This document shows positions 1 through 64,000 of a stretch of DNA of 64,000 nt, in pieces. The stretch covers positions 26,905 through 90,904 of the forward strand of contig JACPLO010000010.1 of assembly GCA_016186495.1 (NCBI GenBank), written 5' to 3'. Source of the stretch: Candidatus Niyogibacteria bacterium. GTDB taxonomy: Bacteria > Patescibacteriota > Minisyncoccia > JACROR01. Under the pieces are notes generated by a model that was not told where the DNA came from, ran no database searches, and saw nothing but the letters and a program-made list of their open reading frames with translations. Positions within the stretch are counted from its first letter, which is position 1. Every line of letters starts with the position of its first letter. The position numbers and the translations under genes are program-made.

Positions 1-102
1 CTCCCAAACAAAGAAAAAAGGCGGAAAATTTTTAAAAAATGCGGAATTCCGGAAAAAGCCCGCGCCGAAAATTTAACGCTTGAAAACTGGGCTTGCCTTT
101 GC

Positions 103-139
103 GAAAAAAAATAACCCCCACGCTTATAAAGCGTGGGGG
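103..139 (-). terminator. Intrinsic terminator hairpin for minus-strand gene 154..753
   Basis: Hairpin CCCCCACGCTTATAAAGCGTGGGGG at 115-139; A-run 103-112 on + (= T-run on minus) lies 3' of the stem in the minus-strand orientation, placing the terminator just downstream of the stop codon at 154. Confidence 0.5.
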
Positions 140-153
140 GACGGATTCTATAT

Positions 154-753
154 TTATAAATATAGAATCCAGCCAACCCACTGATTACCGATTTGGTAAT
201 CAGTGGGATTACCATCAATGTACAGAGAATTCGTATAAGGCCGCCCCTCTGTACTTTTAAAAATAAACTGCCCAGTATAGGCAAAAACATTAAACCTATA
301 CTGGCCCAATGGCAGTTTTATGAAAAGGACATTTATCCTTTCATAATAATTACCGTTTTCCCGGCGGCCAGAAGTATCAAACATAATTTCCTTGATACTT
401 CCATTTTCATCGCGTAATCGCAAAGTAATGCTTTGCGAAAACGGCGATTCAAAATGAATGGCTTCTAAGCCGTCCACTTTAAGCCAATGAGAAGAAAGTT
501 TCTCCCAGAACCATTTCTGATTCTGGTTGTCATATCTAAGTACCCGGCCCGGAGTAAGAACTTCAGCCGCGCCTCTATATGGAATCCAAAGGTTTTGCTC
601 CCCTTGGACAAAAATTTCTACATCTTTGCTGACGCCGCGGTCTTGATTAATCAGGGCGCCAAGCTGGGCATCCTTATTTCTTTCAGCAAACCCCCCGGGC
701 GAGGTTTTTATTGCTCCTTGATTTCTAAGATCGTTCGCCAGATTAGCGAGCAC
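154..753 (-). CDS. hypothetical protein
   Basis: 199-aa ORF from track; no recognisable motif. Confidence 0.35.
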   Translation of the reverse strand: MLANLANDLRNQGAIKTSPGGFAERNKDAQLGALINQDRGVSKDVEIFVQGEQNLWIPYRGAAEVLTPGRVLRYDNQNQKWFWEKLSSHWLKVDGLEAIHFESPFSQSITLRLRDENGSIKEIMFDTSGRRENGNYYERINVLFIKLPLGQYRFNVFAYTGQFIFKSTEGRPYTNSLYIDGNPTDYQIGNQWVGWILYL

Positions 754-954
754 AGCTGGCCCGCCTTTTGCTGTGAAAAATATAACCTAAAAGCATTATT
801 CTTTTCATTTTAAACACCTCCTTACTCTTAAAATAGACTTAATATTAGATTCATATTTTTCCTCCTTTTATCCTAAGGGTAACCCTTGGGAATTATTTTC
901 AAAAAACTAATCGTATTTATTATAATTATATCAGAAAATATAAATTTGTCAACT

Positions 955-963
955 TGTGGATAA
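955..963 (+). promoter_or_regulatory. Perfect DnaA-box 9-mer (TGTGGATAA, reverse orientation) upstream of ORF 1025..2011
   Basis: Exact complement of TTATCCACA read from sequence; functional role unproven. Confidence 0.3.
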
Positions 964-1024
964 AAAATCGGGAAAAACAAGAAAAAAAGTGCTAAAATAA
1001 AAATAGCAGAAACTGACCGCAAAT

Positions 1025-2011
1025 TTGAATTTTGCCGGTATTTTGAATTATTCAATGTTTTGGCCAAGCAAAAAAATAATTTATTTAATCGCCGGAATAG
1101 GAACAGCCGGATTACTGCTGTTTTTTCTGCCAATCGTTAAATCTGGACTAAACAAGAATCAAGAATCAAAATTTAAAATTTTTAGTTCAAGCAACCAGGA
1201 ATTAATCCAGAAATTGGAGCAGGAAGCGCAAAAAGACAGCGACAACGACGGCCTAAAAGATTGGGAGGAAGCGCTCTGGAAAACCGATCCGCTGAATCCG
1301 GATACGGATAAAGACAATACCTTAGACGGCGAAGAAATCAGGCAAAATCGCGACCCGCTCAAAGCCGGACCGAACGACCAATTGCCGGATTTAAAAATTG
1401 GAGCGGAAAATAAAATTATTGGCTTGAATTCCCAAGATTTTGCCGCGACAAATTTAACCGGCCAGATCGCCAAGACTCTCGGTTTTAAAGCTTTAAGCGG
1501 CGCGGAAAATAAAAATTTCAGTGTGCCGGCTGATTCGGAATTGCTGGATTCCGCCGCGGAAAAAACTTTGGCGGATTTCACCGCTTTGTTTCATCCGCAA
1601 ATTTCCGAAAACGAATTGATTGTCATAAACGACAACAGTGAAAAAAATTTTGCTGAATACCTTCAATCGTTCAGTAAAGTTATCGCTGAAAATCCTTTGC
1701 CAAAAATATCGCAGGAAGAAGCTTTTCTCCAAGCGGTTCAAGATAAAGATTTTTCCAACAGCAACGAATACCTGAATTATTACCAAAAAATAACGTGGGA
1801 GCTGAAAGAAATTCCCGCGCCAAAAACCTTTGTTTCCAGCCATAAACGGATCATTGAACTTCTGCTCGGAAAAATAGTCGTGCTGGAAAATTTAAAAGAA
1901 ATTGAACGCGATCCTTTGAAAACGATAATCGCCCTTCAAGAACATGAAAAAATCAACGAAGAAATCCGGCAACTGATGAATAAATTTGCTGATTTTTTTA
2001 AGAAGATATAA
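1025..2011 (+). CDS. membrane-anchored protein with acidic Asp-rich (DxDxDG-like, calcium-binding-type) repeats
   Basis: N-terminal hydrophobic helix (IYLIAGIGTAGLLLFFLPIV); DSDNDGLKDWEE / DPLNPDTDKDNTLDGEE repeats. Confidence 0.4.
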   Translation: MNFAGILNYSMFWPSKKIIYLIAGIGTAGLLLFFLPIVKSGLNKNQESKFKIFSSSNQELIQKLEQEAQKDSDNDGLKDWEEALWKTDPLNPDTDKDNTLDGEEIRQNRDPLKAGPNDQLPDLKIGAENKIIGLNSQDFAATNLTGQIAKTLGFKALSGAENKNFSVPADSELLDSAAEKTLADFTALFHPQISENELIVINDNSEKNFAEYLQSFSKVIAENPLPKISQEEAFLQAVQDKDFSNSNEYLNYYQKITWELKEIPAPKTFVSSHKRIIELLLGKIVVLENLKEIERDPLKTIIALQEHEKINEEIRQLMNKFADFFKKI

Positions 2012-2055
2012 ATTAAAATCCTAAATTCCAAATCCTAAATCCTAAATAAATTCCG

Positions 2056-2421
2056 ATGATCAAAATTCAAAATTCAAAACAATATGATTTAGAAGAACGA
2101 ACGTTTGAGTTTGCAAAAATGGTTAGAAGTTTCATTAAGAACTTACCCAAAACCACAGGAAATTTTGAAGACGGAAAACAGGTAATTAGATCTTCCGGCT
2201 CAATCGGCGCGAATTACATTGAGGCAAATGAATCATTAAGCAAAAAAGATTTTATAATGAGAATTAAAATCTGCCGAAAAGAAGCCAAGGAAACGGAATA
2301 CTGGCTAAAGCTAATTGATGTAAATAATAGCGCTGAATTAGAAATTGAAGAACAAAAACTTATTAGAGAAGCTGTTGAATTGAGAAAAATTTTCGGCGCC
2401 ATTTTAGAAAAATCAAAATAA
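2056..2421 (+). CDS. four-helix-bundle protein (23S rRNA intervening-sequence protein family)
   Basis: 121 aa; SIGANYIEANESLSKKDFIMRIKICRKEAKETEYWLKL matches the conserved core of the four-helix-bundle family; flanked by inverted AAATCCTAAA/TTTAGGATTT repeats. Confidence 0.55.
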   Translation: MIKIQNSKQYDLEERTFEFAKMVRSFIKNLPKTTGNFEDGKQVIRSSGSIGANYIEANESLSKKDFIMRIKICRKEAKETEYWLKLIDVNNSAELEIEEQKLIREAVELRKIFGAILEKSK

Positions 2422-2494
2422 TGTTTCGATCATTAGAATTTTGAATTTAGATATTGTTTAGAATTTAGATATTAGAGTTTAGGATTTTGTTTAA

Positions 2495-5269
2495 ATGAAT
2501 CAATTTTCAAACAAAAATTCAAAAACGCGAAAAATCTTAGCCGGAATTTTGCTTTTGATAATTTTATTTTCCGCAAGCTCTTTTTATCCGCGCCAAGCTA
2601 AAGCTGAAACGCCGGTCGCCGATTGGTTTATGAGAATCACTTCTGCATCCGGTTGGGCGTCAGCTATCGCTAATTATGCCAAAGAAGCGGCTGAAAAAGC
2701 GGCTAATATCGCGACCGCGACCTTCCGAAAAATGATTTTGGATATGATTGTGGATGAAATAATCGCCTGGATTTCCGGCGAAGGAACTTCGACTTTTGAC
2801 ACCGGCGATTGGGGGCAATTTTTTGATAAAGCGGCCCAGCAAGCCGGCGGCATATCCTTGGAAGAAATAACCGGGCCGGCTATAATGCAGCAGCTTTGCG
2901 ACGCTGATTGGGCCGGCCAAGTTCGGCTCGCTCTCCAAACTCCTAAAAAATTTGCCCAAAAAGCCCGCTGCACTCTTAGAGACATCGGCGTGAATTTTGA
3001 CGCTTTTATGGATAATTTTGAAAACGGCGGCTGGGCCGCCTGGATTAAAATTTCCGAAAGCCAAAACAATCCTTATGGCTATTTTCTTTCCGCGGTTAAT
3101 GAAAAACTAGCAAAAGAAACGCAGAAAAAACTGGGACTGGAAAAAGAGCTTACCGCTTCCGGCGGATTTTTAAGCGATAAAGTTTGCCGTAAAATATCCT
3201 GCCAAACGCGTTTGAAAATTGCGGGAACACAAGAAGCCGAATATAAAGAAGAAACGGGAAAATGGAAAGAAGATGAAATACCTATAAAAGACGGGACACC
3301 GTGCACTTGCGAAAAATGGGAAACCCTCACCCCAGGCAAGACAATGGCGGATTCTTTAAGCAAAACTGTTTTTAAAGATGTTGACTGGCTGAATGAAAAT
3401 TCAGAATGGTATAATTACGTGGTGGCGATCGGCGACGCGATTGTCAACCGGCTGACTAAAGAAGGGGTAAAAGCCATAAAATCCGCGGTCCCGCGAGGTT
3501 TGCCCACCTCTGTTTCTCAAGGCGTTACCGGCAAGGTTGATTACACGCCTCCTTTAACCTCGGCTAAAATTATTGATGTTTGGCAGGTAAAATTAACCGC
3601 CAATGAACCGGGAGACACTTATTACACTCTTGACGGAACAAAACCGCGCGTTCGCGCTTCTCCTAAATACAACGGTAAAGCGCTGACTATTATCAGCTCC
3701 ACCGCTCCGGGCGCAGCCACGGCCCAGTTAAAATGGCTTAGCGTGGATGACGCTTTCAATACCGAAGATCCGCGCAGCCTGCCGGTTTTTCTGCGCAGCC
3801 CTTTTAATTATTCAACTTTAACCGCTTATCTGGCCAGCCAAGACATCAGCATTCCCGAAAGCATCAAAGAAGCGCTGATAAAATTCTTCCGCGACGAAGA
3901 AAACGGAAAAGAAGCCGCAAAAATCGCCAAGGAAACTTTTATTCCCGCGAATATCCGCGAAGATTTAAAAAACTATCTGAAAATAGAAGATTTAAGAATC
4001 CAGTTAGGCAAAGAGTCTTTAATTAATCCGATCCAACGCAGCCAATTAGACGCTATTTTGGCGACTTACGAAGATTTTAATTCCGCTAATGACGGAAAGC
4101 TTACTGATCTCATTAATGTTTTAATAAAAATAAAAGAAGCGGGAATTAAAGCGTTTATTGACATTCAAACTCATGCCGAAGAAATCAAAGACCGGCGAAA
4201 TAATTTACAATCAATTCTCTCTTATCTCAACGGAGTAATCGCCAGCCTTGAAATATGTTCAAAAGCCCAGGCCGCGGCCGTTATTCGGGAAGGAGAAACA
4301 GCCGAAGAATTCGCCGTCAGAATAGCCGTTGAATCCAGCGCTTGCCAAAAAAACGCCAAAGCCGGCGCTTTTCCCGTTAATCTCAACGGCTTATCCTCGG
4401 GCTTAGCAACGGATCCGCTCTTTTCCGAGCTTAAAGATAAAACAGATAAAATAATTTTGGAACGTTCTTTATTCACGATTGATCCGGCCGGCAATTGGAG
4501 CAAACCTTCCGCCGCGCTCGCGCCAACGGATTCCGGACACGCGGCGATTCTTTCATTTAATCCTTTAACCGACAAACCCACGGCGATTTTCTTTAAACAA
4601 TCATCTTGGGAGACGGCAAATGATCGCAGCGCCGCAGTATCACTTCGTTTTAATAATCAAATTAACGGCTTTTATTATAAACAAGCTTTGGCTGTTCCGT
4701 CCGCAGTGAGTTCCGGCGGCACTGAAATCTGGTATGGAGCGATTGACGCGGCCGGCAATTGGACGGAAGAAAAAACGACTCAAGAATTTAACGCGGATTT
4801 TACCGATCTCCCTCCGCTCACTGATTTTGTCAAGCCAATCGCGGAAATTAAAAATCCGGTTAAAGGAAGTGACGGATATTTTATCTTAGACCCTTCGCTT
4901 TCCGTTGATTTTGACAGCACGCCGCGGATTAGCGGCTATGAATGGGATTTTATTAATAACCGCGGCGCTACGACAACAACCCAATCGCTCCAATATGAAT
5001 GGGAAGCTTTTGATTTAAACCGCGACGGCATTTTTACCGAAAACAACCAATGCCTTTATAATTTTTATTTAAATAATAATGAGGGAACGGTCGTCACCGG
5101 TATGGCTGGTTCAGACACATATTACGTGAACAACGACAACACCCGAGCAGTATCCGGCAGCTTAAGTCAAAAATATTATGACGCGGCTCATAGCTCGCCT
5201 TACAATAAAGCTCCCAATACAAGGCCGTTATATCTCAATCTGCAGCCAACCTGCCTAAAAAACAAATAA
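2495..5269 (+). CDS. large secreted/cell-surface protein (signal peptide; chitobiase/hexosaminidase-C-like YYTLDGTKP motif; Ig/PKD-like C-terminal regions); possible -1 frameshift extension to 5532
   Basis: 924-aa ORF, N-terminal signal/TM segment; downstream frame (5209-5532) encodes a PKD-like segment with no start codon and overlaps a slippery A AAA AAC at the stop. Confidence 0.55.
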   Translation: MNQFSNKNSKTRKILAGILLLIILFSASSFYPRQAKAETPVADWFMRITSASGWASAIANYAKEAAEKAANIATATFRKMILDMIVDEIIAWISGEGTSTFDTGDWGQFFDKAAQQAGGISLEEITGPAIMQQLCDADWAGQVRLALQTPKKFAQKARCTLRDIGVNFDAFMDNFENGGWAAWIKISESQNNPYGYFLSAVNEKLAKETQKKLGLEKELTASGGFLSDKVCRKISCQTRLKIAGTQEAEYKEETGKWKEDEIPIKDGTPCTCEKWETLTPGKTMADSLSKTVFKDVDWLNENSEWYNYVVAIGDAIVNRLTKEGVKAIKSAVPRGLPTSVSQGVTGKVDYTPPLTSAKIIDVWQVKLTANEPGDTYYTLDGTKPRVRASPKYNGKALTIISSTAPGAATAQLKWLSVDDAFNTEDPRSLPVFLRSPFNYSTLTAYLASQDISIPESIKEALIKFFRDEENGKEAAKIAKETFIPANIREDLKNYLKIEDLRIQLGKESLINPIQRSQLDAILATYEDFNSANDGKLTDLINVLIKIKEAGIKAFIDIQTHAEEIKDRRNNLQSILSYLNGVIASLEICSKAQAAAVIREGETAEEFAVRIAVESSACQKNAKAGAFPVNLNGLSSGLATDPLFSELKDKTDKIILERSLFTIDPAGNWSKPSAALAPTDSGHAAILSFNPLTDKPTAIFFKQSSWETANDRSAAVSLRFNNQINGFYYKQALAVPSAVSSGGTEIWYGAIDAAGNWTEEKTTQEFNADFTDLPPLTDFVKPIAEIKNPVKGSDGYFILDPSLSVDFDSTPRISGYEWDFINNRGATTTTQSLQYEWEAFDLNRDGIFTENNQCLYNFYLNNNEGTVVTGMAGSDTYYVNNDNTRAVSGSLSQKYYDAAHSSPYNKAPNTRPLYLNLQPTCLKNK

Positions 5270-5538
5270 GCGAGAGTGAATTCAACGGCCATCCGATTGA
5301 AGAGCGGCAAGGAGCAAAATTTGATATCACTGATTCAACTTATAAAAAACTTTCCAAAATTACGTCTTCAATCGGCACCGGCGCTTCTTATGAAGATATG
5401 AAAATTGTTGACCCTAATAACGGCATTATCAAAGTGAAATTCACGGCCAAAAGCGGCCCGTTGACCATTGGCTTGAGAGTAACCGACGATGAAGGCCTAA
5501 CCGCAACCGCATCCGTTGAAATCAATCCTTAATAAAAA

Positions 5539-7380
5539 ATGAAAAAAAATTTGCCGGACAAAAAATATATTTTAATCGCGTTAGCCAGCCTGATAATCAT
5601 TCTCGGGCCGTTCGCGGCGGAAACAACGTTCGCTTGGCTTCCTTCTGTTTTTCCTTCCATTGAAGATATATTTGCTTCTTTAGGTAATGTGATACTCTGG
5701 ATTGTTTCCTGGGTTTTATGGCTGGCCGCGCAACTTTTTGAAATGACCCTTAAATTAACTCTAAACAACGGCGCTTTTGCCAAGATCAGCGCCATTAATC
5801 TTGGCTGGAAGATTATTCGGGATGTGGTTAATCTATTTTTTATTTTTATTCTTCTTTATATCGCCATCGGCGCCATTTTGCGCCTGGCCGGCCATGATAC
5901 CAAAAAACTCCTGGTTAATTTAATCATCGCGGCTCTTTTAATAAACTTCAGTCTGCCTATTACTAAAGCCATTATTGACGCTTCCAACATTCTGGCTTTG
6001 GAATTTTACGATAACATCGGAAAAGACAAAGACGGAAATGATATCGGCGTAACTAGAACAATGATGAATGGCCTGCGCCTGACTTCTGTTTATAATAACA
6101 AAGTGTTAGAAATACCTCCCGGAACAGCGGATAAAGAAGGAGCTGCTTTCCAAAATATTATTATAGGCGCAATCGGCGGATCAGCCCTTATCTTAGTCAC
6201 GGCTTTTGTTTTTCTCGCCGCCACTTCTCTTTTTATTTTCCGGACAATCATACTTTTATTTTTAATGATTCTTTCACCTTTGGCTTTTGGCGCGATGATC
6301 CTGCCTAACACCAAACAATACGCTGACCGTTGGTGGAAAGAACTGGGCTGCCAATGTCTGCTGGCGCCGGCTTTTATGTTTATGATTTATTTGGTGGTGA
6401 TGATTATTAATAACGAGGATTTTTCTGCCGTGATCAGCGGAATTGGCGGAAACCAATCAGCAAGCATCGCTGAAGCCTTTACCAGCGGCATAGAAAAATC
6501 AGTTGGGGTTGTCCTTAATTTCTTGCTTTTAATCGGCTTAATGATCGGTTCCCTGATTATTTCTAAAAATTTGGCTTGCGCCGGCGGCAGCCAGGCAATG
6601 GCCGCGGCTAACTGGACAAAAGGAAAGGTCCAAGGATACGCGAAAAGCTATGGTAAAAGAGGCATTGGCACCGCAGCGGAATACGCGATGGAAAAAGGGA
6701 AGAAAATAGAAGAAAAAGGAGGTCGTTGGGGAAAAATAATGGGGGTTATCAGAAAAACTCCGGGCGTGGGCCGCGGCTTAGCCGCGCTATCCGCGGGCCG
6801 AGAAGAAGAGCTTGCCGCCAAACGCAAACAATATGAAAAACAATATAAAGGCTACAGCGATACCGGCTTGCAAACCATGCTGGAAACGGAAATCATTACT
6901 CCAGAAAAAAGAGAAGTTATTAAAAAAATCCAAACAGGAAGACAGGTGAAGAAAGAAATTGAAGCCAAAGAAAAAGCAAAATACAAAGAAATAGTCGGCG
7001 GCGAGGAAACCGAAATTGAATATGAAAAAGAAGGAAAAACGGTGAAAGAAAAAATAACAACCATCGGCAAACTTGGAGAAATAAATGAACAACTAAGCAA
7101 AATAACGGGAGGAATAAATAAAGATATCGGCAGTTATCTGGACGGAATTGAAGCGGAATTAGGAAAATTAAGCGGCAATACTTCAGGCAGAGCCCAACAA
7201 AGACAAGGAGAACTTGTTTTCAACCGAAATAAAATAAACAGATTAATGAAAGAAAAAGAAAAACTGGAAGCAATAAAAGAAAAACTGGAAGAAAAACAGC
7301 AAAGCGAAACGGAAAAAAAGAAACTTGAAGAAAGATTGGGAAAACTTGAACAAAAACCCGAACCAAAAGAAATAATTTAA
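5539..7380 (+). CDS. polytopic membrane protein, VirB6/TrbL-like, with Lys/Glu-rich coiled-coil C-terminus
   Basis: 613 aa, multiple hydrophobic helices in the first ~350 aa, position upstream of the VirB3/VirB4 genes; assignment by architecture and context. Confidence 0.45.
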   Translation: MKKNLPDKKYILIALASLIIILGPFAAETTFAWLPSVFPSIEDIFASLGNVILWIVSWVLWLAAQLFEMTLKLTLNNGAFAKISAINLGWKIIRDVVNLFFIFILLYIAIGAILRLAGHDTKKLLVNLIIAALLINFSLPITKAIIDASNILALEFYDNIGKDKDGNDIGVTRTMMNGLRLTSVYNNKVLEIPPGTADKEGAAFQNIIIGAIGGSALILVTAFVFLAATSLFIFRTIILLFLMILSPLAFGAMILPNTKQYADRWWKELGCQCLLAPAFMFMIYLVVMIINNEDFSAVISGIGGNQSASIAEAFTSGIEKSVGVVLNFLLLIGLMIGSLIISKNLACAGGSQAMAAANWTKGKVQGYAKSYGKRGIGTAAEYAMEKGKKIEEKGGRWGKIMGVIRKTPGVGRGLAALSAGREEELAAKRKQYEKQYKGYSDTGLQTMLETEIITPEKREVIKKIQTGRQVKKEIEAKEKAKYKEIVGGEETEIEYEKEGKTVKEKITTIGKLGEINEQLSKITGGINKDIGSYLDGIEAELGKLSGNTSGRAQQRQGELVFNRNKINRLMKEKEKLEAIKEKLEEKQQSETEKKKLEERLGKLEQKPEPKEII

Positions 7381-7416
7381 CCCTGTTAAATGTTTTGCTT
7401 TGCAAAATTTAACAGG
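7381..7416 (+). terminator. hairpin CCCTGTTAAAT...ATTTAACAGGG following the VirB6-like gene
   Basis: perfect 11-bp inverted repeat read directly. Confidence 0.45.
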
Positions 7417-7435
7417 GTTAATCCATTAAATTAAA

Positions 7436-8077
7436 ATGAAATCATACACCGAACAAGAATTGGAAAAAAAATACAAACAACTTCCGGCAACAGTAGAGGA
7501 AGTGATTTTCAGCGCTAATGCGGCAAAAACTCTGGAAGAAATCAGGAAAAAATACAAACTTCAGATAGACCAACTGGGGATTTTAGCCAATGAAACCCGA
7601 CTGGTGATGCTCGGCCTGACCCATCCTAAAGATTTTATCAATAATCTGGCGGAAGGGCTGGAATTAAACAAAGAAATCGCAAAAAACATCGCCCAAGAAA
7701 TAAATCAGCGGATTTTTTACAAAATCAGGGAAGAATTAAAAAAAATGCACAGCATCGGCGAACCGGCTGATTTTTCGCCAAAGGCAGGTTCGCCTCTTCC
7801 GCCTAAAGCTGGCCAGCCTTCGGCTGGGGCTAAAAAATTCAGAATTCAGGATTTAAAAAAAACAGCGGAATTGCCGCCGATTATTGAACCAACGCCGTTA
7901 GAGCCGCCGCCAACAGAACCGCCGCCGTTAATCGCGGAAAAACCAAAAATCCCTGCCGTGCCGTTTGAACACAAACTGAAAAGCGAAGAAACAATCCGGC
8001 AGCCGCTTGAAAAAATCAAAACTTCACCGGATAAAAAATATCCCGGAGAAGACCCGTACCGCGAACCGATTATTTGA
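7436..8077 (+). CDS. hypothetical protein with Pro-rich C-terminal half
   Basis: 213-aa ORF; PPxEPPP repeats; no known domain recognised. Confidence 0.35.
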   Translation: MKSYTEQELEKKYKQLPATVEEVIFSANAAKTLEEIRKKYKLQIDQLGILANETRLVMLGLTHPKDFINNLAEGLELNKEIAKNIAQEINQRIFYKIREELKKMHSIGEPADFSPKAGSPLPPKAGQPSAGAKKFRIQDLKKTAELPPIIEPTPLEPPPTEPPPLIAEKPKIPAVPFEHKLKSEETIRQPLEKIKTSPDKKYPGEDPYREPII

Positions 8078-8126
8078 TAATATTTTTTATAAATTAAGAA
8101 ATACGGACAAATTGCTTTAAATTTTT

Positions 8127-8534
8127 ATGCAATATCAAGTTCCCCAATTTACCGAGGTTGAAGATAAAATTTTCGGGCCCCTGACTTTCAAACAGTTCGT
8201 TTATATTCTGGGCGCCGCGGCTTCCGCTTTTCTTTTTTGGCGCCTTTTGCCTAAATGGCTGGCTGTTCTTTTAATCGTTCCGATCAGCGGATTTTTTCTG
8301 GCGCTGGCTTTTTTAAAAATCAACGGCCAGCCTCTGCTTAAAGTTTTAACCAGCGCTCTTAATTTTTCCATCGGCAGCCGGCTTTATATCTGGAAAAAAA
8401 CCGAAGAAAAACCATTAGAAAAAAAAGAGGAGACGCTCGCCGAAAAAGAAGCGCTGGCTCTGCCCAAACTTACGGAAAGCAAATTAAAAGAGCTGGCGTG
8501 GAGTTTGGACATCCACCAAAAATTAAAACGTTAA
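8127..8534 (+). CDS. PrgI/VirB3-like small membrane protein
   Basis: 135 aa; KIFGPLTFKQFVYILGAAASAFLFW motif typical of the PrgI family, followed by two TM helices; sits immediately upstream of VirB4. Confidence 0.5.
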   Translation: MQYQVPQFTEVEDKIFGPLTFKQFVYILGAAASAFLFWRLLPKWLAVLLIVPISGFFLALAFLKINGQPLLKVLTSALNFSIGSRLYIWKKTEEKPLEKKEETLAEKEALALPKLTESKLKELAWSLDIHQKLKR

Positions 8535-8538
8535 TTCA

Positions 8539-9174
8539 ATGAAATCTAACCCCAGCCAACAATTAATTCCCATTTCGGAAATTCGCGACGACGTCGTTAT
8601 TCTGAAAGACGGCTCTTTCAGAATGATTTTAATGGCTTCTTCCATTAATTTTTCCCTTAAATCTCTGGAAGAACAAAAAGCGATTATTTCCCAATACCAG
8701 TACTTCCTGAATACTTTGGATTTTTCCGTCCAATTTCTCATCCATTCCGCTTCTTTGGATATTAATCCTTATCTGACGATGCTGAAAGAAAAAGAAAAAA
8801 CGCAGACCAATGAACTTTTAAAAATCCAAACGCGGGAATATTCGGAATTCATTAAAAACTTCATTGAAACGAATAAAATAATGTCCAAGACTTTTTATGT
8901 CGCCGTTTCTTATACCGCCGCGGTTGTTCCCGCTGCCGGCGGCCTCTTGGAAAGTTTTAAAAAATTAACCGGCCAGAAAGAAAAAAGCTCGGAGTCGGAG
9001 GAAAAATTTTTGGAACATAAAAACCAGCTCTGGCAAAGAATAGACGCGGTCACCGAGGGCCTGGCGCGCTGCGGCGTGCGCACTGTTCCGCTGAAAACCG
9101 AGGAATTGATTGAATTATTTTATCAGCTTTACAATCCCGGCGAAACCGCAGAAGGAATAGCGCTTAAAACATAA
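8539..9174 (+). CDS. VirB4/TraE-family N-terminal domain (split from the ATPase domain)
   Basis: IPISEIRDDVVILKDGSFRMILMASSINFSLKSLEEQKAIISQYQYFLNTLDFSVQFLIHS resembles the CagE/TrbE/VirB4 N-terminus; stop TAA at 9172-9174, next ATG at 9176 in the +1 frame. Confidence 0.55.
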   Translation: MKSNPSQQLIPISEIRDDVVILKDGSFRMILMASSINFSLKSLEEQKAIISQYQYFLNTLDFSVQFLIHSASLDINPYLTMLKEKEKTQTNELLKIQTREYSEFIKNFIETNKIMSKTFYVAVSYTAAVVPAAGGLLESFKKLTGQKEKSSESEEKFLEHKNQLWQRIDAVTEGLARCGVRTVPLKTEELIELFYQLYNPGETAEGIALKT

Positions 9175-9175
9175 C

Positions 9176-11005
9176 ATGGCTTTACTTGATTTTTTCAAAT
9201 CAAAAAAGAAAGAAGAAAAAGAGGAGGAAATCTTGCCGGTTTTCCCCGCGGAAATTTATGAAGCCGGCGCTTTGGAATTAAAAGACGTCATCGCGCCTTC
9301 CGCTTTTGAAATAAGCTCAAATTTCATAAAAATCGGCAATAAAATCGCTAAAACTATTTTTGTGTATTCTTATCCCCGTTATCTTTCCACGGAATGGTTT
9401 TCCCCGATCATTAACTTGGATCAAATTTTTAATGTTTCTATTTTTATCCATCCCATCAACACCGAAACAGTCCTGAAACAAATGCAGAAAAAAGTGGCGG
9501 AAGTCCAGTCGCAGATCAGCATCCGCGAAGAAAAAGGGCTGGTTCGCGATCCGATTTTAGATACCGCCTTAAACGATCTGGAAAATCTGCGCGACAAACT
9601 CCAGCAAGCCCAGGAAAAACTTTTCAGCGCGGGAATTTACCTTACTATTTACGGCGACACGCTTCAGGAAGCGAACCAAAATGAGGCGGAAATCCGCCAT
9701 ATTTTAAACGCCAAACTGATTCAAACCAAACCTGCTCTTTTTCAGCAACAAGAGGGATTTGACAGTGTTTTGCCGTACGTCACCGACAAACTCCAGATCA
9801 ACAACCGCCTTAATTCCGAGCCTTTGTCTTCTATTTTTCCTTTTGTCTCTTTTGACCTCACCTCGGATAAAGGCATCCTTTACGGCATAAATCGCCACAA
9901 TAACTCGCTGATCCTTTTTGATCGCTTCAGTTTGGAAAATTACAATTCGGTTATCTTTGCCAAAGCCGGCGCCGGAAAATCATACACCACCAAATTAGAA
10001 GTCCTCCGTTCTTTAATGTTCGGCATAGACGTGATGATTATTGACCCGGAAAGAGAGTATGAATATTTGGCGGAAACCGTGGACGGCCGCTATATCAACA
10101 TTTCTTTAACTTCAAAAAATCATATTAATCCTTTTGATTTGCCGATTCCGCGGGAAGATGAATCGCCTTCCGATGTTTTGCGCTCTCATATCATTAATCT
10201 GGTCGGCCTTTTCCGCTTAATGCTGGGAGGATTGACGCCGAAAGAAGACTCTATTTTAGATCAAGCCATCACCGAAACCTACGCCGCCCATGACATTACT
10301 TTTGGAGCGGATTTTACCAAAGTTACGCCGCCTATTCTTTCCGATCTGGAAATGATTCTCGCTTCCACCGAAGGCGGGGAAGGATTGGCCCAGCGCCTGA
10401 AAAAATACACCAGCGGCAGTTGGGCGGGATTTTTAAACCAGCCCACTAACGTTGATATTAATAAACACTTGATTGTTTTTTCCGTCCGGGATATGGAGGA
10501 AGAATTAAAACCCGTGGCTATGTATCTGATCACCCATTATATCTGGAACGCGGTGCGGCTAACTTTAAAAAAACGGCTTTTAATCATTGATGAGGCTTGG
10601 TGGATGATGAAAACAGAGGATGGGGCTTCCTTCCTTTTCGGTTTGGCCAAACGGGCGAGAAAATATTATCTGGGAGTCTGCACCATCACTCAAGATGTCG
10701 GAGATTTTTTAAATTCTCCGTACGGCAAAGCGATTATCACTAATTCCTCAATGCAGCTTCTTTTGCGCCAATCTCCCGCGGCAATGGATCAACTGCAGGA
10801 AACATTCAACCTGACGGATGAAGAAAAATATCTTCTGTTGGAAGCGGACGTGGGCGAAGGCGTCTTTTTTGCCGGTTTAAAACACGTGGCGATAAAAGTG
10901 CTGGCTTCTTACACCGAAGATCAAATCATCACTTCTGATCCGGCCCAAATGCTGGCGATTAAAAAAGCGAAAGAAGAATATCAGCAATCCCAAGAAACGG
11001 GTTAA
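9176..11005 (+). CDS. virB4: VirB4-family type IV secretion ATPase (C-terminal NTPase part)
   Basis: Walker A AKAGAGKSYTTK; Walker B-like LLIIDEAWWMM; 609 aa; combined with 8539..9174 gives ~820 aa, normal for full-length VirB4. Confidence 0.8.
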   Translation: MALLDFFKSKKKEEKEEEILPVFPAEIYEAGALELKDVIAPSAFEISSNFIKIGNKIAKTIFVYSYPRYLSTEWFSPIINLDQIFNVSIFIHPINTETVLKQMQKKVAEVQSQISIREEKGLVRDPILDTALNDLENLRDKLQQAQEKLFSAGIYLTIYGDTLQEANQNEAEIRHILNAKLIQTKPALFQQQEGFDSVLPYVTDKLQINNRLNSEPLSSIFPFVSFDLTSDKGILYGINRHNNSLILFDRFSLENYNSVIFAKAGAGKSYTTKLEVLRSLMFGIDVMIIDPEREYEYLAETVDGRYINISLTSKNHINPFDLPIPREDESPSDVLRSHIINLVGLFRLMLGGLTPKEDSILDQAITETYAAHDITFGADFTKVTPPILSDLEMILASTEGGEGLAQRLKKYTSGSWAGFLNQPTNVDINKHLIVFSVRDMEEELKPVAMYLITHYIWNAVRLTLKKRLLIIDEAWWMMKTEDGASFLFGLAKRARKYYLGVCTITQDVGDFLNSPYGKAIITNSSMQLLLRQSPAAMDQLQETFNLTDEEKYLLLEADVGEGVFFAGLKHVAIKVLASYTEDQIITSDPAQMLAIKKAKEEYQQSQETG

Positions 11006-11034
11006 TTCGTTTTTGATGATTAATTTTTACGACT

Positions 11035-11406
11035 ATGGACGGAGACGAAAATCAAAGATTAATGGAGTTACAGCAAGCGCGGCTGGGAGCGCTGGAAACG
11101 GCAAAAACACCGGCGCAAGAAATGAAAGAAGCGCTTTCTTTCGGAAAAAAAGTTTCCGAACATTGGCTGATTTTGGGAATTGCCGCGCTTTTTGACCTTT
11201 TAGCTCTGATTCCTTTTGCCAGCGTTTTTTTTAATTTTTGTTTCGGCGGCGTTTTATTTTTTTATTTCGGGCCAAAAAGAAAACCGGGCGATTCGGAATT
11301 GGCAAAAATTTTTCTGCCGATAATGGCCGGCAGTATTTTTGATTTTTTTATCAGTATTCTGCCGATTAATATCGCCGCTGCCCTGATTAGAATCGCGCTG
11401 AGTTAA
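11035..11406 (+). CDS. small integral membrane protein
   Basis: 123 aa, 3 hydrophobic helices; within the T4SS-like cluster. Confidence 0.35.
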   Translation: MDGDENQRLMELQQARLGALETAKTPAQEMKEALSFGKKVSEHWLILGIAALFDLLALIPFASVFFNFCFGGVLFFYFGPKRKPGDSELAKIFLPIMAGSIFDFFISILPINIAAALIRIALS

Positions 11407-11421
11407 TTGTTATAATAAAAT

Positions 11422-12405
11422 ATGCCGAATTATCGTAAAAATATCATTTTATTGCTTATTTTATTTATCCTTTTATCGCTGCCCGCTGAAATCAAGGCGA
11501 TCGGCGATGATTTTTTCATCACCTTTCTCCCCGATAATCCAACGCCGAATTCTCCGGTCACCGTTAAACTGAAAAGTTATCAGTTTGACGTTAACCGGGC
11601 GGCGATTACTTGGGAAGTTGACGGAAAAGTCATTGCCGGCGGATTAAGCGAAAAAACTATTCAGCTGACCAGTCCGGATTTAGGCAAAACTAAAAAACTC
11701 ATTGTTTATGTCACCACGGCTGACGGCATTCAAGCCAGCCAAACTTTTATTCTAAACGGCAACGATCTTGATTTTCTTTGGGAAGCGATGACCTCGGTGC
11801 CGGCCGGCTACAAAGGCAAAGCTCTTCCCAGCGCGGGATCAACCGTAAAAGTTTCCGCTATTCCTTATCTCTTTAAAGACAATAAAAAATTATCGCCGGA
11901 AAGTTTAGTTTACGAATGGTCGCTTGATTTTAATAAAAAAATCAGCGCCTCGGGCGCGGGAAAAGATTCTTTTACTTTTTCTCTTGACGGCAATCAAGAC
12001 CGCACAATCGTCTTAAAAGTTTCCGACCGCCTGGAAACAATCAGTTTTGAAAAAGGATTTACCATTTCCGGCGATAATACGCCGCCGGAAATCTTGTTTT
12101 ACGAAGAACATCCTCTGGAAGGGCCGATTTATCGCCGGGCGCTCCTCGAAGAAGTCAGCCTCCGCGCCAACGACTTGGCTCTGCGCGCCGAACCTTTTTA
12201 TTTTTCGCAAGAAAACATCGCTAACCTTTCCTATGAATGGAAAATGAACAATAAGCCGCTGGCTAACGAAGAAAGGCCGCGCGTTTTGAATCTTTTGGCG
12301 CCGGCCCAAAGCGCGGGAAAAACCGCGATTGAAGTTACGATTAAACATCCGGATAAATTTTTACAGTTTGCCGATGCGGCGCTTGATATAATTTTTGGAG
12401 AATAA
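11422..12405 (+). CDS. secreted protein (signal peptide), unknown function
   Basis: 327 aa; N-terminal ILLLILFILLSLPAEIKA signal; beta-rich composition. Confidence 0.4.
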   Translation: MPNYRKNIILLLILFILLSLPAEIKAIGDDFFITFLPDNPTPNSPVTVKLKSYQFDVNRAAITWEVDGKVIAGGLSEKTIQLTSPDLGKTKKLIVYVTTADGIQASQTFILNGNDLDFLWEAMTSVPAGYKGKALPSAGSTVKVSAIPYLFKDNKKLSPESLVYEWSLDFNKKISASGAGKDSFTFSLDGNQDRTIVLKVSDRLETISFEKGFTISGDNTPPEILFYEEHPLEGPIYRRALLEEVSLRANDLALRAEPFYFSQENIANLSYEWKMNNKPLANEERPRVLNLLAPAQSAGKTAIEVTIKHPDKFLQFADAALDIIFGE

Positions 12406-12413
12406 ACCTTGTC

Positions 12414-13007
12414 ATGAATAAATCAAAACAAATAATTTTAATAACAGTTTTGTTAGCCGCGATTTTCATTCCGCTGATTTTTGTTTCTAGCGCTTACACG
12501 CCAATGGAGCCGCTTCCCGGTATTAAAAAAGATACAGCGGTTAATCTAACCGACTATCTATCCGCTCTTTTTAAATATGCCATTACCGTGGCCGCGGTTT
12601 TAGCGGTCATAATGATTGTCATCGGCGGAATGCAGTATATCGGCGCCAGCGGCAACACCAGTGTGGTTGAAGACGCCAAAGACCGGATTTATTGGGCGAT
12701 TGTCGGCCTGATTTTAGCGCTCGGCTCCTGGCTGATTTTAAATACCATTAACCCAAATTTAAAAAACTTAGAATTAAAAGGAATAGAAAAGCAAAGTATA
12801 AAAGACATAACAACAACTGAACTCTTTAGTGAAATTAATGGAAATATTAGCACTGTTGAAAAAAAATCTGCTGAATATCAATGGAAGTCAGCACCTTATG
12901 GAAAAGATTGCGCTGATATTATACCGGGTTGTGTAGGCGTTGATTCAAAAAAATGTGGAGAAACAAAGCCCGCTGAAAAAAATATATGCTGTGCTTGTCC
13001 TAACTAA
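12414..13007 (+). CDS. TrbC/VirB2-like T4SS pilin candidate with Cys-rich C-terminal tail
   Basis: 197 aa; signal-like N-terminus, two hydrophobic helices separated by a GASGNTS loop (the VirB2/TrbC hairpin architecture); C-terminal CxxxxxGC...CC.C cluster. Confidence 0.45.
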   Translation: MNKSKQIILITVLLAAIFIPLIFVSSAYTPMEPLPGIKKDTAVNLTDYLSALFKYAITVAAVLAVIMIVIGGMQYIGASGNTSVVEDAKDRIYWAIVGLILALGSWLILNTINPNLKNLELKGIEKQSIKDITTTELFSEINGNISTVEKKSAEYQWKSAPYGKDCADIIPGCVGVDSKKCGETKPAEKNICCACPN

Positions 13008-13035
13008 TAATTTAATTTTATTTGTATTTTAATTT

Positions 13036-14208
13036 ATGATAACAAACCGCAAAAAAATAATTATTGTTGTTTCCGGCGCCGTTAGCCTGATTATTTTAGG
13101 ATTGATTTTGATTTACTTTTTACTTTTCCGAAGCGTGCCAACGGCGGAACGGGGAGTGATCGGCCGGCTGTTTCCCGCGGCTGAAGAAAAAGAACAATCA
13201 TTCGCTGAAACCATCCTTGGGACAGAACAAAAAGAGGAAAAAATCAAAAAAAGTTTAACCCAACTGACCACGGTCGCGGTCACCGGCTTAAAAGCAATTT
13301 CCAACGGCCGCGTGCGCTACCTGGAAAAAGCCACAGGCCATCTTTATGAAATAGGCGGCGACGGCGAAGAACGGGTGCGGATTTCCAACACCACGATTCC
13401 GAAAATATCCGACGCTTTCTGGTCCGCGGACGCGGACAAAGCAATTTTAAGCATTTTTGACGATGAAAACATTAAATATTTTTCCGCGGTTTTTACCGGC
13501 ACCAGTACCCAAGGAGTGTTTTTGCTTCCGGATATCAATCTCGGCGGATACGCGCCGCGAAAAGACCAGTTTTTATACGGCGCGGCAATCAACGGACGCA
13601 ATTCTTTAATTACCGCTGATCCGAAAAATGCCAAACAAACTAAAATTTACAGCACTCCTTTCGGCGATTTTTCAATCAGCTGGCCCGCGGAAAACGCGAT
13701 CAGCCTGCTGACCCGGCCTTCTGGAACAACCGAAGGTTATCTATATAAAATCAACCCGCAGACCGGCATTTTCAGCAAAATCATCGGCGGCTTAAGAGGA
13801 CTGGAAGCGCTTTGGTCTCCGGACGGAGAAAAAATTTTAATTTCCCAAATCTTGCCGGCTAACGGAGAAATAGTTTCTTCTCTTATTTCCGCTCAAGGAA
13901 AAGAAATTAGTTTAGGGCCGAAAACCATGGCTTCCAAATGCGCTTGGGCCGCCACCACCACGGCCAGCGTAATTTATTGCGGCGTTCCGGTTTATTTTCC
14001 AGCCGGCGTTTATCCCGATGATTGGTTTAAAGGAAAAATATCGTTTAACGACCGTTTGTTCAAAATAAACACCGCTTTTCCGGAAACAGGAGAAATTCTA
14101 ACGGAACAAACTTTTGACATAGAAAAAATAACTGTTGATCCAAAAAGCCACTATCTTTATTTCACGGATAAAAAAGACGAAACTTTATGGGGATTGAAAT
14201 TAGATTAA
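13036..14208 (+). CDS. membrane-anchored TolB-like beta-propeller (PD40 repeat) protein
   Basis: N-terminal TM; LWSPDGEKILIS-type PD40 repeats. Confidence 0.45.
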   Translation: MITNRKKIIIVVSGAVSLIILGLILIYFLLFRSVPTAERGVIGRLFPAAEEKEQSFAETILGTEQKEEKIKKSLTQLTTVAVTGLKAISNGRVRYLEKATGHLYEIGGDGEERVRISNTTIPKISDAFWSADADKAILSIFDDENIKYFSAVFTGTSTQGVFLLPDINLGGYAPRKDQFLYGAAINGRNSLITADPKNAKQTKIYSTPFGDFSISWPAENAISLLTRPSGTTEGYLYKINPQTGIFSKIIGGLRGLEALWSPDGEKILISQILPANGEIVSSLISAQGKEISLGPKTMASKCAWAATTTASVIYCGVPVYFPAGVYPDDWFKGKISFNDRLFKINTAFPETGEILTEQTFDIEKITVDPKSHYLYFTDKKDETLWGLKLD

Positions 14209-14227
14209 CGCTTTTGAAATTGAAAAT

Positions 14228-14731
14228 TTATAAATATGGCTTGATAACCACCCGCCGATTAGGTTCTTCCCCAATGCTTTCCGTAAGAATATCCGGACAT
14301 TCGGTCAGAACAGAATGGATAACGCGCCGCTCATAAGCGTTCATCGGCGGCATTAAAATTTCTTTTTTAAAATATCTGACTTTCTGGGCGTTCATTTTAG
14401 CCATATCCTCCAAAGATTCATTTTTTTGTTTTTGGTAATCATTGACATCTAAAAAAAACTGAGGAACATCATCTTCAGTTATATTTATTTTGGCGATTTT
14501 TTTCACCAAATGATTTAAAGCCGCCAAGTTAGCGCCGTTATTTCCGATAAGCATTCCGGCATTTTTCGTTTTAAGGGTAAATCTAACGCCGGCTGAAGAA
14601 AAATTTTCTTCCACTTCCGCGATTATTCCCATTTTTTCAACCAAGATTCGGATAATTTCTTTGACTTGAGCGGAAATTTCTTTTTTAACCGGAATGGTCT
14701 GGGGGCGGAGCGGTTTGAGCAAATTGTCCAT
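14228..14731 (-). CDS. jag: Jag/KhpB-like RNA-binding protein (KH + R3H)
   Basis: 167 aa; NAYERRVIHSVL...EPNRRVVIKP R3H motif; immediately downstream of yidC, as in the standard oriC-region operon. Confidence 0.7.
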   Translation of the reverse strand: MDNLLKPLRPQTIPVKKEISAQVKEIIRILVEKMGIIAEVEENFSSAGVRFTLKTKNAGMLIGNNGANLAALNHLVKKIAKINITEDDVPQFFLDVNDYQKQKNESLEDMAKMNAQKVRYFKKEILMPPMNAYERRVIHSVLTECPDILTESIGEEPNRRVVIKPYL

Positions 14732-15452
14732 ATTGTATTTTTTTTGCTTTATATCTTACGATGCCTTCGTGAATTATAGTAAAAATATTCGTTGTTGTCC
14801 AATACAAAGCCACGGCCGCCGGAAAATTATAAGCAAAAATTCCGATAAAAACCGGCAGAACGTAAATCATCTGAATTTTCATCGCGCGGCTGAAATCTCC
14901 CTTTAAAGATTCGTTTGATTTTTTTTCAGAAGAAAAAGACGGCGGCTGCGTTAATTTTGCCTGAATAAATTGGGATAAGCCGGCGGTAATCGCTAAAAAT
15001 AAGCTGGCCGCGCCCAAATCAATCAATCCCAAGAATTTCATCCGCGTTATTTCAGGAAAAGCAATAAAAGAATAAAGATGGCCTTGCGTTAAATTTAAAC
15101 CTCGCCAAAAAAGACGATAAAGAGCGATTAAAATAGGAAATTGAACAAATAACACTAAAAATCCGGAGAAAGGATTTATGCCGTGTTGGCGATAAAGTTC
15201 CATTATTTTTTTAGCCTGCTCTTCTTTATTCGGATGTCTGGCCCGCAATTCTTTTATTTCCGGCTCAATCTCTTTCATTTTAAATTGAGTTTTAATTGAA
15301 TGATGAGTTAAAGGAAAAAGAGCGCTTCTGATTAAAACTGTCAGCCCGATAATCGCCAAACCCGCATCGCGCCCGGGCATAATGCTGATTAAAAAAATTA
15401 AAGCGTTAAAAAGAGGGCGGGAGAGAAATTCGGTATAAATAAAAGAAAACAT
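14685..15452 (-). CDS. yidC: membrane protein insertase YidC (short Gram-positive type)
   Basis: 255 aa; ...HGINPFSGFLVLFVQFPILIALYRLF..., YidC/Oxa1 core; operon position. Confidence 0.8.
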   Translation of the reverse strand: MFSFIYTEFLSRPLFNALIFLISIMPGRDAGLAIIGLTVLIRSALFPLTHHSIKTQFKMKEIEPEIKELRARHPNKEEQAKKIMELYRQHGINPFSGFLVLFVQFPILIALYRLFWRGLNLTQGHLYSFIAFPEITRMKFLGLIDLGAASLFLAITAGLSQFIQAKLTQPPSFSSEKKSNESLKGDFSRAMKIQMIYVLPVFIGIFAYNFPAAVALYWTTTNIFTIIHEGIVRYKAKKIQYGQFAQTAPPPDHSG

Positions 15453-15461
15453 AATTTCCTG

Positions 15462-15800
15462 ATTATTTTAATAATTTTGCTTTTTTAAAAATTTCTAAAA
15501 TATTTTTTTCAAGTTCAAGATAAGAAAGTTCGGTTGCTCCTTTTTTAAAAACTAAAATTATTGCCCCGCCTTCTTTTAAATCAGGCAAATAACGCCTGAT
15601 AATGGAATAAGAACGTCTTCTTAATTTATTTCTCGCCACGGCTTTTTGCCGGCCTTTTTTGAAATCACGCAGGCAAACTTGCTGTGATCTCGGCTGATTT
15701 TCAGATAAACCGTCAAATAATCGGTGAAAAATCTCTTCCCGGTCCGATAAATAAGAAAAAAAACATCCCTGCCTTTCAGTTTGCGGGATTTAGGCAGCAT
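15462..15800 (-). pseudogene. rnpA: RNase P protein component, interrupted by a 1-nt frameshift near 15621-15630
   Basis: Manual translation: MLPKSRKLKGRDVFFLIYRTGKRFFTDYLTVYLKISRDHSKFACVISKKAGKKPWREIN* (59 aa), then the RnpA-like C-terminal part (KLRRRSYSIIRRYLPDLKEGGAIILVFKKGATELSYLEL...) continues in another frame; total span 338 nt, not a multiple of 3. Confidence 0.5.
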
Positions 15801-15806
15801 AAAAAA

Positions 15807-15942
15807 CTAAACCGCCAGCCGTTGACGCCCCTTTCTTCTTCTTTTTTTAATAATTTTACGGCCGCTGGTATTTTTTTTTCTTTTTAAAAAACCATGAGTG
15901 CGAGCGCGTTTTCTTTTTTTAGGCTGATAAGTAATAGACATA
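15807..15942 (-). CDS. rpmH: 50S ribosomal protein L34
   Basis: Manual translation [44 protein letters not shown]; classic rpmH-rnpA-yidC-jag order. Confidence 0.75.
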
Positions 15943-15986
15943 TAAATACTATACAATATATCAGATTTAAAAACAATTTTTACAGG

Positions 15987-15995
15987 TTATCCACA
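15987..15995 (+). promoter_or_regulatory. Perfect DnaA box TTATCCACA upstream of dnaA
   Basis: exact 9-mer read from sequence, 113 bp upstream of the dnaA start. Confidence 0.5.
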
Positions 15996-16107
15996 TTATA
16001 TTAAGATTTTATGATGGTTTTTAATAAAAACAAACATTTGTCTAAACCGGATTTTAATTAGATAATTAAAAAATCAACATTGTAAAAAAATAATTGAAAA
16101 ATAAATC

Positions 16108-17475
16108 ATGACCAATGAAGAACTTTGGAAAGCGGCTTTAAATGAAATTGAACTGGAAGTTTCAAGAGCTAATTTTATTACCTGGTTTAAAAATACGCAG
16201 ATTGCTGAAAATAAAGAAGGGGTTATCACCATTAACGTTCCCAATACTTTTATTAAAGAATGGCTGGAAGATAAATACCAAAAATTAATCTTAAAATCTT
16301 TACGCAATTATCATCAGGAAATTAGAAATATTTCTTACAATATTGTCGCGCACGCCAATCCTAATCTTAATATGAATTACTTGCTTCTTAAAAAACAGAA
16401 ATCCGCTCCTCTGCCGGAAACCCAGCTGGAATTTAAAGAATTTCAAAATAATAATGAAACCGGCCTTAATCACCGTTACACTCTTGATTCTTTTATCGTG
16501 GGATCTTTTAATGAATTAGCGCACGCCGCTTCCGTGGCGGTCACAAAAAATATCGGCACTCTTTATAATCCTCTTTTTATTTATGGCGGCGTGGGACTTG
16601 GAAAAACCCATCTTATCCAGGCAACCGGAAATGAAATTAAAAAAAACAATCCCGCGGCTAAAATAAAATATGTGACTTCTGAAAAATTTACCAGTGAAGT
16701 GGTGGATGCCATCCAAAAAAACGAAATGCCGGCTTTTAAAACAAAATATCGGGGATATGATGTTTTAATCATTGACGACGTCCAATTTTTTTCCCGAACC
16801 GTTCAGGGGCAAGAACAGCTTTTTCACACTTTCAACACTCTTTATGACAGCAACAAGCAAATAATTTTATCCGCCGACCGTCCGCCGCGCTCAATCGGCG
16901 ACATTGAAGAAAGATTAAGATCACGTTTTGAAGGCGGGATTATGACCGACGTTTCCGAACCGGAATATGAATCAAGGTTAGCAATTTTAAAAGTAAAAAG
17001 TTCCGCTAAAAATCACTATCTTTTAGATGAAACTTTGGAATATATTGCCTCCAGCGTTAAACATAATATCAGGGAATTGGAGGGAGCTTTAACTTTAGTG
17101 ATCGCTAAAGAAAAATTAATAGGCCGTCCTTTGAATTTAGACCAAGTAAAAGAAATTTTAAATAAAAACACTCAGCCAAAAAAACTTTTAACCGCGACGC
17201 AAATTATTAAAACCGTGGCTAATTATTATAATATTGAAGAAAAAAATTTATTTAAAAAAACCAGAAAAAAAGAAATAGTCAAACCCCGCCAAGTGGCGAT
17301 GTATCTTTTACGCGAAGATTTTAACGGCTCTTATCCTTATATCGGCCAAAAATTCGGCGGGCGCGACCACACCACCGCCATTCATTCTTGCGAAAAAATT
17401 ATTGAAGATTTAAAAAAAGATGAGCGTTTAATAGAAGAAATAAAAAAAATAAGAGAAATCCTTTACACTAATTAA
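16108..17475 (+). CDS. dnaA: chromosomal replication initiator DnaA
   Basis: 455 aa; AAA+ Walker A GGVGLGKTHL; C-terminal DnaA-box binding HTH (QVAMYLLRE...GGRDHTTAIH). Confidence 0.95.
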   Translation: MTNEELWKAALNEIELEVSRANFITWFKNTQIAENKEGVITINVPNTFIKEWLEDKYQKLILKSLRNYHQEIRNISYNIVAHANPNLNMNYLLLKKQKSAPLPETQLEFKEFQNNNETGLNHRYTLDSFIVGSFNELAHAASVAVTKNIGTLYNPLFIYGGVGLGKTHLIQATGNEIKKNNPAAKIKYVTSEKFTSEVVDAIQKNEMPAFKTKYRGYDVLIIDDVQFFSRTVQGQEQLFHTFNTLYDSNKQIILSADRPPRSIGDIEERLRSRFEGGIMTDVSEPEYESRLAILKVKSSAKNHYLLDETLEYIASSVKHNIRELEGALTLVIAKEKLIGRPLNLDQVKEILNKNTQPKKLLTATQIIKTVANYYNIEEKNLFKKTRKKEIVKPRQVAMYLLREDFNGSYPYIGQKFGGRDHTTAIHSCEKIIEDLKKDERLIEEIKKIREILYTN

Positions 17476-17759
17476 AAATATAAGTAAATTTATTATAAAA
17501 TATTTTTAATAAAACATAGTAAAAAGTGTTGAAAAATATGTTAATAAATTATTTAAAAAATAAAAAACAATAATTTAATTTAAATAAAAATTAATTTTTT
17601 AAAAAAAATCTTCTTATTTTCCCCAAGTTATTAATAAAATAAATAATTAAAAACATTAAAATTAAAGGTTAATTTAAACATTTCCCCATTTCCACAGTTT
17701 TATATATAATAATAATAATTTTTAATTTAAAATTAATTAATTAATTATTATAAATAATT
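17476..17759. other. extremely AT-rich dnaA-dnaN spacer, candidate DNA-unwinding element of oriC
   Basis: 284 bp composed almost entirely of A/T runs between dnaA and dnaN. Confidence 0.5.
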
Positions 17760-18860
17760 ATGAAAATTACTTGTTTTAAAAATCATCTGAAAGAAAAATT
17801 ATTTTTTGCGGAAAAAAATGCCGCTAAAATTTCCAATATACCGGTTTTAAGCGGTGTTTATTTAGAAACTGATAAAAATAGTTTAAAAATAATTTCCACT
17901 AATTTAGAAACCGGTTTTGAAGCGGTGATTCCCGCTAAAATTCATCAAGAAGGTAAAATAATAATTCCGGCTAAGATAATAACACAATTAATTAATACTT
18001 TATCTGATGAAAAAATAACTTTAGAATCAATCGGACAAAATATTAATCTCTCAACTGAAAAAATTTCCAGTTTAATAAAAGGATATCCTCTTGAAGATTT
18101 TCCTAGTTTGCCTAAAATAAAAAAATCTTATATTTTTACCATTTCTTCCCAAGAATTAAATCAAGGATTAAAATTAGTTTGCAATGCCGCTTCTAATTCT
18201 GGTTTAAAACCAGAAATCGCCAGTATTCTTTTTTATATTCAAAATAAAAATCCTTTAAAATTAGTGGCCACTGATTCTTTTCGTTTAGCGGAAAAAACTT
18301 TAAACTGCGCGGTAAAAAACGCGGAATCTTTTATTTTACCGATAAAAAGCGCGGTTGAAATTATTAAATTATTAGAAAATAAAGAAGAAGATATTCAAAT
18401 TTCTTTTAATCTGAATCAAATAAATTTTTCCGGAAAAGATTTTAATTTTATTTCCCGTTTAATTGAAGGTGTTTTTCCGAGTTATGAATCAATTATTCCA
18501 AAAAAATTCTGCACCGAGGTGTTGATAAAAAAAGACCAGTTAATTGACGCTTTTCGTTCCGCCAGTATTTTTTCCAGTTATTTAAATGAAATAACTTTAA
18601 ATATCGTTCCGGAGGATAATTTAATGGAAATCAGAACTAAATCCGGAGAAATAGGGGAGCACACCTCGCAATTAAACGTTAAAATAACCGGCGAAAAAAT
18701 CAGTTTAAATTTTAATTATTATTATCTTTTAGACGGTCTTCAGAATATCAATCATTCCGAGGTTTTACTTAGGTTTAGCGGTGAAAATCATCCGCTTTTA
18801 ATTCAATTTCCCGGCGACTCTTCTTATTTTTATCTGGTGATGCCGATGAAAAATACTTAA
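17760..18860 (+). CDS. dnaN: DNA polymerase III beta sliding clamp
   Basis: 366 aa; three-domain clamp length; position after dnaA. Confidence 0.85.
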   Translation: MKITCFKNHLKEKLFFAEKNAAKISNIPVLSGVYLETDKNSLKIISTNLETGFEAVIPAKIHQEGKIIIPAKIITQLINTLSDEKITLESIGQNINLSTEKISSLIKGYPLEDFPSLPKIKKSYIFTISSQELNQGLKLVCNAASNSGLKPEIASILFYIQNKNPLKLVATDSFRLAEKTLNCAVKNAESFILPIKSAVEIIKLLENKEEDIQISFNLNQINFSGKDFNFISRLIEGVFPSYESIIPKKFCTEVLIKKDQLIDAFRSASIFSSYLNEITLNIVPEDNLMEIRTKSGEIGEHTSQLNVKITGEKISLNFNYYYLLDGLQNINHSEVLLRFSGENHPLLIQFPGDSSYFYLVMPMKNT

Positions 18861-18885
18861 AACCAGTCTTAAAAATAACTTTTAA

Positions 18886-21441
18886 TTATTTTTCAAAAAC
18901 AAAAGGATATTCCAGAATTTTCTTATTGCCCGCTTCATCATAAGCTTTAATGATCAGATTGGCTTTTTCGGAAAAATAATTTCTGGCTGTAAAATCATAA
19001 GATAATTCATAAGGCGGCATTTTTTTAGAGCCTAAAAAAATGCCGTCTAAAAAGAAATCAACCTGAATAATTTTAAAATAACTTTGGATTTCCGTTTTAA
19101 CGTAAAAATTATTCCGTGAAACTAATTCATTTTTTTTCGGAAAAATAAGATTAATTTTTGGCTGATATTCCGGTTTGTGAACATCGTCAAATTCTTTAGG
19201 CAGACTTTCGTTTGTTTCTTCTGAAATATTTTGAGCAGCCGCCCATTTTCTGATGGGAAATTCCCATAGTTTAAATTGCGGATCATTTTCAGGATTAACG
19301 GATTCGGAACCGAGGGGGTTGTTTTTATCCAACCAATAAAGAATTGAATGGATTTGAGTCAGAATTTTTTCTTCAATCGTTTCCGGCGGCGTAAAATTAG
19401 TGGCTAATTTTTTTGAAATTTTATCAATAAAATAAATTTCTCCTCCTTGCCACCGGCCTTTAAGAACCGGTTTGGTTGCGGAATTTTCTTTTGCTTTTTT
19501 AAATTCTTCTTTAGGCAGTTCTTTTAAAACTTCTTTCATAAACGCGTTCCACATCGGCGCCACGATAAAGCCCGCCACTTTTTTTTCCATCGCGGAGTTA
19601 TTGTTGTTTCCCACCCATGCGCCCAGCGCGAAATTCGGCGCGTAGCCGATAATCCACGCGTCGCGATAATCGTTGGTGGTGCCGGTTTTAGCCGCCACCG
19701 GCCGGTCGGGAAAATAAAGCCAGGAGTTTTCTCCGAAAGCGGGAGTGCGCGCTTTATTGTCCGAAAGCACGTCGTTGATCAGGCGGGCGACTTGTTCATC
19801 CAAAATTCTTTTTTCTTCCGGCTGATGTTCTTCTAAAATTTTTCCATCGGCGCTTTCCACTTTTTTTATGAAATAAGGAGAAGTTTTTACGCCGTCATTC
19901 GCAAAAACAGCGTAAGCGCCGACCATTTCCAAAAGTTTAACTTCGCCGCCGCCCAAAACCAACGTTAAGCCGTATCTTTGAGGATCGGTCAGGGTGGTGA
20001 TGCCCATTTCCCGCGCGGTTTTTATGGTATCCGTTAAACCGGCCAGATATAAAGTTTTTACCGACGGCAAATTAATGGATTGAGCCAACGCTTCTCTCAT
20101 TGTGACCGTCCCCCGAAAAATATTGTCATAATTTATCGGATGATAGCATTTGTCTTCGTAGTCCGGATTTTTAGCTAAAATTTCGGCGGTTATTTTTTCC
20201 TGGATTTTTACATCAGGATCGCAGTCGGGATTAAATTCCGTCGGCAGGTCAAAAAGCGCCGTTTCAGGAGTATATCCTTTTTTAAATGCCGTGGCGTAAG
20301 CAAAGGGCTTGAAAGCCGAGCCGGGCTGGCGCCGGGCAAGAGCGGCGTTAAAATTTCCTTCAAAAAAACAGTTAACGCCGGGAGAACATCCTTTCGGTTC
20401 CGGCTCCGCAAAATAATCTTTTGATCCGACTATTGCCAAAACCGCGCCGGTTTTAGGATCAATAGCGGCCAGCGCGGCGTTAAAAGCGTTGAATTTATTT
20501 TTATTTTCTTCAGCGTATTGTTTTACGATTTTTTCGGCTTTTTTCTGAAAATCCCAGTTAAGGGTAGTGTCAACTTTCAATCCGCCGCTGGAAACCATTT
20601 CTTCTCCATATTTTTCTTCCAGATATTTTTTTACCATTATCGTAAAATGCGGCGCTCTCATGGTTTCATCTTCGTTTTTGTTTAAAAATTCAACTTTTTC
20701 TTTTTGGCCGGCTTCTTTTTCTTCCTGGCTGATGAAACCAAGGATCGCCATTCTTTCCAAAACGAGATTTTTCCTTTTTTCCAATTCGTCCTGATGATAG
20801 CCGTAAGGCGAATAATAACTGGGCGCTTTAGGCAAAGCCGCGAGGTAAGCGGCTTGAGCTAAATCAAGATCTTCGGCGTTTTTGGCAAAAAAAGTTTGGG
20901 CCGCGGCTTCTATTCCATAACTGCTTAAGCCGTAAGGAATTTCATTTAAATAAAGTTCAAGAATTTTTTCTTTGGAATATTGTTTTTCTATCTTAAGCGT
21001 TAAAATAAGTTCTTTTAATTTACGGGTTAAAGTGCGCTCCGGCGTTAAAAAACTGTTTTTTACCAATTGCTGGGTGATGGTTGAGCCGCCTTGAGTAATT
21101 TTACCCGCCGTAAAGTTGGCGATAAAAGCCCGGCCAATGGAGAAAAAATCAATTCCCCAATGATAGTAAAAATTATCGTCTTCAATGGCCACGGTGGCAT
21201 TTTTAATATGGCGGGGAATTTTGGAAAAAGGAATCAATGTTCTTTTTATGTCCTGATGAACGTCATATAAAAGCGTTTTACCGCTTTGATCGTAAATTTT
21301 CGTGGACTGCACGATTTTTCTTTCCAAAAGAGCGTTAAAATCCGGAATTTTAACGCTTAAAGCCAAAACGCCTAAAAAACCGGCGGAAGCGGCGCCGATG
21401 ATCAGGCCGGACAGAAAGATTTTTTTTGCCAGAAACTTCAT
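18886..21441 (-). CDS. class A penicillin-binding protein (glycosyltransferase + transpeptidase) with C-terminal extension
   Basis: 851 aa; N-terminal TM anchor; GT51 motifs (EDxxFYxHxG, GGSTITQQ); transpeptidase SxxK (SAFKPF) and KTGTT. Confidence 0.85.
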   Translation of the reverse strand: MKFLAKKIFLSGLIIGAASAGFLGVLALSVKIPDFNALLERKIVQSTKIYDQSGKTLLYDVHQDIKRTLIPFSKIPRHIKNATVAIEDDNFYYHWGIDFFSIGRAFIANFTAGKITQGGSTITQQLVKNSFLTPERTLTRKLKELILTLKIEKQYSKEKILELYLNEIPYGLSSYGIEAAAQTFFAKNAEDLDLAQAAYLAALPKAPSYYSPYGYHQDELEKRKNLVLERMAILGFISQEEKEAGQKEKVEFLNKNEDETMRAPHFTIMVKKYLEEKYGEEMVSSGGLKVDTTLNWDFQKKAEKIVKQYAEENKNKFNAFNAALAAIDPKTGAVLAIVGSKDYFAEPEPKGCSPGVNCFFEGNFNAALARRQPGSAFKPFAYATAFKKGYTPETALFDLPTEFNPDCDPDVKIQEKITAEILAKNPDYEDKCYHPINYDNIFRGTVTMREALAQSINLPSVKTLYLAGLTDTIKTAREMGITTLTDPQRYGLTLVLGGGEVKLLEMVGAYAVFANDGVKTSPYFIKKVESADGKILEEHQPEEKRILDEQVARLINDVLSDNKARTPAFGENSWLYFPDRPVAAKTGTTNDYRDAWIIGYAPNFALGAWVGNNNNSAMEKKVAGFIVAPMWNAFMKEVLKELPKEEFKKAKENSATKPVLKGRWQGGEIYFIDKISKKLATNFTPPETIEEKILTQIHSILYWLDKNNPLGSESVNPENDPQFKLWEFPIRKWAAAQNISEETNESLPKEFDDVHKPEYQPKINLIFPKKNELVSRNNFYVKTEIQSYFKIIQVDFFLDGIFLGSKKMPPYELSYDFTARNYFSEKANLIIKAYDEAGNKKILEYPFVFEK

Positions 21442-21494
21442 TTAATTATATACTAACATACATACTGGCGGAGGAATTATCAAGCGATTGATTT

Positions 21495-22661
21495 ATGATA
21501 AGCGATAAAAATCTTAAAGAAGTTTTAACCCGCGGCGTGAAGAAAATTATAAAAAAAGAAAGTCTGGAAAAAAAATTAGCCTCGGGAAAAATTTTAAGAA
21601 TCAAGCACGGCGTTGATCCCACGACCGCGGATTTGCATTTAGGCTACGCGGTGATTTACCGCAAATTAAAACAGTTCCAGGATTTAGGGCATAAGATAAT
21701 TTTTTTAATCGGCGATTTTACCGGCCGTTTCGGCGACCCTACGGAGCAGGCCGCCGGGCCGCGGCCGATGCGCGATAAAAAAGAAGTTAAAGAATTGGCT
21801 AAAAATTATTTAAAACAAGCGGGAAAAATTCTTGATTTAAAAAAACTTGAAGTAAGACACAACAGCGAATGGTATGACCGAATGAGCGCGGAAGAGCTTC
21901 TTCGTCTAATGTCCCGTTTTACCGCGGCCCGGATGATGGAACGGGATATGTTTCAGGAAAGGATAAAAAAGGGGCTGGATATCGGCCTGCACGAGCCGGT
22001 CTACCCCGCGCTTCAAGGATATGATTCGGTAATGCTGAAATCGGATTTGGCCGTCATCGGCAGCGATCAGGAGTTTAATGAATTTCAAGGCCGGAAAGCG
22101 CAAGAAAAATTCGGCCAAGAACCGCAGGATCTTTTAATTATGCCGCTTTTAACCGGTTTGGACGGCCAAAGAAAAATGAGCCAGAGTTTGGGAAATTATA
22201 TCGGCTTGGTTGAGAATCCTGATTCGCAATACGGAAAAATTATGTCTTTGCCGGATAATTTAACGGAAGAATACGTTATTTTACTGACTGATTTGGATTA
22301 CGGAGAAATAAAAAAACTTCATCCTCGCGACGCGAAAATGCGGTTGGCGCGCGAAATCTTAAAAAATTGCCATGGGGAAAAGGCCGCCGCTGAAGCGGAA
22401 AAAAATTTTAAAAAAGTTTTTCAAAAAGGCGGTTGGCCGGAAAAAATGCCGGAAGTTTTCATAAAATTTCCCGTAAAATTGTCAAAGATTTTGCTTGCCC
22501 GAAAAATAATTCTTTCCAACGCCGAATTCAGGAGATTAGTGAAATCCCAGGGAATTGAAGTTGACCAAAAAATAATTTCTGACGTTAATTTGATAATTGA
22601 TAAGCCAACGGCGGTCAGAATAGGCAAGTTTAGATTTTTAAAGATAAGCTCCGTTAAATAG
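21495..22661 (+). CDS. tyrS: tyrosyl-tRNA synthetase (class I, with C-terminal S4-like domain)
   Basis: GVDPTTADLHLGY (HIGH-type) ... LIGDFTGRFGDP ... KMSQS motif; 388 aa. Confidence 0.7.
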   Translation: MISDKNLKEVLTRGVKKIIKKESLEKKLASGKILRIKHGVDPTTADLHLGYAVIYRKLKQFQDLGHKIIFLIGDFTGRFGDPTEQAAGPRPMRDKKEVKELAKNYLKQAGKILDLKKLEVRHNSEWYDRMSAEELLRLMSRFTAARMMERDMFQERIKKGLDIGLHEPVYPALQGYDSVMLKSDLAVIGSDQEFNEFQGRKAQEKFGQEPQDLLIMPLLTGLDGQRKMSQSLGNYIGLVENPDSQYGKIMSLPDNLTEEYVILLTDLDYGEIKKLHPRDAKMRLAREILKNCHGEKAAAEAEKNFKKVFQKGGWPEKMPEVFIKFPVKLSKILLARKIILSNAEFRRLVKSQGIEVDQKIISDVNLIIDKPTAVRIGKFRFLKISSVK

Positions 22662-22696
22662 TTGCGAAGCAAGTTTAATCGGGTAAATTTTAAATA

Positions 22697-22729
22697 ACCA
22701 AAAAGTCCCGCAACGCGGGACTTTTTGGT
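22697..22729. terminator. bidirectional intrinsic terminator between tyrS and the minus-strand acidic ORF
   Basis: ACCAAAAAGTCCCGCAACGCGGGACTTTTTGGT: 8-bp GC-rich stem, symmetric A/T runs on both sides. Confidence 0.65.
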
Positions 22730-22735
22730 TTAATT

Positions 22736-22972
22736 TTAGTAATAATTGTCTTCTTCTCCTTCTATTTCTTTTTCATCAATTTCATCAATTTTATCTTCGT
22801 CTTCCATTTCATCAAAATCAGTTATTTCTTTATCTTCTTCTTCTTCTTCTTCGTTATCTTCATTAAAAAGCGTGTTTTTGAAAATAAAATCCATACGCGG
22901 TTTAGTTGATATCTTTGATAAATCGACCCTTTCCCGTTTTTTAACAAACCTATTTATTTTGTAAAGAGGCAA
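22736..22972 (-). CDS. small highly acidic protein (poly-Glu/Asp tail)
   Basis: 78 aa; EEEEEEDKEITDFDEMEDEDKIDEIDEKEIEGEED; could be low-complexity artefact. Confidence 0.3.
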   Translation of the reverse strand: MPLYKINRFVKKRERVDLSKISTKPRMDFIFKNTLFNEDNEEEEEEDKEITDFDEMEDEDKIDEIDEKEIEGEEDNYY

Positions 22973-22991
22973 ATTTTAATTTTGGGGATAA

Positions 22992-23073
22992 ATCCCGTTA
23001 GAAAGTTCGCAATTTATGTCAAAAGAGACTAAAAAATTAAAAATAGAATCAATTAAGGTTCTTTCAACGGGAT
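22992..23073. mobile_element. MITE-like element, CCGTTAGAAA family (copy 1)
   Basis: ATCCCGTTAGAAAG at the left end, CTTTCAACGGGAT at the right (imperfect TIR); flanking GATAAATC-like direct duplication; intergenic. Confidence 0.55.
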
Positions 23074-23076
23074 AAA

Positions 23077-23574
23077 TCAATATGGTTTTTGATAGCTGAA
23101 AGCTGTAAGCGCCGTGGCTAAAGCGTCTGTCGCATCATCGTGTTCAGGCGCCGCTTTTAATTTTAAAAGAATTTTAATCATATTCTGGATTTGTTTTTTA
23201 TCCGCCTTGCCGTAGCCGCAGACCGCGACTTTAATTTCCAGCGGCGTATATTCTAAAACCGGCATTTTGGCGATGCTGGCCAGATAAATAGCAATTCCTC
23301 TGGCTTCCGCTACTTGGAGAGCAGTTTTCTGATTGGTGGTAAAAAAAAGTTTTTCAATCGCCATCGCTTCCGGGCGGTGTTTGCTGATTATTTTTTCAAT
23401 TCCTTCGCCGATCCGGCGGATTCGTTCCGGATGGGGTGTTTTGCTTGTTGTTTCAAAACAGCCCATTTCCTCCGCTAAATAATCATTTTTTTTTCGGCTG
23501 ACAACAGCCCAGCCCATTCGTCCGAAACCCGGATCAATCCCGAGAATTTTATTTATCCCGTTAGAAGTTTTCAT
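23077..23574 (-). CDS. ruvC: Holliday junction resolvase RuvC
   Basis: 165 aa; ILGIDPG...; annotated N-terminus MKTSNGINK is encoded by a solo ATCCCGTTAGAAG repeat arm (23565-23577), so the true start may be downstream. Confidence 0.85.
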   Translation of the reverse strand: MKTSNGINKILGIDPGFGRMGWAVVSRKKNDYLAEEMGCFETTSKTPHPERIRRIGEGIEKIISKHRPEAMAIEKLFFTTNQKTALQVAEARGIAIYLASIAKMPVLEYTPLEIKVAVCGYGKADKKQIQNMIKILLKLKAAPEHDDATDALATALTAFSYQKPY

Positions 23575-23676
23575 ATGAACGCGTTTTAATGATTAGAAAG
23601 CCGAAGCCCCGCTCTTTTCGCAAAAATGGCTGGGCGAAGGCGAATTCGCTCGCCTTCAGAAATGATACTATCGGGA

Positions 23677-24210
23677 TTATTCCACATTGGTGTAAATTTC
23701 CTGCACATCATCATGATTATCTAATTCTTCTATCAGCTGGTTAAGCGCGGCGGCGTTTTGTTCGTTCAAAACAAGCGGCGTTTTGGTTTTCCATTGGCCG
23801 TTTATTTTTTCAAACGCCCAAATCACCGCGTCGGTTCCCGCTAGTTTGGCATTATGTTTGGAAAGAATGTGCTTTATTTCTGAAACCAGGCGATTTTTGT
23901 TATCCGTGATCGTTTCAATAATAATCGCCGCGCCGCCCGGGCCATAGGCTTCATATCTGGCATTTTCAAGTTTGGCGCCCGCCAGTTGGCCGCCGCCTTT
24001 TTTAATGGCGCGGGCAATATTTTCCGCGGGCAGATTGGCGGCTTTGGCTTTTTCCACGGCCGCGCGAAGTTCGGGATTAGCATTTGGGTCAGCATTTTTT
24101 CTGGCCGCGATTTGAATTATTTTTGCGAGTTTGCCGAAAATTTGCCCGCGTTTGACGTCGGTTTGCGCTTTTTTATGCTTTATTTGCGACCATTTAGAGT
24201 GTCCGCTCAT
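23677..24210 (-). CDS. yebC: YebC/PmpR-family transcriptional regulatory protein
   Basis: [32 protein letters not shown]... typical YebC N-terminus. Confidence 0.85.
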
Positions 24211-24706
24211 ATTGGTTTAAGATTTGATTTTTCTTTACGTATTCTAAAATAATATTTTTAACTTGCTCGGGATAAGGAATATCTTTAATTATGAAAGATT
24301 GCGCTCCGGCGGTTTGGACCGTAATGTTCCCGAATTTAAAAACAGTGGCGAGAAAATTAGGAATTTCAACGGTGACGTCCTGAACGCGCGAAAGCATAAA
24401 TTCAGAAATCTTTCGTTGAAAAAGTTTTTTTTGCTCAATATCAATAATCCGCTCACTGGTCACAATCCACATATCCAGATAAAAATTCACCCAAAAAATA
24501 AAAGCGACAAGCAAAATAATCAGAACATAAACAGTTAAAATAAACATTGCCAAGACGATGTATTCCGGCAGATAATTGATCGCGGCCGTTAAAATAATAA
24601 CGGCGATTAAAAGCATCACGGCGATCACGGTCATTTTGCCGGCGATGACCAGCCAATGCCGGTGAATGGATAAAATTATTTTTTCTTCCGGTTTTAGATG
24701 GAACAT
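24194..24706 (-). CDS. membrane protein with bacterial PH (YdbS-like) domain
   Basis: 2 TM helices followed by a ...[17 protein letters not shown]...GNITVQTAG bPH_2-like segment. Confidence 0.45.
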
Positions 24707-24709
24707 ATT

Positions 24710-24919
24710 TTAAAGCGGAATTATTTTATTCCATGGCGTTAAAAAAAAGAGCAGAGCGGAAATTATCATAAATATAACAATCGCTCCCAGAAAAATATTA
24801 ATAACCCAGCGATATTTGTCTTGCGGCAGGATATATTGATTGATATTCCAAAAAATCGCGATAATAAATAAAATATAAAATATTATAAATAAAATATAAG
24901 CGATCAGGGGAATAATCAT
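24710..24919 (-). CDS. small membrane protein
   Basis: 69 aa, two hydrophobic helices; 4-bp overlap with ruvB stop. Confidence 0.3.
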   Translation of the reverse strand: MIIPLIAYILFIIFYILFIIAIFWNINQYILPQDKYRWVINIFLGAIVIFMIISALLFFLTPWNKIIPL

Positions 24920-25974
24920 AATAATTCAGGCTGATTGTTTTTAAGCGGGATTTTGCCGAGATGTTTGAAAGCTTGCGGCGTGGCAAGGCGGCCGCGCGAG
25001 GTTCTTTCAATAAAACCCAGTTGGATCAGATACGGTTCATAGACTTCTTCAATAGTTTCCGCTTCTTCGGAAAGGGAAGCGGCAATGGTTTTTACGCCCA
25101 CCGGGCCGCCGTTGAATTTTTCAATAATGGCTTTAAGAATTTGGCGGTCGTGCGCTTCCAGCCCTTTTTCGTCAATTTCCAAAAGTTTTAACGCGGCAGA
25201 AGCTTCTTTAACGGTAATTTCGGTTATTTTATTGACTTGAGAATAATCCCTGACGCGTTTTAAAAGACGGTTAGCCACCCGGGGCGTGCAGCGGGAACGG
25301 TCGGCGATAAATTCAGCCGCTTCCTGAATCAGGTTTATTTTAAGAATTTTGGCGGAGCGGGAGACGATTTCTTTCATTTCTTTCTGGTTGTAAAAATTAA
25401 GGCGAAAACTGCCGCCGGAAAATCTGGAGCGCAAAGGAGAAGAAAGAAGAGAAATGCGGGTTGTGGCGCCGATCAGAGTAAAAGCCGGCAGCTCCAATTG
25501 AATGGAGCGCGCCGAAGGGCCTTTGCCGATGATAATATCCAAACTGCGGTTTTCCATCGCCGGATAAAGAATTTCTTCCACTGTTTTGTTTAAGCGATGA
25601 ATTTCATCAATAAACAAAATATCGCCTGTTGACAGATTAGTCAAAAGGGAGGCTAAATCTCCCACCCGTTCAATCGCCGGGCCGGAAGTGATTTTAATCG
25701 GCGAGCCGGTTTCTTTGGAAATCAGATGGGCAATGGTGGTTTTTCCCAAACCCGGGGGGCCGTAAAAGAGCAGATGTTCAATGCAATCTCCGCGTTCTTG
25801 AGCCGCTTGGATGAGAATTTTTAAATTATTTTTAATTGTTTCTTGGCCGATATATTCATTCCAGCGCCGGGGACGAAGAGTTAAATCCAGATTTTCATCC
25901 TCATTTGTTTGTTTGGGCGCTATGGTTGAGCTTGACATATTTTTATTATTAATATATAATGCCTCAAAAAGCAA
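24916..25974 (-). CDS. ruvB: Holliday junction branch-migration ATPase RuvB
   Basis: GPPGLGKTT Walker A; RuvB C-terminal winged helix; 352 aa. Confidence 0.9.
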   Translation of the reverse strand: MLFEALYINNKNMSSSTIAPKQTNEDENLDLTLRPRRWNEYIGQETIKNNLKILIQAAQERGDCIEHLLFYGPPGLGKTTIAHLISKETGSPIKITSGPAIERVGDLASLLTNLSTGDILFIDEIHRLNKTVEEILYPAMENRSLDIIIGKGPSARSIQLELPAFTLIGATTRISLLSSPLRSRFSGGSFRLNFYNQKEMKEIVSRSAKILKINLIQEAAEFIADRSRCTPRVANRLLKRVRDYSQVNKITEITVKEASAALKLLEIDEKGLEAHDRQILKAIIEKFNGGPVGVKTIAASLSEEAETIEEVYEPYLIQLGFIERTSRGRLATPQAFKHLGKIPLKNNQPELL

Positions 25975-26180
25975 AATCCGGTTGTTATTATTCAGCGATT
26001 ATTTAGTTAGCGCTTTAAAGTCTCTAGGCGATATTCCGTTTTTAACGGAATTGGGATTTTCTTTAAAGGGCAATTTGGCGCCATGTTTTACATGGAGAGC
26101 TGGACTGTTTCTTTGGGATGATTCTATCTTATGGTTTTAATCATTTAGTATATTGCCTAGAGACTTAAACGCGTTATCCG

Positions 26181-26352
26181 CCTATTGCCTCGTGCCATTC
26201 GGCACATCGGCAATTTTTTGCTTTCAGCGAAAATCGGATAAAAAACAAAGCAGTTTGCTTTTTACCACCTATTGCCTCGTGCCATTCGGCACATCGGCAA
26301 TTTTTTGCTTTCAGCAAAAATCAGATAAAAAGCAAAGCAGTTTGCTTTTTAT
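26181..26352. repeat. 2 x 87-bp tandem repeat, each unit with two hairpins (GTGCCATTCGGCAC; AAAAAGCAAAGCAGTTTGCTTTTT)
   Basis: units 26181-26267 and 26268-26352 differ at ~5 positions; shares the CAAAGCAGTTTG hairpin core with the 159-bp tRNA-Leu-associated repeats. Confidence 0.7.
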
Positions 26353-28019
26353 CCCAACACTCTTTCTAATTCTTCCAAACTGCTTTTTCCCGCTAAAACT
26401 TTAAGCGCCGCGTCTTGCCCCATCGTCATCATTCCCTGTTTTTGGGCGATTTTTTTAAATTCTGATTCCAGCGGCATCGGGCCTAAAATAACGCGCTCGG
26501 TTTCGTCATCCACCCGGAAAGCTTCAAAGACGCCGACTCTTCCTTTATAGCCGGTTTGATTGCAAAGTTCGCAGCCCACGGCTTTAAACAGAAAAAGATT
26601 TTTAAAATCCGGTTTTTTTATGTCTGCCGGCAGATCAGCGAGAATTTTTTCCAGCCGCGCTTTTTCTTCGGCGCCGGCTTTTACTTTCTTTTTACATTGT
26701 TGGCAAAGCGTTCTAATAAGGCGCTGGGCCATGGCCATGGTAATCGCCGGCGCGACAATGTTGGGTTTAGCGCCGATGTCAATCAGGCGGGGAATGGTGC
26801 CAAAAGCGTTATTGGTGTGGAGCGTGGAAAAAACCAAATGGCCGGTCAGCGCGGCGTTAAGCGCGGTGCGGGCGGTTTCCAAATCCCTGATTTCTCCCAC
26901 TAAAATAACATCGGGGTCCTGGCGCATAATCGCGCGCAAAGCAGTGGAAAAATCATAACCCTTGTCAAAATTAACTTGAGATTGGCTGATGCCTTCAATA
27001 TGGTATTCTATCGGGTTTTCAATAGTGATAATTTTAATATCCGGCGTAAGAACTTTTTTAATAAAAGCGTAAAGCGTGGTGGTTTTTCCCGAGCCGGTGG
27101 GGCCGGTGGTTAAAATCATTCCGTTCGGCCTTTTGATTTCTTTTTCCATTATTTTCAGCAAGTTTTCCTGCATGCCTAAATTTTCAAAAGAAATAGAGAT
27201 GGTTTTAGGATGGAGGATTCTCATAACGATTGTTTCCCCGTAGGCGCTGGGCAGGACGGAAACCCTTACTTCCACATCCAGATCTTTTATTTTTATGGTA
27301 AAGCGTCCGTCTTGGGCGCGATCAGAAACGTTTAATTTAAGTTTGGCGATTAATTTAAGGCGGGACAGCAAGAGCCGATAAATAAAAAAAGAAAAATCAA
27401 TCACGTTATAAAGCATGCCGTCCAGCCGGAATCTCAAGCGGACTTGTTCTTCTTGCGGTTCAAGATGGATGTCCGAGGCTTCCAGAGCGTAAGCGCCGGC
27501 CAAAATTACTTCCGCGATGTTTGATATTTTTTGAACTTCTTTGGCGTTGAAAAGAGGAGTCAGAATTTTTTGCAGATCAGAAATGTTTTTAATTTCTTTA
27601 AGGTATGTTTCAAGATTTTGAGAAGAGATGCTGATCAGGCCCGCGGAAACAGCTTCAAATTTTGGAATTTCTTCGTATTTTCCCCAAGCTCTTTTTAAGC
27701 TGTTTTCGGAAACCAAAAAAAGCCGGCTTTGGTATAATTCTTTTTTAAGATTTTCCAAAATCGCCTTGGTCAGAGGAAGTTCCGGGTTTTTTACGGCTAC
27801 GCTTATTTTTTTGCCCGTTTTTTGAAAAATCGCCAATTGGCCGTCGCGCGCTTCTTTTTCCGGAATGATTTTTAAAGCGTCTATTTCAATGGTTATCCGG
27901 GAAAGATCGGCGTAAGGCAAGCCATATTTTTGAGAAAGAATTTGCGCTAAATCTTCCGCTTCCTTTTTTTTTATTTCTTTTAGTTTTTCTTCTCTTTTTT
28001 CCGCGAGATTATTGTTCAT
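26349..28019 (-). CDS. pilB: type IV pilus / type II secretion assembly ATPase (GspE/PilB family)
   Basis: 556 aa; Walker A GPTGSGKTT; tetracysteine CxxC...CxxC motif near C-terminus; N-terminal GspE_N-like region. Confidence 0.85.
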   Translation of the reverse strand: MNNNLAEKREEKLKEIKKKEAEDLAQILSQKYGLPYADLSRITIEIDALKIIPEKEARDGQLAIFQKTGKKISVAVKNPELPLTKAILENLKKELYQSRLFLVSENSLKRAWGKYEEIPKFEAVSAGLISISSQNLETYLKEIKNISDLQKILTPLFNAKEVQKISNIAEVILAGAYALEASDIHLEPQEEQVRLRFRLDGMLYNVIDFSFFIYRLLLSRLKLIAKLKLNVSDRAQDGRFTIKIKDLDVEVRVSVLPSAYGETIVMRILHPKTISISFENLGMQENLLKIMEKEIKRPNGMILTTGPTGSGKTTTLYAFIKKVLTPDIKIITIENPIEYHIEGISQSQVNFDKGYDFSTALRAIMRQDPDVILVGEIRDLETARTALNAALTGHLVFSTLHTNNAFGTIPRLIDIGAKPNIVAPAITMAMAQRLIRTLCQQCKKKVKAGAEEKARLEKILADLPADIKKPDFKNLFLFKAVGCELCNQTGYKGRVGVFEAFRVDDETERVILGPMPLESEFKKIAQKQGMMTMGQDAALKVLAGKSSLEELERVLG

Positions 28020-28039
28020 ACGCTTGATTAAATAATAAT

Positions 28040-29128
28040 CTAATCCGAGTTCTTTAACAATTGGCGCAAGTTTTTTTCCGCGGCGGAAAAATTCGGATAA
28101 TCAGGCAAGCGGATGAAATTATTTTGAGGTTTTAAGCCGAGTTTTCGGCTTAAAAAAGAAAATCCGTTTTCGCTTCGGCAATACAGCAATCCTTTAACTT
28201 CTCCTTTTTCTTTCCAAAGCAGAAAATGACGGTCTTTTTCGGCGATTACCCGGTTGAAAGATTTGACTAAAGAAGAGAATAACTCTAAAGACGGCTGGGT
28301 GTTGGTTTTTTGAAAATCCTGTTCGGTAAAAAAAGTCCAAGCGGCGTTTGTTTTTTCATCGGCGTAAGTGCGGGCCAAAGCCCGGCCTAAAAATTGGTTG
28401 GCGGCTGGCCGGGAAAACTGTATTTTTTTTATCGTTTCTTTGTCGGCGCCATTTTCTAAAAATGTTCCGGCTAAGTCCAAAATTTCCTTAGAGGTATTTT
28501 TATTAAAATTTTCCGTTTCCACGATCAGGCAGGCAAAAAGCAAAGTGGCGATTATTTTATTTTGGCAGATTTCTTTTCCCAGCAGTCCGATCAATTCGTT
28601 TATTTTTTGGATTAAAGAATAAGAATGGTCAGGCGAAATAAGAACGATATTTTCTTTGGTTGGCCAGGATTGTTTGTTTTGGATATTTTCCAATTCTTCT
28701 TCTTTTTCAAAAAAAGCAAAAATTGCTTCCGGCGCCGGCATTATTTTTTGGATGGAAATTTCTTGAGAATTTATCTCGCCGGATTTCGGGGTAATGGAAA
28801 AAACGAGAAAATCATCCTCTTCATCATAGCTGGCTTCGGCGATGCCGTTTTTTTTTGGAATTTTTATTTTCAACGTCGGCGTTATCGCGGATTTTTCAGA
28901 ATTTGGCAAAGAAATTATTTCTTGCCATTTTAATTTTAAATCCGTTGATTTTTCTTCGCCGTTAATTACATTCTTTCCGGCGTTTTCCAAAGCTAAACGC
29001 AAAGCTTCTTTAGCTAAAAATTCTTCTTCTCGGGGATTTGGCCGCAAGAATAATTTAAAATTTTTTTTGTTTAAGATAGTTTTTATTTTTTTGAGTTTTT
29101 CGCCGTCCATTGCGGTTATTTTTAACAT
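28040..29128 (-). CDS. hypothetical protein upstream of pilB in the same operon
   Basis: 362-aa ORF; no confident motif. Confidence 0.35.
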   Translation of the reverse strand: MLKITAMDGEKLKKIKTILNKKNFKLFLRPNPREEEFLAKEALRLALENAGKNVINGEEKSTDLKLKWQEIISLPNSEKSAITPTLKIKIPKKNGIAEASYDEEDDFLVFSITPKSGEINSQEISIQKIMPAPEAIFAFFEKEEELENIQNKQSWPTKENIVLISPDHSYSLIQKINELIGLLGKEICQNKIIATLLFACLIVETENFNKNTSKEILDLAGTFLENGADKETIKKIQFSRPAANQFLGRALARTYADEKTNAAWTFFTEQDFQKTNTQPSLELFSSLVKSFNRVIAEKDRHFLLWKEKGEVKGLLYCRSENGFSFLSRKLGLKPQNNFIRLPDYPNFSAAEKNLRQLLKNSD

Positions 29129-29163
29129 TTAGCGCCGTGTTTTTCAAGATAAAAAATGATAAG

Positions 29164-29628
29164 ATGAAATTGATGAAAGAAATAAAAATTATCACCAAAA
29201 AAACCAAAGAAACTCAAATTTTGGCCGGATTTTTGGCTCAGGAATGTTTAAAGGTTTCTTTGGGAAAAAGGGCGTTAGTCATCGGCTTGGAAGGCGAATT
29301 AGGCGCAGGAAAAACTTATTTCGTCAAAGGATTTGCCGAAGGTTTAGGCGTTAAGGAAACAGTGGTCAGCCCGACTTTTGTTTTGCTTAAAATTTTTAAA
29401 CTATTCCGAAAAAAATTCAAACAGCTTATCCATATTGACGCTTATCGGGTAAATTTCAGAAAAGAGCTTCAGGCGCTCGGCTGGGAAAAATTCTTAAAAG
29501 ATCCTCAAAATATAATTATCATTGAATGGGCGGATAAAGCGCGCGGAATTTTACCGAAAAATTATCTTCAGGTAAAGTTTAAACATTTTAAGGAAGATGA
29601 GAGAAAAATAATTTTTAAAATAAAATAA
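29164..29628 (+). CDS. tsaE: tRNA threonylcarbamoyladenosine biosynthesis ATPase TsaE
   Basis: LVIGLEGELGAGKTYFVKGFAEGLGV...VSPTF P-loop; start moved to the internal ATG at 29164 (track ORF starts 29110). Confidence 0.7.
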   Translation: MKLMKEIKIITKKTKETQILAGFLAQECLKVSLGKRALVIGLEGELGAGKTYFVKGFAEGLGVKETVVSPTFVLLKIFKLFRKKFKQLIHIDAYRVNFRKELQALGWEKFLKDPQNIIIIEWADKARGILPKNYLQVKFKHFKEDERKIIFKIK

Positions 29629-29629
29629 A

Positions 29630-32017
29630 ATGAAAGAAAAAAAACAAAATATTCTTGTTTTACTTGACGCTCACGCCATTCTTCACCGCGCTTTTCACGC
29701 TTTGCCGGCTTTCACTTCGCCCAACGGGGAGCTGACCGGCGCGCTTTACGGCTTTGCGGCCATGCTTTTGAAAATTATCCGCGAGTTTAAACCGGATTAC
29801 CTGGCGGCTTGCTATGATTTGCCCGTGCCCACTTTCCGCCATATTGCTTACGAGAAATATAAAGGAAAAAGGCCAAAAATGGATGAAGGCCTGGCAATTC
29901 AAATCAACCGCTCGCGCGATATTTTAAAAGTTTTTGGGATTCCTATTTATGACGCGCCGGGTTTTGAAGCGGACGATGTTCTCGGCACAATCACGAAACA
30001 AGCAAATGATCCGAAACTCAAGATTATTGTCGCTTCCGGCGATTTGGATACGCTTCAATTGGTGCGAGGCAAAGATGTTGTCGTTTATACTCTCAAAAAA
30101 GGCATTCAAGACGCGATTGTTTACGATGAGGAAGGAGTAAAGGAGCGATTCGGTTTTTTACCGAAGTTTTTACCGGATTTTAAGGGCCTGAAAGGGGATC
30201 CTTCGGATAATATTTTAGGCATACCCGGCATCGGCGATAAAGGCGCGGCCGAGCTTATTCAAAAATTCGGCGGTTTGGAAGAAATCTACCGGTTTTTAGA
30301 AAAAAACGAAAAGAAATTTTTAGCCGCGGGCTTTAAACCGAGAATCGTAAAATTATTAAAAGAACACAAAGAAGAAGCGTTTTTTTCAAAAGAATTAGCC
30401 GTGATCCGGCGGGATGTGCCGATAAAATTCAGATGGCCGGATTTGGTTTGGAAAAAAAAATACCGTTTTTCTGAAGCGGAAAAACTTTTTCAAGAACTCG
30501 GCTTTAAAAGTTTGCGCGAGCGCTTGCCCGGCCAAAAATCCGCTGGCCAAGATAATTTTTCGTTAAAGGAAATTTCTTCCAAACAGCTTAAAAAGCTGCA
30601 GGTGGCCGCCTGGCTTCTGGATTCCCGCCGCGTTAACAAATCATTGGAAGATATTCTGGAAATTATCGGCGTTCGGTCAGTCAAGGAAGTTGAAAAAATT
30701 TTAGAAGAAAAAATCAAAAAAGAAAACTTGAAAGATTTTTTTGAAAAAACAGAATTGCCGTTAATGGATATTTTGGAGGAAATGCAAAAAACCGGCGTTT
30801 TGATAGACAGCGTTGTTTTGAAGAAACTTTCTTTAAAATACGAAAAAGAAATTACGGGTTTGAAAAAAAAGATTTGGGATTTGGCGGGCCAGGAATTTAA
30901 CGTCAGTTCTCCCCGCCAGCTGGGCGTTATTCTTTTTGATAAGCTGAAAATTTCCGTTAAAAGCATAAAAAAAACCGGCGGCGGCGGCTGGTCCACCGGC
31001 TTTTTGGAGCTTCAAAAATTGCGGCCGCTCCATCCGATCATTGATCTGATTTTAAAACATCGCGAATTGGCAAAATTAAAGACCACTTATTTAGACGCTT
31101 TGCCGAAATTAGCGGATAAAAATTCGCGTCTTCACACCACTTTTAATCAAGCCGGGACAATGACCGGGCGTTTTTCTTCGCAAAATCCGAATTTGCAGAA
31201 TATTCCCGTAAAAAACGAACGCGGAAAAGAGATAAGAAGAGCTTTTATCGCGCCGGCCGGCTGGGTTTTTTTGGCGGCGGATTATTCCCAAATTGAACTG
31301 CGCATTGCCGCTCTTCTTTCCGGGGATAAAATTATGACCGATGCTTTTTTAAAAGGAGATGACATTCATTCCGCCACGGCTTCGGCGATTTTTAACGTTT
31401 CGCCGGATAAAGTGACGGCGCAAATGCGGCGGCAGGCCAAAGTGATAAATTTTGGAATTTTATACGGGATGGGAGTCAGGTCTTTGGCTCAAAATTTAGG
31501 CGTGGCTAAAGAAGAAGCGCAGAAATTTTACGATGAGTATTTCAGCGATTTTTCCGGCATTCGCGAATATATTGAAAAAATAAAAGAGAAAGCCAAGGAA
31601 GACGGCTTTGTTGAGACTTTGTTCGGCCGAAAGCGTTATTTTCCCGAACTTCAAAATTTGCCGCCGTATCTTCATCATGAATTTTTGCGGATGGCGGTGA
31701 ATACTCCGATTCAAGGCACTGCCGCGGATTTTATGAAAATAGCCATGGTGGCGGCGGATCAGGCGATTAAAAAAGATTCTATTTTGCGGGATAAAGTGAA
31801 AATGGTTTTACAAATTCACGACGAACTTTTATTTGAAGTGAAAAAAGAAGTTTTGCCAAAAGCCGCCGAATTGATTAAAAAAGAAATGGAAGGAGTGTCT
31901 AAAAACAAAATTCCTTTTCCGGCGGATATCAGCGCCGGCCCCAATTGGGCGGAAATGAATCCCGTTAGAGATTGCGAGGGCTCACAGCATAAAATCTCTA
32001 ACGGGATGAAAAAATAA
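29630..32017 (+). CDS. polA: DNA polymerase I (5' nuclease + polymerase; reduced proofreading region)
   Basis: 795 aa; motif A DYSQIELR, motif B RRQAKVINFGILYGM, motif C QIHDELLFE; last ~19 aa (NPVRDCEGSQHKISNGMKK) are encoded by an inserted CCGTTAGAGA repeat copy. Confidence 0.9.
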   Translation: MKEKKQNILVLLDAHAILHRAFHALPAFTSPNGELTGALYGFAAMLLKIIREFKPDYLAACYDLPVPTFRHIAYEKYKGKRPKMDEGLAIQINRSRDILKVFGIPIYDAPGFEADDVLGTITKQANDPKLKIIVASGDLDTLQLVRGKDVVVYTLKKGIQDAIVYDEEGVKERFGFLPKFLPDFKGLKGDPSDNILGIPGIGDKGAAELIQKFGGLEEIYRFLEKNEKKFLAAGFKPRIVKLLKEHKEEAFFSKELAVIRRDVPIKFRWPDLVWKKKYRFSEAEKLFQELGFKSLRERLPGQKSAGQDNFSLKEISSKQLKKLQVAAWLLDSRRVNKSLEDILEIIGVRSVKEVEKILEEKIKKENLKDFFEKTELPLMDILEEMQKTGVLIDSVVLKKLSLKYEKEITGLKKKIWDLAGQEFNVSSPRQLGVILFDKLKISVKSIKKTGGGGWSTGFLELQKLRPLHPIIDLILKHRELAKLKTTYLDALPKLADKNSRLHTTFNQAGTMTGRFSSQNPNLQNIPVKNERGKEIRRAFIAPAGWVFLAADYSQIELRIAALLSGDKIMTDAFLKGDDIHSATASAIFNVSPDKVTAQMRRQAKVINFGILYGMGVRSLAQNLGVAKEEAQKFYDEYFSDFSGIREYIEKIKEKAKEDGFVETLFGRKRYFPELQNLPPYLHHEFLRMAVNTPIQGTAADFMKIAMVAADQAIKKDSILRDKVKMVLQIHDELLFEVKKEVLPKAAELIKKEMEGVSKNKIPFPADISAGPNWAEMNPVRDCEGSQHKISNGMKK
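31959..32007. mobile_element. MITE-like element, CCGTTAGA family (short 49-bp copy) inside the 3' end of polA
   Basis: ATCCCGTTAGAGATT ... AATCTCTAACGGGAT perfect inverted repeat; flanked by ATGAAT-like duplication. Confidence 0.55.
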
Positions 32018-32018
32018 T

Positions 32019-32924
32019 ATGATTTATTTGCTTCACGGAAAAGATACTTACCGGAGCCGCCAAAATTTGCGCCAAATTACGCAGAAGTTTTTTGACGAAA
32101 AAAATCTGAAATATCATTTTTTCCGCCTGACGCCTGAAAATTTTAATTCCGCTCTTTTTTTTGATTTAGCGAAAAACCAGACAATGTTCGGTGGAAGATA
32201 TTTGGCGGCCGCCGAAGAATTATTGGCGGATAAAAATTTTGGTTCTTTAATCCTTGAGAATATGCCTATTCTGGCCGAGAGCGAAAACATCTTTGTTTTT
32301 TGGGAAAGGGAATTGGCGGCTGATTTGCTTGAAAAAATAAAAACCCGGGCGAAAAAAACACAAGAATTTTTGCCGCTTTCCGGCGTTAAATTAAAAAATT
32401 GGATTAAGGCGGAATCTAAAAAACTGAATTTTAACGTTTCCGGCGAGATTCTGGAAAATTTAATCCAGCAGCACGGTTCGGATCTTTGGGCGATTAGCCG
32501 GGCATTGGAAATTATCGCGTTGGGCGGAATGTTTAAACAGGAAACGATAAAAAAAGAAAAAGATAAAGCCGCGATGTTTGATTTAACCGACGCTTTTGCT
32601 TCGCGGGATCAAAAAAGAGCAATCTTACTTTTTGAAAAATACCGAAAAATGGGCGTGCCGGCGGAAGATATTTTTTGGCGTCTTTCTTGGCAGATTAAAA
32701 CGCTTTTAGCGGTTAAAAGTTTGGCGGACCAGCCGCTTTCCGAGATTCAAAAACAGACTGGTTTTAAGGAATATCCGATAAAAAAAGCGCTGGCCGCCGG
32801 CGCCGGCTTTAAAAAAGAAGAGTTGAAAAAAATATTCAGAGAATTTTTAACGGCTTATCATCAGTCAAGAATCAGCGCCGCGGAGTTTGATAGCCGCCTT
32901 TACGATATTTTAATCAAACTTTAA
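32019..32924 (+). CDS. holA: DNA polymerase III delta subunit (HolA-like)
   Basis: 301 aa; N-terminal IYLLHGKDTYRSRQNL typical of HolA; position after polA. Confidence 0.6.
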   Translation: MIYLLHGKDTYRSRQNLRQITQKFFDEKNLKYHFFRLTPENFNSALFFDLAKNQTMFGGRYLAAAEELLADKNFGSLILENMPILAESENIFVFWERELAADLLEKIKTRAKKTQEFLPLSGVKLKNWIKAESKKLNFNVSGEILENLIQQHGSDLWAISRALEIIALGGMFKQETIKKEKDKAAMFDLTDAFASRDQKRAILLFEKYRKMGVPAEDIFWRLSWQIKTLLAVKSLADQPLSEIQKQTGFKEYPIKKALAAGAGFKKEELKKIFREFLTAYHQSRISAAEFDSRLYDILIKL

Positions 32925-33171
32925 TGAATTTAGCGAGCCGGGATTTTTTGCGGCTGGCGGTGTTTTTTTTGATTACGCCGCGTTTGGCCGCTTTATCAAT
33001 GGCTTGATAAGCGAGAGAAAGAAGATTTTTAGCTTCTTCGTTTTTTCCTTCCATTTTTAAAAGGCGCGTTTTTTTAACGGATTCTTTCATTGTTTTTTTT
33101 ATTCTTGAATTAAGCGCCTGTCTTTTTTTAGATTGCCTTAAATTTTTTTTAGCGGATTCAATGTTCGGCAT
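32914..33171 (-). CDS. rpsT: 30S ribosomal protein S20
   Basis: MPNIESAKKNLRQSKKRQALNSRIKKTMKES... S20 signature. Confidence 0.85.
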   Translation of the reverse strand: MPNIESAKKNLRQSKKRQALNSRIKKTMKESVKKTRLLKMEGKNEEAKNLLSLAYQAIDKAAKRGVIKKNTASRKKSRLAKFIKV

Positions 33172-33220
33172 AAATGTTAATTTACCTTAATTGGAAATTT
33201 GAGTCAAGATCAATAATAAT

Positions 33221-33255
33221 CCCCGTTAAATTTGCTTCGTAACTATTTAACGGGG
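33221..33255. repeat. 35-bp hairpin CCCCGTTAAAT...ATTTAACGGGG (variant of the CCGTTAGAAA inverted-repeat motif) just upstream of gpmI
   Basis: perfect 11-bp arms read directly. Confidence 0.5.
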
Positions 33256-33267
33256 TAAAATTAAAAA

Positions 33268-34938
33268 ATGCCGAACTTATTAAATTTTTTTCAATCGCTG
33301 AATTTTTTTAAAAAAATCGTTAAAAAAAATCAAGAAAAAAAAACACCGGCGCAAAAGCCTTTTTATCGGCCGGTAACGCTTTTGATTTTAGACGGCTTCG
33401 GCGTTAATGTTTCGGTGCCGGAATCCACTTGGCGCTACGCCAAACGGCCGTCATTTGAAGAATTGGAGAAATATTGGCCTTTTACCGCACTTCAGGCCTC
33501 GGGCATCGCGGTCGGGCTTCCTTGGAATGAGCCGGGGAACAGTGAAGTCGGCCATTTAACGATTGGCGCGGGACGCGCACTCTATCACCATCTGCCGCGC
33601 ATTATCAGCGCGATCAGCGACGGCTCGTTTTTTAAAAATGAAGCGTTTAAGGTGGCGGCGGAACGCGCTAAAGAGCCGGGCCAGAGTCTCCATTTAATGG
33701 GACTTTTTTCTTCCGGTTCGGTCCATGCTTATGCGGAACATCTTTACGCTTTAATGGATTTGGCAAAAAAAGAAAAAATATCCGAAGTCTGGCTTCATCT
33801 TTTTTCAGACGGAAAAGACGCGCCGCCTAAAGAATTTTACGATTTTTTAGGAAAATTCGCTGAAAAATTAAAAGATTATCCCAAAGTCAGGATCAGTTCG
33901 CTTTTAGGACGTTCTTTCGCGATGGATCGGGATGAAAATTGGGATAAAATTAAAATTACTTACCGGCTTTTAACCGAAGGCCGCGGTCAACCGTTTAAAG
34001 ACCCTCTGGTTCACGTTGAAGAATCTTACCGAATGGGAAAAAATGACGCTGATCTTTTACCGGGTTTTTTAGCGGACGAAAATAACCGGCCTTTGGGAAG
34101 AATTAAAGACGGCGATGCGGTGATTTTTTATAATTTTCGGGAAGACAGCGCCCGGGAATTAACCAGTGCTTTTATTAGCGAACAGTTTGACCGGTTTGGA
34201 CGCGAAAGCTGGCTGAAAAATCTTTTATTCGTGACCATGACCGAATATGACAAGCGGTTTTCCGTTAAAGCGGCGTTTCCGTCGCTGGATGTTGAACGGC
34301 CTCTGGCGCGGGTGGTTTCGGAAGCCGGTTTAAAACAGCTTCACATCGCGGAAACGGATAAATACGCCCACATCACTTATTTTTTAAACGGCGGCCGGGA
34401 AAAGCCGTTTTCCGGCGAAGACCGGATTCTAATTCCTTCGTTGCCGGCGGAAAGCTATGATCAACGGCCGGAAATGTCCGCCCGTCAGATCACTGAAGCC
34501 GTGATTAAAAATCTTGAAAATTATGATTTTATCGCCGTGAATTTTGCGAATGGCGATATGGTGGGGCACACGGGGAATTTTGAAGCCACGGTAAAAGCGA
34601 TTGAGGTTTTAGATTTTTCCGTGGGAAAAATCATCGCCAAGGCCCTGGAAGTCGGCGGCGCGGTTTTAATTATCGCGGATCACGGGAACGCCGAGGAAAA
34701 AAGATACCGTTTAACCGGCGAAGAAAGAACCCAGCATACGATCAATCCGGTGCCGTGTTATCTGGCGGCCCCGGGTTTTAAACGAACATCTTCGCGCGCC
34801 GCCGAGGAGATTAGCGGTCATTATCGCAAGATTGGCGGGGTTTTGATTGACGTGGCGCCGACTGTTTTGAATCTTTTAGGATTAAAAGCGCCGCCGGAGA
34901 TGAATGGTGAAAATCTTCTTGATAAAACTTTAAAATAA
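33268..34938 (+). CDS. gpmI: 2,3-bisphosphoglycerate-independent phosphoglycerate mutase
   Basis: 556 aa; RPVTLLILDGFG metal-binding N-terminus, ...ADHGNAEE... C-terminal motif. Confidence 0.85.
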   Translation: MPNLLNFFQSLNFFKKIVKKNQEKKTPAQKPFYRPVTLLILDGFGVNVSVPESTWRYAKRPSFEELEKYWPFTALQASGIAVGLPWNEPGNSEVGHLTIGAGRALYHHLPRIISAISDGSFFKNEAFKVAAERAKEPGQSLHLMGLFSSGSVHAYAEHLYALMDLAKKEKISEVWLHLFSDGKDAPPKEFYDFLGKFAEKLKDYPKVRISSLLGRSFAMDRDENWDKIKITYRLLTEGRGQPFKDPLVHVEESYRMGKNDADLLPGFLADENNRPLGRIKDGDAVIFYNFREDSARELTSAFISEQFDRFGRESWLKNLLFVTMTEYDKRFSVKAAFPSLDVERPLARVVSEAGLKQLHIAETDKYAHITYFLNGGREKPFSGEDRILIPSLPAESYDQRPEMSARQITEAVIKNLENYDFIAVNFANGDMVGHTGNFEATVKAIEVLDFSVGKIIAKALEVGGAVLIIADHGNAEEKRYRLTGEERTQHTINPVPCYLAAPGFKRTSSRAAEEISGHYRKIGGVLIDVAPTVLNLLGLKAPPEMNGENLLDKTLK

Positions 34939-34956
34939 AAAAAGATCGCGCTTTTT

Positions 34957-35592
34957 TTAAGACGGTTTATTTTTTTTGTTATTATTTTTTGAGTTTGGCG
35001 GATGATTGATTTCCACTTTAGATTTGATGATTTTATCCACAATGCCGTATTGTTTGGCTTCTTCGGCGCTCATAAAAAAGTCGCGGTCCGTATCCTCTTC
35101 TATTTTAGAAAGCGGCTTGTTGGTGTGATAAGCAAGAATTTTATTTAATTGTTCTTTTACTTTTAAAATATGGCGGGCGGAAATTTCAATTTCCGTGGCC
35201 TGGCCTTCGGCCGCCCCTATCACTTGATGAATCATCACTTCGGAATTTGGCAGGATATACCGTTTTCCTTTTGCGCCGGCGCTTAGAATAATCGCTCCGC
35301 CCGAAGCGGCTACGCCAACGCAAATTGTGGCGACATCCGGCTTAATATGCTGAATCGTGTCATAAATGGCTAAAGTGGCGGTCACCGAACCGCCCGGCGA
35401 ATTTACATAAAGATTAATGTCTTTTTTAGGATCGCGGGATTCCAGAAACAAAAGCTGGGCGATAATGGTGTTCGCCATCGGATCAATGATCGGTCCGCCT
35501 AAAAAAACAATTCGTTCTTCTAAAAGCCGAGAATAAATATCATAAGCTCTTTCGCCGAATTGGCTTTTTTCAATAACGGTTGGAATAAGCAT
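34957..35592 (-). CDS. clpP: ATP-dependent Clp protease proteolytic subunit
   Basis: 211 aa; GGSVTA catalytic Ser region, ...MIHQ..., typical ClpP. Confidence 0.9.
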
Positions 35593-35638
35593 AATTAAAG
35601 AATAACCGATTAAAAATTAAGAATCAAGATTTATTATT

Positions 35639-36262
35639 TTAAAATCCCAAGCCGGTAATCAATTGGAAAAGGCCGAAAACAATAGGCAGGATAATGCTCC
35701 AAAAAAAGAAAATAAAAATTAAAAGAATGAAGAATCCGTATTGTTCCAGAAAAATTTGGAGATGGCGCCAGCGATAAGGCAGGAGCGCGAAAAACACTTT
35801 GGAACCGTCTAAAGGAGGAATGGGGATTAAATTAAAAACCGCCAGAATAATGTTGATAAAAACAATTGAAGCGGTAATTTTTAGGAAAGCGTCGGAAATA
35901 AATCCGTTAGCCGCGCCGAATCTTATAATCAAGCCGAAGATAATCGCGATCAGGATATTAGCCAAAGGTCCGGCCGCGGCGACCGCGCCGGGCCCCCATT
36001 TTTGATTTTTTAAATTATAAGGATTATAAGGCACGGGACGAGCCCAGCCGAAAATAAAACCGCCGATAAGATAAGTGGTTGCCGGCACGATGATTGAACC
36101 GATTGGATCAAGGTGTTTTAAGGGATTTAAAGTAAGTCGTCCCTGAAGCCGGGCCGTGGGATCGCCTAAAGCATTGGCGCTGAAGCCGTGAGAAACTTCA
36201 TGAATCACCACTGACATGATTAAGATGGCGATCGCGAAGAAAAATTCAATTTCTGAAAACAT
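35639..36262 (-). CDS. M50-family (site-2 protease-like) zinc metalloprotease
   Basis: HEVSHG (HExxH) in a TM helix, NLIPIPPLDGS (LDG motif); 207 aa. Confidence 0.7.
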   Translation of the reverse strand: MFSEIEFFFAIAILIMSVVIHEVSHGFSANALGDPTARLQGRLTLNPLKHLDPIGSIIVPATTYLIGGFIFGWARPVPYNPYNLKNQKWGPGAVAAAGPLANILIAIIFGLIIRFGAANGFISDAFLKITASIVFINIILAVFNLIPIPPLDGSKVFFALLPYRWRHLQIFLEQYGFFILLIFIFFFWSIILPIVFGLFQLITGLGF

Positions 36263-36637
36263 GTTAAAAATTTAAAATTACTTGAATCTCCGATATTTTT
36301 ATAGTAAACTTTTTTTTATGGCAAACAATGTTTAATTTGTGGAAAAGGGTCGCGGATGGGGGGTAAAAGAAATCTTTTGCGCGGAAAATATAATCCTACT
36401 CCTAAAAAACGAAAATATCCCAATCTTCAGTGGGCGAGTTTTCCGGCTGGCGGCAGGATAAAAATTTGCACCCGTTGTCTCAAGAAAAATAAACTGCTTT
36501 ATTTTTCTTCCGATTCTTTGCAAAGCAAAAAAATTGCCAGTATGCCGAAGGCGCGAAGCAATAAGGAACAGAATCTCCATCTCAAAAAAACGGCTGTAAA
36601 ATAACCGTTTTTTGAGATAATAGTAAATAATAAATAT

Positions 36638-36810
36638 CGGGCCATAGTATAATGGCAGTACGCAAGGCTGGCTTTTCAAGTAATTTATCGGGATGTCGTA
36701 TAGTGGCAGTACGCATGCATGGGGTGCATGCAGTCCGAGTTCGATTCTCGGCATCCCGACCAATTACTTGAAAAGTTGCAACTTGGGTTCAATTCCCAGT
36801 GGCCCGACCA
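36638..36810 (+). other. tRNA-like outer halves (acceptor CGGGCCA/TGGCCCG-ACCA; D-arm and T-arm intact) separated by a 13-bp stem enclosing tRNA-Pro
   Basis: 5' part CGGGCCATAGTATAATGGCAGTACG... and 3' part ...TTGGGTTCAATTCCCAGTGGCCCGACCA; CTTTTCAAGTAAT (36672-36684) pairs with ATTACTTGAAAAG (36765-36777). Confidence 0.5.
36689..36762 (+). tRNA. tRNA-Pro (anticodon GGG), encoded CCA
   Basis: CGGGATG acceptor / CATCCCG-A-CCA; anticodon stem CATGC, loop ATGGGGT; T-arm CCGAG-TTCGATT-CTCGG. Confidence 0.75.
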
Positions 36811-36986
36811 TTCAAAATTAAATCAGATTAGAGAAAATCGCGAAGAAAAATGCCTTAAAATCGGCGATTCGTATTTGAATTTAACGCCGCTGATTTTATT
36901 TTTTTGTTTAATCAGCCGCGCGAAGGATTCAACCACATAATCAAAATGTTCTTTGTTGTAGACGCGGCGCGGAATGGCAAGGCGCA
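36805..36986. repeat. 182-bp direct repeat, copy 1 (starts in the tRNA 3' end; carries an orphan copy of the tryptophanase 3' end)
   Basis: ~98% identical to 38690-38871 (3 mismatches). Confidence 0.85.
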
Positions 36987-37244
36987 TTTCTTTGTTTCCT
37001 TTCTTAATTCGATTATTCTTTCTTTAATCCTGATCGGTGTTTCTCTGGGATTAGTTTTTGGCCTCTTTGATTTATTTTCCAGCCCTTCCAATCCGCTTTT
37101 TCTGTAATCAACCAACCAGTATTTAAGCGACCTTTCTGAAAAAGGACACACTCTGACCATATTCTTAATTGATATTTCTTTGTCTAATATCGGTTTAATC
37201 CATCTAAATTTTTCTTCTTTTGTTGATTTGGGCATAGTTTTCAT
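36912..37244 (-). pseudogene. transposase N-terminal HTH fragment (IS481/IS3-type), DDE domain absent
   Basis: FSERSLKYWLVDYRKSGLEGLENKSKRPKTNP resembles transposase HTH; ORF runs out into the direct repeat, no catalytic domain. Confidence 0.4.
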
Positions 37245-37300
37245 ATGCCCTTAGATTATTCAAAAAAGTGCAATATGTGTGTGTAGATTACCGCAAGCAC

Positions 37301-37329
37301 TTGACTTGTGGCAAAAAATAAACTATAAT
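37301..37329 (+). promoter_or_regulatory. consensus sigma70-type promoter (TTGACT - 17 bp - TATAAT)
   Basis: read directly; followed by SD GGAGGTG (37365-37371) 6 nt before ATG 37378. Confidence 0.6.
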
Positions 37330-37377
37330 ACGACGAGCATTTATCGAACCTTAAAAACCTCGATTGGAGGTGATCAC

Positions 37378-38415
37378 ATGAAGCAAACCAAAACTCTACT
37401 TCGAGTGCTATTGTCCCTTCTCATATTAGAGTCCGCGTTCGCAATTCACGAATACGGTCATCTAAGAGAGTTCCAGAAACGCGGCGTCCCTGTCAAGGAG
37501 TTTTCACTCGGGATCGGTCCCAGCATGTACCAATACCAAACTGATTCTTCGCTAACTGTAAGTTTCCGACTCATACCGATAATGGCGTATGTCGCGCCAA
37601 CGGAAGAGGGCGGAAACTTGTTTAAGAAGCAAGGATCGCTTTGGAACAAAATCGCTGTCGATTTGGCTGGAGTGCGTAATAACTTCTTGGTTGGCTTGGC
37701 CATCATACTCTTTCTGCAAATTCTTGGTTGGAGAAGAGGAAATCTCTCCGCAAAGGAACTCGCAGGAACAGCGATGGTTACGCCGTTCAAGATTCCGCTC
37801 CGCTTCGTCGCATTCCTCGTCGGATGCGTGACGTGGGGTCGCATCAACCTGGCGGAGAAATTTCTTCTCTCAACGGGGGGCATCGATCCGCCTAAGCCGC
37901 TCAAATCGCTCATCCTTTGGAACTTGACGCTTGGTCTTTTCAATCTTGCGCCAATTCCTCCACTTGACGGCGGTCACGCGCTAGAAGCTGTCTTACTCTC
38001 GGCAGGAACTAGCATCTACATATCAGAGATTCCGAAGTTTGTGGGCGTTATCCTTTTTGCCGTATATTGCACGACTGCTGGCAATCAGGATATGCGCGTG
38101 CTTGAAGTTGAACCAAGAAGCGACTCCGTGGAATCAAGAAGGGGCACAACGAAAAGAAGATCAAGCGGGGCGCTTGGCCGTTGGGAAGAAGAGGGAGAAG
38201 AAGCCCCCAGCTTCTTTTTGGTCCGGAGGATCACCCACACACATCTTCCGACTCGTGTCAGGAATATTCTCGAAGACTCCAGTATCTGCACGATTGGCGA
38301 ACTGCGGGAAACTACCGCAAGCCAGTTATTGCAGATCAAGGGTTTTGGTCTGAAATCTCTGGAAGCTGTCGAAAAACTTTTACGAGATAAAGGGCTATCC
38401 CTAAAACCGGAGTGA
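37378..38415 (+). CDS. chimeric ORF: RseP/M50-like N-terminal fragment fused to an RNA polymerase alpha-CTD-like HhH domain
   Basis: HEYGHL HExxH + NLAPIPPLDGGH (M50); C-terminal LPTRVRNILEDSSICTIGELRETTASQLLQIKGFGLKSLEAVEKLLRDKGLSL matches the alpha-CTD pattern; GC-rich; track ORF starts 37279 but the RBS-supported start is 37378. Confidence 0.5.
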   Translation: MKQTKTLLRVLLSLLILESAFAIHEYGHLREFQKRGVPVKEFSLGIGPSMYQYQTDSSLTVSFRLIPIMAYVAPTEEGGNLFKKQGSLWNKIAVDLAGVRNNFLVGLAIILFLQILGWRRGNLSAKELAGTAMVTPFKIPLRFVAFLVGCVTWGRINLAEKFLLSTGGIDPPKPLKSLILWNLTLGLFNLAPIPPLDGGHALEAVLLSAGTSIYISEIPKFVGVILFAVYCTTAGNQDMRVLEVEPRSDSVESRRGTTKRRSSGALGRWEEEGEEAPSFFLVRRITHTHLPTRVRNILEDSSICTIGELRETTASQLLQIKGFGLKSLEAVEKLLRDKGLSLKPE

Positions 38416-38436
38416 GAGTAGCTTCTCGACCATCGC

Positions 38437-38480
38437 GGGGGGCGCGCAGAGCAATCTGTGCGCCCCCCTTTTTCTTTTTC
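38437..38480 (+). terminator. strong intrinsic terminator (14-bp GC stem GGGGGGCGCGCAGA/TCTGTGCGCCCCCC + T-run)
   Basis: read directly after stop of 37378..38415. Confidence 0.75.
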
Positions 38481-38689
38481 AGAATTTCAAAGAACAAATC
38501 TTTGCGAAAACAAATTTTTTTAGCTATTCTTTATTTGTATTTGTATTTGTTTCCGCAACTATCGGCGCGAATTTTTCCGAAGCGAGGGCGGGGCGGAATT
38601 CCTCCCTTCCAATCCTCTCCTTCCGCCGCGCCCGAGCGGAGCGATCAGGAATTTTTCTCAAAATGGGTTCGCGCTAAATTCAGAATACG

Positions 38690-38871
38690 CGACCATTCAA
38701 AATTAAATCAGATTAGAGAAAATCGCGAAGAAAAATGCCTTAAAATCGGAGATTCGTATTTGAATTTAACGCCGCTGATTTTATTTTTTTGTTTGATCAG
38801 CCGCGCGAAGGATTCAACCACATAATCAAAATGTTCTTTGTTGTAGACGCGGCGCGGAATGGCCAGGCGCA
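38690..38871. repeat. 182-bp direct repeat, copy 2 (contains the functional 3' end of the tryptophanase gene)
   Basis: matches 36805-36986. Confidence 0.85.
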
Positions 38872-40063
38872 AAAGTTCTCGGGGCGCGCGCCGGTTTTCT
38901 TTGGTTTGCGGATCGCGGCCCTCCATTATTGATCCGATTTCAACTCCGCGCACGCCGCCTTCAATATATAAGGCGATTGCCAAAGAATGCGCCGGAAATT
39001 TGTTCCAGGCAATATGAGGCAAAAATTTGTCGGCGACAACATAAACCGCGTGGCCGCCGATCGGGCGAATGACCGGAACGCCAAGATTATGAAGCGATTC
39101 TCCCAAATATTTCGTCTGATTGACGCGATAGCGCAGATAATTTTCGTCAATTCCTTCATAAAGCCCTTGGGCCACTGTTTCTATGTCGCGGCCGGACATT
39201 CCTCCGTAATTTAAAAATCCTTCCATTAAAATCGCCTGCGGCGCCAGCTTTTCAAAAAGTTTGCGGTTTCTTAAAGCGATAAAACCGCCCATATTGGCGA
39301 TAGCGTCTTTTTTGGCGCTCATCAAAACGCCGTCGGCGTATTTCATCGTTTCCAAAACAATGTTTTTTATCGGCCAGCTTTTATATTTTTTTTCGCGCTC
39401 TTTTATAAAAAAAGAATTTTCGGCAAAGCGGGCAATGTCGTAAAACAGCGGAATTTTATATCGCCGGCAGATTTTTGAAACCGCTTTTATGTTTGTCAAA
39501 GACATCGGCTGGCCGCCGACGCTGTTGCAGGTAATTGTCAATAAAACATAAGCAGTTTTCTTGGAATTGAGAGTTTTTTCAAGTTTTTTCAAATCAACAT
39601 TGCCCTTGAAACCGAACAAACTTTCCGCATTCCAGGCGTTTTGGCAGGCGCAATCAATGATTTTACCGCCGCGATTTTCAATATGGGCCCGTGTCGTGTC
39701 AAAGGGAGAATTGCCGGCAATGATATCGCCGTCTTTGACAAGAACTTTATTGAAAACCTGTTCGGCGCCTCGGCCTTGATGAGTCGGGATAATATACGGA
39801 AATCCCATGATTTTTTGGATTGCTTTTTCAAGCCGCTGAAAGCTGGTTGAACCGGCATAGGATTCGTCGCCTTGCATCAGGGCCGACCATTGGTCTTCGG
39901 ACATCGCGCCGGTTCCGGAATCGGTTAACAAATCAATCGTTATATCGTCGGATTTTAAGAAAAATAAATTATATCCGGCTTTTTTTATTTTTTTGATCCG
40001 CTCTTCTTTTGTCAGAGTTTTTATTGGCTCTACCATTTTTGTTTTGTACGGCGGAAAAGTCAT
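38708..40063 (-). CDS. tnaA: beta-eliminating lyase: tryptophanase / tyrosine phenol-lyase family
   Basis: 451 aa; ...DLLTDSGTGAMS..., IPTHQGRGAEQ, PLP-lysine region SAKKDAIANMGG; close to full-length TnaA/TPL pattern. Confidence 0.8.
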   Translation of the reverse strand: MTFPPYKTKMVEPIKTLTKEERIKKIKKAGYNLFFLKSDDITIDLLTDSGTGAMSEDQWSALMQGDESYAGSTSFQRLEKAIQKIMGFPYIIPTHQGRGAEQVFNKVLVKDGDIIAGNSPFDTTRAHIENRGGKIIDCACQNAWNAESLFGFKGNVDLKKLEKTLNSKKTAYVLLTITCNSVGGQPMSLTNIKAVSKICRRYKIPLFYDIARFAENSFFIKEREKKYKSWPIKNIVLETMKYADGVLMSAKKDAIANMGGFIALRNRKLFEKLAPQAILMEGFLNYGGMSGRDIETVAQGLYEGIDENYLRYRVNQTKYLGESLHNLGVPVIRPIGGHAVYVVADKFLPHIAWNKFPAHSLAIALYIEGGVRGVEIGSIMEGRDPQTKENRRAPRELLRLAIPRRVYNKEHFDYVVESFARLIKQKNKISGVKFKYESPILRHFSSRFSLI

Positions 40064-40078
40064 TTTGGCGAGTTATTT

Positions 40079-41344
40079 TTAATTTAATTTGAGGTTGCCG
40101 TCGGCTTTGAGGGTATTGATATTTTTAACAAATATTTTTTTAAGCGCTTTCAGGCAGCCAACCGCGGCGATCATCGCCGCGTTATCTCCGGCAAATTGGA
40201 TTTCCGGCAGGCGAAGCAATATTTTTGGAAATTTTTTGTTTAATTCTTTTTTAATCTGCTTTCTTAATTCTTGATTAGCGGCCACGCCGCCGCCAAGAAT
40301 GATGGTTTTTGGTTTATATTTCTGGGCGGCTTTTAAGGTTTTAGCGATTAAAACATCAACTGCCGCTTGCTGGAATTCTCGGCAGATTTGAGCTTTTATT
40401 TCGGGCGTTAATTCGGGTAATTTTCTGACAAGATATAAAACTGCGGTTTTTAAACCGGAAAAACTGAAATCAAAATCGCGGGAATCAATCATCGGCCTCG
40501 GCAATTTGATTTGAGGCTGAAGTAATTCTGATTTAGAAATCGCGGTTTTTGCTAAAGCAGAAACCGCGGGTCCGCCGGGATAACCTAATCCTAAAAGTTT
40601 AGCTGTTTTGTCAAAAGCCTCGCCAGCCGCGTCGTCTCGCGTCCGGCCGATCACTTTATATTTAAGAAATTGCTTCATTAAAACCAGTTCCGTATGCCCG
40701 CCGCTGATCAAAAGCGCCAGGGCGGGGAAAGAAATTAAAAATTCTTGTTTGTTCAAGAAAACGGATAAAATATGCCCTTCCAGATGATTGGCCGCGATCA
40801 GCGGTTTTTCCCAGATTAAAGCAAGGGCTTTGGCAAAATTCACTCCGGTCCAAAGCGCGGGCTCAAGTCCCGGTCCGCTGGTTACGGCAATCGCGTCTAT
40901 TTTAGGTTTTTTAATTTTTGAAATCTCTTTAAAAAACTTTTTTAACAATTCTGGTTCGCGTTTTAATATTTTGTTTATGTTATTTTCAGTTTGTTTAGAG
41001 ATTAAAAATTGAGAATTAGAAATCAATAAATTTGATTTCTTTAATGCTTTTTTTAGAACAAGGATTAAATTTGCCTGATGTTCTCTTTTGGCAAGCGACG
41101 GCACTACGCCGCCCCAGGGCGCGTGGATTTTTATCTGTGAAGAAACGATATTGGCTAAAATTTTGAAACGCGGGTTTTTAAAATTGCCCTTTGCTTCTAA
41201 AATTGCCGCTCCGGTTTCATCGCATGATGTTTCAATGGCGAGAATTTTTATCCCGTTAGAAAGTCTTTTTGTTTGGCTTTCTTGCCCAACAATTTTTTTC
41301 TTAACATAATTAGTTGTCTTTCTAACGGGATTTATTCTTTTCAT
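40079..41344 (-). CDS. tsaD: tRNA N6-adenosine threonylcarbamoyltransferase TsaD
   Basis: ILAIETSCDETGAAIL..., HxxGH metal site (HLEGH); annotated N-terminal ~35 aa are encoded by an inserted repeat (41250-41331), true start uncertain. Confidence 0.85.
   Translation of the reverse strand: MKRINPVRKTTNYVKKKIVGQESQTKRLSNGIKILAIETSCDETGAAILEAKGNFKNPRFKILANIVSSQIKIHAPWGGVVPSLAKREHQANLILVLKKALKKSNLLISNSQFLISKQTENNINKILKREPELLKKFFKEISKIKKPKIDAIAVTSGPGLEPALWTGVNFAKALALIWEKPLIAANHLEGHILSVFLNKQEFLISFPALALLISGGHTELVLMKQFLKYKVIGRTRDDAAGEAFDKTAKLLGLGYPGGPAVSALAKTAISKSELLQPQIKLPRPMIDSRDFDFSFSGLKTAVLYLVRKLPELTPEIKAQICREFQQAAVDVLIAKTLKAAQKYKPKTIILGGGVAANQELRKQIKKELNKKFPKILLRLPEIQFAGDNAAMIAAVGCLKALKKIFVKNINTLKADGNLKLN
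41250..41331. mobile_element. MITE-like element, CCGTTAGAAA family (copy inside annotated 5' end of tsaD)
   Basis: ATCCCGTTAGAAAGTC ... GTCTTTCTAACGGGAT inverted repeat (1 mismatch). Confidence 0.55.
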
Positions 41345-41401
41345 TAAGTTGATTTTACCTTAAATTTTGATTAAACTACAAAATAACTTGTTTGATAATC
41401 T

Positions 41402-41476
41402 GACCCTATCGTCTAGCCCGGCCTAGGACGTGTCCCTTTCACGGACAAAACGCGGGTTCAAATCCCGCTAGGGTCA
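41402..41476 (+). tRNA. tRNA-Glu (anticodon TTC)
   Basis: near-identical architecture to canonical bacterial tRNA-Glu (GTCTAG...CCCTTTCACGG...GGTTCAAATCC); acceptor GACCCTA/TAGGGTC. Confidence 0.8.
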
Positions 41477-41496
41477 TGCGAAATAATTGTTTGTTT

Positions 41497-41551
41497 CGGA
41501 CGCGAGTAAATTACTTTACTCGTATCGGGATTTGAAATCCCGCTAGGGTCA
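41497..41551 (+). repeat. hairpin + degenerate copy of the tRNA-Glu 3' end (CGGGATTTGAAATCCCGCTAGGGTCA)
   Basis: CGAGTAAATTACTTTACTCG hairpin, then 26 nt matching the T-arm/acceptor 3' strand of the upstream tRNA-Glu. Confidence 0.6.
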
Positions 41552-41590
41552 ATTGTTTTGCCTTTTTTGCGCCTTTAGCTTAATGGCAGA

Positions 41591-41791
41591 GCGTTCTCTT
41601 GCCCCGTTAGAAACCAATACGCGCGGTTAGCTCAGTGGTAGAGCATTCGCTTGACGTGCGAAGGGTCATAGGTTCAAATCCTATACCGCGCACCGCAAGT
41701 TTCTAACGGGGTGAATGCAAAAGGCTGTAGGTCTGTCCCGTAGCCAGACGAAGTCTGTGGTACTGGGATTCAATCCCTACAAGGCGCACAC
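41591..41791 (+). other. tRNA-like outer halves (GCGCCTT...D-arm... / ...GGGATTCAATCCC-TACAAGGCGC-ACA) flanking an inverted-repeat-enclosed tRNA-Val
   Basis: 5' GCGCCTTTAGCTTAATGGCAGAGCG (acceptor + D-arm) and 3' AAGGCGC perfectly complementary acceptor strand; inner IR CCCCGTTAGAAACC (41602-41615) / GTTTCTAACGGGG (41699-41711). Confidence 0.4.
41621..41694 (+). tRNA. tRNA-Val (anticodon GAC)
   Basis: GCGCGGT acceptor, TAGCTCAGTGGTAGAGC D-arm, loop TTGACGT, T-arm GGTTCAAATCC, ACCGCGC-A-CC. Confidence 0.8.
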
Positions 41792-41969
41792 TTTAGAAAA
41801 TGGCAAGCCAGAAGAAACCGAATTTTTAAAAGTTTCGGCTGGCTGCTGGAAGACTCTTCTTATGTTCTTTAATTTGACTCCATGAGGTTTTTTTAGCTTC
41901 ATAGAGTTTCTTTATAAAAAAGGTATAATGTAAATGTCGAATAATTATCGTTAAAAAAATAAAAAAAAT

Positions 41970-42224
41970 ATGAATGAAAAACCTTTAGGCAAAGTTACCC
42001 ATTACTACGACAAGGCGATGGTGGCAATAATAAAACTTATCGGCGGCGGACTGAAAATCGGCGATGCGGTGAAATTCGTTAAAGGCGAAAATGAATTTAT
42101 TCAAAACATTGAATCAATGCAGATTGAACACGAAACATTAAAATCTGCCAAAAAAAACCAGGAAGTCGCGGTAAAAGTCAGCCAGCCGGCCAAAGAAGGC
42201 ACGCTTGTTTATAAAGCCGAATAA
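41970..42224 (+). CDS. small beta-barrel protein (EF-Tu domain-2-like), hypothetical
   Basis: 84-aa ORF with RBS-like upstream A-rich region; weak similarity pattern only. Confidence 0.3.
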   Translation: MNEKPLGKVTHYYDKAMVAIIKLIGGGLKIGDAVKFVKGENEFIQNIESMQIEHETLKSAKKNQEVAVKVSQPAKEGTLVYKAE

Positions 42225-42263
42225 TGATAACTTATTGTTCTAAGTAAAGGCAAAATAAATAAT

Positions 42264-42336
42264 GGTGAGCGTAGCTCAATGGCAGAGCTCTCGGTTGTGG
42301 TCCGAGCGGTTGCGGGTTCAAATCCCGTCGCTCACC
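42264..42336 (+). tRNA. tRNA-His (anticodon GTG) with encoded G-1
   Basis: G-1 + GTGAGCG acceptor, loop TTGTGGT, T-arm GCGGG-TTCAAAT-CCCGT, CGCTCAC-C. Confidence 0.8.
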
Positions 42337-42351
42337 CTAAAAAAAATAAAA

Positions 42352-42378
42352 AGGCTGCCTTCTGGCAGCCTATTTTCT
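42352..42378. terminator. bidirectional terminator AGGCTGCC-TTCT-GGCAGCCT + T-run
   Basis: read directly between tRNA-His and the minus-strand acyl-CoA dehydrogenase gene. Confidence 0.7.
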
Positions 42379-42380
42379 AT

Positions 42381-44258
42381 CTAATTGATAATCCCTTTTT
42401 GAATAAAATCATAGCGGTTATTCAATAAATTCTTAGCGATGATTTTGGCGCTGGCGTCATCGTTGTCCCGCAATGACGCAAAATAATGCTTTATTCGACG
42501 CTTGGCCGCGCGACAATATGCTTTTGCCAATTCCATTACCGGATCAGAATAATTTGAATCAAAAAATTGTTTTTTCAGAGCAAACGACCAAACAGCCGCC
42601 ATCAAAAACAATTCAGCCGCGATCCAAAACAATCGATCAATCATCAGTTGCTTATTAACCATTTGATCCCGGTGCTTAGCGGAATAAATAATAATGGCGC
42701 GGGCTAATTTTCGCGCGTTTTTTTCCACAAACTTGAAATCAGATCGCACCTGGCGCGGCAAATTATCAGGCAATCGCGAACTAAAACTTAATTTAAAATA
42801 TTGCCAGGCAAATCCGATAACCGCGGATATTTTTTCAACCAAATTACCTTTATCAAGAAACGGCTCGCCGCGTTTAAGATAATTATCAAGCCCTTCGCGA
42901 ATCACATATTGGCTTAAAATTTGCGTAGAGCCCTCAAAAATACGGTTAGGCCGGTTATCCGTGAACATTTGGTCTATTGACGGCGCTTGTTCCCGCGGCG
43001 CCAGCGATTCAAACGACTCATAGCCGCGTCCGCCGCGAAGCTGCATTGCGTCATCCATTATCTTCCAACCCCATTCAGAAGCAATCACTTTGCAGATTGC
43101 CGCTTCAAGACGGCAATCTTGCTTGCGATCCGCTAAACCGGCGGCGTAATCGGTTATCGCTTCCATCGCGAATGTTCGGACAACTGCCGGAACCAGCATG
43201 CCGCTTCCGATTAATTCCTTTTCGCCGATAAAAGCGCCCCACTGCCAGCGGGTTTTAGCCCACCAATTCATTATTTTCAGACATTTTTTAGAATTTGCAA
43301 CACAACTTCCGGCAATAGAAATACGGCCGGTATTCAACGCCCGAAGAGCAATTTTAAAACCATTGCCCTCGCCGCCGACCAGCGCGCGATTATCAACTTC
43401 AACGCCGTTAAAAGAAAGAATTCCGTTAAAAATCCCCGGCATACCCATAAAACGCGCTCGCTGGATAATTGCCACCCGGTTTAATTTTTCGCTGGCGTTC
43501 GGGACAATAAAAACGCCGAAACAATAACCTTTTTTTGAATTATCCAAATCTTCGGGTAAATCTAAAATCTTGGCGACCACCGCGAGATACTCGGCTAGCG
43601 GTTCGCCGGTGCGCCAGACTGAGTTGGTCGCGTACCATTTTTCGCCGTAAATTTTATAACCGACAACTTTACCGTTTTGATCGCGCAAACGGAGAGCGTA
43701 AGTTCGCATCCGCGCCGGATCAGAACCGACTTCTTTTTCGGTAAAACAGAAAGCAGACGGCCATTTCATAAGCGCCGGCAAATAAAGAGAAATTTGTTCG
43801 GGTGTTCCGTAATTAAGCACCGAAAATTTGGCGCCAATGGTATTATCAGCTGAAATCATAATGCCGATTGAAGGGCAAAACGCGCTTAAAAGAGCGATAA
43901 CATGAGTATAAGTTGTTTGGGATAAACCAAGACCGCCGTATTTTTCGGGCACTTTAAGTTTAAACAGGCCGAAATCAGCCATCGCTTCAATCAATTCAAG
44001 GGTAATATCTTTTTTGCCGTGAATAATGTCCGGTTCAATTTTTGATTCAAGAAATTCTTTTAAATCGGAAATAATTTTGGCTTCTTTTTGAGCATCTTCC
44101 GGATTTTGCTCCGGCCACGGAAACAAAAGATTAAAATTAGGCGCTCCTTCAAAAAGAGAAGCGACAAAACCTTTATTGACACTGGCATCCCTGTGCTCCT
44201 CGGCAATCTGGACGCCTTTTCCCAGCTTATTAAAAAACGCACTGCTTGTTTTAGGCAT
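42381..44258 (-). CDS. long-form acyl-CoA dehydrogenase family protein
   Basis: 625 aa; ACAD N-, middle- and C-terminal domain pattern (...GSDPARMRT..., ...YEGTSQI-like FEGSTQIL...). Confidence 0.75.
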   Translation of the reverse strand: MPKTSSAFFNKLGKGVQIAEEHRDASVNKGFVASLFEGAPNFNLLFPWPEQNPEDAQKEAKIISDLKEFLESKIEPDIIHGKKDITLELIEAMADFGLFKLKVPEKYGGLGLSQTTYTHVIALLSAFCPSIGIMISADNTIGAKFSVLNYGTPEQISLYLPALMKWPSAFCFTEKEVGSDPARMRTYALRLRDQNGKVVGYKIYGEKWYATNSVWRTGEPLAEYLAVVAKILDLPEDLDNSKKGYCFGVFIVPNASEKLNRVAIIQRARFMGMPGIFNGILSFNGVEVDNRALVGGEGNGFKIALRALNTGRISIAGSCVANSKKCLKIMNWWAKTRWQWGAFIGEKELIGSGMLVPAVVRTFAMEAITDYAAGLADRKQDCRLEAAICKVIASEWGWKIMDDAMQLRGGRGYESFESLAPREQAPSIDQMFTDNRPNRIFEGSTQILSQYVIREGLDNYLKRGEPFLDKGNLVEKISAVIGFAWQYFKLSFSSRLPDNLPRQVRSDFKFVEKNARKLARAIIIYSAKHRDQMVNKQLMIDRLFWIAAELFLMAAVWSFALKKQFFDSNYSDPVMELAKAYCRAAKRRIKHYFASLRDNDDASAKIIAKNLLNNRYDFIQKGIIN

Positions 44259-44376
44259 CGTTTCCTCCTTTTTCTTAAAAAATTTAAAAGAACCGCGATA
44301 TTCAATATCGTATGAAAAAATTCATAAAAAAACAACTTCTCTGGATGCGCCGGAAAATTCGGAGTATTATAGACCA

Positions 44377-45381
44377 ATGGATTTAAGCCGATTGGAATTA
44401 ATTTTAGCGAACCAGCCAAAATACCGCCTTAAACAAGCAAAAGAGGCGGTTTTTAAGAATTTGGCGGCAAACTGGTCGGAAACGACTAATCTTCCGCCAA
44501 AATTAATAAAAGAATTAAATAAAAAATGCCCGCTCCAAATAAACGGCAGAATAATCCAATCTGCCGGTCACGATACAGCTAAAGCGATTATTATCCTGGC
44601 AGACGGCCTTAAAATAGAAAGCGTGCTGATGCCGCATCAAAGAAAACGTTTTACGGTTTGCGTTTCATCGCAGGTCGGCTGTCCTTTGGGGTGTAAATTT
44701 TGCGCGACCGGCGCTTCCGGTTTTCGCCGGAATCTGACGGCAATGGAAATCGTAGAGCAAGTTTTATTTTTCGCGCGGCATCTCAAAAAAACGTCGGCTG
44801 AAAAAATTACCAATGTTGTTTATATGGGAATGGGCGAACCGTTTTTAAATTATGACAATGTCTTGGCTTCAATAAAAATTTTGAATGACAAAGACGGCCT
44901 GAATATCGGCGCGCGTAAAATATCCGTTTCCACGAGCGGCTTGATTGAAGGAATAAAAAAATTAGCCGAAGAAAATCTGCAAGTCAATCTGGCAATTTCG
45001 CTTCATTCGCCGGAAACGGATTTGCGAAGCGCCTTGATGCCCGTCAACAGAAAATATCCGCTGAAAAATGTTTTAACCGCGGCAGATGATTATATCCGAA
45101 AAACTTCCCGAAAAGTGATGTTTGAATATATTTTATTAAAAGGCGTAAATGATACGCCGGCGCACGCCGAAAAGCTCGCTAAATTGATGCAAAAACCGCT
45201 TTACTTCGTAAATCTGATTCTTTACAATCCGGCCGGCCGCCAAGGACTAGAGCCGTCCACAGCCAAAGACGTCAAAAAATTCAAAGAAATTTTAGAGCGC
45301 GCGGGCGTGCCCGTTTCGGAACGTTACCGTTTCGGCCGCGAGATTAAGGCCGCCTGCGGCCAATTAGCCGCGAATTGTTAA
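44377..45381 (+). CDS. rlmN: 23S rRNA m2A2503 methyltransferase RlmN (radical SAM)
   Basis: CVSSQVGCPLGCKFCATG CxxxCxxC; start moved to ATG 44377 (track ORF 44176 overlaps the convergent gene). Confidence 0.85.
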   Translation: MDLSRLELILANQPKYRLKQAKEAVFKNLAANWSETTNLPPKLIKELNKKCPLQINGRIIQSAGHDTAKAIIILADGLKIESVLMPHQRKRFTVCVSSQVGCPLGCKFCATGASGFRRNLTAMEIVEQVLFFARHLKKTSAEKITNVVYMGMGEPFLNYDNVLASIKILNDKDGLNIGARKISVSTSGLIEGIKKLAEENLQVNLAISLHSPETDLRSALMPVNRKYPLKNVLTAADDYIRKTSRKVMFEYILLKGVNDTPAHAEKLAKLMQKPLYFVNLILYNPAGRQGLEPSTAKDVKKFKEILERAGVPVSERYRFGREIKAACGQLAANC

Positions 45382-45798
45382 TCTCCGCGCGAGATAAAAA
45401 GAAAGCGGAAGTAAAAACATCATTTGCAAAATCGGCAAGAGGCCGATATTTAAATAAGGAATTAAAGGCATCGCGCTGTCATAATTCCATTTGCCGGTGA
45501 AAAGCGCGTTTTTTTCTATAGCTGCAGCAATAATAAAACCAAGCGCGGCCAGAATAAAAAAATCACTTTTATTAAATTTAAATTTCAACGGCAATGCTTG
45601 TTTAATTAAAATCATAAAAAGCAACGCCGATAAATTGATCAGAACATCTCCAAGCGCGCCCTTCAAACATATTGAAAAATGGCTGAAAAAAGAAACAAAC
45701 CCCGCGTAAAAAGGCGCTTGAAGATTCTCCCATATAATATTCAAAATGAAAGAAATAACAACAAAAAAGAAAAAATAACGAACATTAAAATTTTTCAT
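45364..45798 (-). CDS. hypothetical integral membrane protein
   Basis: 144 aa, 4 predicted TM helices. Confidence 0.35.
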   Translation of the reverse strand: MKNFNVRYFFFFVVISFILNIIWENLQAPFYAGFVSFFSHFSICLKGALGDVLINLSALLFMILIKQALPLKFKFNKSDFFILAALGFIIAAAIEKNALFTGKWNYDSAMPLIPYLNIGLLPILQMMFLLPLSFYLARRLTIRG

Positions 45799-45986
45799 AT
45801 TTTTCTTCGGCGGAATTCGGATTACTGAAATTCTAACAAATTTTAGTCTTGAAGAGAATCTTATGAAAATTCTTCTTTTCTGTTTCTAACGGAATCTGGA
45901 ATTTCTTTTTGCCTCGAAAAATCCGTACGATTTGGTCGCCGAGCGAAGCGAGGCGAATCTTTAAAACTTGCAATTTCCTATGTGGT

Positions 45987-46302
45987 GCGCGGGAGAGGAT
46001 TTGGTCACAAATAAATTTCCTGACGGAAATTTTTCGCGACCCCGCCTCGCTTGTTCCGCTTCGCGGAACATCGTTCGGCTTTCAAATCCTCACGCGAACA
46101 AAGCAGTTTGTTCGCTTCCCGCGCCAATTCACCGTGTTCATTATGCGCGGGAGAGGATTTGGTCACAAATAAATTTCCTGACGGAAATTTTTTGCGACCC
46201 CGCCTCGCTTGTTCCGCTTCGCGGAACATCGCTGTGGCTTTCAAATCCTCACGCGAACAAAGCAGTTTGTTCGCTTCCCGCGCTAATTCACCGTGTTCAT
46301 TA
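45987..46302. repeat. 2 x ~159-bp tandem repeat downstream of tRNA-Leu(GAG); each unit starts with a copy of the tRNA 3' end (GCGCGGGAGAGGATTTG) followed by GTCACAAATAAATTTCCTGACGGAAA and two hairpins
   Basis: units from 45987 and 46145 ~97% identical; hairpins GTTCCGCTTCGCGGAAC and GCGAACAAAGCAGTTTGTTCGC; generates spurious ORFs on both strands. Confidence 0.8.
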
Positions 46303-46385
46303 TGCGCGGGAGAGGATTTGAACCTCCACGCCTTGCGGCATACGCCCCTCAAGCGTACGTGTCTACCGGGTTCCACCACCCGCGC
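46303..46385 (-). tRNA. tRNA-Leu (anticodon GAG), long variable arm
   Basis: minus strand GCGCGGG...GTG-GAACCCGGTAGA-CAC...TACGC-TTGAGGG-GCGTA...TGCCGCAAGGCGTG...GGTTCAAATCC...CCCGCGC-A. Confidence 0.7.
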
Positions 46386-46389
46386 ATTT

Positions 46390-46869
46390 TTATTCTTTTT
46401 TGGTTTCAGGAAGTTTTTCTTTTGTTTCCAGAGTGTTTTTTTCTTCAGCCGCGGCCGGTTTTTCCGTTTGAGTTGATAAAAGCATTATAGCTTCGGTTTT
46501 TAATTGTTTCATTTTCTTTTTGATTTCTTTGGCGGCTTTTTCGCGGATATGATAAAGCTTGGCGCGCCGGGTTTTTGAACGGCGCACCAGTTCTATTTTT
46601 TCAATATTAGGAGAATACAATGGGAAAACGCGTTCAACGCCAAAGCCGCCGCTCAATCGCCTGACCGTAAAAGTCGCTCCGGATTCGGCGCCGTGTTTTT
46701 TGGCGATGATTATTCCTTCAAAAGCCTGAAGCCGCGTTTTATCGCCTTCTTTGATTTTCTGCCAGACGCGCACCGTGTCTCCGGAACGAATGTCCGTTTT
46801 TTTTCTTTCTTTCATATTAACCGGCAAAAAATTGGCTGATATTACTGGCATATTAAATCTTTTTATCAC
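46390..46869 (-). CDS. rplS: 50S ribosomal protein L19 with Lys-rich C-terminal extension
   Basis: [32 protein letters not shown]...[13 protein letters not shown] typical L19. Confidence 0.85.
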
Positions 46870-46925
46870 AAATTTTAATTTTAATCAAACCCCCGCATTT
46901 ATAATAAGTGCGGGGGTTAAATGTT

Positions 46926-47612
46926 TCATTTCAATTTTTCCAGCGTATTTTTTAAATCTTCGGGCAAATCCGCTTCAAGTTTAAGGCGAGAACCGGCCGG
47001 CAAAGTCAATTCTAAAGAAAAAGCATGCAGGAAATGCCGTTTAAGGCCATTCGGGCATCGGAATAATTTTCCCGCGTAAAGCTGGTCGCAAGCTAACGGA
47101 TAGCCGATGGCTTTCAGATGCGTTCTTATCTGATGGGTGCGGCCGGTTTTCGGCTCAAGTTCAAGCAAAGTGTAGCCGTTGAATTTTTTCAAAACCTTAT
47201 AATAAGTAAGGGCTTCGCGCAATCGGCCGGAGGCTCTGACGCTGGCCGCGCGCTTAATGGGATTTTTTTTGGCGCGGCCGATCGGCAAATTTATTTTGCC
47301 TTTTTTTTGCCGGATTTCGCCGATTGCCAAAGCAAGATATTTTTTAACGATTTTTTGCCGCTGGAATTGTTTTTTTAAATAATCAAAAGTTTCCTGATTT
47401 TTTGCGATAAGTAAAATTCCGGAAGTGTCTTTGTCCAGCCGATGGACAACGCCGGGCCGCGCCGGATTATCTCCCACTTTTTTAATTTCCGGCCTTATCT
47501 CTGTTATTTTATCTATTAAAGTTTCTTTTTTGTGGTGGGCGTCGGGATGAACCACCAAGCCAGCCGGTTTATTGACCGCTAAAAGATCGCGGTCTTCGTA
47601 AATAATTTCCAT
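46926..47612 (-). CDS. RluA-family pseudouridine synthase (RluD-like)
   Basis: HRLDKDTSGILLIAK catalytic Asp motif; 228 aa. Confidence 0.8.
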   Translation of the reverse strand: MEIIYEDRDLLAVNKPAGLVVHPDAHHKKETLIDKITEIRPEIKKVGDNPARPGVVHRLDKDTSGILLIAKNQETFDYLKKQFQRQKIVKKYLALAIGEIRQKKGKINLPIGRAKKNPIKRAASVRASGRLREALTYYKVLKKFNGYTLLELEPKTGRTHQIRTHLKAIGYPLACDQLYAGKLFRCPNGLKRHFLHAFSLELTLPAGSRLKLEADLPEDLKNTLEKLK

Positions 47613-47689
47613 AAAATATTTAAAAGCGTATAATTAAATAATAGTCGATTTTTTAATGAAAAATAAATAGCAATTCAATAAAAGATAAT

Positions 47690-47926
47690 ATGAAGAAAGT
47701 AATTATTTATTCTACTCCGACCTGCGGTTATTGCCATATGGCCAAAGATTTTTTTAAGGAACATAACATAGATTATACGGATTATGATGTTGCGGCGGAT
47801 GATGCCAAGAGGCAGGAAATGATTGACCGTTCCGGCCAAATGGGCGTGCCGGTCATTGATATTGACGGCGAATTAACAATCGGATTTGACGAACAAAAAA
47901 TATCCAAACTTTTAGGAATTAAATAA
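47690..47926 (+). CDS. glutaredoxin-like protein (NrdH/YruB type)
   Basis: 78 aa; YSTPTCGYCHMAK CxxC motif. Confidence 0.7.
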   Translation: MKKVIIYSTPTCGYCHMAKDFFKEHNIDYTDYDVAADDAKRQEMIDRSGQMGVPVIDIDGELTIGFDEQKISKLLGIK

Positions 47927-48654
47927 TGGTTTCAAAGTGGCTTCAACAAAGTAATTCCTGGCATGAAAACAAGCATATCAAAGGAGGGCAATATTTAAAG
48001 AATATTGTTTATGGCGCCAATGACGGGATTATCACTACTTTTGCGGTGGTGGCCGGCGTAGCCGGAGCTTCTCTTTCTTCCGTTGTTATTGTGATTATGG
48101 GTTTGGTTAATCTTTTAGCGGACGGATTTTCAATGGCTGTTTCTAATTATCTTAGCATTAAATCAGAAATAGATATTTATCAGCGCGAAAAAGAAGTGGA
48201 AAAGAAAGAGATTCAAATTAATCCCGAACAGGAGAAAAAAGAAATCCGCAATATTTTAGCCAGCAAGGGTTATCAGGGAGAAGATTTGGAAAAAATAACG
48301 GCGCTGATTTCCAAAAATAAAACTTTTTGGCTTGATTTTATGATGCATGAAGAATTGAATTTTGCGCCCGCCGCCAGTTATCGGCCTAAAAGAGCGGCTC
48401 TCGCCACTTTTTTATCTTTTATCGCCGCCGGTTTTGTGCCGATTTTGCCTTATTTGATTTTTAAGGGAAGCGGAGACGAAGTATTTAAATACGCGGTGGC
48501 GATGACCGGCGTTGCTCTTTTTACGGTTGGTTCTTTACGCTCATTTTTTACTAATAAAAAATGGCATTTAGCCGGTTTAGAAATGCTTTTTGTCGGCAGT
48601 ATTGCCGCGGCGATCGCTTACGGCGCGGGATTTTTATTGAAAGGAATTACTTAA
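47926..48654 (+). CDS. VIT1/CCC1-family membrane protein (iron/manganese transporter-like)
   Basis: GANDGIITTFAVVAGVAGA signature; 242 aa. Confidence 0.7.
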   Translation: MVSKWLQQSNSWHENKHIKGGQYLKNIVYGANDGIITTFAVVAGVAGASLSSVVIVIMGLVNLLADGFSMAVSNYLSIKSEIDIYQREKEVEKKEIQINPEQEKKEIRNILASKGYQGEDLEKITALISKNKTFWLDFMMHEELNFAPAASYRPKRAALATFLSFIAAGFVPILPYLIFKGSGDEVFKYAVAMTGVALFTVGSLRSFFTNKKWHLAGLEMLFVGSIAAAIAYGAGFLLKGIT

Positions 48655-48692
48655 CTTTCTTTTGTTCTTCAAGCTGCAAAAGCACAGCGCTT

Positions 48693-49748
48693 TTAAATTT
48701 CTTCCAATTCAACTTGGGTTTGCGTTTTCTTCCCATTGCGAAGAATGGTCAGATTTATTTTTTCGCCGATTTTGAAGTTGGAGAGAATGTCCTCCAAAGT
48801 ATTTTCTTCGTTGATTTCTTTTTCATTGCATTTCAGCACAATGTCAAATTCTTGAAGGCCGGCTTTATCCGCGGGACTGTTTGAAATAATCGCGGTTTCT
48901 CCTTGAGGCAGGCCTTCGCTGACAATCAGCGCGCCGGTTGAGACCGGCAGATGAAATCTTTCTTGGATTTGATCGTTCAAAATAATATGGCGGAGTCCGA
49001 TAAAAGGGCGCCGGATGCGGCCGTATTTTTTAATTTCTTCCAAATCGCGTTTGGCTCTTTCAATGGGAATGGCAAAGCCGATATTTTGGGCGCCGAAAAC
49101 AACGGCGGAATTTATGCCGATAGCCCGGCCCTCAAGATCAATCATCGGTCCGCCGGAATTGCCGGGATTAATTGCCGCGTCGGTTTGAATAAGCCCTTTC
49201 AGCCGTTCTTGATGGCCGGCCATATCCGTTACCGCGGTGATTAAACGCGAGAGGCCGGAAACTACGCCGGTGGAAACCGTATTTTGAAATTCGTTTAAAG
49301 CATTGCCAATGGCGATGACGGTTTGCCCCAATTCCAAATCAAACGAAGAGCCTAATTCCAAGTGAGGAAGATTTTTACTTTTTATTTTTAAAATCGCTAC
49401 GTCATTTAAAGGATCTCTGGCCAGCACTTCGGCTTCATGTTTTTTCCCGCCGCCCATGATTATGCTGTATTCGGCGTCAGGATCAACCACCACGTGTTTA
49501 TTGGTTAAAATAATTCCCTCGGGGGAGATGACAAAACCGGATCCGCCTCCGACTTTAATATGCCCATGTTCGTCTTTGGGCGCTTGTTTTAATTTAGTTT
49601 CAATAAAAGCGCGGTCATAAGGATTGTTAAATAAAGGATTAAAAGAAAGTTCTTTGGCAATTTGTTCCAGGTCTTTGGAAATTGCCACGCTGACGACGGC
49701 CGGTAAAGTTTTTTTAACCGCATTTTTAATTTTTTGTTCGTAATCCAT
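48693..49748 (-). CDS. htrA: HtrA/DegP-family serine protease with PDZ domain
   Basis: GNSGGPMIDLEGRAIGINSA; TNKHVV (His), D...; C-terminal PDZ. Confidence 0.8.
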   Translation of the reverse strand: MDYEQKIKNAVKKTLPAVVSVAISKDLEQIAKELSFNPLFNNPYDRAFIETKLKQAPKDEHGHIKVGGGSGFVISPEGIILTNKHVVVDPDAEYSIIMGGGKKHEAEVLARDPLNDVAILKIKSKNLPHLELGSSFDLELGQTVIAIGNALNEFQNTVSTGVVSGLSRLITAVTDMAGHQERLKGLIQTDAAINPGNSGGPMIDLEGRAIGINSAVVFGAQNIGFAIPIERAKRDLEEIKKYGRIRRPFIGLRHIILNDQIQERFHLPVSTGALIVSEGLPQGETAIISNSPADKAGLQEFDIVLKCNEKEINEENTLEDILSNFKIGEKINLTILRNGKKTQTQVELEEI

Positions 49749-49888
49749 AATATAAGTTTGATTTTAACGCTGATAATGTATTATACTACGTATAATTTAC
49801 ATTCGCTCGGCAATGAACGGCAATGAAAAATTAATTTTTCTTTCATTGTTCTCGCTCATTTAATTATAAAGTATAGCATATTATTTTT

Positions 49889-49961
49889 CTCCTCGTAGTT
49901 CAACGGACCAGAACAACCCCGTCCTAAGGGGTAAATAGAGGTTCGATTCCTCTCGAGGAGA
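49889..49961 (+). tRNA. tRNA-Arg (anticodon CCT)
   Basis: CTCCTCG acceptor / CGAGGAG-A; anticodon stem ACCCC/GGGGT loop GTCCTAA; T-arm AGAGG-TTCGATT-CCTCT. Confidence 0.7.
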
Positions 49962-49984
49962 TTAAGTTTTGTTTTTTAAAACAG

Positions 49985-50056
49985 GCGCGCTTAGCTCAGT
50001 GGTAGAGCATCGCTTTTACACAGCGAGGGCCGGGGGTTCAATCCCCTCAGCGCGCA
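49985..50056 (+). tRNA. tRNA-Val (anticodon TAC)
   Basis: GCGCGCT acceptor, TAGCTCAGTGGTAGAGC, loop TTTACAC, GGTTCAATCC, AGCGCGC-A. Confidence 0.75.
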
Positions 50057-50328
50057 AAAAAATGAATGAAGTGAATTTTTGAGTGCGTTGAGCAAGCCAA
50101 CTGCTTGGCTTGCGCAGGGGATTGAAAAAATTTTCTATATCGCGAAGCGATAGAAAATTAGCGCCCTGCAAGGGCAATCCCCTCAGCGCGCAAAAAAATG
50201 AATGAAGTGAATTTTTGAGTGCGTTGAGCAAGCCAACTGCTTGGCTTGCGCAGGGGATTGAAAAAATTTTCTATATCGCAAAGCGATAGAAAATTAGCGC
50301 CCTGCAAGGGCAATCCCCTCAGCGCGCA
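50057..50328. repeat. 2 x 136-bp tandem repeat downstream of tRNA-Val(TAC), each unit ending with a copy of the tRNA 3' end (CAATCCCCTCAGCGCGCA)
   Basis: units 50057-50192 and 50193-50328 nearly identical; internal hairpins TTTCTATATCGC-GAA-GCGATAGAAA and GCAAGCCAA-CTG-CTTGGCTTGC; also an inverted partial copy GCGCAGGGGATTG. Confidence 0.8.
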
Positions 50329-50352
50329 CAAAAAATTATTATAATTATTAAA

Positions 50353-50435
50353 GGAAGGGTGCGCCGAATGGCAAGGCACCGCTCTCGAAAAGCGGAGCCC
50401 GCAAGGGCTTGTGGGTTCAAGTCCCACCCCTTCCG
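50353..50435 (+). tRNA. tRNA-Ser (anticodon CGA), long variable arm
   Basis: GGAAGGG acceptor; anticodon stem CCGCT/AGCGG loop CTCGAAA; variable arm GCCCGCAAGGGC; GGGTTCAAGTCCC; CCCTTCC-G. Confidence 0.75.
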
Positions 50436-50660
50436 TAAAAGTTAAATGGGTGGGACTTGAACGGAGCGATATTATCGCTCCGAGGAATTTCCTTAAGAGG
50501 AAATTAAGTCCCACCCCTTCCGTAAAAGTTAAATGGGTGGGACTTGGTCACAAATAATTTTCCTGACGGAAAATTATCGCGACCCCGCCTCGCGGCGCTC
50601 GCCTTTGCTTCGCAAAACTCGCGCATCGCTGCGGTTTTCAAATTCCAACGGAATTTGAAC
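50436..50660. repeat. structured repeat downstream of tRNA-Ser(CGA): TAAAAGTTAAATGGGTGGGACTTG twice, a copy of the tRNA 3' end (AAGTCCCACCCCTTCCG at ~50505-50522), palindromes GGAGCGATATTATCGCTCC and AATTTCCTTAAGAGGAAATT, then a GTCACAAATAATTTTCCTGACGGAAA family element
   Basis: read directly; the GTCACAAATAA...CGCGACCCCGCCTCGC segment matches the 45987-46302 repeat units. Confidence 0.75.
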
Positions 50661-50750
50661 GGAGCGATATTATCATCCGCGAGATTTTTTTATACGCGCG
50701 CATTACTCAATAAAATTGAAAAAATTTTTAAAAAAGGTATAATAAAATTC

Positions 50751-51215
50751 ATGAAATTCTTTAATGAAGATATTGTTTATTTCGCGGCCGGAACAGCGAT
50801 CGCGGCGATTTTAATTTTTATTTGGCTTATTATTTTGGAATGGCGGCTGAAAAAACTTTTTAAAGGAAGCGACGGCCGCGATCTGATGGGGATTTTAACC
50901 GGCCGCGGAAAAGAATTGAACGGCCTAAAAAAAAGAATGCTGGAAATAGAAAAATATCTTCAAGAATCCGAACTGCGCCTTCAAAAAAGCCTTAAAAATG
51001 TAGGATTGGTGAGATTTGATTCTTTTGAAGGAGTGGGCGGAAAGCAAAGTTTTTCAGCCGCGTTTTTAGATGAAAATAAAAACGGAACGGTTATTTCCAG
51101 CCTTTACGGCCGTGATTTTAACAGGATTTACGCCAAACCTGTGGAAAGCGGCATTTCGTCCCATTCGCTTTCGGAAGAAGAAAAAGAAGCGATCAAGAAA
51201 GCAATCAGCGAATAG
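50751..51215 (+). CDS. DUF4446-like small membrane-anchored protein
   Basis: start moved to ATG 50751 (MKFFNEDIVYFAAG...); the track ORF's first 69 codons are translation of the repeat element. Confidence 0.5.
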   Translation: MKFFNEDIVYFAAGTAIAAILIFIWLIILEWRLKKLFKGSDGRDLMGILTGRGKELNGLKKRMLEIEKYLQESELRLQKSLKNVGLVRFDSFEGVGGKQSFSAAFLDENKNGTVISSLYGRDFNRIYAKPVESGISSHSLSEEEKEAIKKAISE

Positions 51216-51266
51216 CTATAAGTGTTTTTATTTTTCTCATCGTAAATAATTCAATGTTTAATTTTT

Positions 51267-52841
51267 ATGTCTACCGAGCAGAAAAAAAATTTAATCCGCC
51301 AAAATTTACCTTCGGTAAACTTAAGTGGGAAAATCTCTCGTCCGCCGGTTGTCGTGGTTGTCGGCCATATTGATCATGGAAAAACCAAACTTTTGGATTA
51401 TATCCGAAAAAGCAATATCGCGGAAAAAGAATCAGGCGGCATTACCCAGCATATCGGCGCTTATGAAGCGGTAATCAATACCAAAGACGGCCGAACGGAA
51501 AAAATAACTTTTTTGGATACGCCGGGGCATGAGGCGTTTTCTCAAATTCGCTCACGTGGCGCCAAAGCGGCGGACGTGGCGATTTTAGTGGTGGCGGCGG
51601 ATGAAGGTGTTAAACCGCAAACTGAAGAATCAATCAAAGTTTTGAAAGACGCGAATTTGCCTTTTGTGGTGGCGATTAATAAAATTGACAAAGAAGGAGC
51701 GGATTCGGAAAAAGTTAAAAAAGAATTGGCGGAACGGGAAATTTTGGTGGAAAGCTGGGGCGGCAAGGTGCCGGCCGTGGAAATTTCCGCAAAACAAGGA
51801 ACCGGCGTGAAAGAACTTTTAGAAACTATTATTTTATTAGCTCAACTTGAGGAATTAAAAGCGGATCCAAGAATACCCGCCAAAGGCGTGGTTATTGAAT
51901 CCAGTTTAGAGCCGAAAAGGGGAAATGCGGCCACGCTTTTAATTCAGGACGGAACATTAAAAATCGGAAATTTCGTAGCGGCCGGAAACGCGATTTCTTC
52001 GGTTCGCGTTTTTGAGGATTTTTTAGGCCATTCTTTAAAAGAAGCTAGTTTTTCTTCGCCGGTCAGGGTGGTGGGATTTGATTATTTGCCGCCGGCAGGG
52101 ACGGTTTTTTCGGCTTTTCTTTCTAAAAAAGAGGCGGAAAAATTCTCAGCTAAAGAGAAAATAAGCAAAGATTTTTTGAAGGAAAAGGAAAAAAAAATAA
52201 TCAAAGAAGCGCCGGCCGCTTCCTTAATAATCGTGCCGGTGATTTTGAAAGCCGACACCTCCGGTTCTTTGGAAGCGCTTGAAAAAGAAGCGAAAAAATT
52301 TGATTCGGAAAAATTGAAAATAAAAATTTTGAAATCAGGCACCGGGCCAATTTCGGAAGATGATTTTAAAGTCGCTCTCAGCGCTCCTGAAACGATTATT
52401 TTATCTTTTCGGGCCGGCCTTGACGAAAAAATCATCGAGCTGCTTAGCCGCCGCGGCGTGATTTTCAAGAATTTTGAGATTATTTATGAAGCCAGTGATT
52501 GGCTTAAAGAGCAATTGGAAAAAAAATTGCCGCTTGAAATAGAAAGAACGGAAATCGGCCAAGCCAAGATTTTAAAATTATTTAAAAAATCCGGCCAAAA
52601 ACAAGTTATCGGCGGCAAAATAATTGACGGCTTGGTTAAAAACGAAGCGAGGTTTGAAATTATCAGAAATGAGCATAAAATCGGCGAAGGCAGAATAATA
52701 GAGCTCCAGCAAGCCAAAATTAAAACAAAAGAAGCGGCCAAAGGCAGTGAATTCGGAATTTTAGCCGATGCGGAAATAAGCATTGAGCCGGGAGATATTC
52801 TGCGTTTTTTTGAAGAAAAAACAATTAAACAAACATTATAA
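51267..52841 (+). CDS. infB: translation initiation factor IF-2 (short form, G domain to C-terminus)
   Basis: GHIDHGKT, DTPGH, NKID G-motifs; 524 aa; followed by rbfA as in the canonical operon. Confidence 0.85.
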   Translation: MSTEQKKNLIRQNLPSVNLSGKISRPPVVVVVGHIDHGKTKLLDYIRKSNIAEKESGGITQHIGAYEAVINTKDGRTEKITFLDTPGHEAFSQIRSRGAKAADVAILVVAADEGVKPQTEESIKVLKDANLPFVVAINKIDKEGADSEKVKKELAEREILVESWGGKVPAVEISAKQGTGVKELLETIILLAQLEELKADPRIPAKGVVIESSLEPKRGNAATLLIQDGTLKIGNFVAAGNAISSVRVFEDFLGHSLKEASFSSPVRVVGFDYLPPAGTVFSAFLSKKEAEKFSAKEKISKDFLKEKEKKIIKEAPAASLIIVPVILKADTSGSLEALEKEAKKFDSEKLKIKILKSGTGPISEDDFKVALSAPETIILSFRAGLDEKIIELLSRRGVIFKNFEIIYEASDWLKEQLEKKLPLEIERTEIGQAKILKLFKKSGQKQVIGGKIIDGLVKNEARFEIIRNEHKIGEGRIIELQQAKIKTKEAAKGSEFGILADAEISIEPGDILRFFEEKTIKQTL

Positions 52842-53174
52842 ATGTCCAATTTAAGGCAGGAAAAAATTTCTTCTCTTTTGAAGCGGTTGGCCGCCGAGTT
52901 TTTTTTGAAGAACGTGGGAGAGATCGGCGTTTTAGCGAGCGTGACTAAAGTGGAGATTTCCGCTGATTTGTTTAACGCTAAGATATTTTTTTCCGTTTTG
53001 CCTGAAAGTGAGGAAAGAAAAATTTTAAAACAGCTGTTCGCGCTTAAAAAAGATTTCCGGCGGCATATCGCGCACAATTTAAAAATAAAATTTATTCCTC
53101 GTGTTATTTTCCTGATAGATGATTCAATTAAAAAACAGCGAAAAATAGACGAGGCTTTGGCTGCTTTAAAGTAA
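52842..53174 (+). CDS. rbfA: ribosome-binding factor A
   Basis: 110 aa; start overlaps infB stop (TAAATG); RbfA-like KH fold sequence pattern. Confidence 0.75.
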   Translation: MSNLRQEKISSLLKRLAAEFFLKNVGEIGVLASVTKVEISADLFNAKIFFSVLPESEERKILKQLFALKKDFRRHIAHNLKIKFIPRVIFLIDDSIKKQRKIDEALAALK

Positions 53175-53214
53175 TCTAAGGTATAATATTTATGGCCTCC
53201 TGCAACACGCATTT

Positions 53215-53286
53215 GGCACGGTGGCGAAGAGGTAACGCGGTCGTCTGCAAAACGACTATGCGAGGGTTCGAATCCCTCCCGTGCCT
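53215..53286 (+). tRNA. tRNA-Cys (anticodon GCA)
   Basis: GGCACGG acceptor / CCGTGCC-T; anticodon stem GTCGT/ACGAC loop CTGCAAA; GGGTTCGAATCCC; TATAAT -10-like hexamer at 53181-53186. Confidence 0.75.
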
Positions 53287-53363
53287 ATTATAATTGTTAG
53301 TTATAAATTTTTGTTGTAGGTTATAAAAAACGCCCGGGTGGCAAAATTTGCCCCCACGTTAAT

Positions 53364-53456
53364 GCCGCGGTGGCGGAATTGGTATACGCGCACGACTTAA
53401 AATCGTGTCACTTTTTGTGATGAGGGTTCGACCCCCTCCCGCGGCATTAATGTAGG
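53364..53456 (+). tRNA. tRNA-Leu (anticodon TAA), long variable arm
   Basis: GCCGCGG acceptor; loop CTTAAAA; variable arm TCACTTTTTGTGATG; GGGTTCGACCCCC; CCGCGGC-A. Confidence 0.8.
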
Positions 53457-53495
53457 GGTGAATATCCGCACAACATTTATAATTCAAAACAATTT

Positions 53496-54431
53496 ATGCC
53501 GTTAACGATAAAAGAAAATGAAATTTTAGCTAATCATTCAACTTTCAGAATTGGCGGACCGGCCAAGTATTTTACTGCTGTTAAATCAAAAGAAGAATTG
53601 ATTGAGGCGTTTGATTTCGCGGGAAAAAAAAATCTGCCTTTTTTTGTTTTTGGCGGCGGAAGCAATATCCTATATCGCGATAAAGGATACGGCGGTTTGG
53701 CTATAAAAATCCAAAATTCAAAAATTTCACTTGCCAAAATTATCAAGGCTGGAGCCGGAACTTTATTTAGCCAGTTGATTAGAGAGTCAATTAACGCTAA
53801 TTTAACTGGCTTGGAATGGGCAACGGGAATTCCCGGGACTGTTGGCGGCGCGGTGGCCGGCAATGCCGGCGCTTACGGCCATTCCATATCCGAATTTGTG
53901 AAGAATGTCGCGATTTTAAGCAATAACGGAGCCGCGGGTTGGCGGATAAAAAATTATCCGGCCCAAAAATGCGATTTTATTTATCGCGGAAGCAGATTCA
54001 AAAAACCGGATAATCGTGAAATTATTTTAGAGGTTGAATTTAATTTGGAAAAAGGCGATTTAGAAAAAAGCAAAAAAATAATCCAAGGAATTTTGGAGGA
54101 AAGAAGAAACAAACTCGTTTCTTATCCTTCGGCCGGCTGCGTGTTTAAAAATATCATTATTGATGAATTAAAAAACAAAGAGGAATTTTTAAAATTAATT
54201 CCGCGGAATAAAATCAAAGGAGGAAAATTTCCGGCGGGCTGGCTGATTGAGAATTGCGGATTAAAGGGCAAGCAAATCGGCGGCGCTAAGATCGCGGAAG
54301 AACATGCTAATTATATTGTTAACGCCGGAGGAGCGACCGCCGATGATGTAATTCAACTGATTGATTTTTGCAGACAAAAAACGCAGGAAAAATTTAATCT
54401 GGATTTAGAAAAAGAAATCGTTGTAATATAA
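53496..54431 (+). CDS. murB: UDP-N-acetylenolpyruvoylglucosamine reductase
   Basis: 311 aa; FAD-binding N-terminal (FRIGGPAKYF...FVFGGGSNIL), C-terminal MurB domain (GCVFKN, GGAKI). Confidence 0.85.
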   Translation: MPLTIKENEILANHSTFRIGGPAKYFTAVKSKEELIEAFDFAGKKNLPFFVFGGGSNILYRDKGYGGLAIKIQNSKISLAKIIKAGAGTLFSQLIRESINANLTGLEWATGIPGTVGGAVAGNAGAYGHSISEFVKNVAILSNNGAAGWRIKNYPAQKCDFIYRGSRFKKPDNREIILEVEFNLEKGDLEKSKKIIQGILEERRNKLVSYPSAGCVFKNIIIDELKNKEEFLKLIPRNKIKGGKFPAGWLIENCGLKGKQIGGAKIAEEHANYIVNAGGATADDVIQLIDFCRQKTQEKFNLDLEKEIVVI

Positions 54432-54457
54432 TTTAATAAAATTATCCTCTTTAAAAT

Positions 54458-54541
54458 GCTGGGGTGGCGGAATTGGCAGACGCTCTAGCTTTAGAAGCTA
54501 GCGGGAGAAATCCCATAAGAGTTCAAATCTCTTCCCCAGCA
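54458..54541 (+). tRNA. tRNA-Leu (anticodon TAG), long variable arm
   Basis: GCTGGGG acceptor; anticodon stem CTAGC/GCTAG loop TTTAGAA; variable arm CGGGAGAAATCCCATA; GAGTTCAAATCTC; CCCCAGC-A. Confidence 0.8.
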
Positions 54542-54618
54542 TATCACATATCAGTAGAGAAAATCGCTAAAATTTTATCCACTTTTCTTTTGTTAAACTA
54601 ATGTTATAATAAAAGTAT

Positions 54619-55170
54619 ATGGTAAAAATTTTTTTTAAAGCTCTTATTTGGGGTATTGCGGTCTTGATTATATTGAATGTTTTAATTTTCTTTGGCGCGG
54701 GATTTTATGGCGGTTTTACCGTTAGTAATCTCGGCGTTTATGTTCCGCCAACTTTTATTATTATTTTTCGTTATGCTTCTTTGTTTTTGGCTTTCGGCGT
54801 TGCCGTCTTTGTTTTTTTAACAAGAAAAAAACAAATGCCGCCTTTATTTTCTCAATCTTCTCAACCGCCTCCTTTGCAAACATTTCCGCCTTTTATGCCG
54901 CCTGAATCAAAGCCGCCTGTTTCTCCGTTGGAAAAACCTTTCAAACAATTTGAATTTCCAAAAGAATTTCCGCCTGTCCAGCCGTCAGAGCCGACTCCGA
55001 TATTTCCGAAAAACCAAAATCAATCGCCTGTTTCTTTCGGTTCCGACAGTTTAGATTCTATGCCTATGCCTTCAAAAAATCAGCCGTCCGCGCCTTTTGA
55101 TTCCAAAGAGCTAAAATCTCCTTTTGAAGAAAAAAAGGAAGAAGAAAAAGGCGATATTCACTCGTTTTAG
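54619..55170 (+). CDS. membrane protein with Pro-rich extracellular tail
   Basis: 183 aa; two N-terminal TM helices then PPxxPP-rich low-complexity region. Confidence 0.35.
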   Translation: MVKIFFKALIWGIAVLIILNVLIFFGAGFYGGFTVSNLGVYVPPTFIIIFRYASLFLAFGVAVFVFLTRKKQMPPLFSQSSQPPPLQTFPPFMPPESKPPVSPLEKPFKQFEFPKEFPPVQPSEPTPIFPKNQNQSPVSFGSDSLDSMPMPSKNQPSAPFDSKELKSPFEEKKEEEKGDIHSF

Positions 55171-55192
55171 CCGCAGCGTAATTTATCTTAAA

Positions 55193-55267
55193 GCGGTCAT
55201 CGTATAATGGCTATTATGCGTCCTTGCCAAGGACGAAACGGGGGTTCGATTCCCCCTGACCGCACCA
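55193..55267 (+). tRNA. tRNA-Gly (anticodon GCC), encoded CCA
   Basis: GCGGTCA acceptor; anticodon stem CGTCC/GGACG loop TTGCCAA; GGGGGTTCGATTCCCCC; TGACCGC-A-CCA. Confidence 0.8.
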
Positions 55268-55301
55268 ATCCACAATAAACTACGTGTATCAACTGTAATC
55301 T

Positions 55302-55883
55302 ATGAGCAAGAACACATATATTTCTGCCACATTCGCCACTCTTATAATTTTGGGGATGATTTATATTGCAGGATTAAAACCCAAAAGTCCCAAACCAGAG
55401 TTTGCACAACAAGCACTTGCGGCAAAGTTTGAAGCATTGTCCCAAAGCGGAAATTCCTCTTGTTCTATGTCTTTTGCCAATTCCATTGAATCAATGCCTG
55501 ATTCAGAACGCCTTCAAGGCTCGTGCTGTTCAGCAATGAGTATGCACCGCTATAGCGAACAGGTTGAAGGGTTGAAGAAGTATGCGGAAATTAAAGAAAT
55601 TCCTCCTGACCCTTATGACATTGAAGCTAGCCTTGCCAAGAAATTAAAAAGATACTATAACATTGAGCTCACGCCAGAAGAACAACAAGCATACGATTAT
55701 GCGATGCAAAATTCGCACGAGAAGGGGCCGTGCTGTTGTAAGTGCTGGCGGTGGTATGTCTATGGTGGATTGGCAAAATTGCTGATTCAAAAGTATGACT
55801 TTACTGGAGAGCAAATTGCTGACGTATGGAATCTCTCGGATGGATGCGGTGGTGATAGCGAACATAATCACATAACCAGTTAA
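55302..55883 (+). CDS. membrane-anchored Cys-rich protein of atypical composition (possible horizontally acquired gene)
   Basis: 193 aa; N-terminal TM; Cys clusters SCSMS, GSCCSAMSMH, GPCCCKCWRW, DGCGGD; codon usage enriched in GCA/CCA/CAA relative to neighbours. Confidence 0.45.
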   Translation: MSKNTYISATFATLIILGMIYIAGLKPKSPKPEFAQQALAAKFEALSQSGNSSCSMSFANSIESMPDSERLQGSCCSAMSMHRYSEQVEGLKKYAEIKEIPPDPYDIEASLAKKLKRYYNIELTPEEQQAYDYAMQNSHEKGPCCCKCWRWYVYGGLAKLLIQKYDFTGEQIADVWNLSDGCGGDSEHNHITS

Positions 55884-55933
55884 ATCAATTTTGGAAATTA
55901 CTGGAAAACTCAACGGCTTTTTGAGAGCCATTT

Positions 55934-56017
55934 GGTGGGCGGCCGCAACGGTCGCCCACCAATAGAGATTCTAATAAAAACCGCCATAAACATTTAATAA
56001 ATGTTTATGGCGGTTTT
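55934..56017. terminator. pair of strong hairpins between convergent genes (GGTGGGCGGCCGCAACGGTCGCCCACC; AAAACCGCCATAAACATTT-AATAA-ATGTTTATGGCGGTTTT)
   Basis: perfect inverted repeats read directly; the second is flanked by A/T runs on both sides (bidirectional). Confidence 0.7.
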
Positions 56018-56022
56018 AAAAT

Positions 56023-57075
56023 TCAATAAAAATCTTTTATTTTTAACGCTAATTTTATTTTCAGCGTTAATTCTTCTTTTTGCCGGAGTATTTTTATTTC
56101 TACAATTGTGCCCGGCTTCTGAAAGGTTATTGCTCTTTCTATGTCTATGAAATTTCTTTGAGGTTTACCGTCTATTTCTAATATGACATCGCCTGGCCAC
56201 AAATTAGCATCTTGAGCCGGACTATCGGGGCAGACCTTAGTAATTAACAAACCCAAAATTTTTTTATTGGAATAGATATCTATTCCAATAAAACTTTTGC
56301 TTATTGGCCCTTTTTCCAGAAGTTGAGGGATGATAATGGCAATATCTTCACTTGAGATAGCCAGACTCATTCCTGAAGGTGAAAATCTGACATTTAAGCC
56401 GAGTAATTCGCCTTTGGCATTGATTAACGGCCCGCCGGAATTTCCCGGAACCATCAGTGCGTCAGAAATGATAAAGTGTTGCGGTATCTTTTTTGTTGTT
56501 GTTTTTATCACCGCCAATGCTTTGGAAATAACGCCTTTATCGAGAGACCAGGAAATCCCAAATGGGTGCCCAATCGTAAATATGGCTTGGCCGATTGCCG
56601 CGTTTCTTCCGAATTTAAAATAATCGGAATTATTAAAATCTATCTTTAATAAAGCCAAATCATTCTCCGAGTCATATCCGATTAATTGGGCAATCGCGCA
56701 TTCCACTTTTCCATAATTTTCATTAAAATCAAGATTTTCTATCTCGCCATTCGGCGGAAAATAACAAACCTCAATCTCTCCTTCGTCTTCCCTGATCATT
56801 TCAATAATATGGTAAGCGGTTAAAATATACCCGTTTTCTTTTATAAAAGCGCCGGCTCCGGTAATATTATGTTCGCGTCCATCCGTTTTTCTCGGCAGTT
56901 TAATCCTGACAATCACCACTTTTTTCATCGCTTCAATAAGTATTTTTTGTTCAGCAAGTATTTCTTGTTCAGCCATATTCGCCGGATCAAGTGTTTCAGA
57001 AAATGCGGGAGAAAGAAAAATAAAAAATAATGCCGCCAAAAACGTTAAAATCCGCTTCATTCTTATTTTTTTCAA
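56023..57075 (-). CDS. secreted trypsin-like (S1C/HtrA-type) serine protease with C-terminal PDZ
   Basis: signal peptide; TAYHII (His), GNSGGPLINAKGELLGLN (Ser); PDZ-like C-terminus. Confidence 0.75.
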   Translation of the reverse strand: MKKIRMKRILTFLAALFFIFLSPAFSETLDPANMAEQEILAEQKILIEAMKKVVIVRIKLPRKTDGREHNITGAGAFIKENGYILTAYHIIEMIREDEGEIEVCYFPPNGEIENLDFNENYGKVECAIAQLIGYDSENDLALLKIDFNNSDYFKFGRNAAIGQAIFTIGHPFGISWSLDKGVISKALAVIKTTTKKIPQHFIISDALMVPGNSGGPLINAKGELLGLNVRFSPSGMSLAISSEDIAIIIPQLLEKGPISKSFIGIDIYSNKKILGLLITKVCPDSPAQDANLWPGDVILEIDGKPQRNFIDIERAITFQKPGTIVEIKILRQKEELTLKIKLALKIKDFY

Positions 57076-57380
57076 TTTAATTCCCTCCTTTTATTCTTTA
57101 TTTAAATTTAAAAGTTCTAAAAAAAAATTCTGAAGGCTGGCCTTCAGAACAATATAAAAACTCCCCTTTAAGAATAGAGTCGTTTCCAGTTTTCACTGGA
57201 AGCCCTTTTTCTTAAAGTTTAATTAATTTTAATTCAAGCCAAAAAATTTGTCAAATTTTTCATCTGATTGCGCAATAATCGGACAAACAAGTAAAATTAG
57301 TTGTTAAATAAGCAATTTTGTTTTACCATAGGGTAAAGAATTCTTTGATAATTAAACTTTAACGAATGGAATAAACGGAG

Positions 57381-58376
57381 GTGAAAATGGCTGATAAAAA
57401 GAGTAAAAAAATCAGAGATGACATTAGAAACGATCTTATAGAAATTCCCGCTTTATTTTTTATTAATTACATTCTTTTGCCCGGCAGCGAATATGAAATA
57501 ACGCTCAATAAATTGCCGCAAATTTCTGAAAAAAATTACTTGAAATTGAAAATCATTCTCAATGAGCGGTATCAGAAGCAAATGGAAATAGCGATTGTCT
57601 GTTTTGAACGGACAGATTCCACTGTTTGTTTGCGGGAATGGGGCGTTATCGCCAGAATAACCGGCTTATTTCCGTTTAGAATTGACGCTTCACCCCTTGA
57701 TTTGCGGGTGCGAGTGATGGGACGTTGCCGGGTTTTCAGTTTTTCCCAAAATGAAGAACAAGATAATTGTTTTTTCGCGGCTATAAAAATCGCGCCTGTT
57801 CTGGCTATCAGCGAAGAAGAATGGCAAAGCAATGAAATCCAGAAATTAAAAAACGGCATTATTGAAGATTTTTTTGAATTTGCCGGTATTTGCGCGGAGA
57901 TTGCTGCGATTTTTTCCGAGAATAATCATAAAGATAAAGAAGAGAAATTTCTTTTTTTGTTTTTATTTTCTCAAAAAACCGCGATTAGCATGGAACTTTG
58001 TTTAAATTTTAAAGAATTCATTAAAATCATAAATGAATGGCTGGATTGCGTTTGTCTGGAAAAAGAAGCGGTTTTTAGTTATAAATTTCGTTTTTTAAGC
58101 TTGGATGGCGAACGCCAGCAGATGCGAATGATAAAAAATACGATAAATAATTTAATTGGCATGGCGGAAAATACGTTATTAAAGGGGGATTCCCCGTCTT
58201 TTAAAGAAGATTTATGGTCAGGAAAGAGAAATTTTTCAGCTGAAAACCGCCAATCATCGGAAAAATATGAAAGAGATTTTTCCGCCGCTCAAAAAGAATT
58301 ATCGGAGCGTTTGGAAGAGGTCTTAAAAAAACTGAACCTTTTAAAAAATGTTTTGACGGGAGGTGAAGAAAAATGA
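57381..58376 (+). CDS. stand-alone Lon N-terminal (LonN substrate-binding)-like domain protein
   Basis: IPALFFINYILLPGSEYEITL resembles the Lon N-domain start (lPvlPlr..vlfPg..lpl); central beta-rich region then a helical C-terminus; 4-bp overlap (ATGA) with the next gene. Confidence 0.45.
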   Translation: MKMADKKSKKIRDDIRNDLIEIPALFFINYILLPGSEYEITLNKLPQISEKNYLKLKIILNERYQKQMEIAIVCFERTDSTVCLREWGVIARITGLFPFRIDASPLDLRVRVMGRCRVFSFSQNEEQDNCFFAAIKIAPVLAISEEEWQSNEIQKLKNGIIEDFFEFAGICAEIAAIFSENNHKDKEEKFLFLFLFSQKTAISMELCLNFKEFIKIINEWLDCVCLEKEAVFSYKFRFLSLDGERQQMRMIKNTINNLIGMAENTLLKGDSPSFKEDLWSGKRNFSAENRQSSEKYERDFSAAQKELSERLEEVLKKLNLLKNVLTGGEEK

Positions 58377-59596
58377 CGATGGCTGATAAGGCGCAGGTTT
58401 TTGATTTCTCTCCGGGCAGGGCGGAAAAAAACATTATTTCTCATCTTAACCGATTTGTGGTTGGCCAAGAAAGAGCTAAAAAAAGAATAGTTGACATTGT
58501 TTTGCGCCGGGAAACCGGTTTTCGCGATCCGCGCCGGCCTTTAGGAGTGATTTTTCTTTTAGGTCCGACCGGCGTGGGAAAAACAGAATTGATTAAAGCG
58601 ACCGCTGATTTTTTGTTCGGTAATCTTGGCGCTTATACTCACATTAGCTGCCCTAATTTTCAAAACGGGCATGAAATTTCTCAATTAATCGGTTCGCCGG
58701 CCGGATATGTCGGCTATAATCAGGAACCGTTTTTATCGCAAAACAACATTGATAAACATGATTTTTACCGCCGAATGGAAATGATTGAAGATTTTGAAAA
58801 GCGGCTAAAATATCATAGTGAATCAATAAAATCAATAAATTCCGCCAATTTGAAACAGGAAAAAGAATCAATATTAAAAGAAATAGAATCTTTAATAGAG
58901 AGAATCTGGGTATTAAAAAATCAATTAAAAAATAAAAGATTTTTTTCGCTGGTGCTTTTTGATGAATTTGAAAAAGCTCATCCCAAGCTTCAGGAAATGC
59001 TTTTGGAAATTTTAAGCGACGGCGCGCTTTCTCTAATGAGCGGCAAAAGGGTGGATTTTACCAACACCATTATCGCTTTAACCGGAAATATCGCCAGCAA
59101 AGAGATTAAAGAAGAAATGAGCGGATCTAAAATCGGCCTTCGTTTTCATTCCGAGCTGACGGAAAATTCTTCTAAAAGAATCTATAAGATAGTTTTAGCC
59201 AGATTGGAAAAAACCGTTTCGCCGGAAATTTTGGGCCGAATCGGCAAGGAAGGCGTTGAGGTTTGTAATTTTCTAAACCAAGAAGAAATGGCCGAAGTTT
59301 TAGAACTTCAAATAAAAGGATTGGAGGAACGTGTAAAAAATAACGCAAAGGCGTTCAAACTTTATATCTGTGAAGGCGTAAAACAATTTCTGCTAAGCGA
59401 AATTCAAGACCGGACAAATATCTTTTTGGGCGCTCGCGCGCTTTTGAATGTTTTTAAAAAAAGAATTGAAAATCCTCTGAATAAGCTACTGGCCAAAGAT
59501 GAAGATGAAGGCGGCATTGCCAAGGGGGATATTGTGAAAATTCGGCTTAAAAAAAGCAAAGATAAAGAAGAACTGGAATTTACGCGCCAAATCTAA
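58373..59596 (+). CDS. single-ring Clp/Hsp100 D2-type AAA+ ATPase (ClpA/ClpC-like, with IGL ClpP-docking-type loop)
   Basis: Walker A GPTGVGKTE; LIGSPAGYVGY (Clp D2 signature); Walker B VLFDEFEKAH; sensor region VDFTNTIIALTGN; SKIGLRFH (IGL tripeptide); C-terminal ...GARALLNVFKKRIENPL small domain; no N-domain or D1. Confidence 0.7.
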   Translation: MTMADKAQVFDFSPGRAEKNIISHLNRFVVGQERAKKRIVDIVLRRETGFRDPRRPLGVIFLLGPTGVGKTELIKATADFLFGNLGAYTHISCPNFQNGHEISQLIGSPAGYVGYNQEPFLSQNNIDKHDFYRRMEMIEDFEKRLKYHSESIKSINSANLKQEKESILKEIESLIERIWVLKNQLKNKRFFSLVLFDEFEKAHPKLQEMLLEILSDGALSLMSGKRVDFTNTIIALTGNIASKEIKEEMSGSKIGLRFHSELTENSSKRIYKIVLARLEKTVSPEILGRIGKEGVEVCNFLNQEEMAEVLELQIKGLEERVKNNAKAFKLYICEGVKQFLLSEIQDRTNIFLGARALLNVFKKRIENPLNKLLAKDEDEGGIAKGDIVKIRLKKSKDKEELEFTRQI

Positions 59597-59664
59597 AAAT
59601 TATTTAATTTTTAAAAAAGCAATCTGTAACGGATTGCTTTTTTCTTTTTTCGCCGCTATAATGA

Positions 59665-59772
59665 ATCCCGTTAGAAATCAAAACCTTAAAATGTTATTTA
59701 GACCAATAAAATGTTTTATTATTAACCACAGCAGTTTTTAGAAATTTCTAAAGGAACTATTTCTAACGGGAT
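59665..59772. mobile_element. MITE-like element, CCGTTAGAAA family (108-bp copy)
   Basis: ATCCCGTTAGAAAT ... ATTTCTAACGGGAT perfect inverted repeat; ATGAATC-like flanking duplication; intergenic between the Clp-like ATPase and uvrA. Confidence 0.6.
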
Positions 59773-59808
59773 GAATCATTAAATTATTAAACTAATAAAA
59801 CATAATTT

Positions 59809-62721
59809 ATGGCCGGGCAAAAAAAGAAGAACCAAAATTTCATCAGCATCAAGGGAGCGTGCGTCCATAATTTGAAAAATATTTCTTTAGATATCCCGAA
59901 AAATAAATTAACGGTTATTACCGGACTTTCCGGATCGGGGAAATCATCTTTGGCGTTTGACACGATTTACGCCGAAGCCGAGCGCCGCTTGCTGGATTCT
60001 TTTTCCGGTTATGCCCGCCAATTTTTAAACGTTAAAAACAAGCCCGAAGTGGAAGAGATTTCCGGTCTATCTCCGGCCATTGCCATTAACCAAAAAAATC
60101 TGGCGAAAAATTCTCGCTCCACGGTCGGCACGATTACTGAAATTTATGATTATTTGCGGGCGCTTTTTGTCCGGTTGGGAGAGCCGCAATGCCCGAAATG
60201 CGGAAAACTTCTTAAAAAACAGACCGTTGAGGAAATGTTTCAGGCAATTATGCGAGAGAGCCGCCAAAAGGCGGGCCGTTTGCTCTTTATTTTTGCCATT
60301 TTGGCGCGCGCAAAAAAAGGAGAACATAAAAAAGCGCTGGAGGGAATAAGAAAACAAGGATTTTTAAGGGTTAGAATTGACGGCGGCATTATGAGAATTG
60401 AAGAAGCGCTTGATTTAGATTTAGATTACAAAAAAAAACATACTCTTGAGGTGGTGGTTGATCGTTTGATTTTGGATAAAGAAACGGAAAAAGCGCGTTT
60501 AATGGAATCTCTTGAAACCGCGCTTTCTCTTGGTAAAGGAACGGCGGTCGTTTCCTTGGCTGACGGCCAAGCCGCGTCTTCAGCCGTTGAATTTGTTTCT
60601 TTCAAAGGCGCTCAAGAAATAATTTTCAGCCGGAATTTTTCCTGCGTTGACTGCGGTTTTTCTTTGGCGGCTTTGGAACCGCGGCTTTTTTCTTTCAATA
60701 ATCCGCAGGGGGCTTGCGAAAAATGCAGCGGTCTGGGAAATTGTTTGGAAGCGGATCCGGAATTGATTATTCCTAATAAGGATTTGACGCTGGCGGAAGG
60801 GGCAATCCATCCTTGGGCGCGTTTTTCTTCGGCCGCGGGCAAAGAATCTTGGCAGGAATGGATGCTGAAAGATTTGGCCCAGAAGCATAAATTCAGTTTG
60901 AATGTGCCGGTTAAAAATTTATCAAAAAAAGCCGTTGAATTGGTGATTTTTGGCGATTCGGCTTGCCGACCGGAAGATAAGGCCGGAAATTTTCAAGGCG
61001 TGGCGGCTGATCTTAAAAAACGGTGGCGCGAAACTGATTCGGAAAGAACGCGTTCGGAATTGGAACGTTATATGAGAGAAACTCTTTGTTCGGCTTGCGG
61101 AGGAAAAAGATTAAAATTGGAAGCGCGGTCAATATTTTTAAATTTAAGCGATAAGAAAAAATACAGCATAACTGATATCTCTAAAATGCCGGTTAGCCGG
61201 CTGCTCGCGTTTTTCAGCCGGCTTTCCGGTAATCTTCAAAAAAAACAAGCCGCGCTGGCGACTCCTTTGATTTCTGAAATAATAAAACGTTTGCGATCTT
61301 TAACGGAAGTGGGATTGGATTATCTTACTTTGGAAAGATCTTCGGTTGATTTAGCCGGCGGCGAAGCTCAACGCCTCAAATTAGCGACACAAATTAGTTC
61401 TGATTTGACCGGCGTAATTTACGTTTTAGATGAACCATCAATCGGGCTCCATCCCCAAGATCATCATCGCCTTTTAATGGCGCTTAAGAATTTAAGAGAT
61501 GCCGGCAATACGGTTTTGGTGGTGGAACATGATCTGGAAACCATTAAATCCGCGGATTGGATTATTGATCTCGGTCCCGGCGCGGGCCGCGGCGGCGGCG
61601 AAATAATTTTTGAAGGGACGCCGAACGAATTAAAACGGGTTAAAACTCTCACTGCCGATTATTTTACCGCCAGAAAAAAAGTGGAAATCGTTGACCATAA
61701 ATTTTTAAAATCAAATTCAAAAATTTTAAAACTTACGATTAAAGGCGCGAGCGAACATAATTTGAAAGGCATTGACGTAAAAATTCCTTTAGGATTATTG
61801 GTTTGCGTGTCCGGCGTTTCCGGTTCGGGAAAAAGCACTTTAATCGGCGATATTTTAGCTTTGGCTTTACGCCGTCATTTTTACGGCGCCAAGGATTTGC
61901 CGGGAAAACATAAAGAAATTACCGGAATGGAACATTTGGATAAGGTTGTGATCGTGGATCAGTCGCCGATCGGCCGGACACCGCGCTCCAATCCCGTCAC
62001 TTACACCGGCATTTTTTCTTTTATGCGCGACCTTTTCGCTGAAAATCAGGAAGGCCGGCGCCGCGGTTTTAAAACAAGCCATTTTAGTTTTAACGTTAAA
62101 GGCGGGCGTTGCGAAGAATGTGAAGGACAGGGGATGAAAAAAATAGAAATGGTTTTTTTGCCGGATATTTACGTGGAATGCGAAGAATGCCGCGGCGCCA
62201 GATATTGTCGGGAGGTTCTTGACGTGCGCCATAATAATCTGAACATCGCCGAGGCGCTGGATTTGCCTGTAGAAGAAGCGCTTGTTTTTTTTAAAGACAT
62301 TCCTCAAATTCAGCGGCGTTTGGCGGTTTTGGCGGAAGTAGGTTTGGGATATTTAAAACTCGGCCAGCCGGCGACGACTCTTTCGGGCGGGGAAGCCCAG
62401 CGGGTCAAACTGGCCGACGAGCTGGCGATAAAAGAAACCGGCCGAACGCTCTATATTTTAGACGAACCGACAACCGGTCTTCATAGCGCTGATACGCAAA
62501 AACTTTTATCCATTCTTTCTTCTTTAGTGAAAAAAGGGAATTCTGTTTTGATAGTTGAACATAATCTTGAAATAATAAAAAATGCCGATTGGATTATTGA
62601 TTTAGGGCCGGAAGGAGGCGAAAAAGGCGGAGAAATCGTGGCGGAAGGCACGGTTGAAGATCTTATTAAAAATAAAAAATCTCAAACCGGCCAATGGCTG
62701 GCCCGCGCGCTTAAATTTTAG
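59809..62721 (+). CDS. uvrA: excinuclease ABC subunit A
   Basis: 970 aa; two ABC modules ([18 protein letters not shown]), LSGGE signatures, zinc-finger CxxC pairs. Confidence 0.95.
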
Positions 62722-62819
62722 CAAACAGATTTTGTTAAAATTTAAAAAAATAGTAAGATAATATTATTAAGTTTTTTAATAATTTACTTCGATAGAAGTT
62801 TATCAGATAAATACGGAGG

Positions 62820-63617
62820 TTGATATTGGAAAATAATCAGATTGATTTAGATGAAGGGGCGTGGCGCTGGCTTTTTGACAACAGGACGGAAATTGAAATA
62901 GCGATGATTATTAACGCCGTTTGGCTTGATCCGGCGTATAAAATTAATGTTCTAAAATTTGGAAAGGAAATAAAAATAAATAGAAAAGCGGATGGATTGT
63001 TTTTCCGCCATTTTTCGTCGGCGAATAAAAACAGCCGCCATCATCGCCGGCCAAGATCAATCGGCGGCAAGAGCGGCGGTCAAAACGTTATTTTGGTGAA
63101 TCGCGATGATCATTGGGCGTGGCATAAATTATTCCGCAATTTTAGGCCCGATAAAATTGTGGAAAAAATAAACAGAAAATTTCTTTATTTAAATTCCGAT
63201 TATTGTTTTAAGCTTGTTTATTTGGCGGACCCTGAAGCCGGTAATGGCGTGGATAAAGAATCTTTGTTTTGTTGTGAAATATGCGGCGAGTCGTATTTTA
63301 GCGAAATGGAAGCCAGAAAATGCCGGAAACAAGGATGGCTGGCGCCGCGTTTTGCTTGCGGTGAAAGAGTGCTGATAAAAATAAAAGGTTGCTCGCCTCA
63401 AATAGGCACGATCGCGGGTTGGGATAACGCTTTTTCAATTAATTTTCATTTTTATGAAATGTATCTCGTGGAGACGGGGAACGGAGTGATGAAAAATGTG
63501 AATGCCAAGAAAATAAAATATGTTTTGAAAAATAACGGGCGCAGAGAAAAAAGAAAAAAACACGTTGTTTTTTCTAAAAAAGCGTTTAAAAAAGCGATAA
63601 AAAGGAAAAAATTTTAA
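62820..63617 (+). CDS. HNH-like nuclease-domain protein with C-terminal Cys4 zinc ribbon and basic tail
   Basis: TTG start after GGAGGT; SRHHRRPRSIGGKSGGQNVILVNRDDHWAWHKLF fits HH..P.S.GG....N..L.....H...H (HNH without Cys ligands); FCCEICGE...CRKQG...ACGE. Confidence 0.4.
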   Translation: MILENNQIDLDEGAWRWLFDNRTEIEIAMIINAVWLDPAYKINVLKFGKEIKINRKADGLFFRHFSSANKNSRHHRRPRSIGGKSGGQNVILVNRDDHWAWHKLFRNFRPDKIVEKINRKFLYLNSDYCFKLVYLADPEAGNGVDKESLFCCEICGESYFSEMEARKCRKQGWLAPRFACGERVLIKIKGCSPQIGTIAGWDNAFSINFHFYEMYLVETGNGVMKNVNAKKIKYVLKNNGRREKRKKHVVFSKKAFKKAIKRKKF

Positions 63618-63693
63618 GTTTTTAACAAAAATTCTAAAAAGAAGGCGAACCCGCCTTCTTTTTTATTAATGATTGAATTTCAAACCGAAGTTG

Positions 63694-63773
63694 ATCCCGT
63701 TAGAAAGTTAATAATAATTTTATGTTGAAAATATTTAATTATTATAATTTGCAAAGCGAGCTTTCTAACGGGG
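63694..63773. mobile_element. MITE-like element, CCGTTAGAAA family (80-bp copy)
   Basis: ATCCCGTTAGAAAGTT ... AGCTTTCTAACGGGG inverted repeat; intergenic upstream of groES. Confidence 0.55.
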
Positions 63774-63855
63774 TTGACAGAGTTTTTAATTTGTCTAAAA
63801 TACTTACATTAGCAATCTTTGGTCAAGACTGCTAAATCTAAATTTTATTTGAATT

Positions 63856-64000
63856 ATGGCAAAAATTAACATTAAACCTCTTGGCGATCGGGTTTTGATT
63901 GAACCAATCGCCGAAGATTTGAGAACCAAATCCGGCATTGTGATTCCGGATACCGCGGAAAAAGAGCGGCCGGAAAAAGGGAAAGTAGTTGCCGCGGGCG
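63856..64000 (+). CDS. groES: co-chaperonin GroES (partial; runs off window end)
   Basis: [48 protein letters not shown]. Confidence 0.85.

Follow-up and report, generated by a model that had tools for sequence, protein, structure and literature searches.

Within the 64-kb Candidatus Niyogibacteria window (the whole stretch of DNA analyzed here), four tRNA genes, Leu-GAG, Val-TAC, Ser-CGA, and Glu-TTC, are followed by echo units of about 75–160 nt that are non-coding and highly folded. At these four loci, the 3′ end of the unit is an exact 17–18-nt copy of the tRNA, running from C56 or A57 of the T-loop to discriminator 73. Inside every unit, upstream of this direct copy, lies the reverse complement of the tRNA-end stretch; this inverted copy was absent from the original prediction. 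The features are listed by position.

41402–41476, plus strand: tRNA-Glu(TTC), intact host gene
41477–41551, plus: Glu unit, 75 nt, without an inner module
41503–41522, plus: hairpin of the Glu unit
41526–41534, plus: inverted copy CGGGATTTG of the Glu unit, immediately joined to the direct copy
41535–41551, plus: direct copy AAATCCCGCTAGGGTCA of the Glu unit
46303–46386, minus: tRNA-Leu(GAG), intact host gene (ARAGORN, Rfam, sequence)
46144–46302, minus: proximal Leu unit, 159 nt; E covariance-model match at 46152–46251, 93 bits
46302–46284, tRNA sense: spacer of the proximal Leu unit
46283–46277, tRNA sense: its acceptor-5′ mimic, GCGCGGG
46274–46253, tRNA sense: its hairpin H (CUGC loop)
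46250–46242, tRNA sense: its inverted copy, GAGGATTTG
46241–46162, tRNA sense: its E core
46161–46144, tRNA sense: its direct copy of the tRNA end
45986–46143, minus: distal Leu unit, 158 nt, laid out as the proximal one; model match 84 bits
46082–46004, minus: E core of the distal Leu unit
46003–45986, minus: its direct copy of the tRNA end
49985–50056, plus: tRNA-Val(TAC), intact host gene
50057–50192, plus: Val unit 1, 136 nt
50057–50080, plus: spacer of Val unit 1, carrying the ATGAATGAAGTGAAT motif
50081–50092, plus: its acceptor mimic, with two G·U in its pairing
50092–50113, plus: its hairpin H
50116–50126, plus: its inverted copy, AGGGGATTGAA
50127–50174, plus: its two-hairpin module
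50175–50192, plus: its direct copy, CAATCCCCTCAGCGCGCA
50193–50328, plus: Val unit 2, 136 nt, 99% identical to Val unit 1
50353–50435, plus: tRNA-Ser(CGA), intact host gene
50436–50522, plus: Ser unit 1, 87 nt
50436–50447, plus: spacer of Ser unit 1
50448–50461, plus: its inverted copy, GGGTGGGACTTG(AA)
50462–50505, plus: its two hairpins
50506–50522, plus: its direct copy, AAGTCCCACCCCTTCCG
50523–50674, plus: Ser unit 2, truncated and split by an E insertion
50547–50657, minus (inverted relative to tRNA-Ser): minimal E element, 111 nt; model match 109 bits
50657–50639, minus: its hairpin, CAAATTCC-GTT-GGAATTTG
50638–50547, minus: its E core

The 18-mer that recurs in the Leu units is the T-loop/3′ end of tRNA-Leu(GAG), CAAATCCTCTCCCGCGCA (C56–A73). 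TRF assigned the Leu tandem array a period of 158 with 97% matches and a score of 633, and the Val array (2 × 136 nt, 50057–50328) showed 98% matches; two units per array is the count in this assembly, independent short-read contigs breaking inside the repeats. The Glu unit has the Leu layout less the E core. In Ser unit 2, the first 24 nt (50523–50546) and the next 17 nt (50658–50674) match Ser unit 1, with unrelated sequence beyond. The AAACUGCUUU hairpin is common to the Leu units, the Val units, and the 87-bp repeats at 26181–26354, in agreement with the hairpin-loop family originally described, and a third copy of the 87-nt repeat lies at 36482–36565. As had been supposed, four ORFs (45968, 46051, 46005, and 50158) and codons 1–69 of a fifth (50544) are spurious, overlapping tRNA genes and repeats; the DUF4446 gene (Pfam) begins at 50751, its orthologues being 154–157 aa long. 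The original prediction counted at least five tRNAs with echo units, of which the four above stand. The fifth, tRNA-Val(GAC), was a misreading: 41760–41791, when read directly, shares only about 15/20 identity with the end of that tRNA, and was rejected as a copy of it. The stretch forms the 3′ terminus of another tRNA-like gene, which is split: the 5′ half lies at 41569–41603, the acceptor strands are GCGCCTT/AAGGCGC, and tRNA-Val(GAC) is nested within.

The inner module shared between loci, which we call E, reads GTCAC...CCTGACGGAAA...GCGACCCCGCC. Three copies occur in the window (46004, 46162, and 50547) versus 0 expected from 100 shuffles, bearing out the claim that two loci share an element next to the tRNA-end copy, with the qualification that tRNA and E have opposite orientations at the Ser locus. 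On the tRNA-sense strand, E folds into a three-way junction, which is closed when the displaced tRNA end pairs with the internal complement of the unit. In the E alignment, 88% of cells are paired versus 39–49% in slid controls, and compensatory changes affect 27/42 pairs, values reached by 0/500 shuffles. All pairs of the closing helix P1 (10/10) have changed on both sides. The E fold is kept on the tRNA-sense strand only: G·U outnumbers A·C by 100 to 6 in the internal helices, and a weak asymmetry is seen in P1 (21 versus 15). G92·U122 and U33·G68 are invariant, tandem G·A pairs are present, and the junction nucleotides AAGCC, GUUU...AAGGC, and GUGAC, at positions left free by the E search pattern, are nearly invariant across phyla. 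The tRNA-sense fold is also the more stable one for the Val unit (−53.8 versus −46.4 kcal/mol) and the Glu unit (−25.6 versus −19.1 kcal/mol). Pairing of the 3′ part of the acceptor with the upstream mimic averages 6.35, compared with 5.36 ± 0.24 after permutation (reached in 0/300), and the mimic is missing in several lineages. Conservation extends to the spacer motif and the CUGC hairpin.

Far from being absent elsewhere, E is widespread, with 37 genuine GTDB and 40 metagenome loci found by pattern match and further, more divergent copies detected with the covariance model. The 67 non-redundant copies come from Patescibacteria and Elusimicrobia, and the boundaries of E are identical in these distant phyla. 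A tRNA or tmRNA gene lies within 900 nt upstream on the same strand in 58/67 (tmRNA in 4 of the 58), and wherever E adjoins a tRNA, it lies on the sense strand of that tRNA. Directly 3′ of E, the tRNA-end copy starts exactly after GGTT (T55|C56) in 40/67 copies and matches the tRNA over at least 15 nt in 24. In the window, as in its close relatives, the discriminator marks the exact end of the repeat; in some genomes the replacement copy extends through the tRNA terminator. Parelusimicrobium proximum carries three copies at three different tRNAs with common genome-specific helices, and a 38-nt stretch of the Val unit, hairpin H plus inverted copy, has 97% identity to an E-type unit at tRNA-Arg (L018) in a Moranbacteria genome. 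One insert type belongs to a conserved family, apparently undescribed, that follows tRNA and tmRNA genes in many ultra-small bacteria.

The 111-nt E at the Ser locus is a clean insertion in Ser unit 2, the same sequence being uninterrupted in the sister Ser unit 1. Its site, GTT^CAAGTCC, is T-loop-like, lies on the opposite strand, and is the complement of the inverted copy of the unit. On contigs with an 88%-identical HtrA, tRNA-Leu(GAG) and tRNA-Val(TAC) have identical 3′ ends and no unit, and tRNA-Ser bears different units; unit content at tRNA-Ser differs even among contigs with the very same HtrA protein, and relatives at 78% identity have a different inner module at tRNA-Leu. No excised or circular form was seen, and none of the relatives offers an empty site with both flanks conserved, synteny 3′ of tRNA-Leu and tRNA-Val being different there. 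Judged by these comparisons, units turn over fast between close relatives. Distal units are truncated or carry degenerate tRNA-end copies in the Ser array of the window and at loci L013, L021, L028, and L009; arrays are most intact beside the tRNA and decay distally. The placement beside tRNA and tmRNA genes, the exact T55|C56 junction, the relatives without units, and the 111-nt insertion uphold the proposal of repeated, site-specific insertion that regenerates the tRNA end. The accompanying claim of integrase mobilization is not supported: no recurrent integrase or other mobility gene was linked to units at ~80 loci, and what lies left of the junction (GTGAC for E, different sequences for other modules) is unlike the tRNA side (GGTT), a mismatch that speaks against a core site of the conventional tyrosine- or serine-recombinase kind. 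The arms of a classical att core are expected to be similar.

We favor, with a probability of roughly one half, the explanation that the units are non-autonomous, T-loop-targeting insertion elements that restore the tRNA end and act through a folded single strand. With the element placed at T55|C56, the tRNA remains whole and the 3′ end it originally had is moved downstream. Such a family of small non-coding elements would target the T-loops of tRNA and tmRNA genes, each bringing, in tRNA sense, a replacement copy (C56 to discriminator), a spacer, often an acceptor-5′ mimic, a CUGC-loop hairpin, a complement spanning T54 to about position 64, and a variable inner module, of which E is the conserved one. 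New copies would join only at the intact tRNA while older ones decay. Movement may involve one folded strand, probably of DNA, in the manner of integron attC or of the attachment site used by CTX phage. The internal complement could have a guiding role, or could imitate the target as a pseudo-duplex, and the host or another element would provide the enzyme in trans. Unequal crossing-over between the 18-nt repeats may also yield local tandem copies. Alternatively, each lineage may be tied to one tRNA, with gene conversion homogenizing the E cores. Any mechanism must account for the obligatory inverted tRNA-end copy, a three-way junction that covaries on one strand, and presence at tmRNA genes and across phyla.

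The main rival, which we consider unlikely, casts the units as tRNA-like small-RNA genes, or as RNA-processing or stability modules, co-transcribed with the tRNA. Acceptor mimic and tRNA-end copy would form an acceptor/T-stem minihelix excised by RNase P and RNase Z, a role suited by their pairing above permuted controls, although several lineages have no mimic; the functional domains would be E and its counterparts among the inner modules. No Rfam family matched. Strict co-orientation with the tRNA, the more stable sense folds, RNA-like pairing with invariant G·U and tandem G·A, near-invariant junctions, and discriminator-exact ends fit a functional RNA equally well. One E copy is nevertheless inverted inside another unit. 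In at least 14 of 48 copies, tRNA and E are separated by an intrinsic-terminator-like hairpin, which favors a DNA role over a co-transcribed one; there is also no space for a promoter. Genome variation would have to be gain and loss of accessory RNAs, against which stand frequent truncated and degenerate copies and close relatives having the same tRNA with a unit, without one, or with a different module.

Less probable still than a co-transcribed RNA are scars, that is, attL/attR remnants or deletion derivatives of integrase-encoding prophages or islands at the T-loop, followed by tandem duplication. Direct repeats of the last 17–20 nt of a tRNA, starting from the T-loop, are reportedly typical of P4-type integrase islands, and the echo units share this pattern. 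Tandem islands with repeated tmRNA (ssrA) 3′ ends are known in Dehalococcoides (PMC3146451), and large serine recombinase genes adjoin tRNA 3′ ends in two relatives; no integrase gene or fragment, however, lies within or beside any unit, and searches of IMG/VR, INPHARED phages, and PLSDB plasmids gave no match to E. Neither a junction covarying across phyla nor a tRNA-matched internal complement, with both sides of P1 changed throughout, is expected of a scar.

We give little credence to an origin without dedicated machinery, in which template-switching during replication, or fold-back synthesis, makes direct–inverted–direct tRNA-end copies at the T-arm hairpin, slippage or unequal crossing-over expands them, and E hitch-hikes as a hairpin module spread by gene conversion. 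The order of copies does resemble template-switch products, the Glu complement abuts its copy in a near-perfect palindrome, and tandem copies are 97–99% identical, but this leaves the T55|C56 junction in 40 independent copies at many tRNA types, the constant E boundaries, the clean opposite-strand insertion at a T-loop-like site, and the conserved spacer motif and CUGC hairpin unexplained. Assembly artefacts are barely credible: the contigs of two short-read sequencing runs stop within the repeats and so give no independent confirmation of copy number, but independent contigs reproduce the tRNA–unit junctions, and the architecture recurs in Parelusimicrobium proximum CP015019 (a named strain, in a record titled complete genome) and the chromosome-level MAG records OZ244961 and OZ253947.

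T-loop-targeting elements that restore the tRNA end would resemble several known systems in part. Archaeal non-canonical tRNA introns and split tRNA genes likewise involve T-loop insertions with mutually pairing flanks and evidence for spread among tRNA genes; here, in contrast, the functional tRNA is uninterrupted and there is no bulge-helix-bulge motif. Bacteria are not known to have a tRNA splicing endonuclease. In tRNA-like ncRNAs (YrlA/Y RNA, mascRNA, the tRNA-like domain of tmRNA), an acceptor/T-stem-like helix also closes a structured RNA that is a possible RNase P and RNase Z substrate, whereas our units match no Rfam family, copy their acceptor sequence from the neighboring tRNA, have a ~95-nt module in place of the T-loop, and are polymorphic between close relatives. 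REP/BIME and IS200/IS605-derived palindrome-associated elements (Y1 HUH transposases) are similarly small, non-coding, hairpin-rich, strand-specific, and inserted 3′ of a short conserved motif (GGTT here), and they are mobilized in trans, as is proposed for the units. The present units differ in carrying a long downstream-target copy and its complement, in having the hairpin foot at the cleavage position, and in that no TnpA/RAYT gene was found. With integron attC and CTX-phage attP(+) they share conservation of structure rather than sequence, on one strand alone, inverted copies forming a stem with a variable terminal structure, arrays of units with a common short boundary sequence, and no recombinase gene within the unit; the target is the tRNA T-loop rather than attI or dif, and the units do not match the integron R-box consensus. 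A part for IntI or Xer would be hypothetical. T-loop islands and prophages (P4-type tyrosine integrases; Dehalococcoides ssrA) differ from these 75–160-nt, non-coding, integrase-free units, which possess an internal target complement and a conserved three-way junction and whose sequence left of the junction is unrelated to the target. Both nonetheless target tRNA and tmRNA genes in their 3′ portion, replace roughly the last 17–20 nt with an element-borne copy that yields direct repeats, and accrete in tandem at one site.

Structured units stand 3' of four tRNA genes in the window, whose G+C content is 40.6% and which also carries dnaA-dnaN, L19, IF-2 and MurB among its genes, with 12 tRNA genes in all. 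The four loci are as follows.

46303-46386, minus strand: tRNA-Leu(GAG), with units of 159 nt and 158 nt (46302-45986)
49985-50056: tRNA-Val(TAC), with two units of 136 nt (50057-50328)
50353-50435: tRNA-Ser(CGA), with a unit of 87 nt (50436-50522) and a second, truncated unit
41402-41476: tRNA-Glu(TTC), with a unit of 75 nt (41477-41551)

These loci bear out the original prediction of structured units behind the Leu, Val(TAC), Ser and Glu tRNAs. Its fifth example, a tRNA-Val(GAC) copy at 41760-41791, is instead part of another, split tRNA-like gene; this stretch forms the gene's 3' end, and the 5' half precedes tRNA-Val(GAC). The acceptor strands of this gene (GCGCCTT/AAGGCGC) match one another, not tRNA-Val. 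The units are 75-160 nt long and ORF-free, and tandem copies are 97-99% identical (Tandem Repeats Finder and a repeat finder). Every unit in the window terminates in an exact copy of its tRNA up to discriminator 73, starting from C56 in the Leu and Val units (18 nt) or from A57 in the Ser and Glu units (17 nt). Upstream of this end copy stands, in each unit, a reverse-complemented stretch of the tRNA from T54 to about position 64, a feature that the original prediction does not mention. Because of this internal complement, the unit folds as a long closing stem with inner hairpins; fold-energy z-scores lie between -4.2 and -8.5, and folding is better on the tRNA-sense strand than on the opposite one.

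Read in tRNA sense, the order is the tRNA up to GGTT, a copy of C56-A73, a spacer that often carries ATGAA..GTGAAT motifs, a mimic of the acceptor 5' strand, hairpin H (apex AACUGCUU), the complement of T54 to about 64, an inner module, and the displaced original C56-A73. As inner module, the Leu units have a shared element, E, and the Val and Ser units have a pair of small hairpins; the Glu unit has none. In every module type, the final hairpin joins the tRNA-end copy without an unpaired base. Sharing of an element across loci had been proposed, and E does occur three times in the window against none expected. Within the second Ser unit, a 111-nt minimal E splits sequence that is continuous in the first. 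It reads on the minus strand as CAAATTCC-GTT-GGAATTTG plus the core, has a hairpin at both ends, and lies at the T/C step of GTT^CAAGTCC, a sequence complementary to the inverted copy in that Ser unit. The minimal E is a clean insertion into a T-loop-like site, oriented opposite to the tRNA.

Several other arrangements in the window deserve mention. At 36638-36810, a complete tRNA-Pro(GGG) (36689-36762), flanked by a 13-bp inverted repeat (CTTTTCAAGTAAT/ATTACTTGAAAAG), is nested between the halves of a second tRNA-like gene (5' half CGGGCCA..., 36638-36671; 3' part ...TTGGGTTCAATTCCCAGTGGCCCGACCA, 36776-36810). The arrangement resembles either a split tRNA or an insertion that brought one tRNA into the anticodon region of another. 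Similar nesting is seen at 41569-41790 (fold z-score -6.2), where tRNA-Val(GAC) (41621-41692) is enclosed by a 13-14-bp stem (CCCCGTTAGAAAC/GTTTCTAACGGGG). On one side of the stem is a tRNA 5' half (GCGCCTT...CTTGCC, 41569-41603), and on the other is the 3' end that matches it (CAATCCCTACAAGGCGCA, 41771-41788), with its own unit-like hairpin insertion in the T-loop; relatives have tRNA-Glu and tRNA-Val adjacent, and the nested arrangement is absent from them. An 87-nt three-hairpin element (26181-26354, minus strand, and 36482-36565, plus strand) has its AAACUGCUUU hairpin in common with the tRNA units. Two tandem copies directly follow the stop codon of a T2SSE/PilB-type ATPase gene, and a third, diverged copy, in which stem differences preserve hairpin pairing, occupies the 3' end of a small ORF (36356-36604). 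Since the element is co-oriented with the upstream gene each time, this suggests a related family at protein-gene 3' ends. Finally, dnaA and dnaN lie side by side at 16108-18860, so the window is probably beside the replication origin; short AT-rich tandem repeats flank dnaA (15451-17760).

The prediction had called for a search for the element elsewhere, and E proved widespread. Scanning with an exact pattern of 22-27 fixed bases, at one genome per species, gave 41 loci, 37 of which are genuine, from Saccharibacteria, many Parcubacteria lineages, Moranbacteria and two Elusimicrobia; the other four are chance matches in coding regions. A metagenome scan added 40 E loci. The genome of Parelusimicrobium proximum, whose record is titled the complete genome of a named strain, has three E sites. 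Two contigs with E units from metagenome-assembled genomes labeled Gammaproteobacteria (L005 and L036) are probably mis-binned, because L036 has neighboring genes in common with a Patescibacteria contig (L015). No match to the E pattern was obtained in IMG/VR, nor to an E unit by BLAST in INPHARED phages or PLSDB plasmids. Searches of the window and the best loci with Rfam 15, at gathering and permissive thresholds, returned only tRNA, tmRNA and unrelated group I introns, and no Rfam 15 model (including those for group I introns, self-cleaving ribozymes, Y RNA and tmRNA) covered E even at E-values of 5-10. Two of the group I introns (L013 6813-7058 and 7570-7777) are from a Moranbacteria genome that also has two E units, in a part of it rich in tRNA genes. 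Literature searches on tRNA-end repeats, small T-loop-targeting elements and patescibacterial structured RNAs brought up no description of E; the nearest reports concern group I introns in patescibacterial tRNAs, with E elements unmentioned (PMC13011429), and tandem ssrA islands (PMC3146451).

A tRNA or tmRNA gene on the same strand lies within 900 nt upstream of 58 of the 67 non-redundant pattern-matching E copies, and the remaining nine are mostly at contig ends. The host genes span at least 15 tRNA amino-acid types and four tmRNAs. In 40 of the 67 copies, what follows GUGAC aligns with the tRNA from C56 onward, exactly after T55, and the bases preceding the insertion point are GGTT in 39 copies and GGTG in one. 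The tRNA-end match is 15-27 nt long in 24 E copies, and the duplicated length varies overall from about 4 to about 53 nt. In a second arrangement, found mainly in Saccharibacteria, E follows a long perfect hairpin that starts in the last bases of the tRNA, and the downstream repeat is 3-6 nt. Pairing between the acceptor part of the tRNA-end copy and the upstream mimic averages 6.35, compared with 5.36 ± 0.24 after permutation (0 of 300 permutations reached the observed value), with the mimic missing in some lineages.

Thirty-five E copies align as a helix P1 (complement and copy), the long P2-Pb arm and hairpin P4, whose end is GUGAC, with conserved junction strands AAAGCC and GAGGCGGGG and a proposed GCC/GGC pairing at the junction. 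Paired cells amount to 88% in this alignment versus 39-49% with partners slid, and compensatory changes occur at 27 of 42 pairs; the observed values were reached in none of 500 shuffles. All ten P1 pairs covary, and therefore the complement tracks whichever tRNA adjoins. Only the tRNA-sense strand, as RNA or single-stranded DNA, can adopt this fold, because the internal helices contain 100 G.U against 6 A.C, G92.U122 and U33.G68 are invariant, and tandem G.A pairs recur. Sequence invariance within E is partly circular, as the search pattern fixed 22-27 bases; the conserved AAGCC, GUUU...AAGGC and GUGAC positions lay outside the pattern, and a covariance model also retrieves divergent E copies with other P4 apices.

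Comparison with relatives points to rapid turnover of the units. The window's HtrA-like protease is identical to a protein labeled Candidatus Niyogibacteria (Patescibacteria/CPR) by its sources. The tRNA-Leu(GAG) genes of two contigs whose encoded HtrA is 88% identical (L046 and L048) have the window's 3' end and are unit-free, and the same holds for tRNA-Val(TAC) in all four of L046-L049. These four contigs encode one same HtrA, yet they differ at tRNA-Ser: one carries an 87-type unit together with an E unit, and in the other three the E unit, sense-oriented, stands alone (in L046 this stretch contains a scaffold gap). Wholly different units occupy the interval from the conserved tRNA-Ser gene to the DUF4446 promoter in the window and in L047, and relatives at 78% identity have a different module (AAGGGUUGAGC...) at tRNA-Leu. 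Arrays are polar, with the proximal unit intact and distal units truncated or bearing degenerate copies. The three E copies of P. proximum, at three different tRNAs, have genome-specific Pb and P4 helices in common, and the hairpin and complement of the window's Val unit match those of a tRNA-Arg E unit from a Moranbacteria genome at 97% identity across 38 nt. In P. proximum (2500-3030 of locus L021, minus strand), tRNA-Leu(CAG) also has an insert of about 270 nt on its 3' side. This insert contains the T-loop complement and another type of inner module, within which a tandem repeat occurs; the direct repeat on either side of the insert is 53 nt long and runs from C56 through the tRNA's terminator. 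Apparent nesting of E inside E at three loci (L032, L039 and L040) was, on inspection, a truncated neighbor plus an expanded variable hairpin.

Mobilization by an integrase, as originally proposed, found no counterpart: the units contain no integrase, and no recombinase family recurs across about 80 loci. ORF clustering of the same loci (cut-off of at least 100 aa; 90 aa in a first pass) revealed no linked mobility gene, only housekeeping neighbors such as SmpB, L19, RluA-like and ClpB. Pfam annotation of window ORFs, around the arrays and elsewhere, likewise gave only housekeeping functions and no recombinase, and the loci examined contain no HUH gene. Two close relatives do encode large serine recombinases (Resolvase, Recombinase and Zn_ribbon_recom domains; L047 3-1511 and L050 252-1757) whose genes converge on and overlap the 3' ends of tRNA-Leu(TAA) and tRNA-Ala(GGC). 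The tRNA ends of this clade are therefore used by integrase-bearing elements as well, and these recombinases are candidates, nothing more, for a trans-acting enzyme.

The best-supported reading is that the units are a non-autonomous insertion element targeting the T-loop at T55/C56. Such an element would bring its own replacement tRNA 3' end and act through the folded tRNA-sense single strand, with the internal complement possibly acting as a guide or imitating the target duplex. A role of E and its units at the RNA level is not exclusive of this reading. Co-orientation with tRNAs, the use of G.U and G.A pairs and, in the window and close relatives, minihelix-like ends that terminate at the discriminator argue for an RNA role, whereas a DNA-level role is favored by a terminator-like hairpin with a T-run that separates E from the tRNA or tmRNA in 14 or more of 48 copies, by P. 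proximum, where the duplicated segment includes the tRNA's terminator and a promoter has no space, and by one inverted copy. We consider it rather improbable, though worth stating, that E and its sister modules form a new class of mobile structured nucleic acid, self-guided and tRNA-homing with no element-encoded protein, whose own fold and internal complement direct T-loop insertion, and whose catalysis is ribozyme-like through an RNA intermediate or supplied by a universal host enzyme. Spread between phyla would follow in that case because the T-loop target is nearly invariant.

Patescibacterial genomes measure about 1 Mb and are considered poor in mobile elements. A non-coding element family behind many of their tRNA and tmRNA genes has been missed by annotation, and it gives rise to spurious ORFs and broken short-read assemblies. 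To our knowledge, a precise T-loop target, a built-in replacement of the tRNA end (and sometimes the terminator), and a covarying three-way junction conserved across phyla have not been known together. The responsible enzyme or RNA activity could reveal a new route of DNA insertion at a universally conserved sequence; if the RNA-level role is real, E would be a widespread, undescribed class of structured RNA tied to tRNA biology. P. proximum may offer a culturable test system, since its genome record names a strain and several E copies are present.

Among known systems, tRNA-integrating elements with a T-loop sublocation are likewise flanked by direct repeats of the tRNA end starting in the T-loop, but they carry an integrase gene beside the attachment site, which the units do not. 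Nor do the units have similar inverted core-binding arms in element and target. Left of the junction stands GTGAC (E) or AAGGGC, GGAAATT or AAAGGG (other modules), versus GGGTT/GAGTT in tRNAs; because these sequences are unrelated, classical recombinase core sites are unlikely. Integron attC and CTX-type sites resemble E in a one-strand conserved fold with variable sequence, although the R-box (RYYYAAC/GTTRRRY) with attI, or dif with Xer, has no equivalent here: the T-loop GTTCRAW misfits GTTRRRY, and the partner is a tRNA gene. IS200/IS605 and REP/RAYT elements have strand-specific end hairpins and insertion 3' of a short motif in common with the units. Such elements leave the target unduplicated and have a Y1 HUH transposase in the genome; the units do carry a copy of the downstream target. 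Unlike in MITEs, the inverted repeat is target-derived and differs per tRNA, there is no fixed-length duplication, and no parent IS was found in about 80 loci. We rejected hammerhead, HDV-like, twister and hatchet ribozymes (misfitting junction strands, no Rfam match), group I or II introns (E is far too small), a TnpB omega-RNA remnant (the regenerated target beside GGTT would be self-targeted), casposon- or CRISPR-like fixed-length duplication (the repeat length varies), a primer-binding site (the complement leaves the CCA end uncovered) and BstBI-type TT^CGAA cutting (many target loops are TTCAAAT). The closest analogies are T-loop-integrating islands for the target and repeats, and attC/CTX-type folded sites for the strand-specific logic of the fold.

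Follow-up and report, generated by a model that had tools for sequence, protein, structure and literature searches.

A two-gene operon in a Candidatus Niyogibacteria MAG encodes a stand-alone Lon-N-terminal-like protein (ORF1, 329 aa; 57387..58376, plus strand) and a single-ring, D2-only Clp/Hsp100 AAA+ ATPase (ORF2, 407 aa; 58373..59596, plus strand), and the two genes form one conserved unit. Three parts make up an AAA+ protease: a receptor for substrates, a motor and a peptidase chamber. Lon carries them all in one chain, and Clp systems use separate parts with unrelated adaptors. We propose, with about an even chance of being right, that the pair is the dedicated adaptor-unfoldase of an ATP-dependent protease that is analogous to Lon in function and built from Clp parts. 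In such a protease ORF2 would be coupled to ClpP, and ORF1 would act as an adaptor, binding ORF2 across an interface of its own and delivering substrates to it.

Positions given here are those of the window, the whole 64-kb stretch of DNA that was analysed. Both ORFs have conserved homologues and are therefore real genes rather than chance reading frames. An earlier note on this DNA, made from the sequence alone, had placed ORF1 at 57381-58376; the reading frame was right, and the start moves from the listed GTG at 57381 to an ATG at 57387, because the position of a Shine-Dalgarno GGAGG (57377..57381, plus strand, found by sequence inspection), gene calls made independently and a 329-aa NCBI protein of 100% identity all favour the ATG and thus a span of 57387-58376. 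ORF2 was found where that note had put it (58373-59596), with the described 4-bp ATGA overlap through which it is translationally coupled to ORF1. The operon is closed by its own terminator, a strong intrinsic one lying before uvrA (59613..59643, plus strand; a 14-bp stem followed by a T-run). A promoter scan returned a weak sigma-70-like site (57323-57352, plus strand) with 9 of 12 positions matched, which is not above chance, and an Rfam search of the operon and its flanks gave no credible match. There is no other Clp-type AAA+ gene within the window.

ORF1 is predicted to have a Lon-N fold, with an N-terminal beta-rich domain (residues 18-136) followed by a helical domain (143-265). A disordered linker (267-299) varies between relatives and is deleted in one of them (P0006). 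It leads to a C-terminal amphipathic helix (about 291-323), which is among the better-conserved segments of the protein, and to a tail of Gly plus acidic residues; together, the disordered linker and conserved helix suggest a tether. The predicted model is of moderate confidence (pLDDT 69.8), and the best 50 Foldseek matches to it were all Lon-N, full-length LonA, BPP1347 or cereblon structures, the full-length LonA structures aligning over 306-323 columns. Direct searches with ORF1 gave no LON_substr_bdg match in Pfam at E<=1 and nothing meaningful in Pfam, NCBIfam, PDB sequences, PADLOC or PHROG, and a profile of eight family members searched against PDB sequences returned coiled-coil noise only, so the Lon-N assignment was taken from structure prediction and from relatives. 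Among the eight ORF1-family members, two matched LON_substr_bdg (PF02190; best E 1.4e-5), and precomputed PF02190 matches exist for P0004 (unmarked), P0130 (weak) and P0129 (faint). The Lon-N-like character that had been read from the sequence is thus borne out in fold and in relatives, though not by a Pfam match of ORF1 itself. The absence of an AAA+ or S16 peptidase module from ORF1 held as well: neither a Lon-type AAA+ module nor an S16 (Lon_C/S16) domain was found in ORF1 or ORF2 with Pfam and NCBIfam, and ORF1 ends after its helical region, lacking the fused architecture of LonA.

ORF2 is an intact D2-type motor that, judged by its motifs, is predicted to be active. In Pfam it matched AAA_2 (3.7e-33) and ClpB_D2-small (4.3e-7), and no Clp_N, D1, AAA_lid_9 or peptidase domain was detected there, in agreement with its initial description as a D2-only protein that has neither N-domain nor D1 ring. 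The motifs quoted at that time (LIGSPAGYVGY, Walker A and B, sensor, GAR and IGL) are all present. Walker A is GPTGVGKT (residues 64-71; 58562..58585, plus strand), with invariant columns G64, G67, G69, K70 and T71; LIGSPAGYVGY occupies residues 105-115 and includes the pore-1 loop GYVG (111-114; 58703..58714, plus strand), in which G111 and Y112 show no or almost no variation; and Walker B is VLFDE (194-198; 58952..58966, plus strand), with D197 and E198 invariant. Sensor-1 (T237/N239) and the GAR of sensor-2 (353-355) complete the set, T237, N239, R289, G353 and R355 being invariant among the relatives aligned, so that Walker A and B, pore loop, sensor-1, Arg finger and sensor-2 of a Clp/Hsp100 D2 domain are all intact. 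The closest sequence matches were Thermus thermophilus ClpB NBD2 (1e-43) and ClpC (4e-41), and the mitochondrial single-ring CLPB/Skd3 was among the further hits. The AF2 model (pLDDT 89.5) was best matched in Foldseek by ClpC chains from ClpC/ClpP complexes and by ClpB NBD2. As a 407-aa protein spanning D2 only, ORF2 falls outside class-1 Clp/Hsp100 proteins (ClpA, ClpB and ClpC), scoring 184, 142 and 155 bits against the respective equivalogs, whose cutoffs are 1232, 993 and 885. Nor does it belong with ClpX (model NF003745; 23.6 bits over residues 18-81 only, cutoff 359) or HslU (TIGR00390; 22.2 bits, cutoff 362).

A feature absent from the earlier note is a 64-residue helical hairpin inserted between the pore loop and Walker B of ORF2 (residues 123-186, helices 123-154 and 158-186; 58739..58930, plus strand), which splits the AAA_2, ClpB and ClpC alignments. 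The model is confident across these residues. An insertion occurs at this site in all eight partnered ATPases, and in the five that were measured the distance from GYVG to Walker B is 72-82 residues. The hairpin was rejected as a strict marker of partnership with ORF1, since P0017 has a longer insertion and no ORF1-like neighbour. On the ORF2 side, the hairpin is the most likely candidate docking site for ORF1.

The ORF1 family is tiny, with seven clusters among 1.84 billion representatives, and a genome scan with alignment A1 found the genome of a single species (L012). In every lineage with a readable locus the ATPase gene lies immediately 3' of the ORF1 homologue, as would be expected had the note been right to treat the two as a unit, and the pair persists down to ORF1 identities of about 20%. 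The partnered ATPases, with overall identities down to 30-50%, are monophyletic and form one clade with a support of 92/100. We found no description of a Lon-N-like protein paired with a D2-only ATPase in the open-access text searched, in keeping with the earlier impression that the architecture was undescribed. The novelty appears limited to the pairing with a Lon-N-like protein, D2-only Clp ATPases being already known.

The first line of evidence on ClpP coupling is the IGL tripeptide of ORF2 (residues 254-256; 59132..59140, plus strand), which had been noticed at the position of the ClpP-docking loop. Alignment confirms this position: IGL matches, column for column, the LGF of ClpC fragments that contain UVR, where ClpB-type sequences are gapped; G255 is invariant in alignment A3; and all partnered relatives carry [ILMF]-G-[FL] there, as IGL, IGF, MGF, FGF or LGF. 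ORF2 thus has the [LIV]-G-[FL] loop of ClpP-coupled unfoldases. The loop itself is predicted to be flexible, residues 253-261 being the only low-confidence stretch (pLDDT below 50) in an otherwise confident model. Two observations speak against coupling: D2-only relatives without the partner also have an LGF motif, with no clpP in their vicinity, and ORF2 scores equally well against ClpC and against ClpB, a ClpP-independent disaggregase. In the main alternative, ORF2 would be a ClpP-independent single-ring disaggregase or unfoldase comparable to the ClpB D2 ring and CLPB/Skd3, ORF1 a substrate-binding or regulatory cofactor, and the LGF-type loop a relic or a site of some other contact. ClpB NBD2 is among the best sequence matches of ORF2 and CLPB/Skd3 among its hits, and the unit sits in conserved synteny with groES-groEL. 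We consider this alternative possible but rather unlikely: ClpB types lack the loop motif that every partnered ATPase has kept despite its sequence divergence, ORF2 has no M-domain or DnaK-coupling element, and a CIRCE operator precedes groES only, none being found upstream of the pair. Control of the pair by HrcA was rejected on the same absence.

The second line of evidence is the supply of a peptidase. A canonical clpP, the candidate peptidase partner, is present in the window (34957..35592, minus strand; CLP_protease 2.1e-81), as had been claimed. It scores 312 bits against the NCBIfam ClpP-subunit subfamily model NF001368, above the 249-bit cutoff, and 307.0 bits against the clpP equivalog TIGR00493, whose cutoff is 308.6 bits. 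This gene lies 22 kb from the operon and is unlinked to it, and clpP is unlinked in most lineages as well, which suits a ClpP-independent chaperone; we nevertheless infer that its product could be the partner of ORF2. In two diverged relatives (L008 and L010) a ClpP-like gene lies directly 3' of the pair, giving the order Lon-N-like protein, ATPase, ClpP-like protein, which is the N-AAA-peptidase order of Lon, and this placement argues against the chaperone alternative. Such an adjacent gene is absent in most lineages (L001, L004, L007 and L011). The ClpP-like proteins of L008 and L010 share 43% identity, and their loci fall on different branches of the partnered ATPase clade, which implies that a ClpP-like gene was ancestrally linked to the pair and later lost in the lineage of the window, despite retention of the loop motif. 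This linkage rests on two loci, because neither of two metagenome scans that started from the ClpP-like neighbours found anything further. Both proteins are very divergent and score below curated ClpP cutoffs; Ser and His are present and the catalytic Asp is replaced at the aligned position, so that they may lack activity or have some other function, which again favours the chaperone alternative. They also score about equally against phage head-maturation proteases.

The genomic neighbourhood bears on two further alternatives. Downstream, uvrA follows the pair, or the pair and the ClpP-like gene, in every sub-lineage whose downstream region is visible, and in L008 uvrC lies divergently upstream. 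Degradation of UvrA by E. coli ClpXP has been reported, and Lon is a DNA-binding protein; the pair might act on nucleotide excision repair proteins or stalled complexes, for example in the turnover or remodelling of UvrA. We regard a link to DNA repair as improbable, given the strong terminator between ORF2 and uvrA, the frequent retention of synteny without any functional tie in reduced Patescibacteria genomes, and the lack of any DNA-binding or repair domain in ORF1 or ORF2 in Pfam and NCBIfam; were it correct, it would be compatible with the adaptor-unfoldase explanation rather than exclusive of it. An anti-phage module related to Dodola (DolB) or to the candidate system PDC-M37, or a phage-derived cassette, is very improbable: the weak PADLOC matches of ORF2 (PDC-M37B, 1.8e-21; DolB, 6.8e-16) lie far below its scores to ClpB and ClpC and therefore reflect generic D2 similarity, the strong ATPase match with a DolA or PDC-M37A partner that marks Dodola (DolA/DolB) and PDC-M37 was not found, and the match of ORF2 to PHROG 4871 ('ATP-dependent protease') and the resemblance of the ClpP-like neighbours to phage proteases stand against an ORF1 that has no PADLOC or PHROG match and a housekeeping context (secG, uvrA and groESL) that is stable across deep divergence rather than a variable island. 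A viral origin was rejected, no relative of ORF1 having been found on any viral contig. The immediate upstream neighbour of the pair varies between the other lineages (MNT/HepT, SBP_bac_5, secG or uvrC). The divergently transcribed S1/PDZ (HtrA) protease, for which a relation to the pair had been left open, proved to be unrelated: a different gene takes its place in every other lineage, and with its adjacency not conserved, HtrA was rejected as a member of the unit.

Under the adaptor-unfoldase explanation that we favour, ORF2 would form one ring of six subunits, of the ClpC/ClpB-D2 type, thread substrates through its pore and dock onto ClpP via its [I/L/M/F]-G-[F/L] loops. The peptidase partner would be the housekeeping ClpP in the window genome (34957-35592), and in some relatives the dedicated, divergent ClpP-like protein encoded immediately downstream. 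ORF1 would be the receptor, capturing substrates with its beta and helical domains of the Lon-N type, and the flexible linker of variable length and the conserved C-terminal amphipathic helix would tether it to the ATPase, most likely at the hairpin that ORF2 carries on its entry face. The earlier note had suggested a split recognition module of this kind, and those of its refuting conditions that could be examined computationally (Lon-N-like fold, IGL loop and conservation of the pair) all turned out in its favour. A fuller version of this proposal, which we advance tentatively and hold to be less probable than the adaptor-unfoldase role itself, is that the unit is a 'Lon in pieces', an AAA+ protease of Patescibacteria with three components that has so far gone unrecognised, and in which the C-terminal helix of the receptor sits on an I-domain-like hairpin of a motor feeding a ClpP-family peptidase; this peptidase would ancestrally have been a divergent ClpP of the same operon, lost in the lineage of the window, where the motor would have been rewired to the housekeeping ClpP.

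If the proposal is true, ORF1 would be the first protein of the Lon-N fold to serve a Clp machine as an adaptor in trans, and the receptor, motor and peptidase modules would be exchangeable between Lon and Clp systems. It would also suggest a testable function, that of a trans-acting adaptor, for the widespread and functionally obscure stand-alone Lon-N-like proteins, and offer insight into regulated proteolysis in ultra-reduced Patescibacteria. At 407 aa, ORF2 could also serve mechanistic studies as a minimal unfoldase of the ClpC kind. The reach of these implications is limited by the great rarity of the family and by the computational nature of the functional claims.

Among known systems, LonA has its N-domain, AAA+ and S16 modules in one chain; ORF1 shares the Lon N-terminal fold, with its helical part as well as a long C-terminal helix, and the order of receptor, ATPase and peptidase genes in L008 and L010 mirrors the order of the Lon domains. 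In contrast to LonA, the L008/L010-type unit consists of three separate polypeptides, its motor is of the Clp D2 type (AAA_2 plus ClpB_D2-small) and not the Lon type, and its peptidase belongs to the ClpP family (S14) rather than S16. With ClpC-ClpP and ClpA-ClpP the unit has in common a D2 ring whose [LIV]-G-[FL] loop aligns at the same position, and the best structural matches of ORF2 are ClpC chains taken from complexes with ClpP. ClpC and ClpA also work with separate adaptors that deliver substrates (MecA, McsB and ClpS), as ORF1 may do. However, ORF2 lacks the N-domain, D1 ring and M-domain that are the known adaptor-binding sites, its D2 has the new 64-residue hairpin, and the Lon-N fold of the candidate adaptor is unrelated to MecA or ClpS.

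Like ClpX and HslU (HCLR clade), ORF2 would be a single-ring unfoldase serving a separate peptidase. HslU has its I-domain where ORF2 has the hairpin, after the GYVG pore loop and before Walker B. ClpX relies on IGF loops and is served by tethering adaptors, among them SspB, whose substrate domain, flexible linker and C-terminal docking peptide resemble the layout of ORF1. ORF2 differs from ClpX in having no zinc-binding N-domain, and from both ClpX and HslU in being clearly ClpB/ClpC-D2-like. ORF1 is longer than BPP1347 (PDB 1zbo), the Xanthomonas Lon N-terminal domain protein (7cay) and cereblon, with an extra helical region, a linker and the conserved C-terminal helix; unlike theirs, its gene is strictly coupled to one for an AAA+ protein, and its sequence similarity to them is negligible, ORF1 having no match in Pfam or among PDB sequences. 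We know of no other D2-only Clp ATPase that is paired with a Lon-N-like protein. The combination of AAA_2 and ClpB_D2-small in the absence of D1 is shared by ORF2 with CLPB/Skd3, DolB, PDC-M37B and apicoplast ClpC, the last a described D2-only Clp ATPase (PMC4184790). From these the partnered ATPases are set apart as a clade of their own (92/100), distinguished by the hairpin and by family-specific insertions.

An earlier note had placed two overlapping genes here, a Lon-N-like protein gene (ORF1) starting at 57381 and, downstream, a single-ring (D2-only) Clp/Hsp100 ATPase gene (ORF2) starting at 58373. Both ORFs are present, but the proposed GTG start of ORF1 at 57381 had to be corrected to an ATG at 57387, which is preceded by a GGAGG box at 57377-57381. 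The 329-aa product read from this ATG is identical to a Candidatus Niyogibacteria MAG protein and to independent gene calls, so the span of ORF1 was set to 57387-58376. ORF2 (58373-59596, 407 aa) has its own GGAGG, and its start overlaps the end of ORF1 by ATGA, as described previously. This overlap, together with an intrinsic terminator (59613-59643, 14-bp stem) between ORF2 and uvrA, indicates a discrete, translationally coupled two-gene operon, with a GC content of 37% compared to 41% for the window. Between the terminator and the uvrA start (59809) lies a 21-nt inverted repeat (59658-59678/59759-59779, 86% complementary, 80 nt apart) that has no match in Rfam.

The ORF1 family is extremely small: a search of 5.8 billion clustered proteins gave 6-7 matches, an exhaustive HMMER scan of 1.84 billion representatives gave 7 clusters, and the GTDB species genomes gave one locus. 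Six lineages were readable, five of the seven clusters directly and that of P0132 through a similar 322-aa protein encoded upstream of the ATPase P0013 at locus L004; the seventh cluster (P0128) is a 180-aa hybrid. A D2-only ATPase gene was found directly downstream of the ORF1-family gene in all six, usually overlapping it, in agreement with the suggestion that the two belong together. The pair is present in the window and L013, in L001 and L003, in L012, in L007, in L004 and L005, in L008, in L009 and L010, and in L011. Identity falls to ~20% among ORF1 relatives, while the ATPases hold 30-50%. Neighbour-joining of the AAA core places these partnered ATPases in a single clade (92/100), and neither the ClpB, ClpC and ClpA D2 rings nor the other D2-only proteins fall within it. 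As judged from these sequence comparisons, ORF1-ORF2 is a well-supported conserved unit, and a very rare one.

Several related loci depart from this arrangement. In the P0128 hybrid, owing to a rearrangement or to chimeric assembly, a HepT-like C-terminus follows the first half of a Lon-N-like protein of the P0006 type; at L001, an MNT/HepT toxin-antitoxin pair (5001-5861) lies just upstream of the operon. For one assembly of the P0006 lineage (L002, 6907-8277), gene calling recovered no more of the ATPase than its C-terminal 106 aa, and this copy may be disrupted or reflect an assembly error. D2-only relatives with an LGF loop and no ORF1-like neighbour include P0015 (HEAT-repeat neighbour), P0017 (adjoining a full ClpB/C) and P0114. 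Such D2-only Clp ATPases with an LGF-type loop, at loci L006, L014 and L015, lie next to a HEAT-repeat protein, an opposite-strand full-length ClpB/C or no evident partner, and suggest that single-ring unfoldases of the ClpC kind form a wider class that has been little studied.

ORF1 itself has no match in Pfam, NCBIfam, PDB sequences, PADLOC or PHROG, and the assignment of a Lon-N-like fold was supported by structure prediction: the top 50 Foldseek matches of its AF2 model (pLDDT 69.8) are all Lon-N, full-length LonA, BPP1347 or cereblon (best 3.9e-10), with full-length LonA aligning across 306-323 columns. The Pfam profile LON_substr_bdg matches two of eight family members (best 1.4e-5), and precomputed annotation lists it for three relatives as well: P0004 (unmarked), P0130 (weak) and P0129 (faint). 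The model comprises a beta-rich domain (residues 18-136), a helical domain (143-265), a disordered linker (267-299) and a long C-terminal helix (291-323). The best-conserved positions are the nearly invariant PG of the N-terminal strand (P32/G33) and the invariant W146; conservation is also relatively high in the C-terminal amphipathic helix, and the linker is variable and deleted in P0006. We infer that ORF1 is built like a tethering adaptor, with a substrate domain, a flexible tether and a conserved docking element at its end.

The D2-only description of ORF2 also held, with Pfam matches to AAA_2 (3.7e-33, in two pieces) and ClpB_D2-small (4.3e-7) and no Pfam domain N-terminal to AAA_2. NCBIfam models of ClpB, ClpV, ClpA and ClpK match in their D2 part only, far under equivalog cutoffs, and those of ClpX and HslU reach ~23 bits each. 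The closest solved structures are T. thermophilus ClpB NBD2 (1e-43) and ClpC/ClpC1 (~4e-41). Walker A, GYVG and Walker B (DE), noted before, are invariant among relatives, as are sensor-1 (T237/N239), R289 and the GAR sensor-2, so the motor should be active. AF2 modelled the protein with confidence (pLDDT 89.5), and the best Foldseek matches of the model are ClpC chains of MecA/ClpC/ClpP and ClpC1P1P2 complexes and ClpB NBD2. Between the pore loop and Walker B, where ClpB and ClpC have ~7 residues, ORF2 carries an inserted two-helix hairpin (residues 123-186); in HslU, the I-domain occupies this position, on the substrate-entry face.

The IGL tripeptide (residues 254-256), proposed to occupy the ClpP-docking position, lies in the sole low-confidence loop of the model (253-261). 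In an alignment that included UVR-containing ClpC fragments, one ClpA-annotated fragment and fragments of ClpB and TssH, the tripeptide coincides exactly with the LGF of ClpC types, with a gap there in ClpB types, and [ILMF]-G-[FL] is kept in all partnered ATPase relatives. The window does carry a canonical clpP (34957-35592, 2.1e-81), adjoined by an M50 peptidase gene; no clpX was seen beside it, and no further Clp-type ATPase within the 64 kb. L008 and L010 share the gene order Lon-N-like, ATPase, ClpP-like, the last at 7595-8182 (195 aa, CLP_protease 5e-14) and 2783-3379 (198 aa, 3.5e-8), both covering the full profile. These ClpP-like proteins share 43% identity with one another and 21-25% with the canonical ClpP of the window, keep the catalytic Ser and His with Asp replaced at the aligned position, and score similarly against phage head-maturation proteases. 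Since L008 and L010 belong to separate branches within the partnered clade, the three-gene arrangement is most simply ancestral and lost in the window's lineage; the window has no dedicated ClpP-like copy. Persistence of the loop motif in lineages without a dedicated peptidase would speak for a ClpP-family ring still being docked there.

These features are suggestive of a mechanism, to which we give about an even chance. ORF1 would capture substrates, with its C-terminal helix tethering it to the hairpin at the entry face of the ORF2 hexamer; the hexamer would unfold the substrates and translocate them into ClpP, bound through the IGL loops. Clp parts would in this way serve a Lon-like function. 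A ClpP-independent remodeller with ORF1 as cofactor would fit the lack of a linked clpP, less so the retained loop, and is the less likely reading.

The neighbourhood offers a further reading. uvrA (59809-62721 in the window) comes next after the pair, or after the pair and ClpP-like gene, in every sub-lineage with a visible downstream region (window, L001, L004, L007, L008, L011 and L013), and uvrC lies divergently upstream in L008. A link to nucleotide excision repair would be compatible with the ORF1-ORF2-ClpP model, but we consider it improbable; the upstream neighbour otherwise varies (HtrA in the window; MNT/HepT, SBP_bac_5, secG or uvrC elsewhere). The divergent S1/PDZ protease (56023-57075), raised earlier as a possible member, is a normal HtrA and, given this variation, not part of the unit. 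Where contigs are long enough (window/L013, L001 and L004), uvrA is followed by a 255-295-aa gene and then groES-groEL. In the window this gene (62820-63617, +) encodes a 263-265-aa protein without Pfam match; those in L001, L004 and L013, likened by position, have no strong Pfam match. A CIRCE-like HrcA operator (63809-63835, TTAGCAATC-N9-GACTGCTAA, 2 mismatches, 0.01 expected by chance) directly precedes groES at the end of the window, and none was found upstream of the ORF1-ORF2 operon. Twelve tRNA genes, several in short clusters, are spread across ~19 kb of the window (36689-55267). A defence or phage cassette can be given hardly any weight: the locus bears no sign of mobility or defence, as ORF1 lacks a PADLOC match and its relatives were absent from viral contigs, and weak ORF2 matches to DolB and PDC-M37B reflect generic D2 similarity.

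In the open-access literature, we found neither a Lon-N-like protein and a D2-only ATPase described as a conserved operon nor a Lon-N-fold protein described as an adaptor for Clp. Each half has known counterparts: stand-alone Lon-N-like proteins (1zbo, 7cay) for ORF1, and for ORF2 the D2-only CLPB/Skd3 and the apicoplast ClpC proteins with AAA_2 and ClpB_D2-small only (PMC4184790). Relative to these, ORF1-ORF2 would represent a new combination of adaptor and motor within AAA+ proteolysis.
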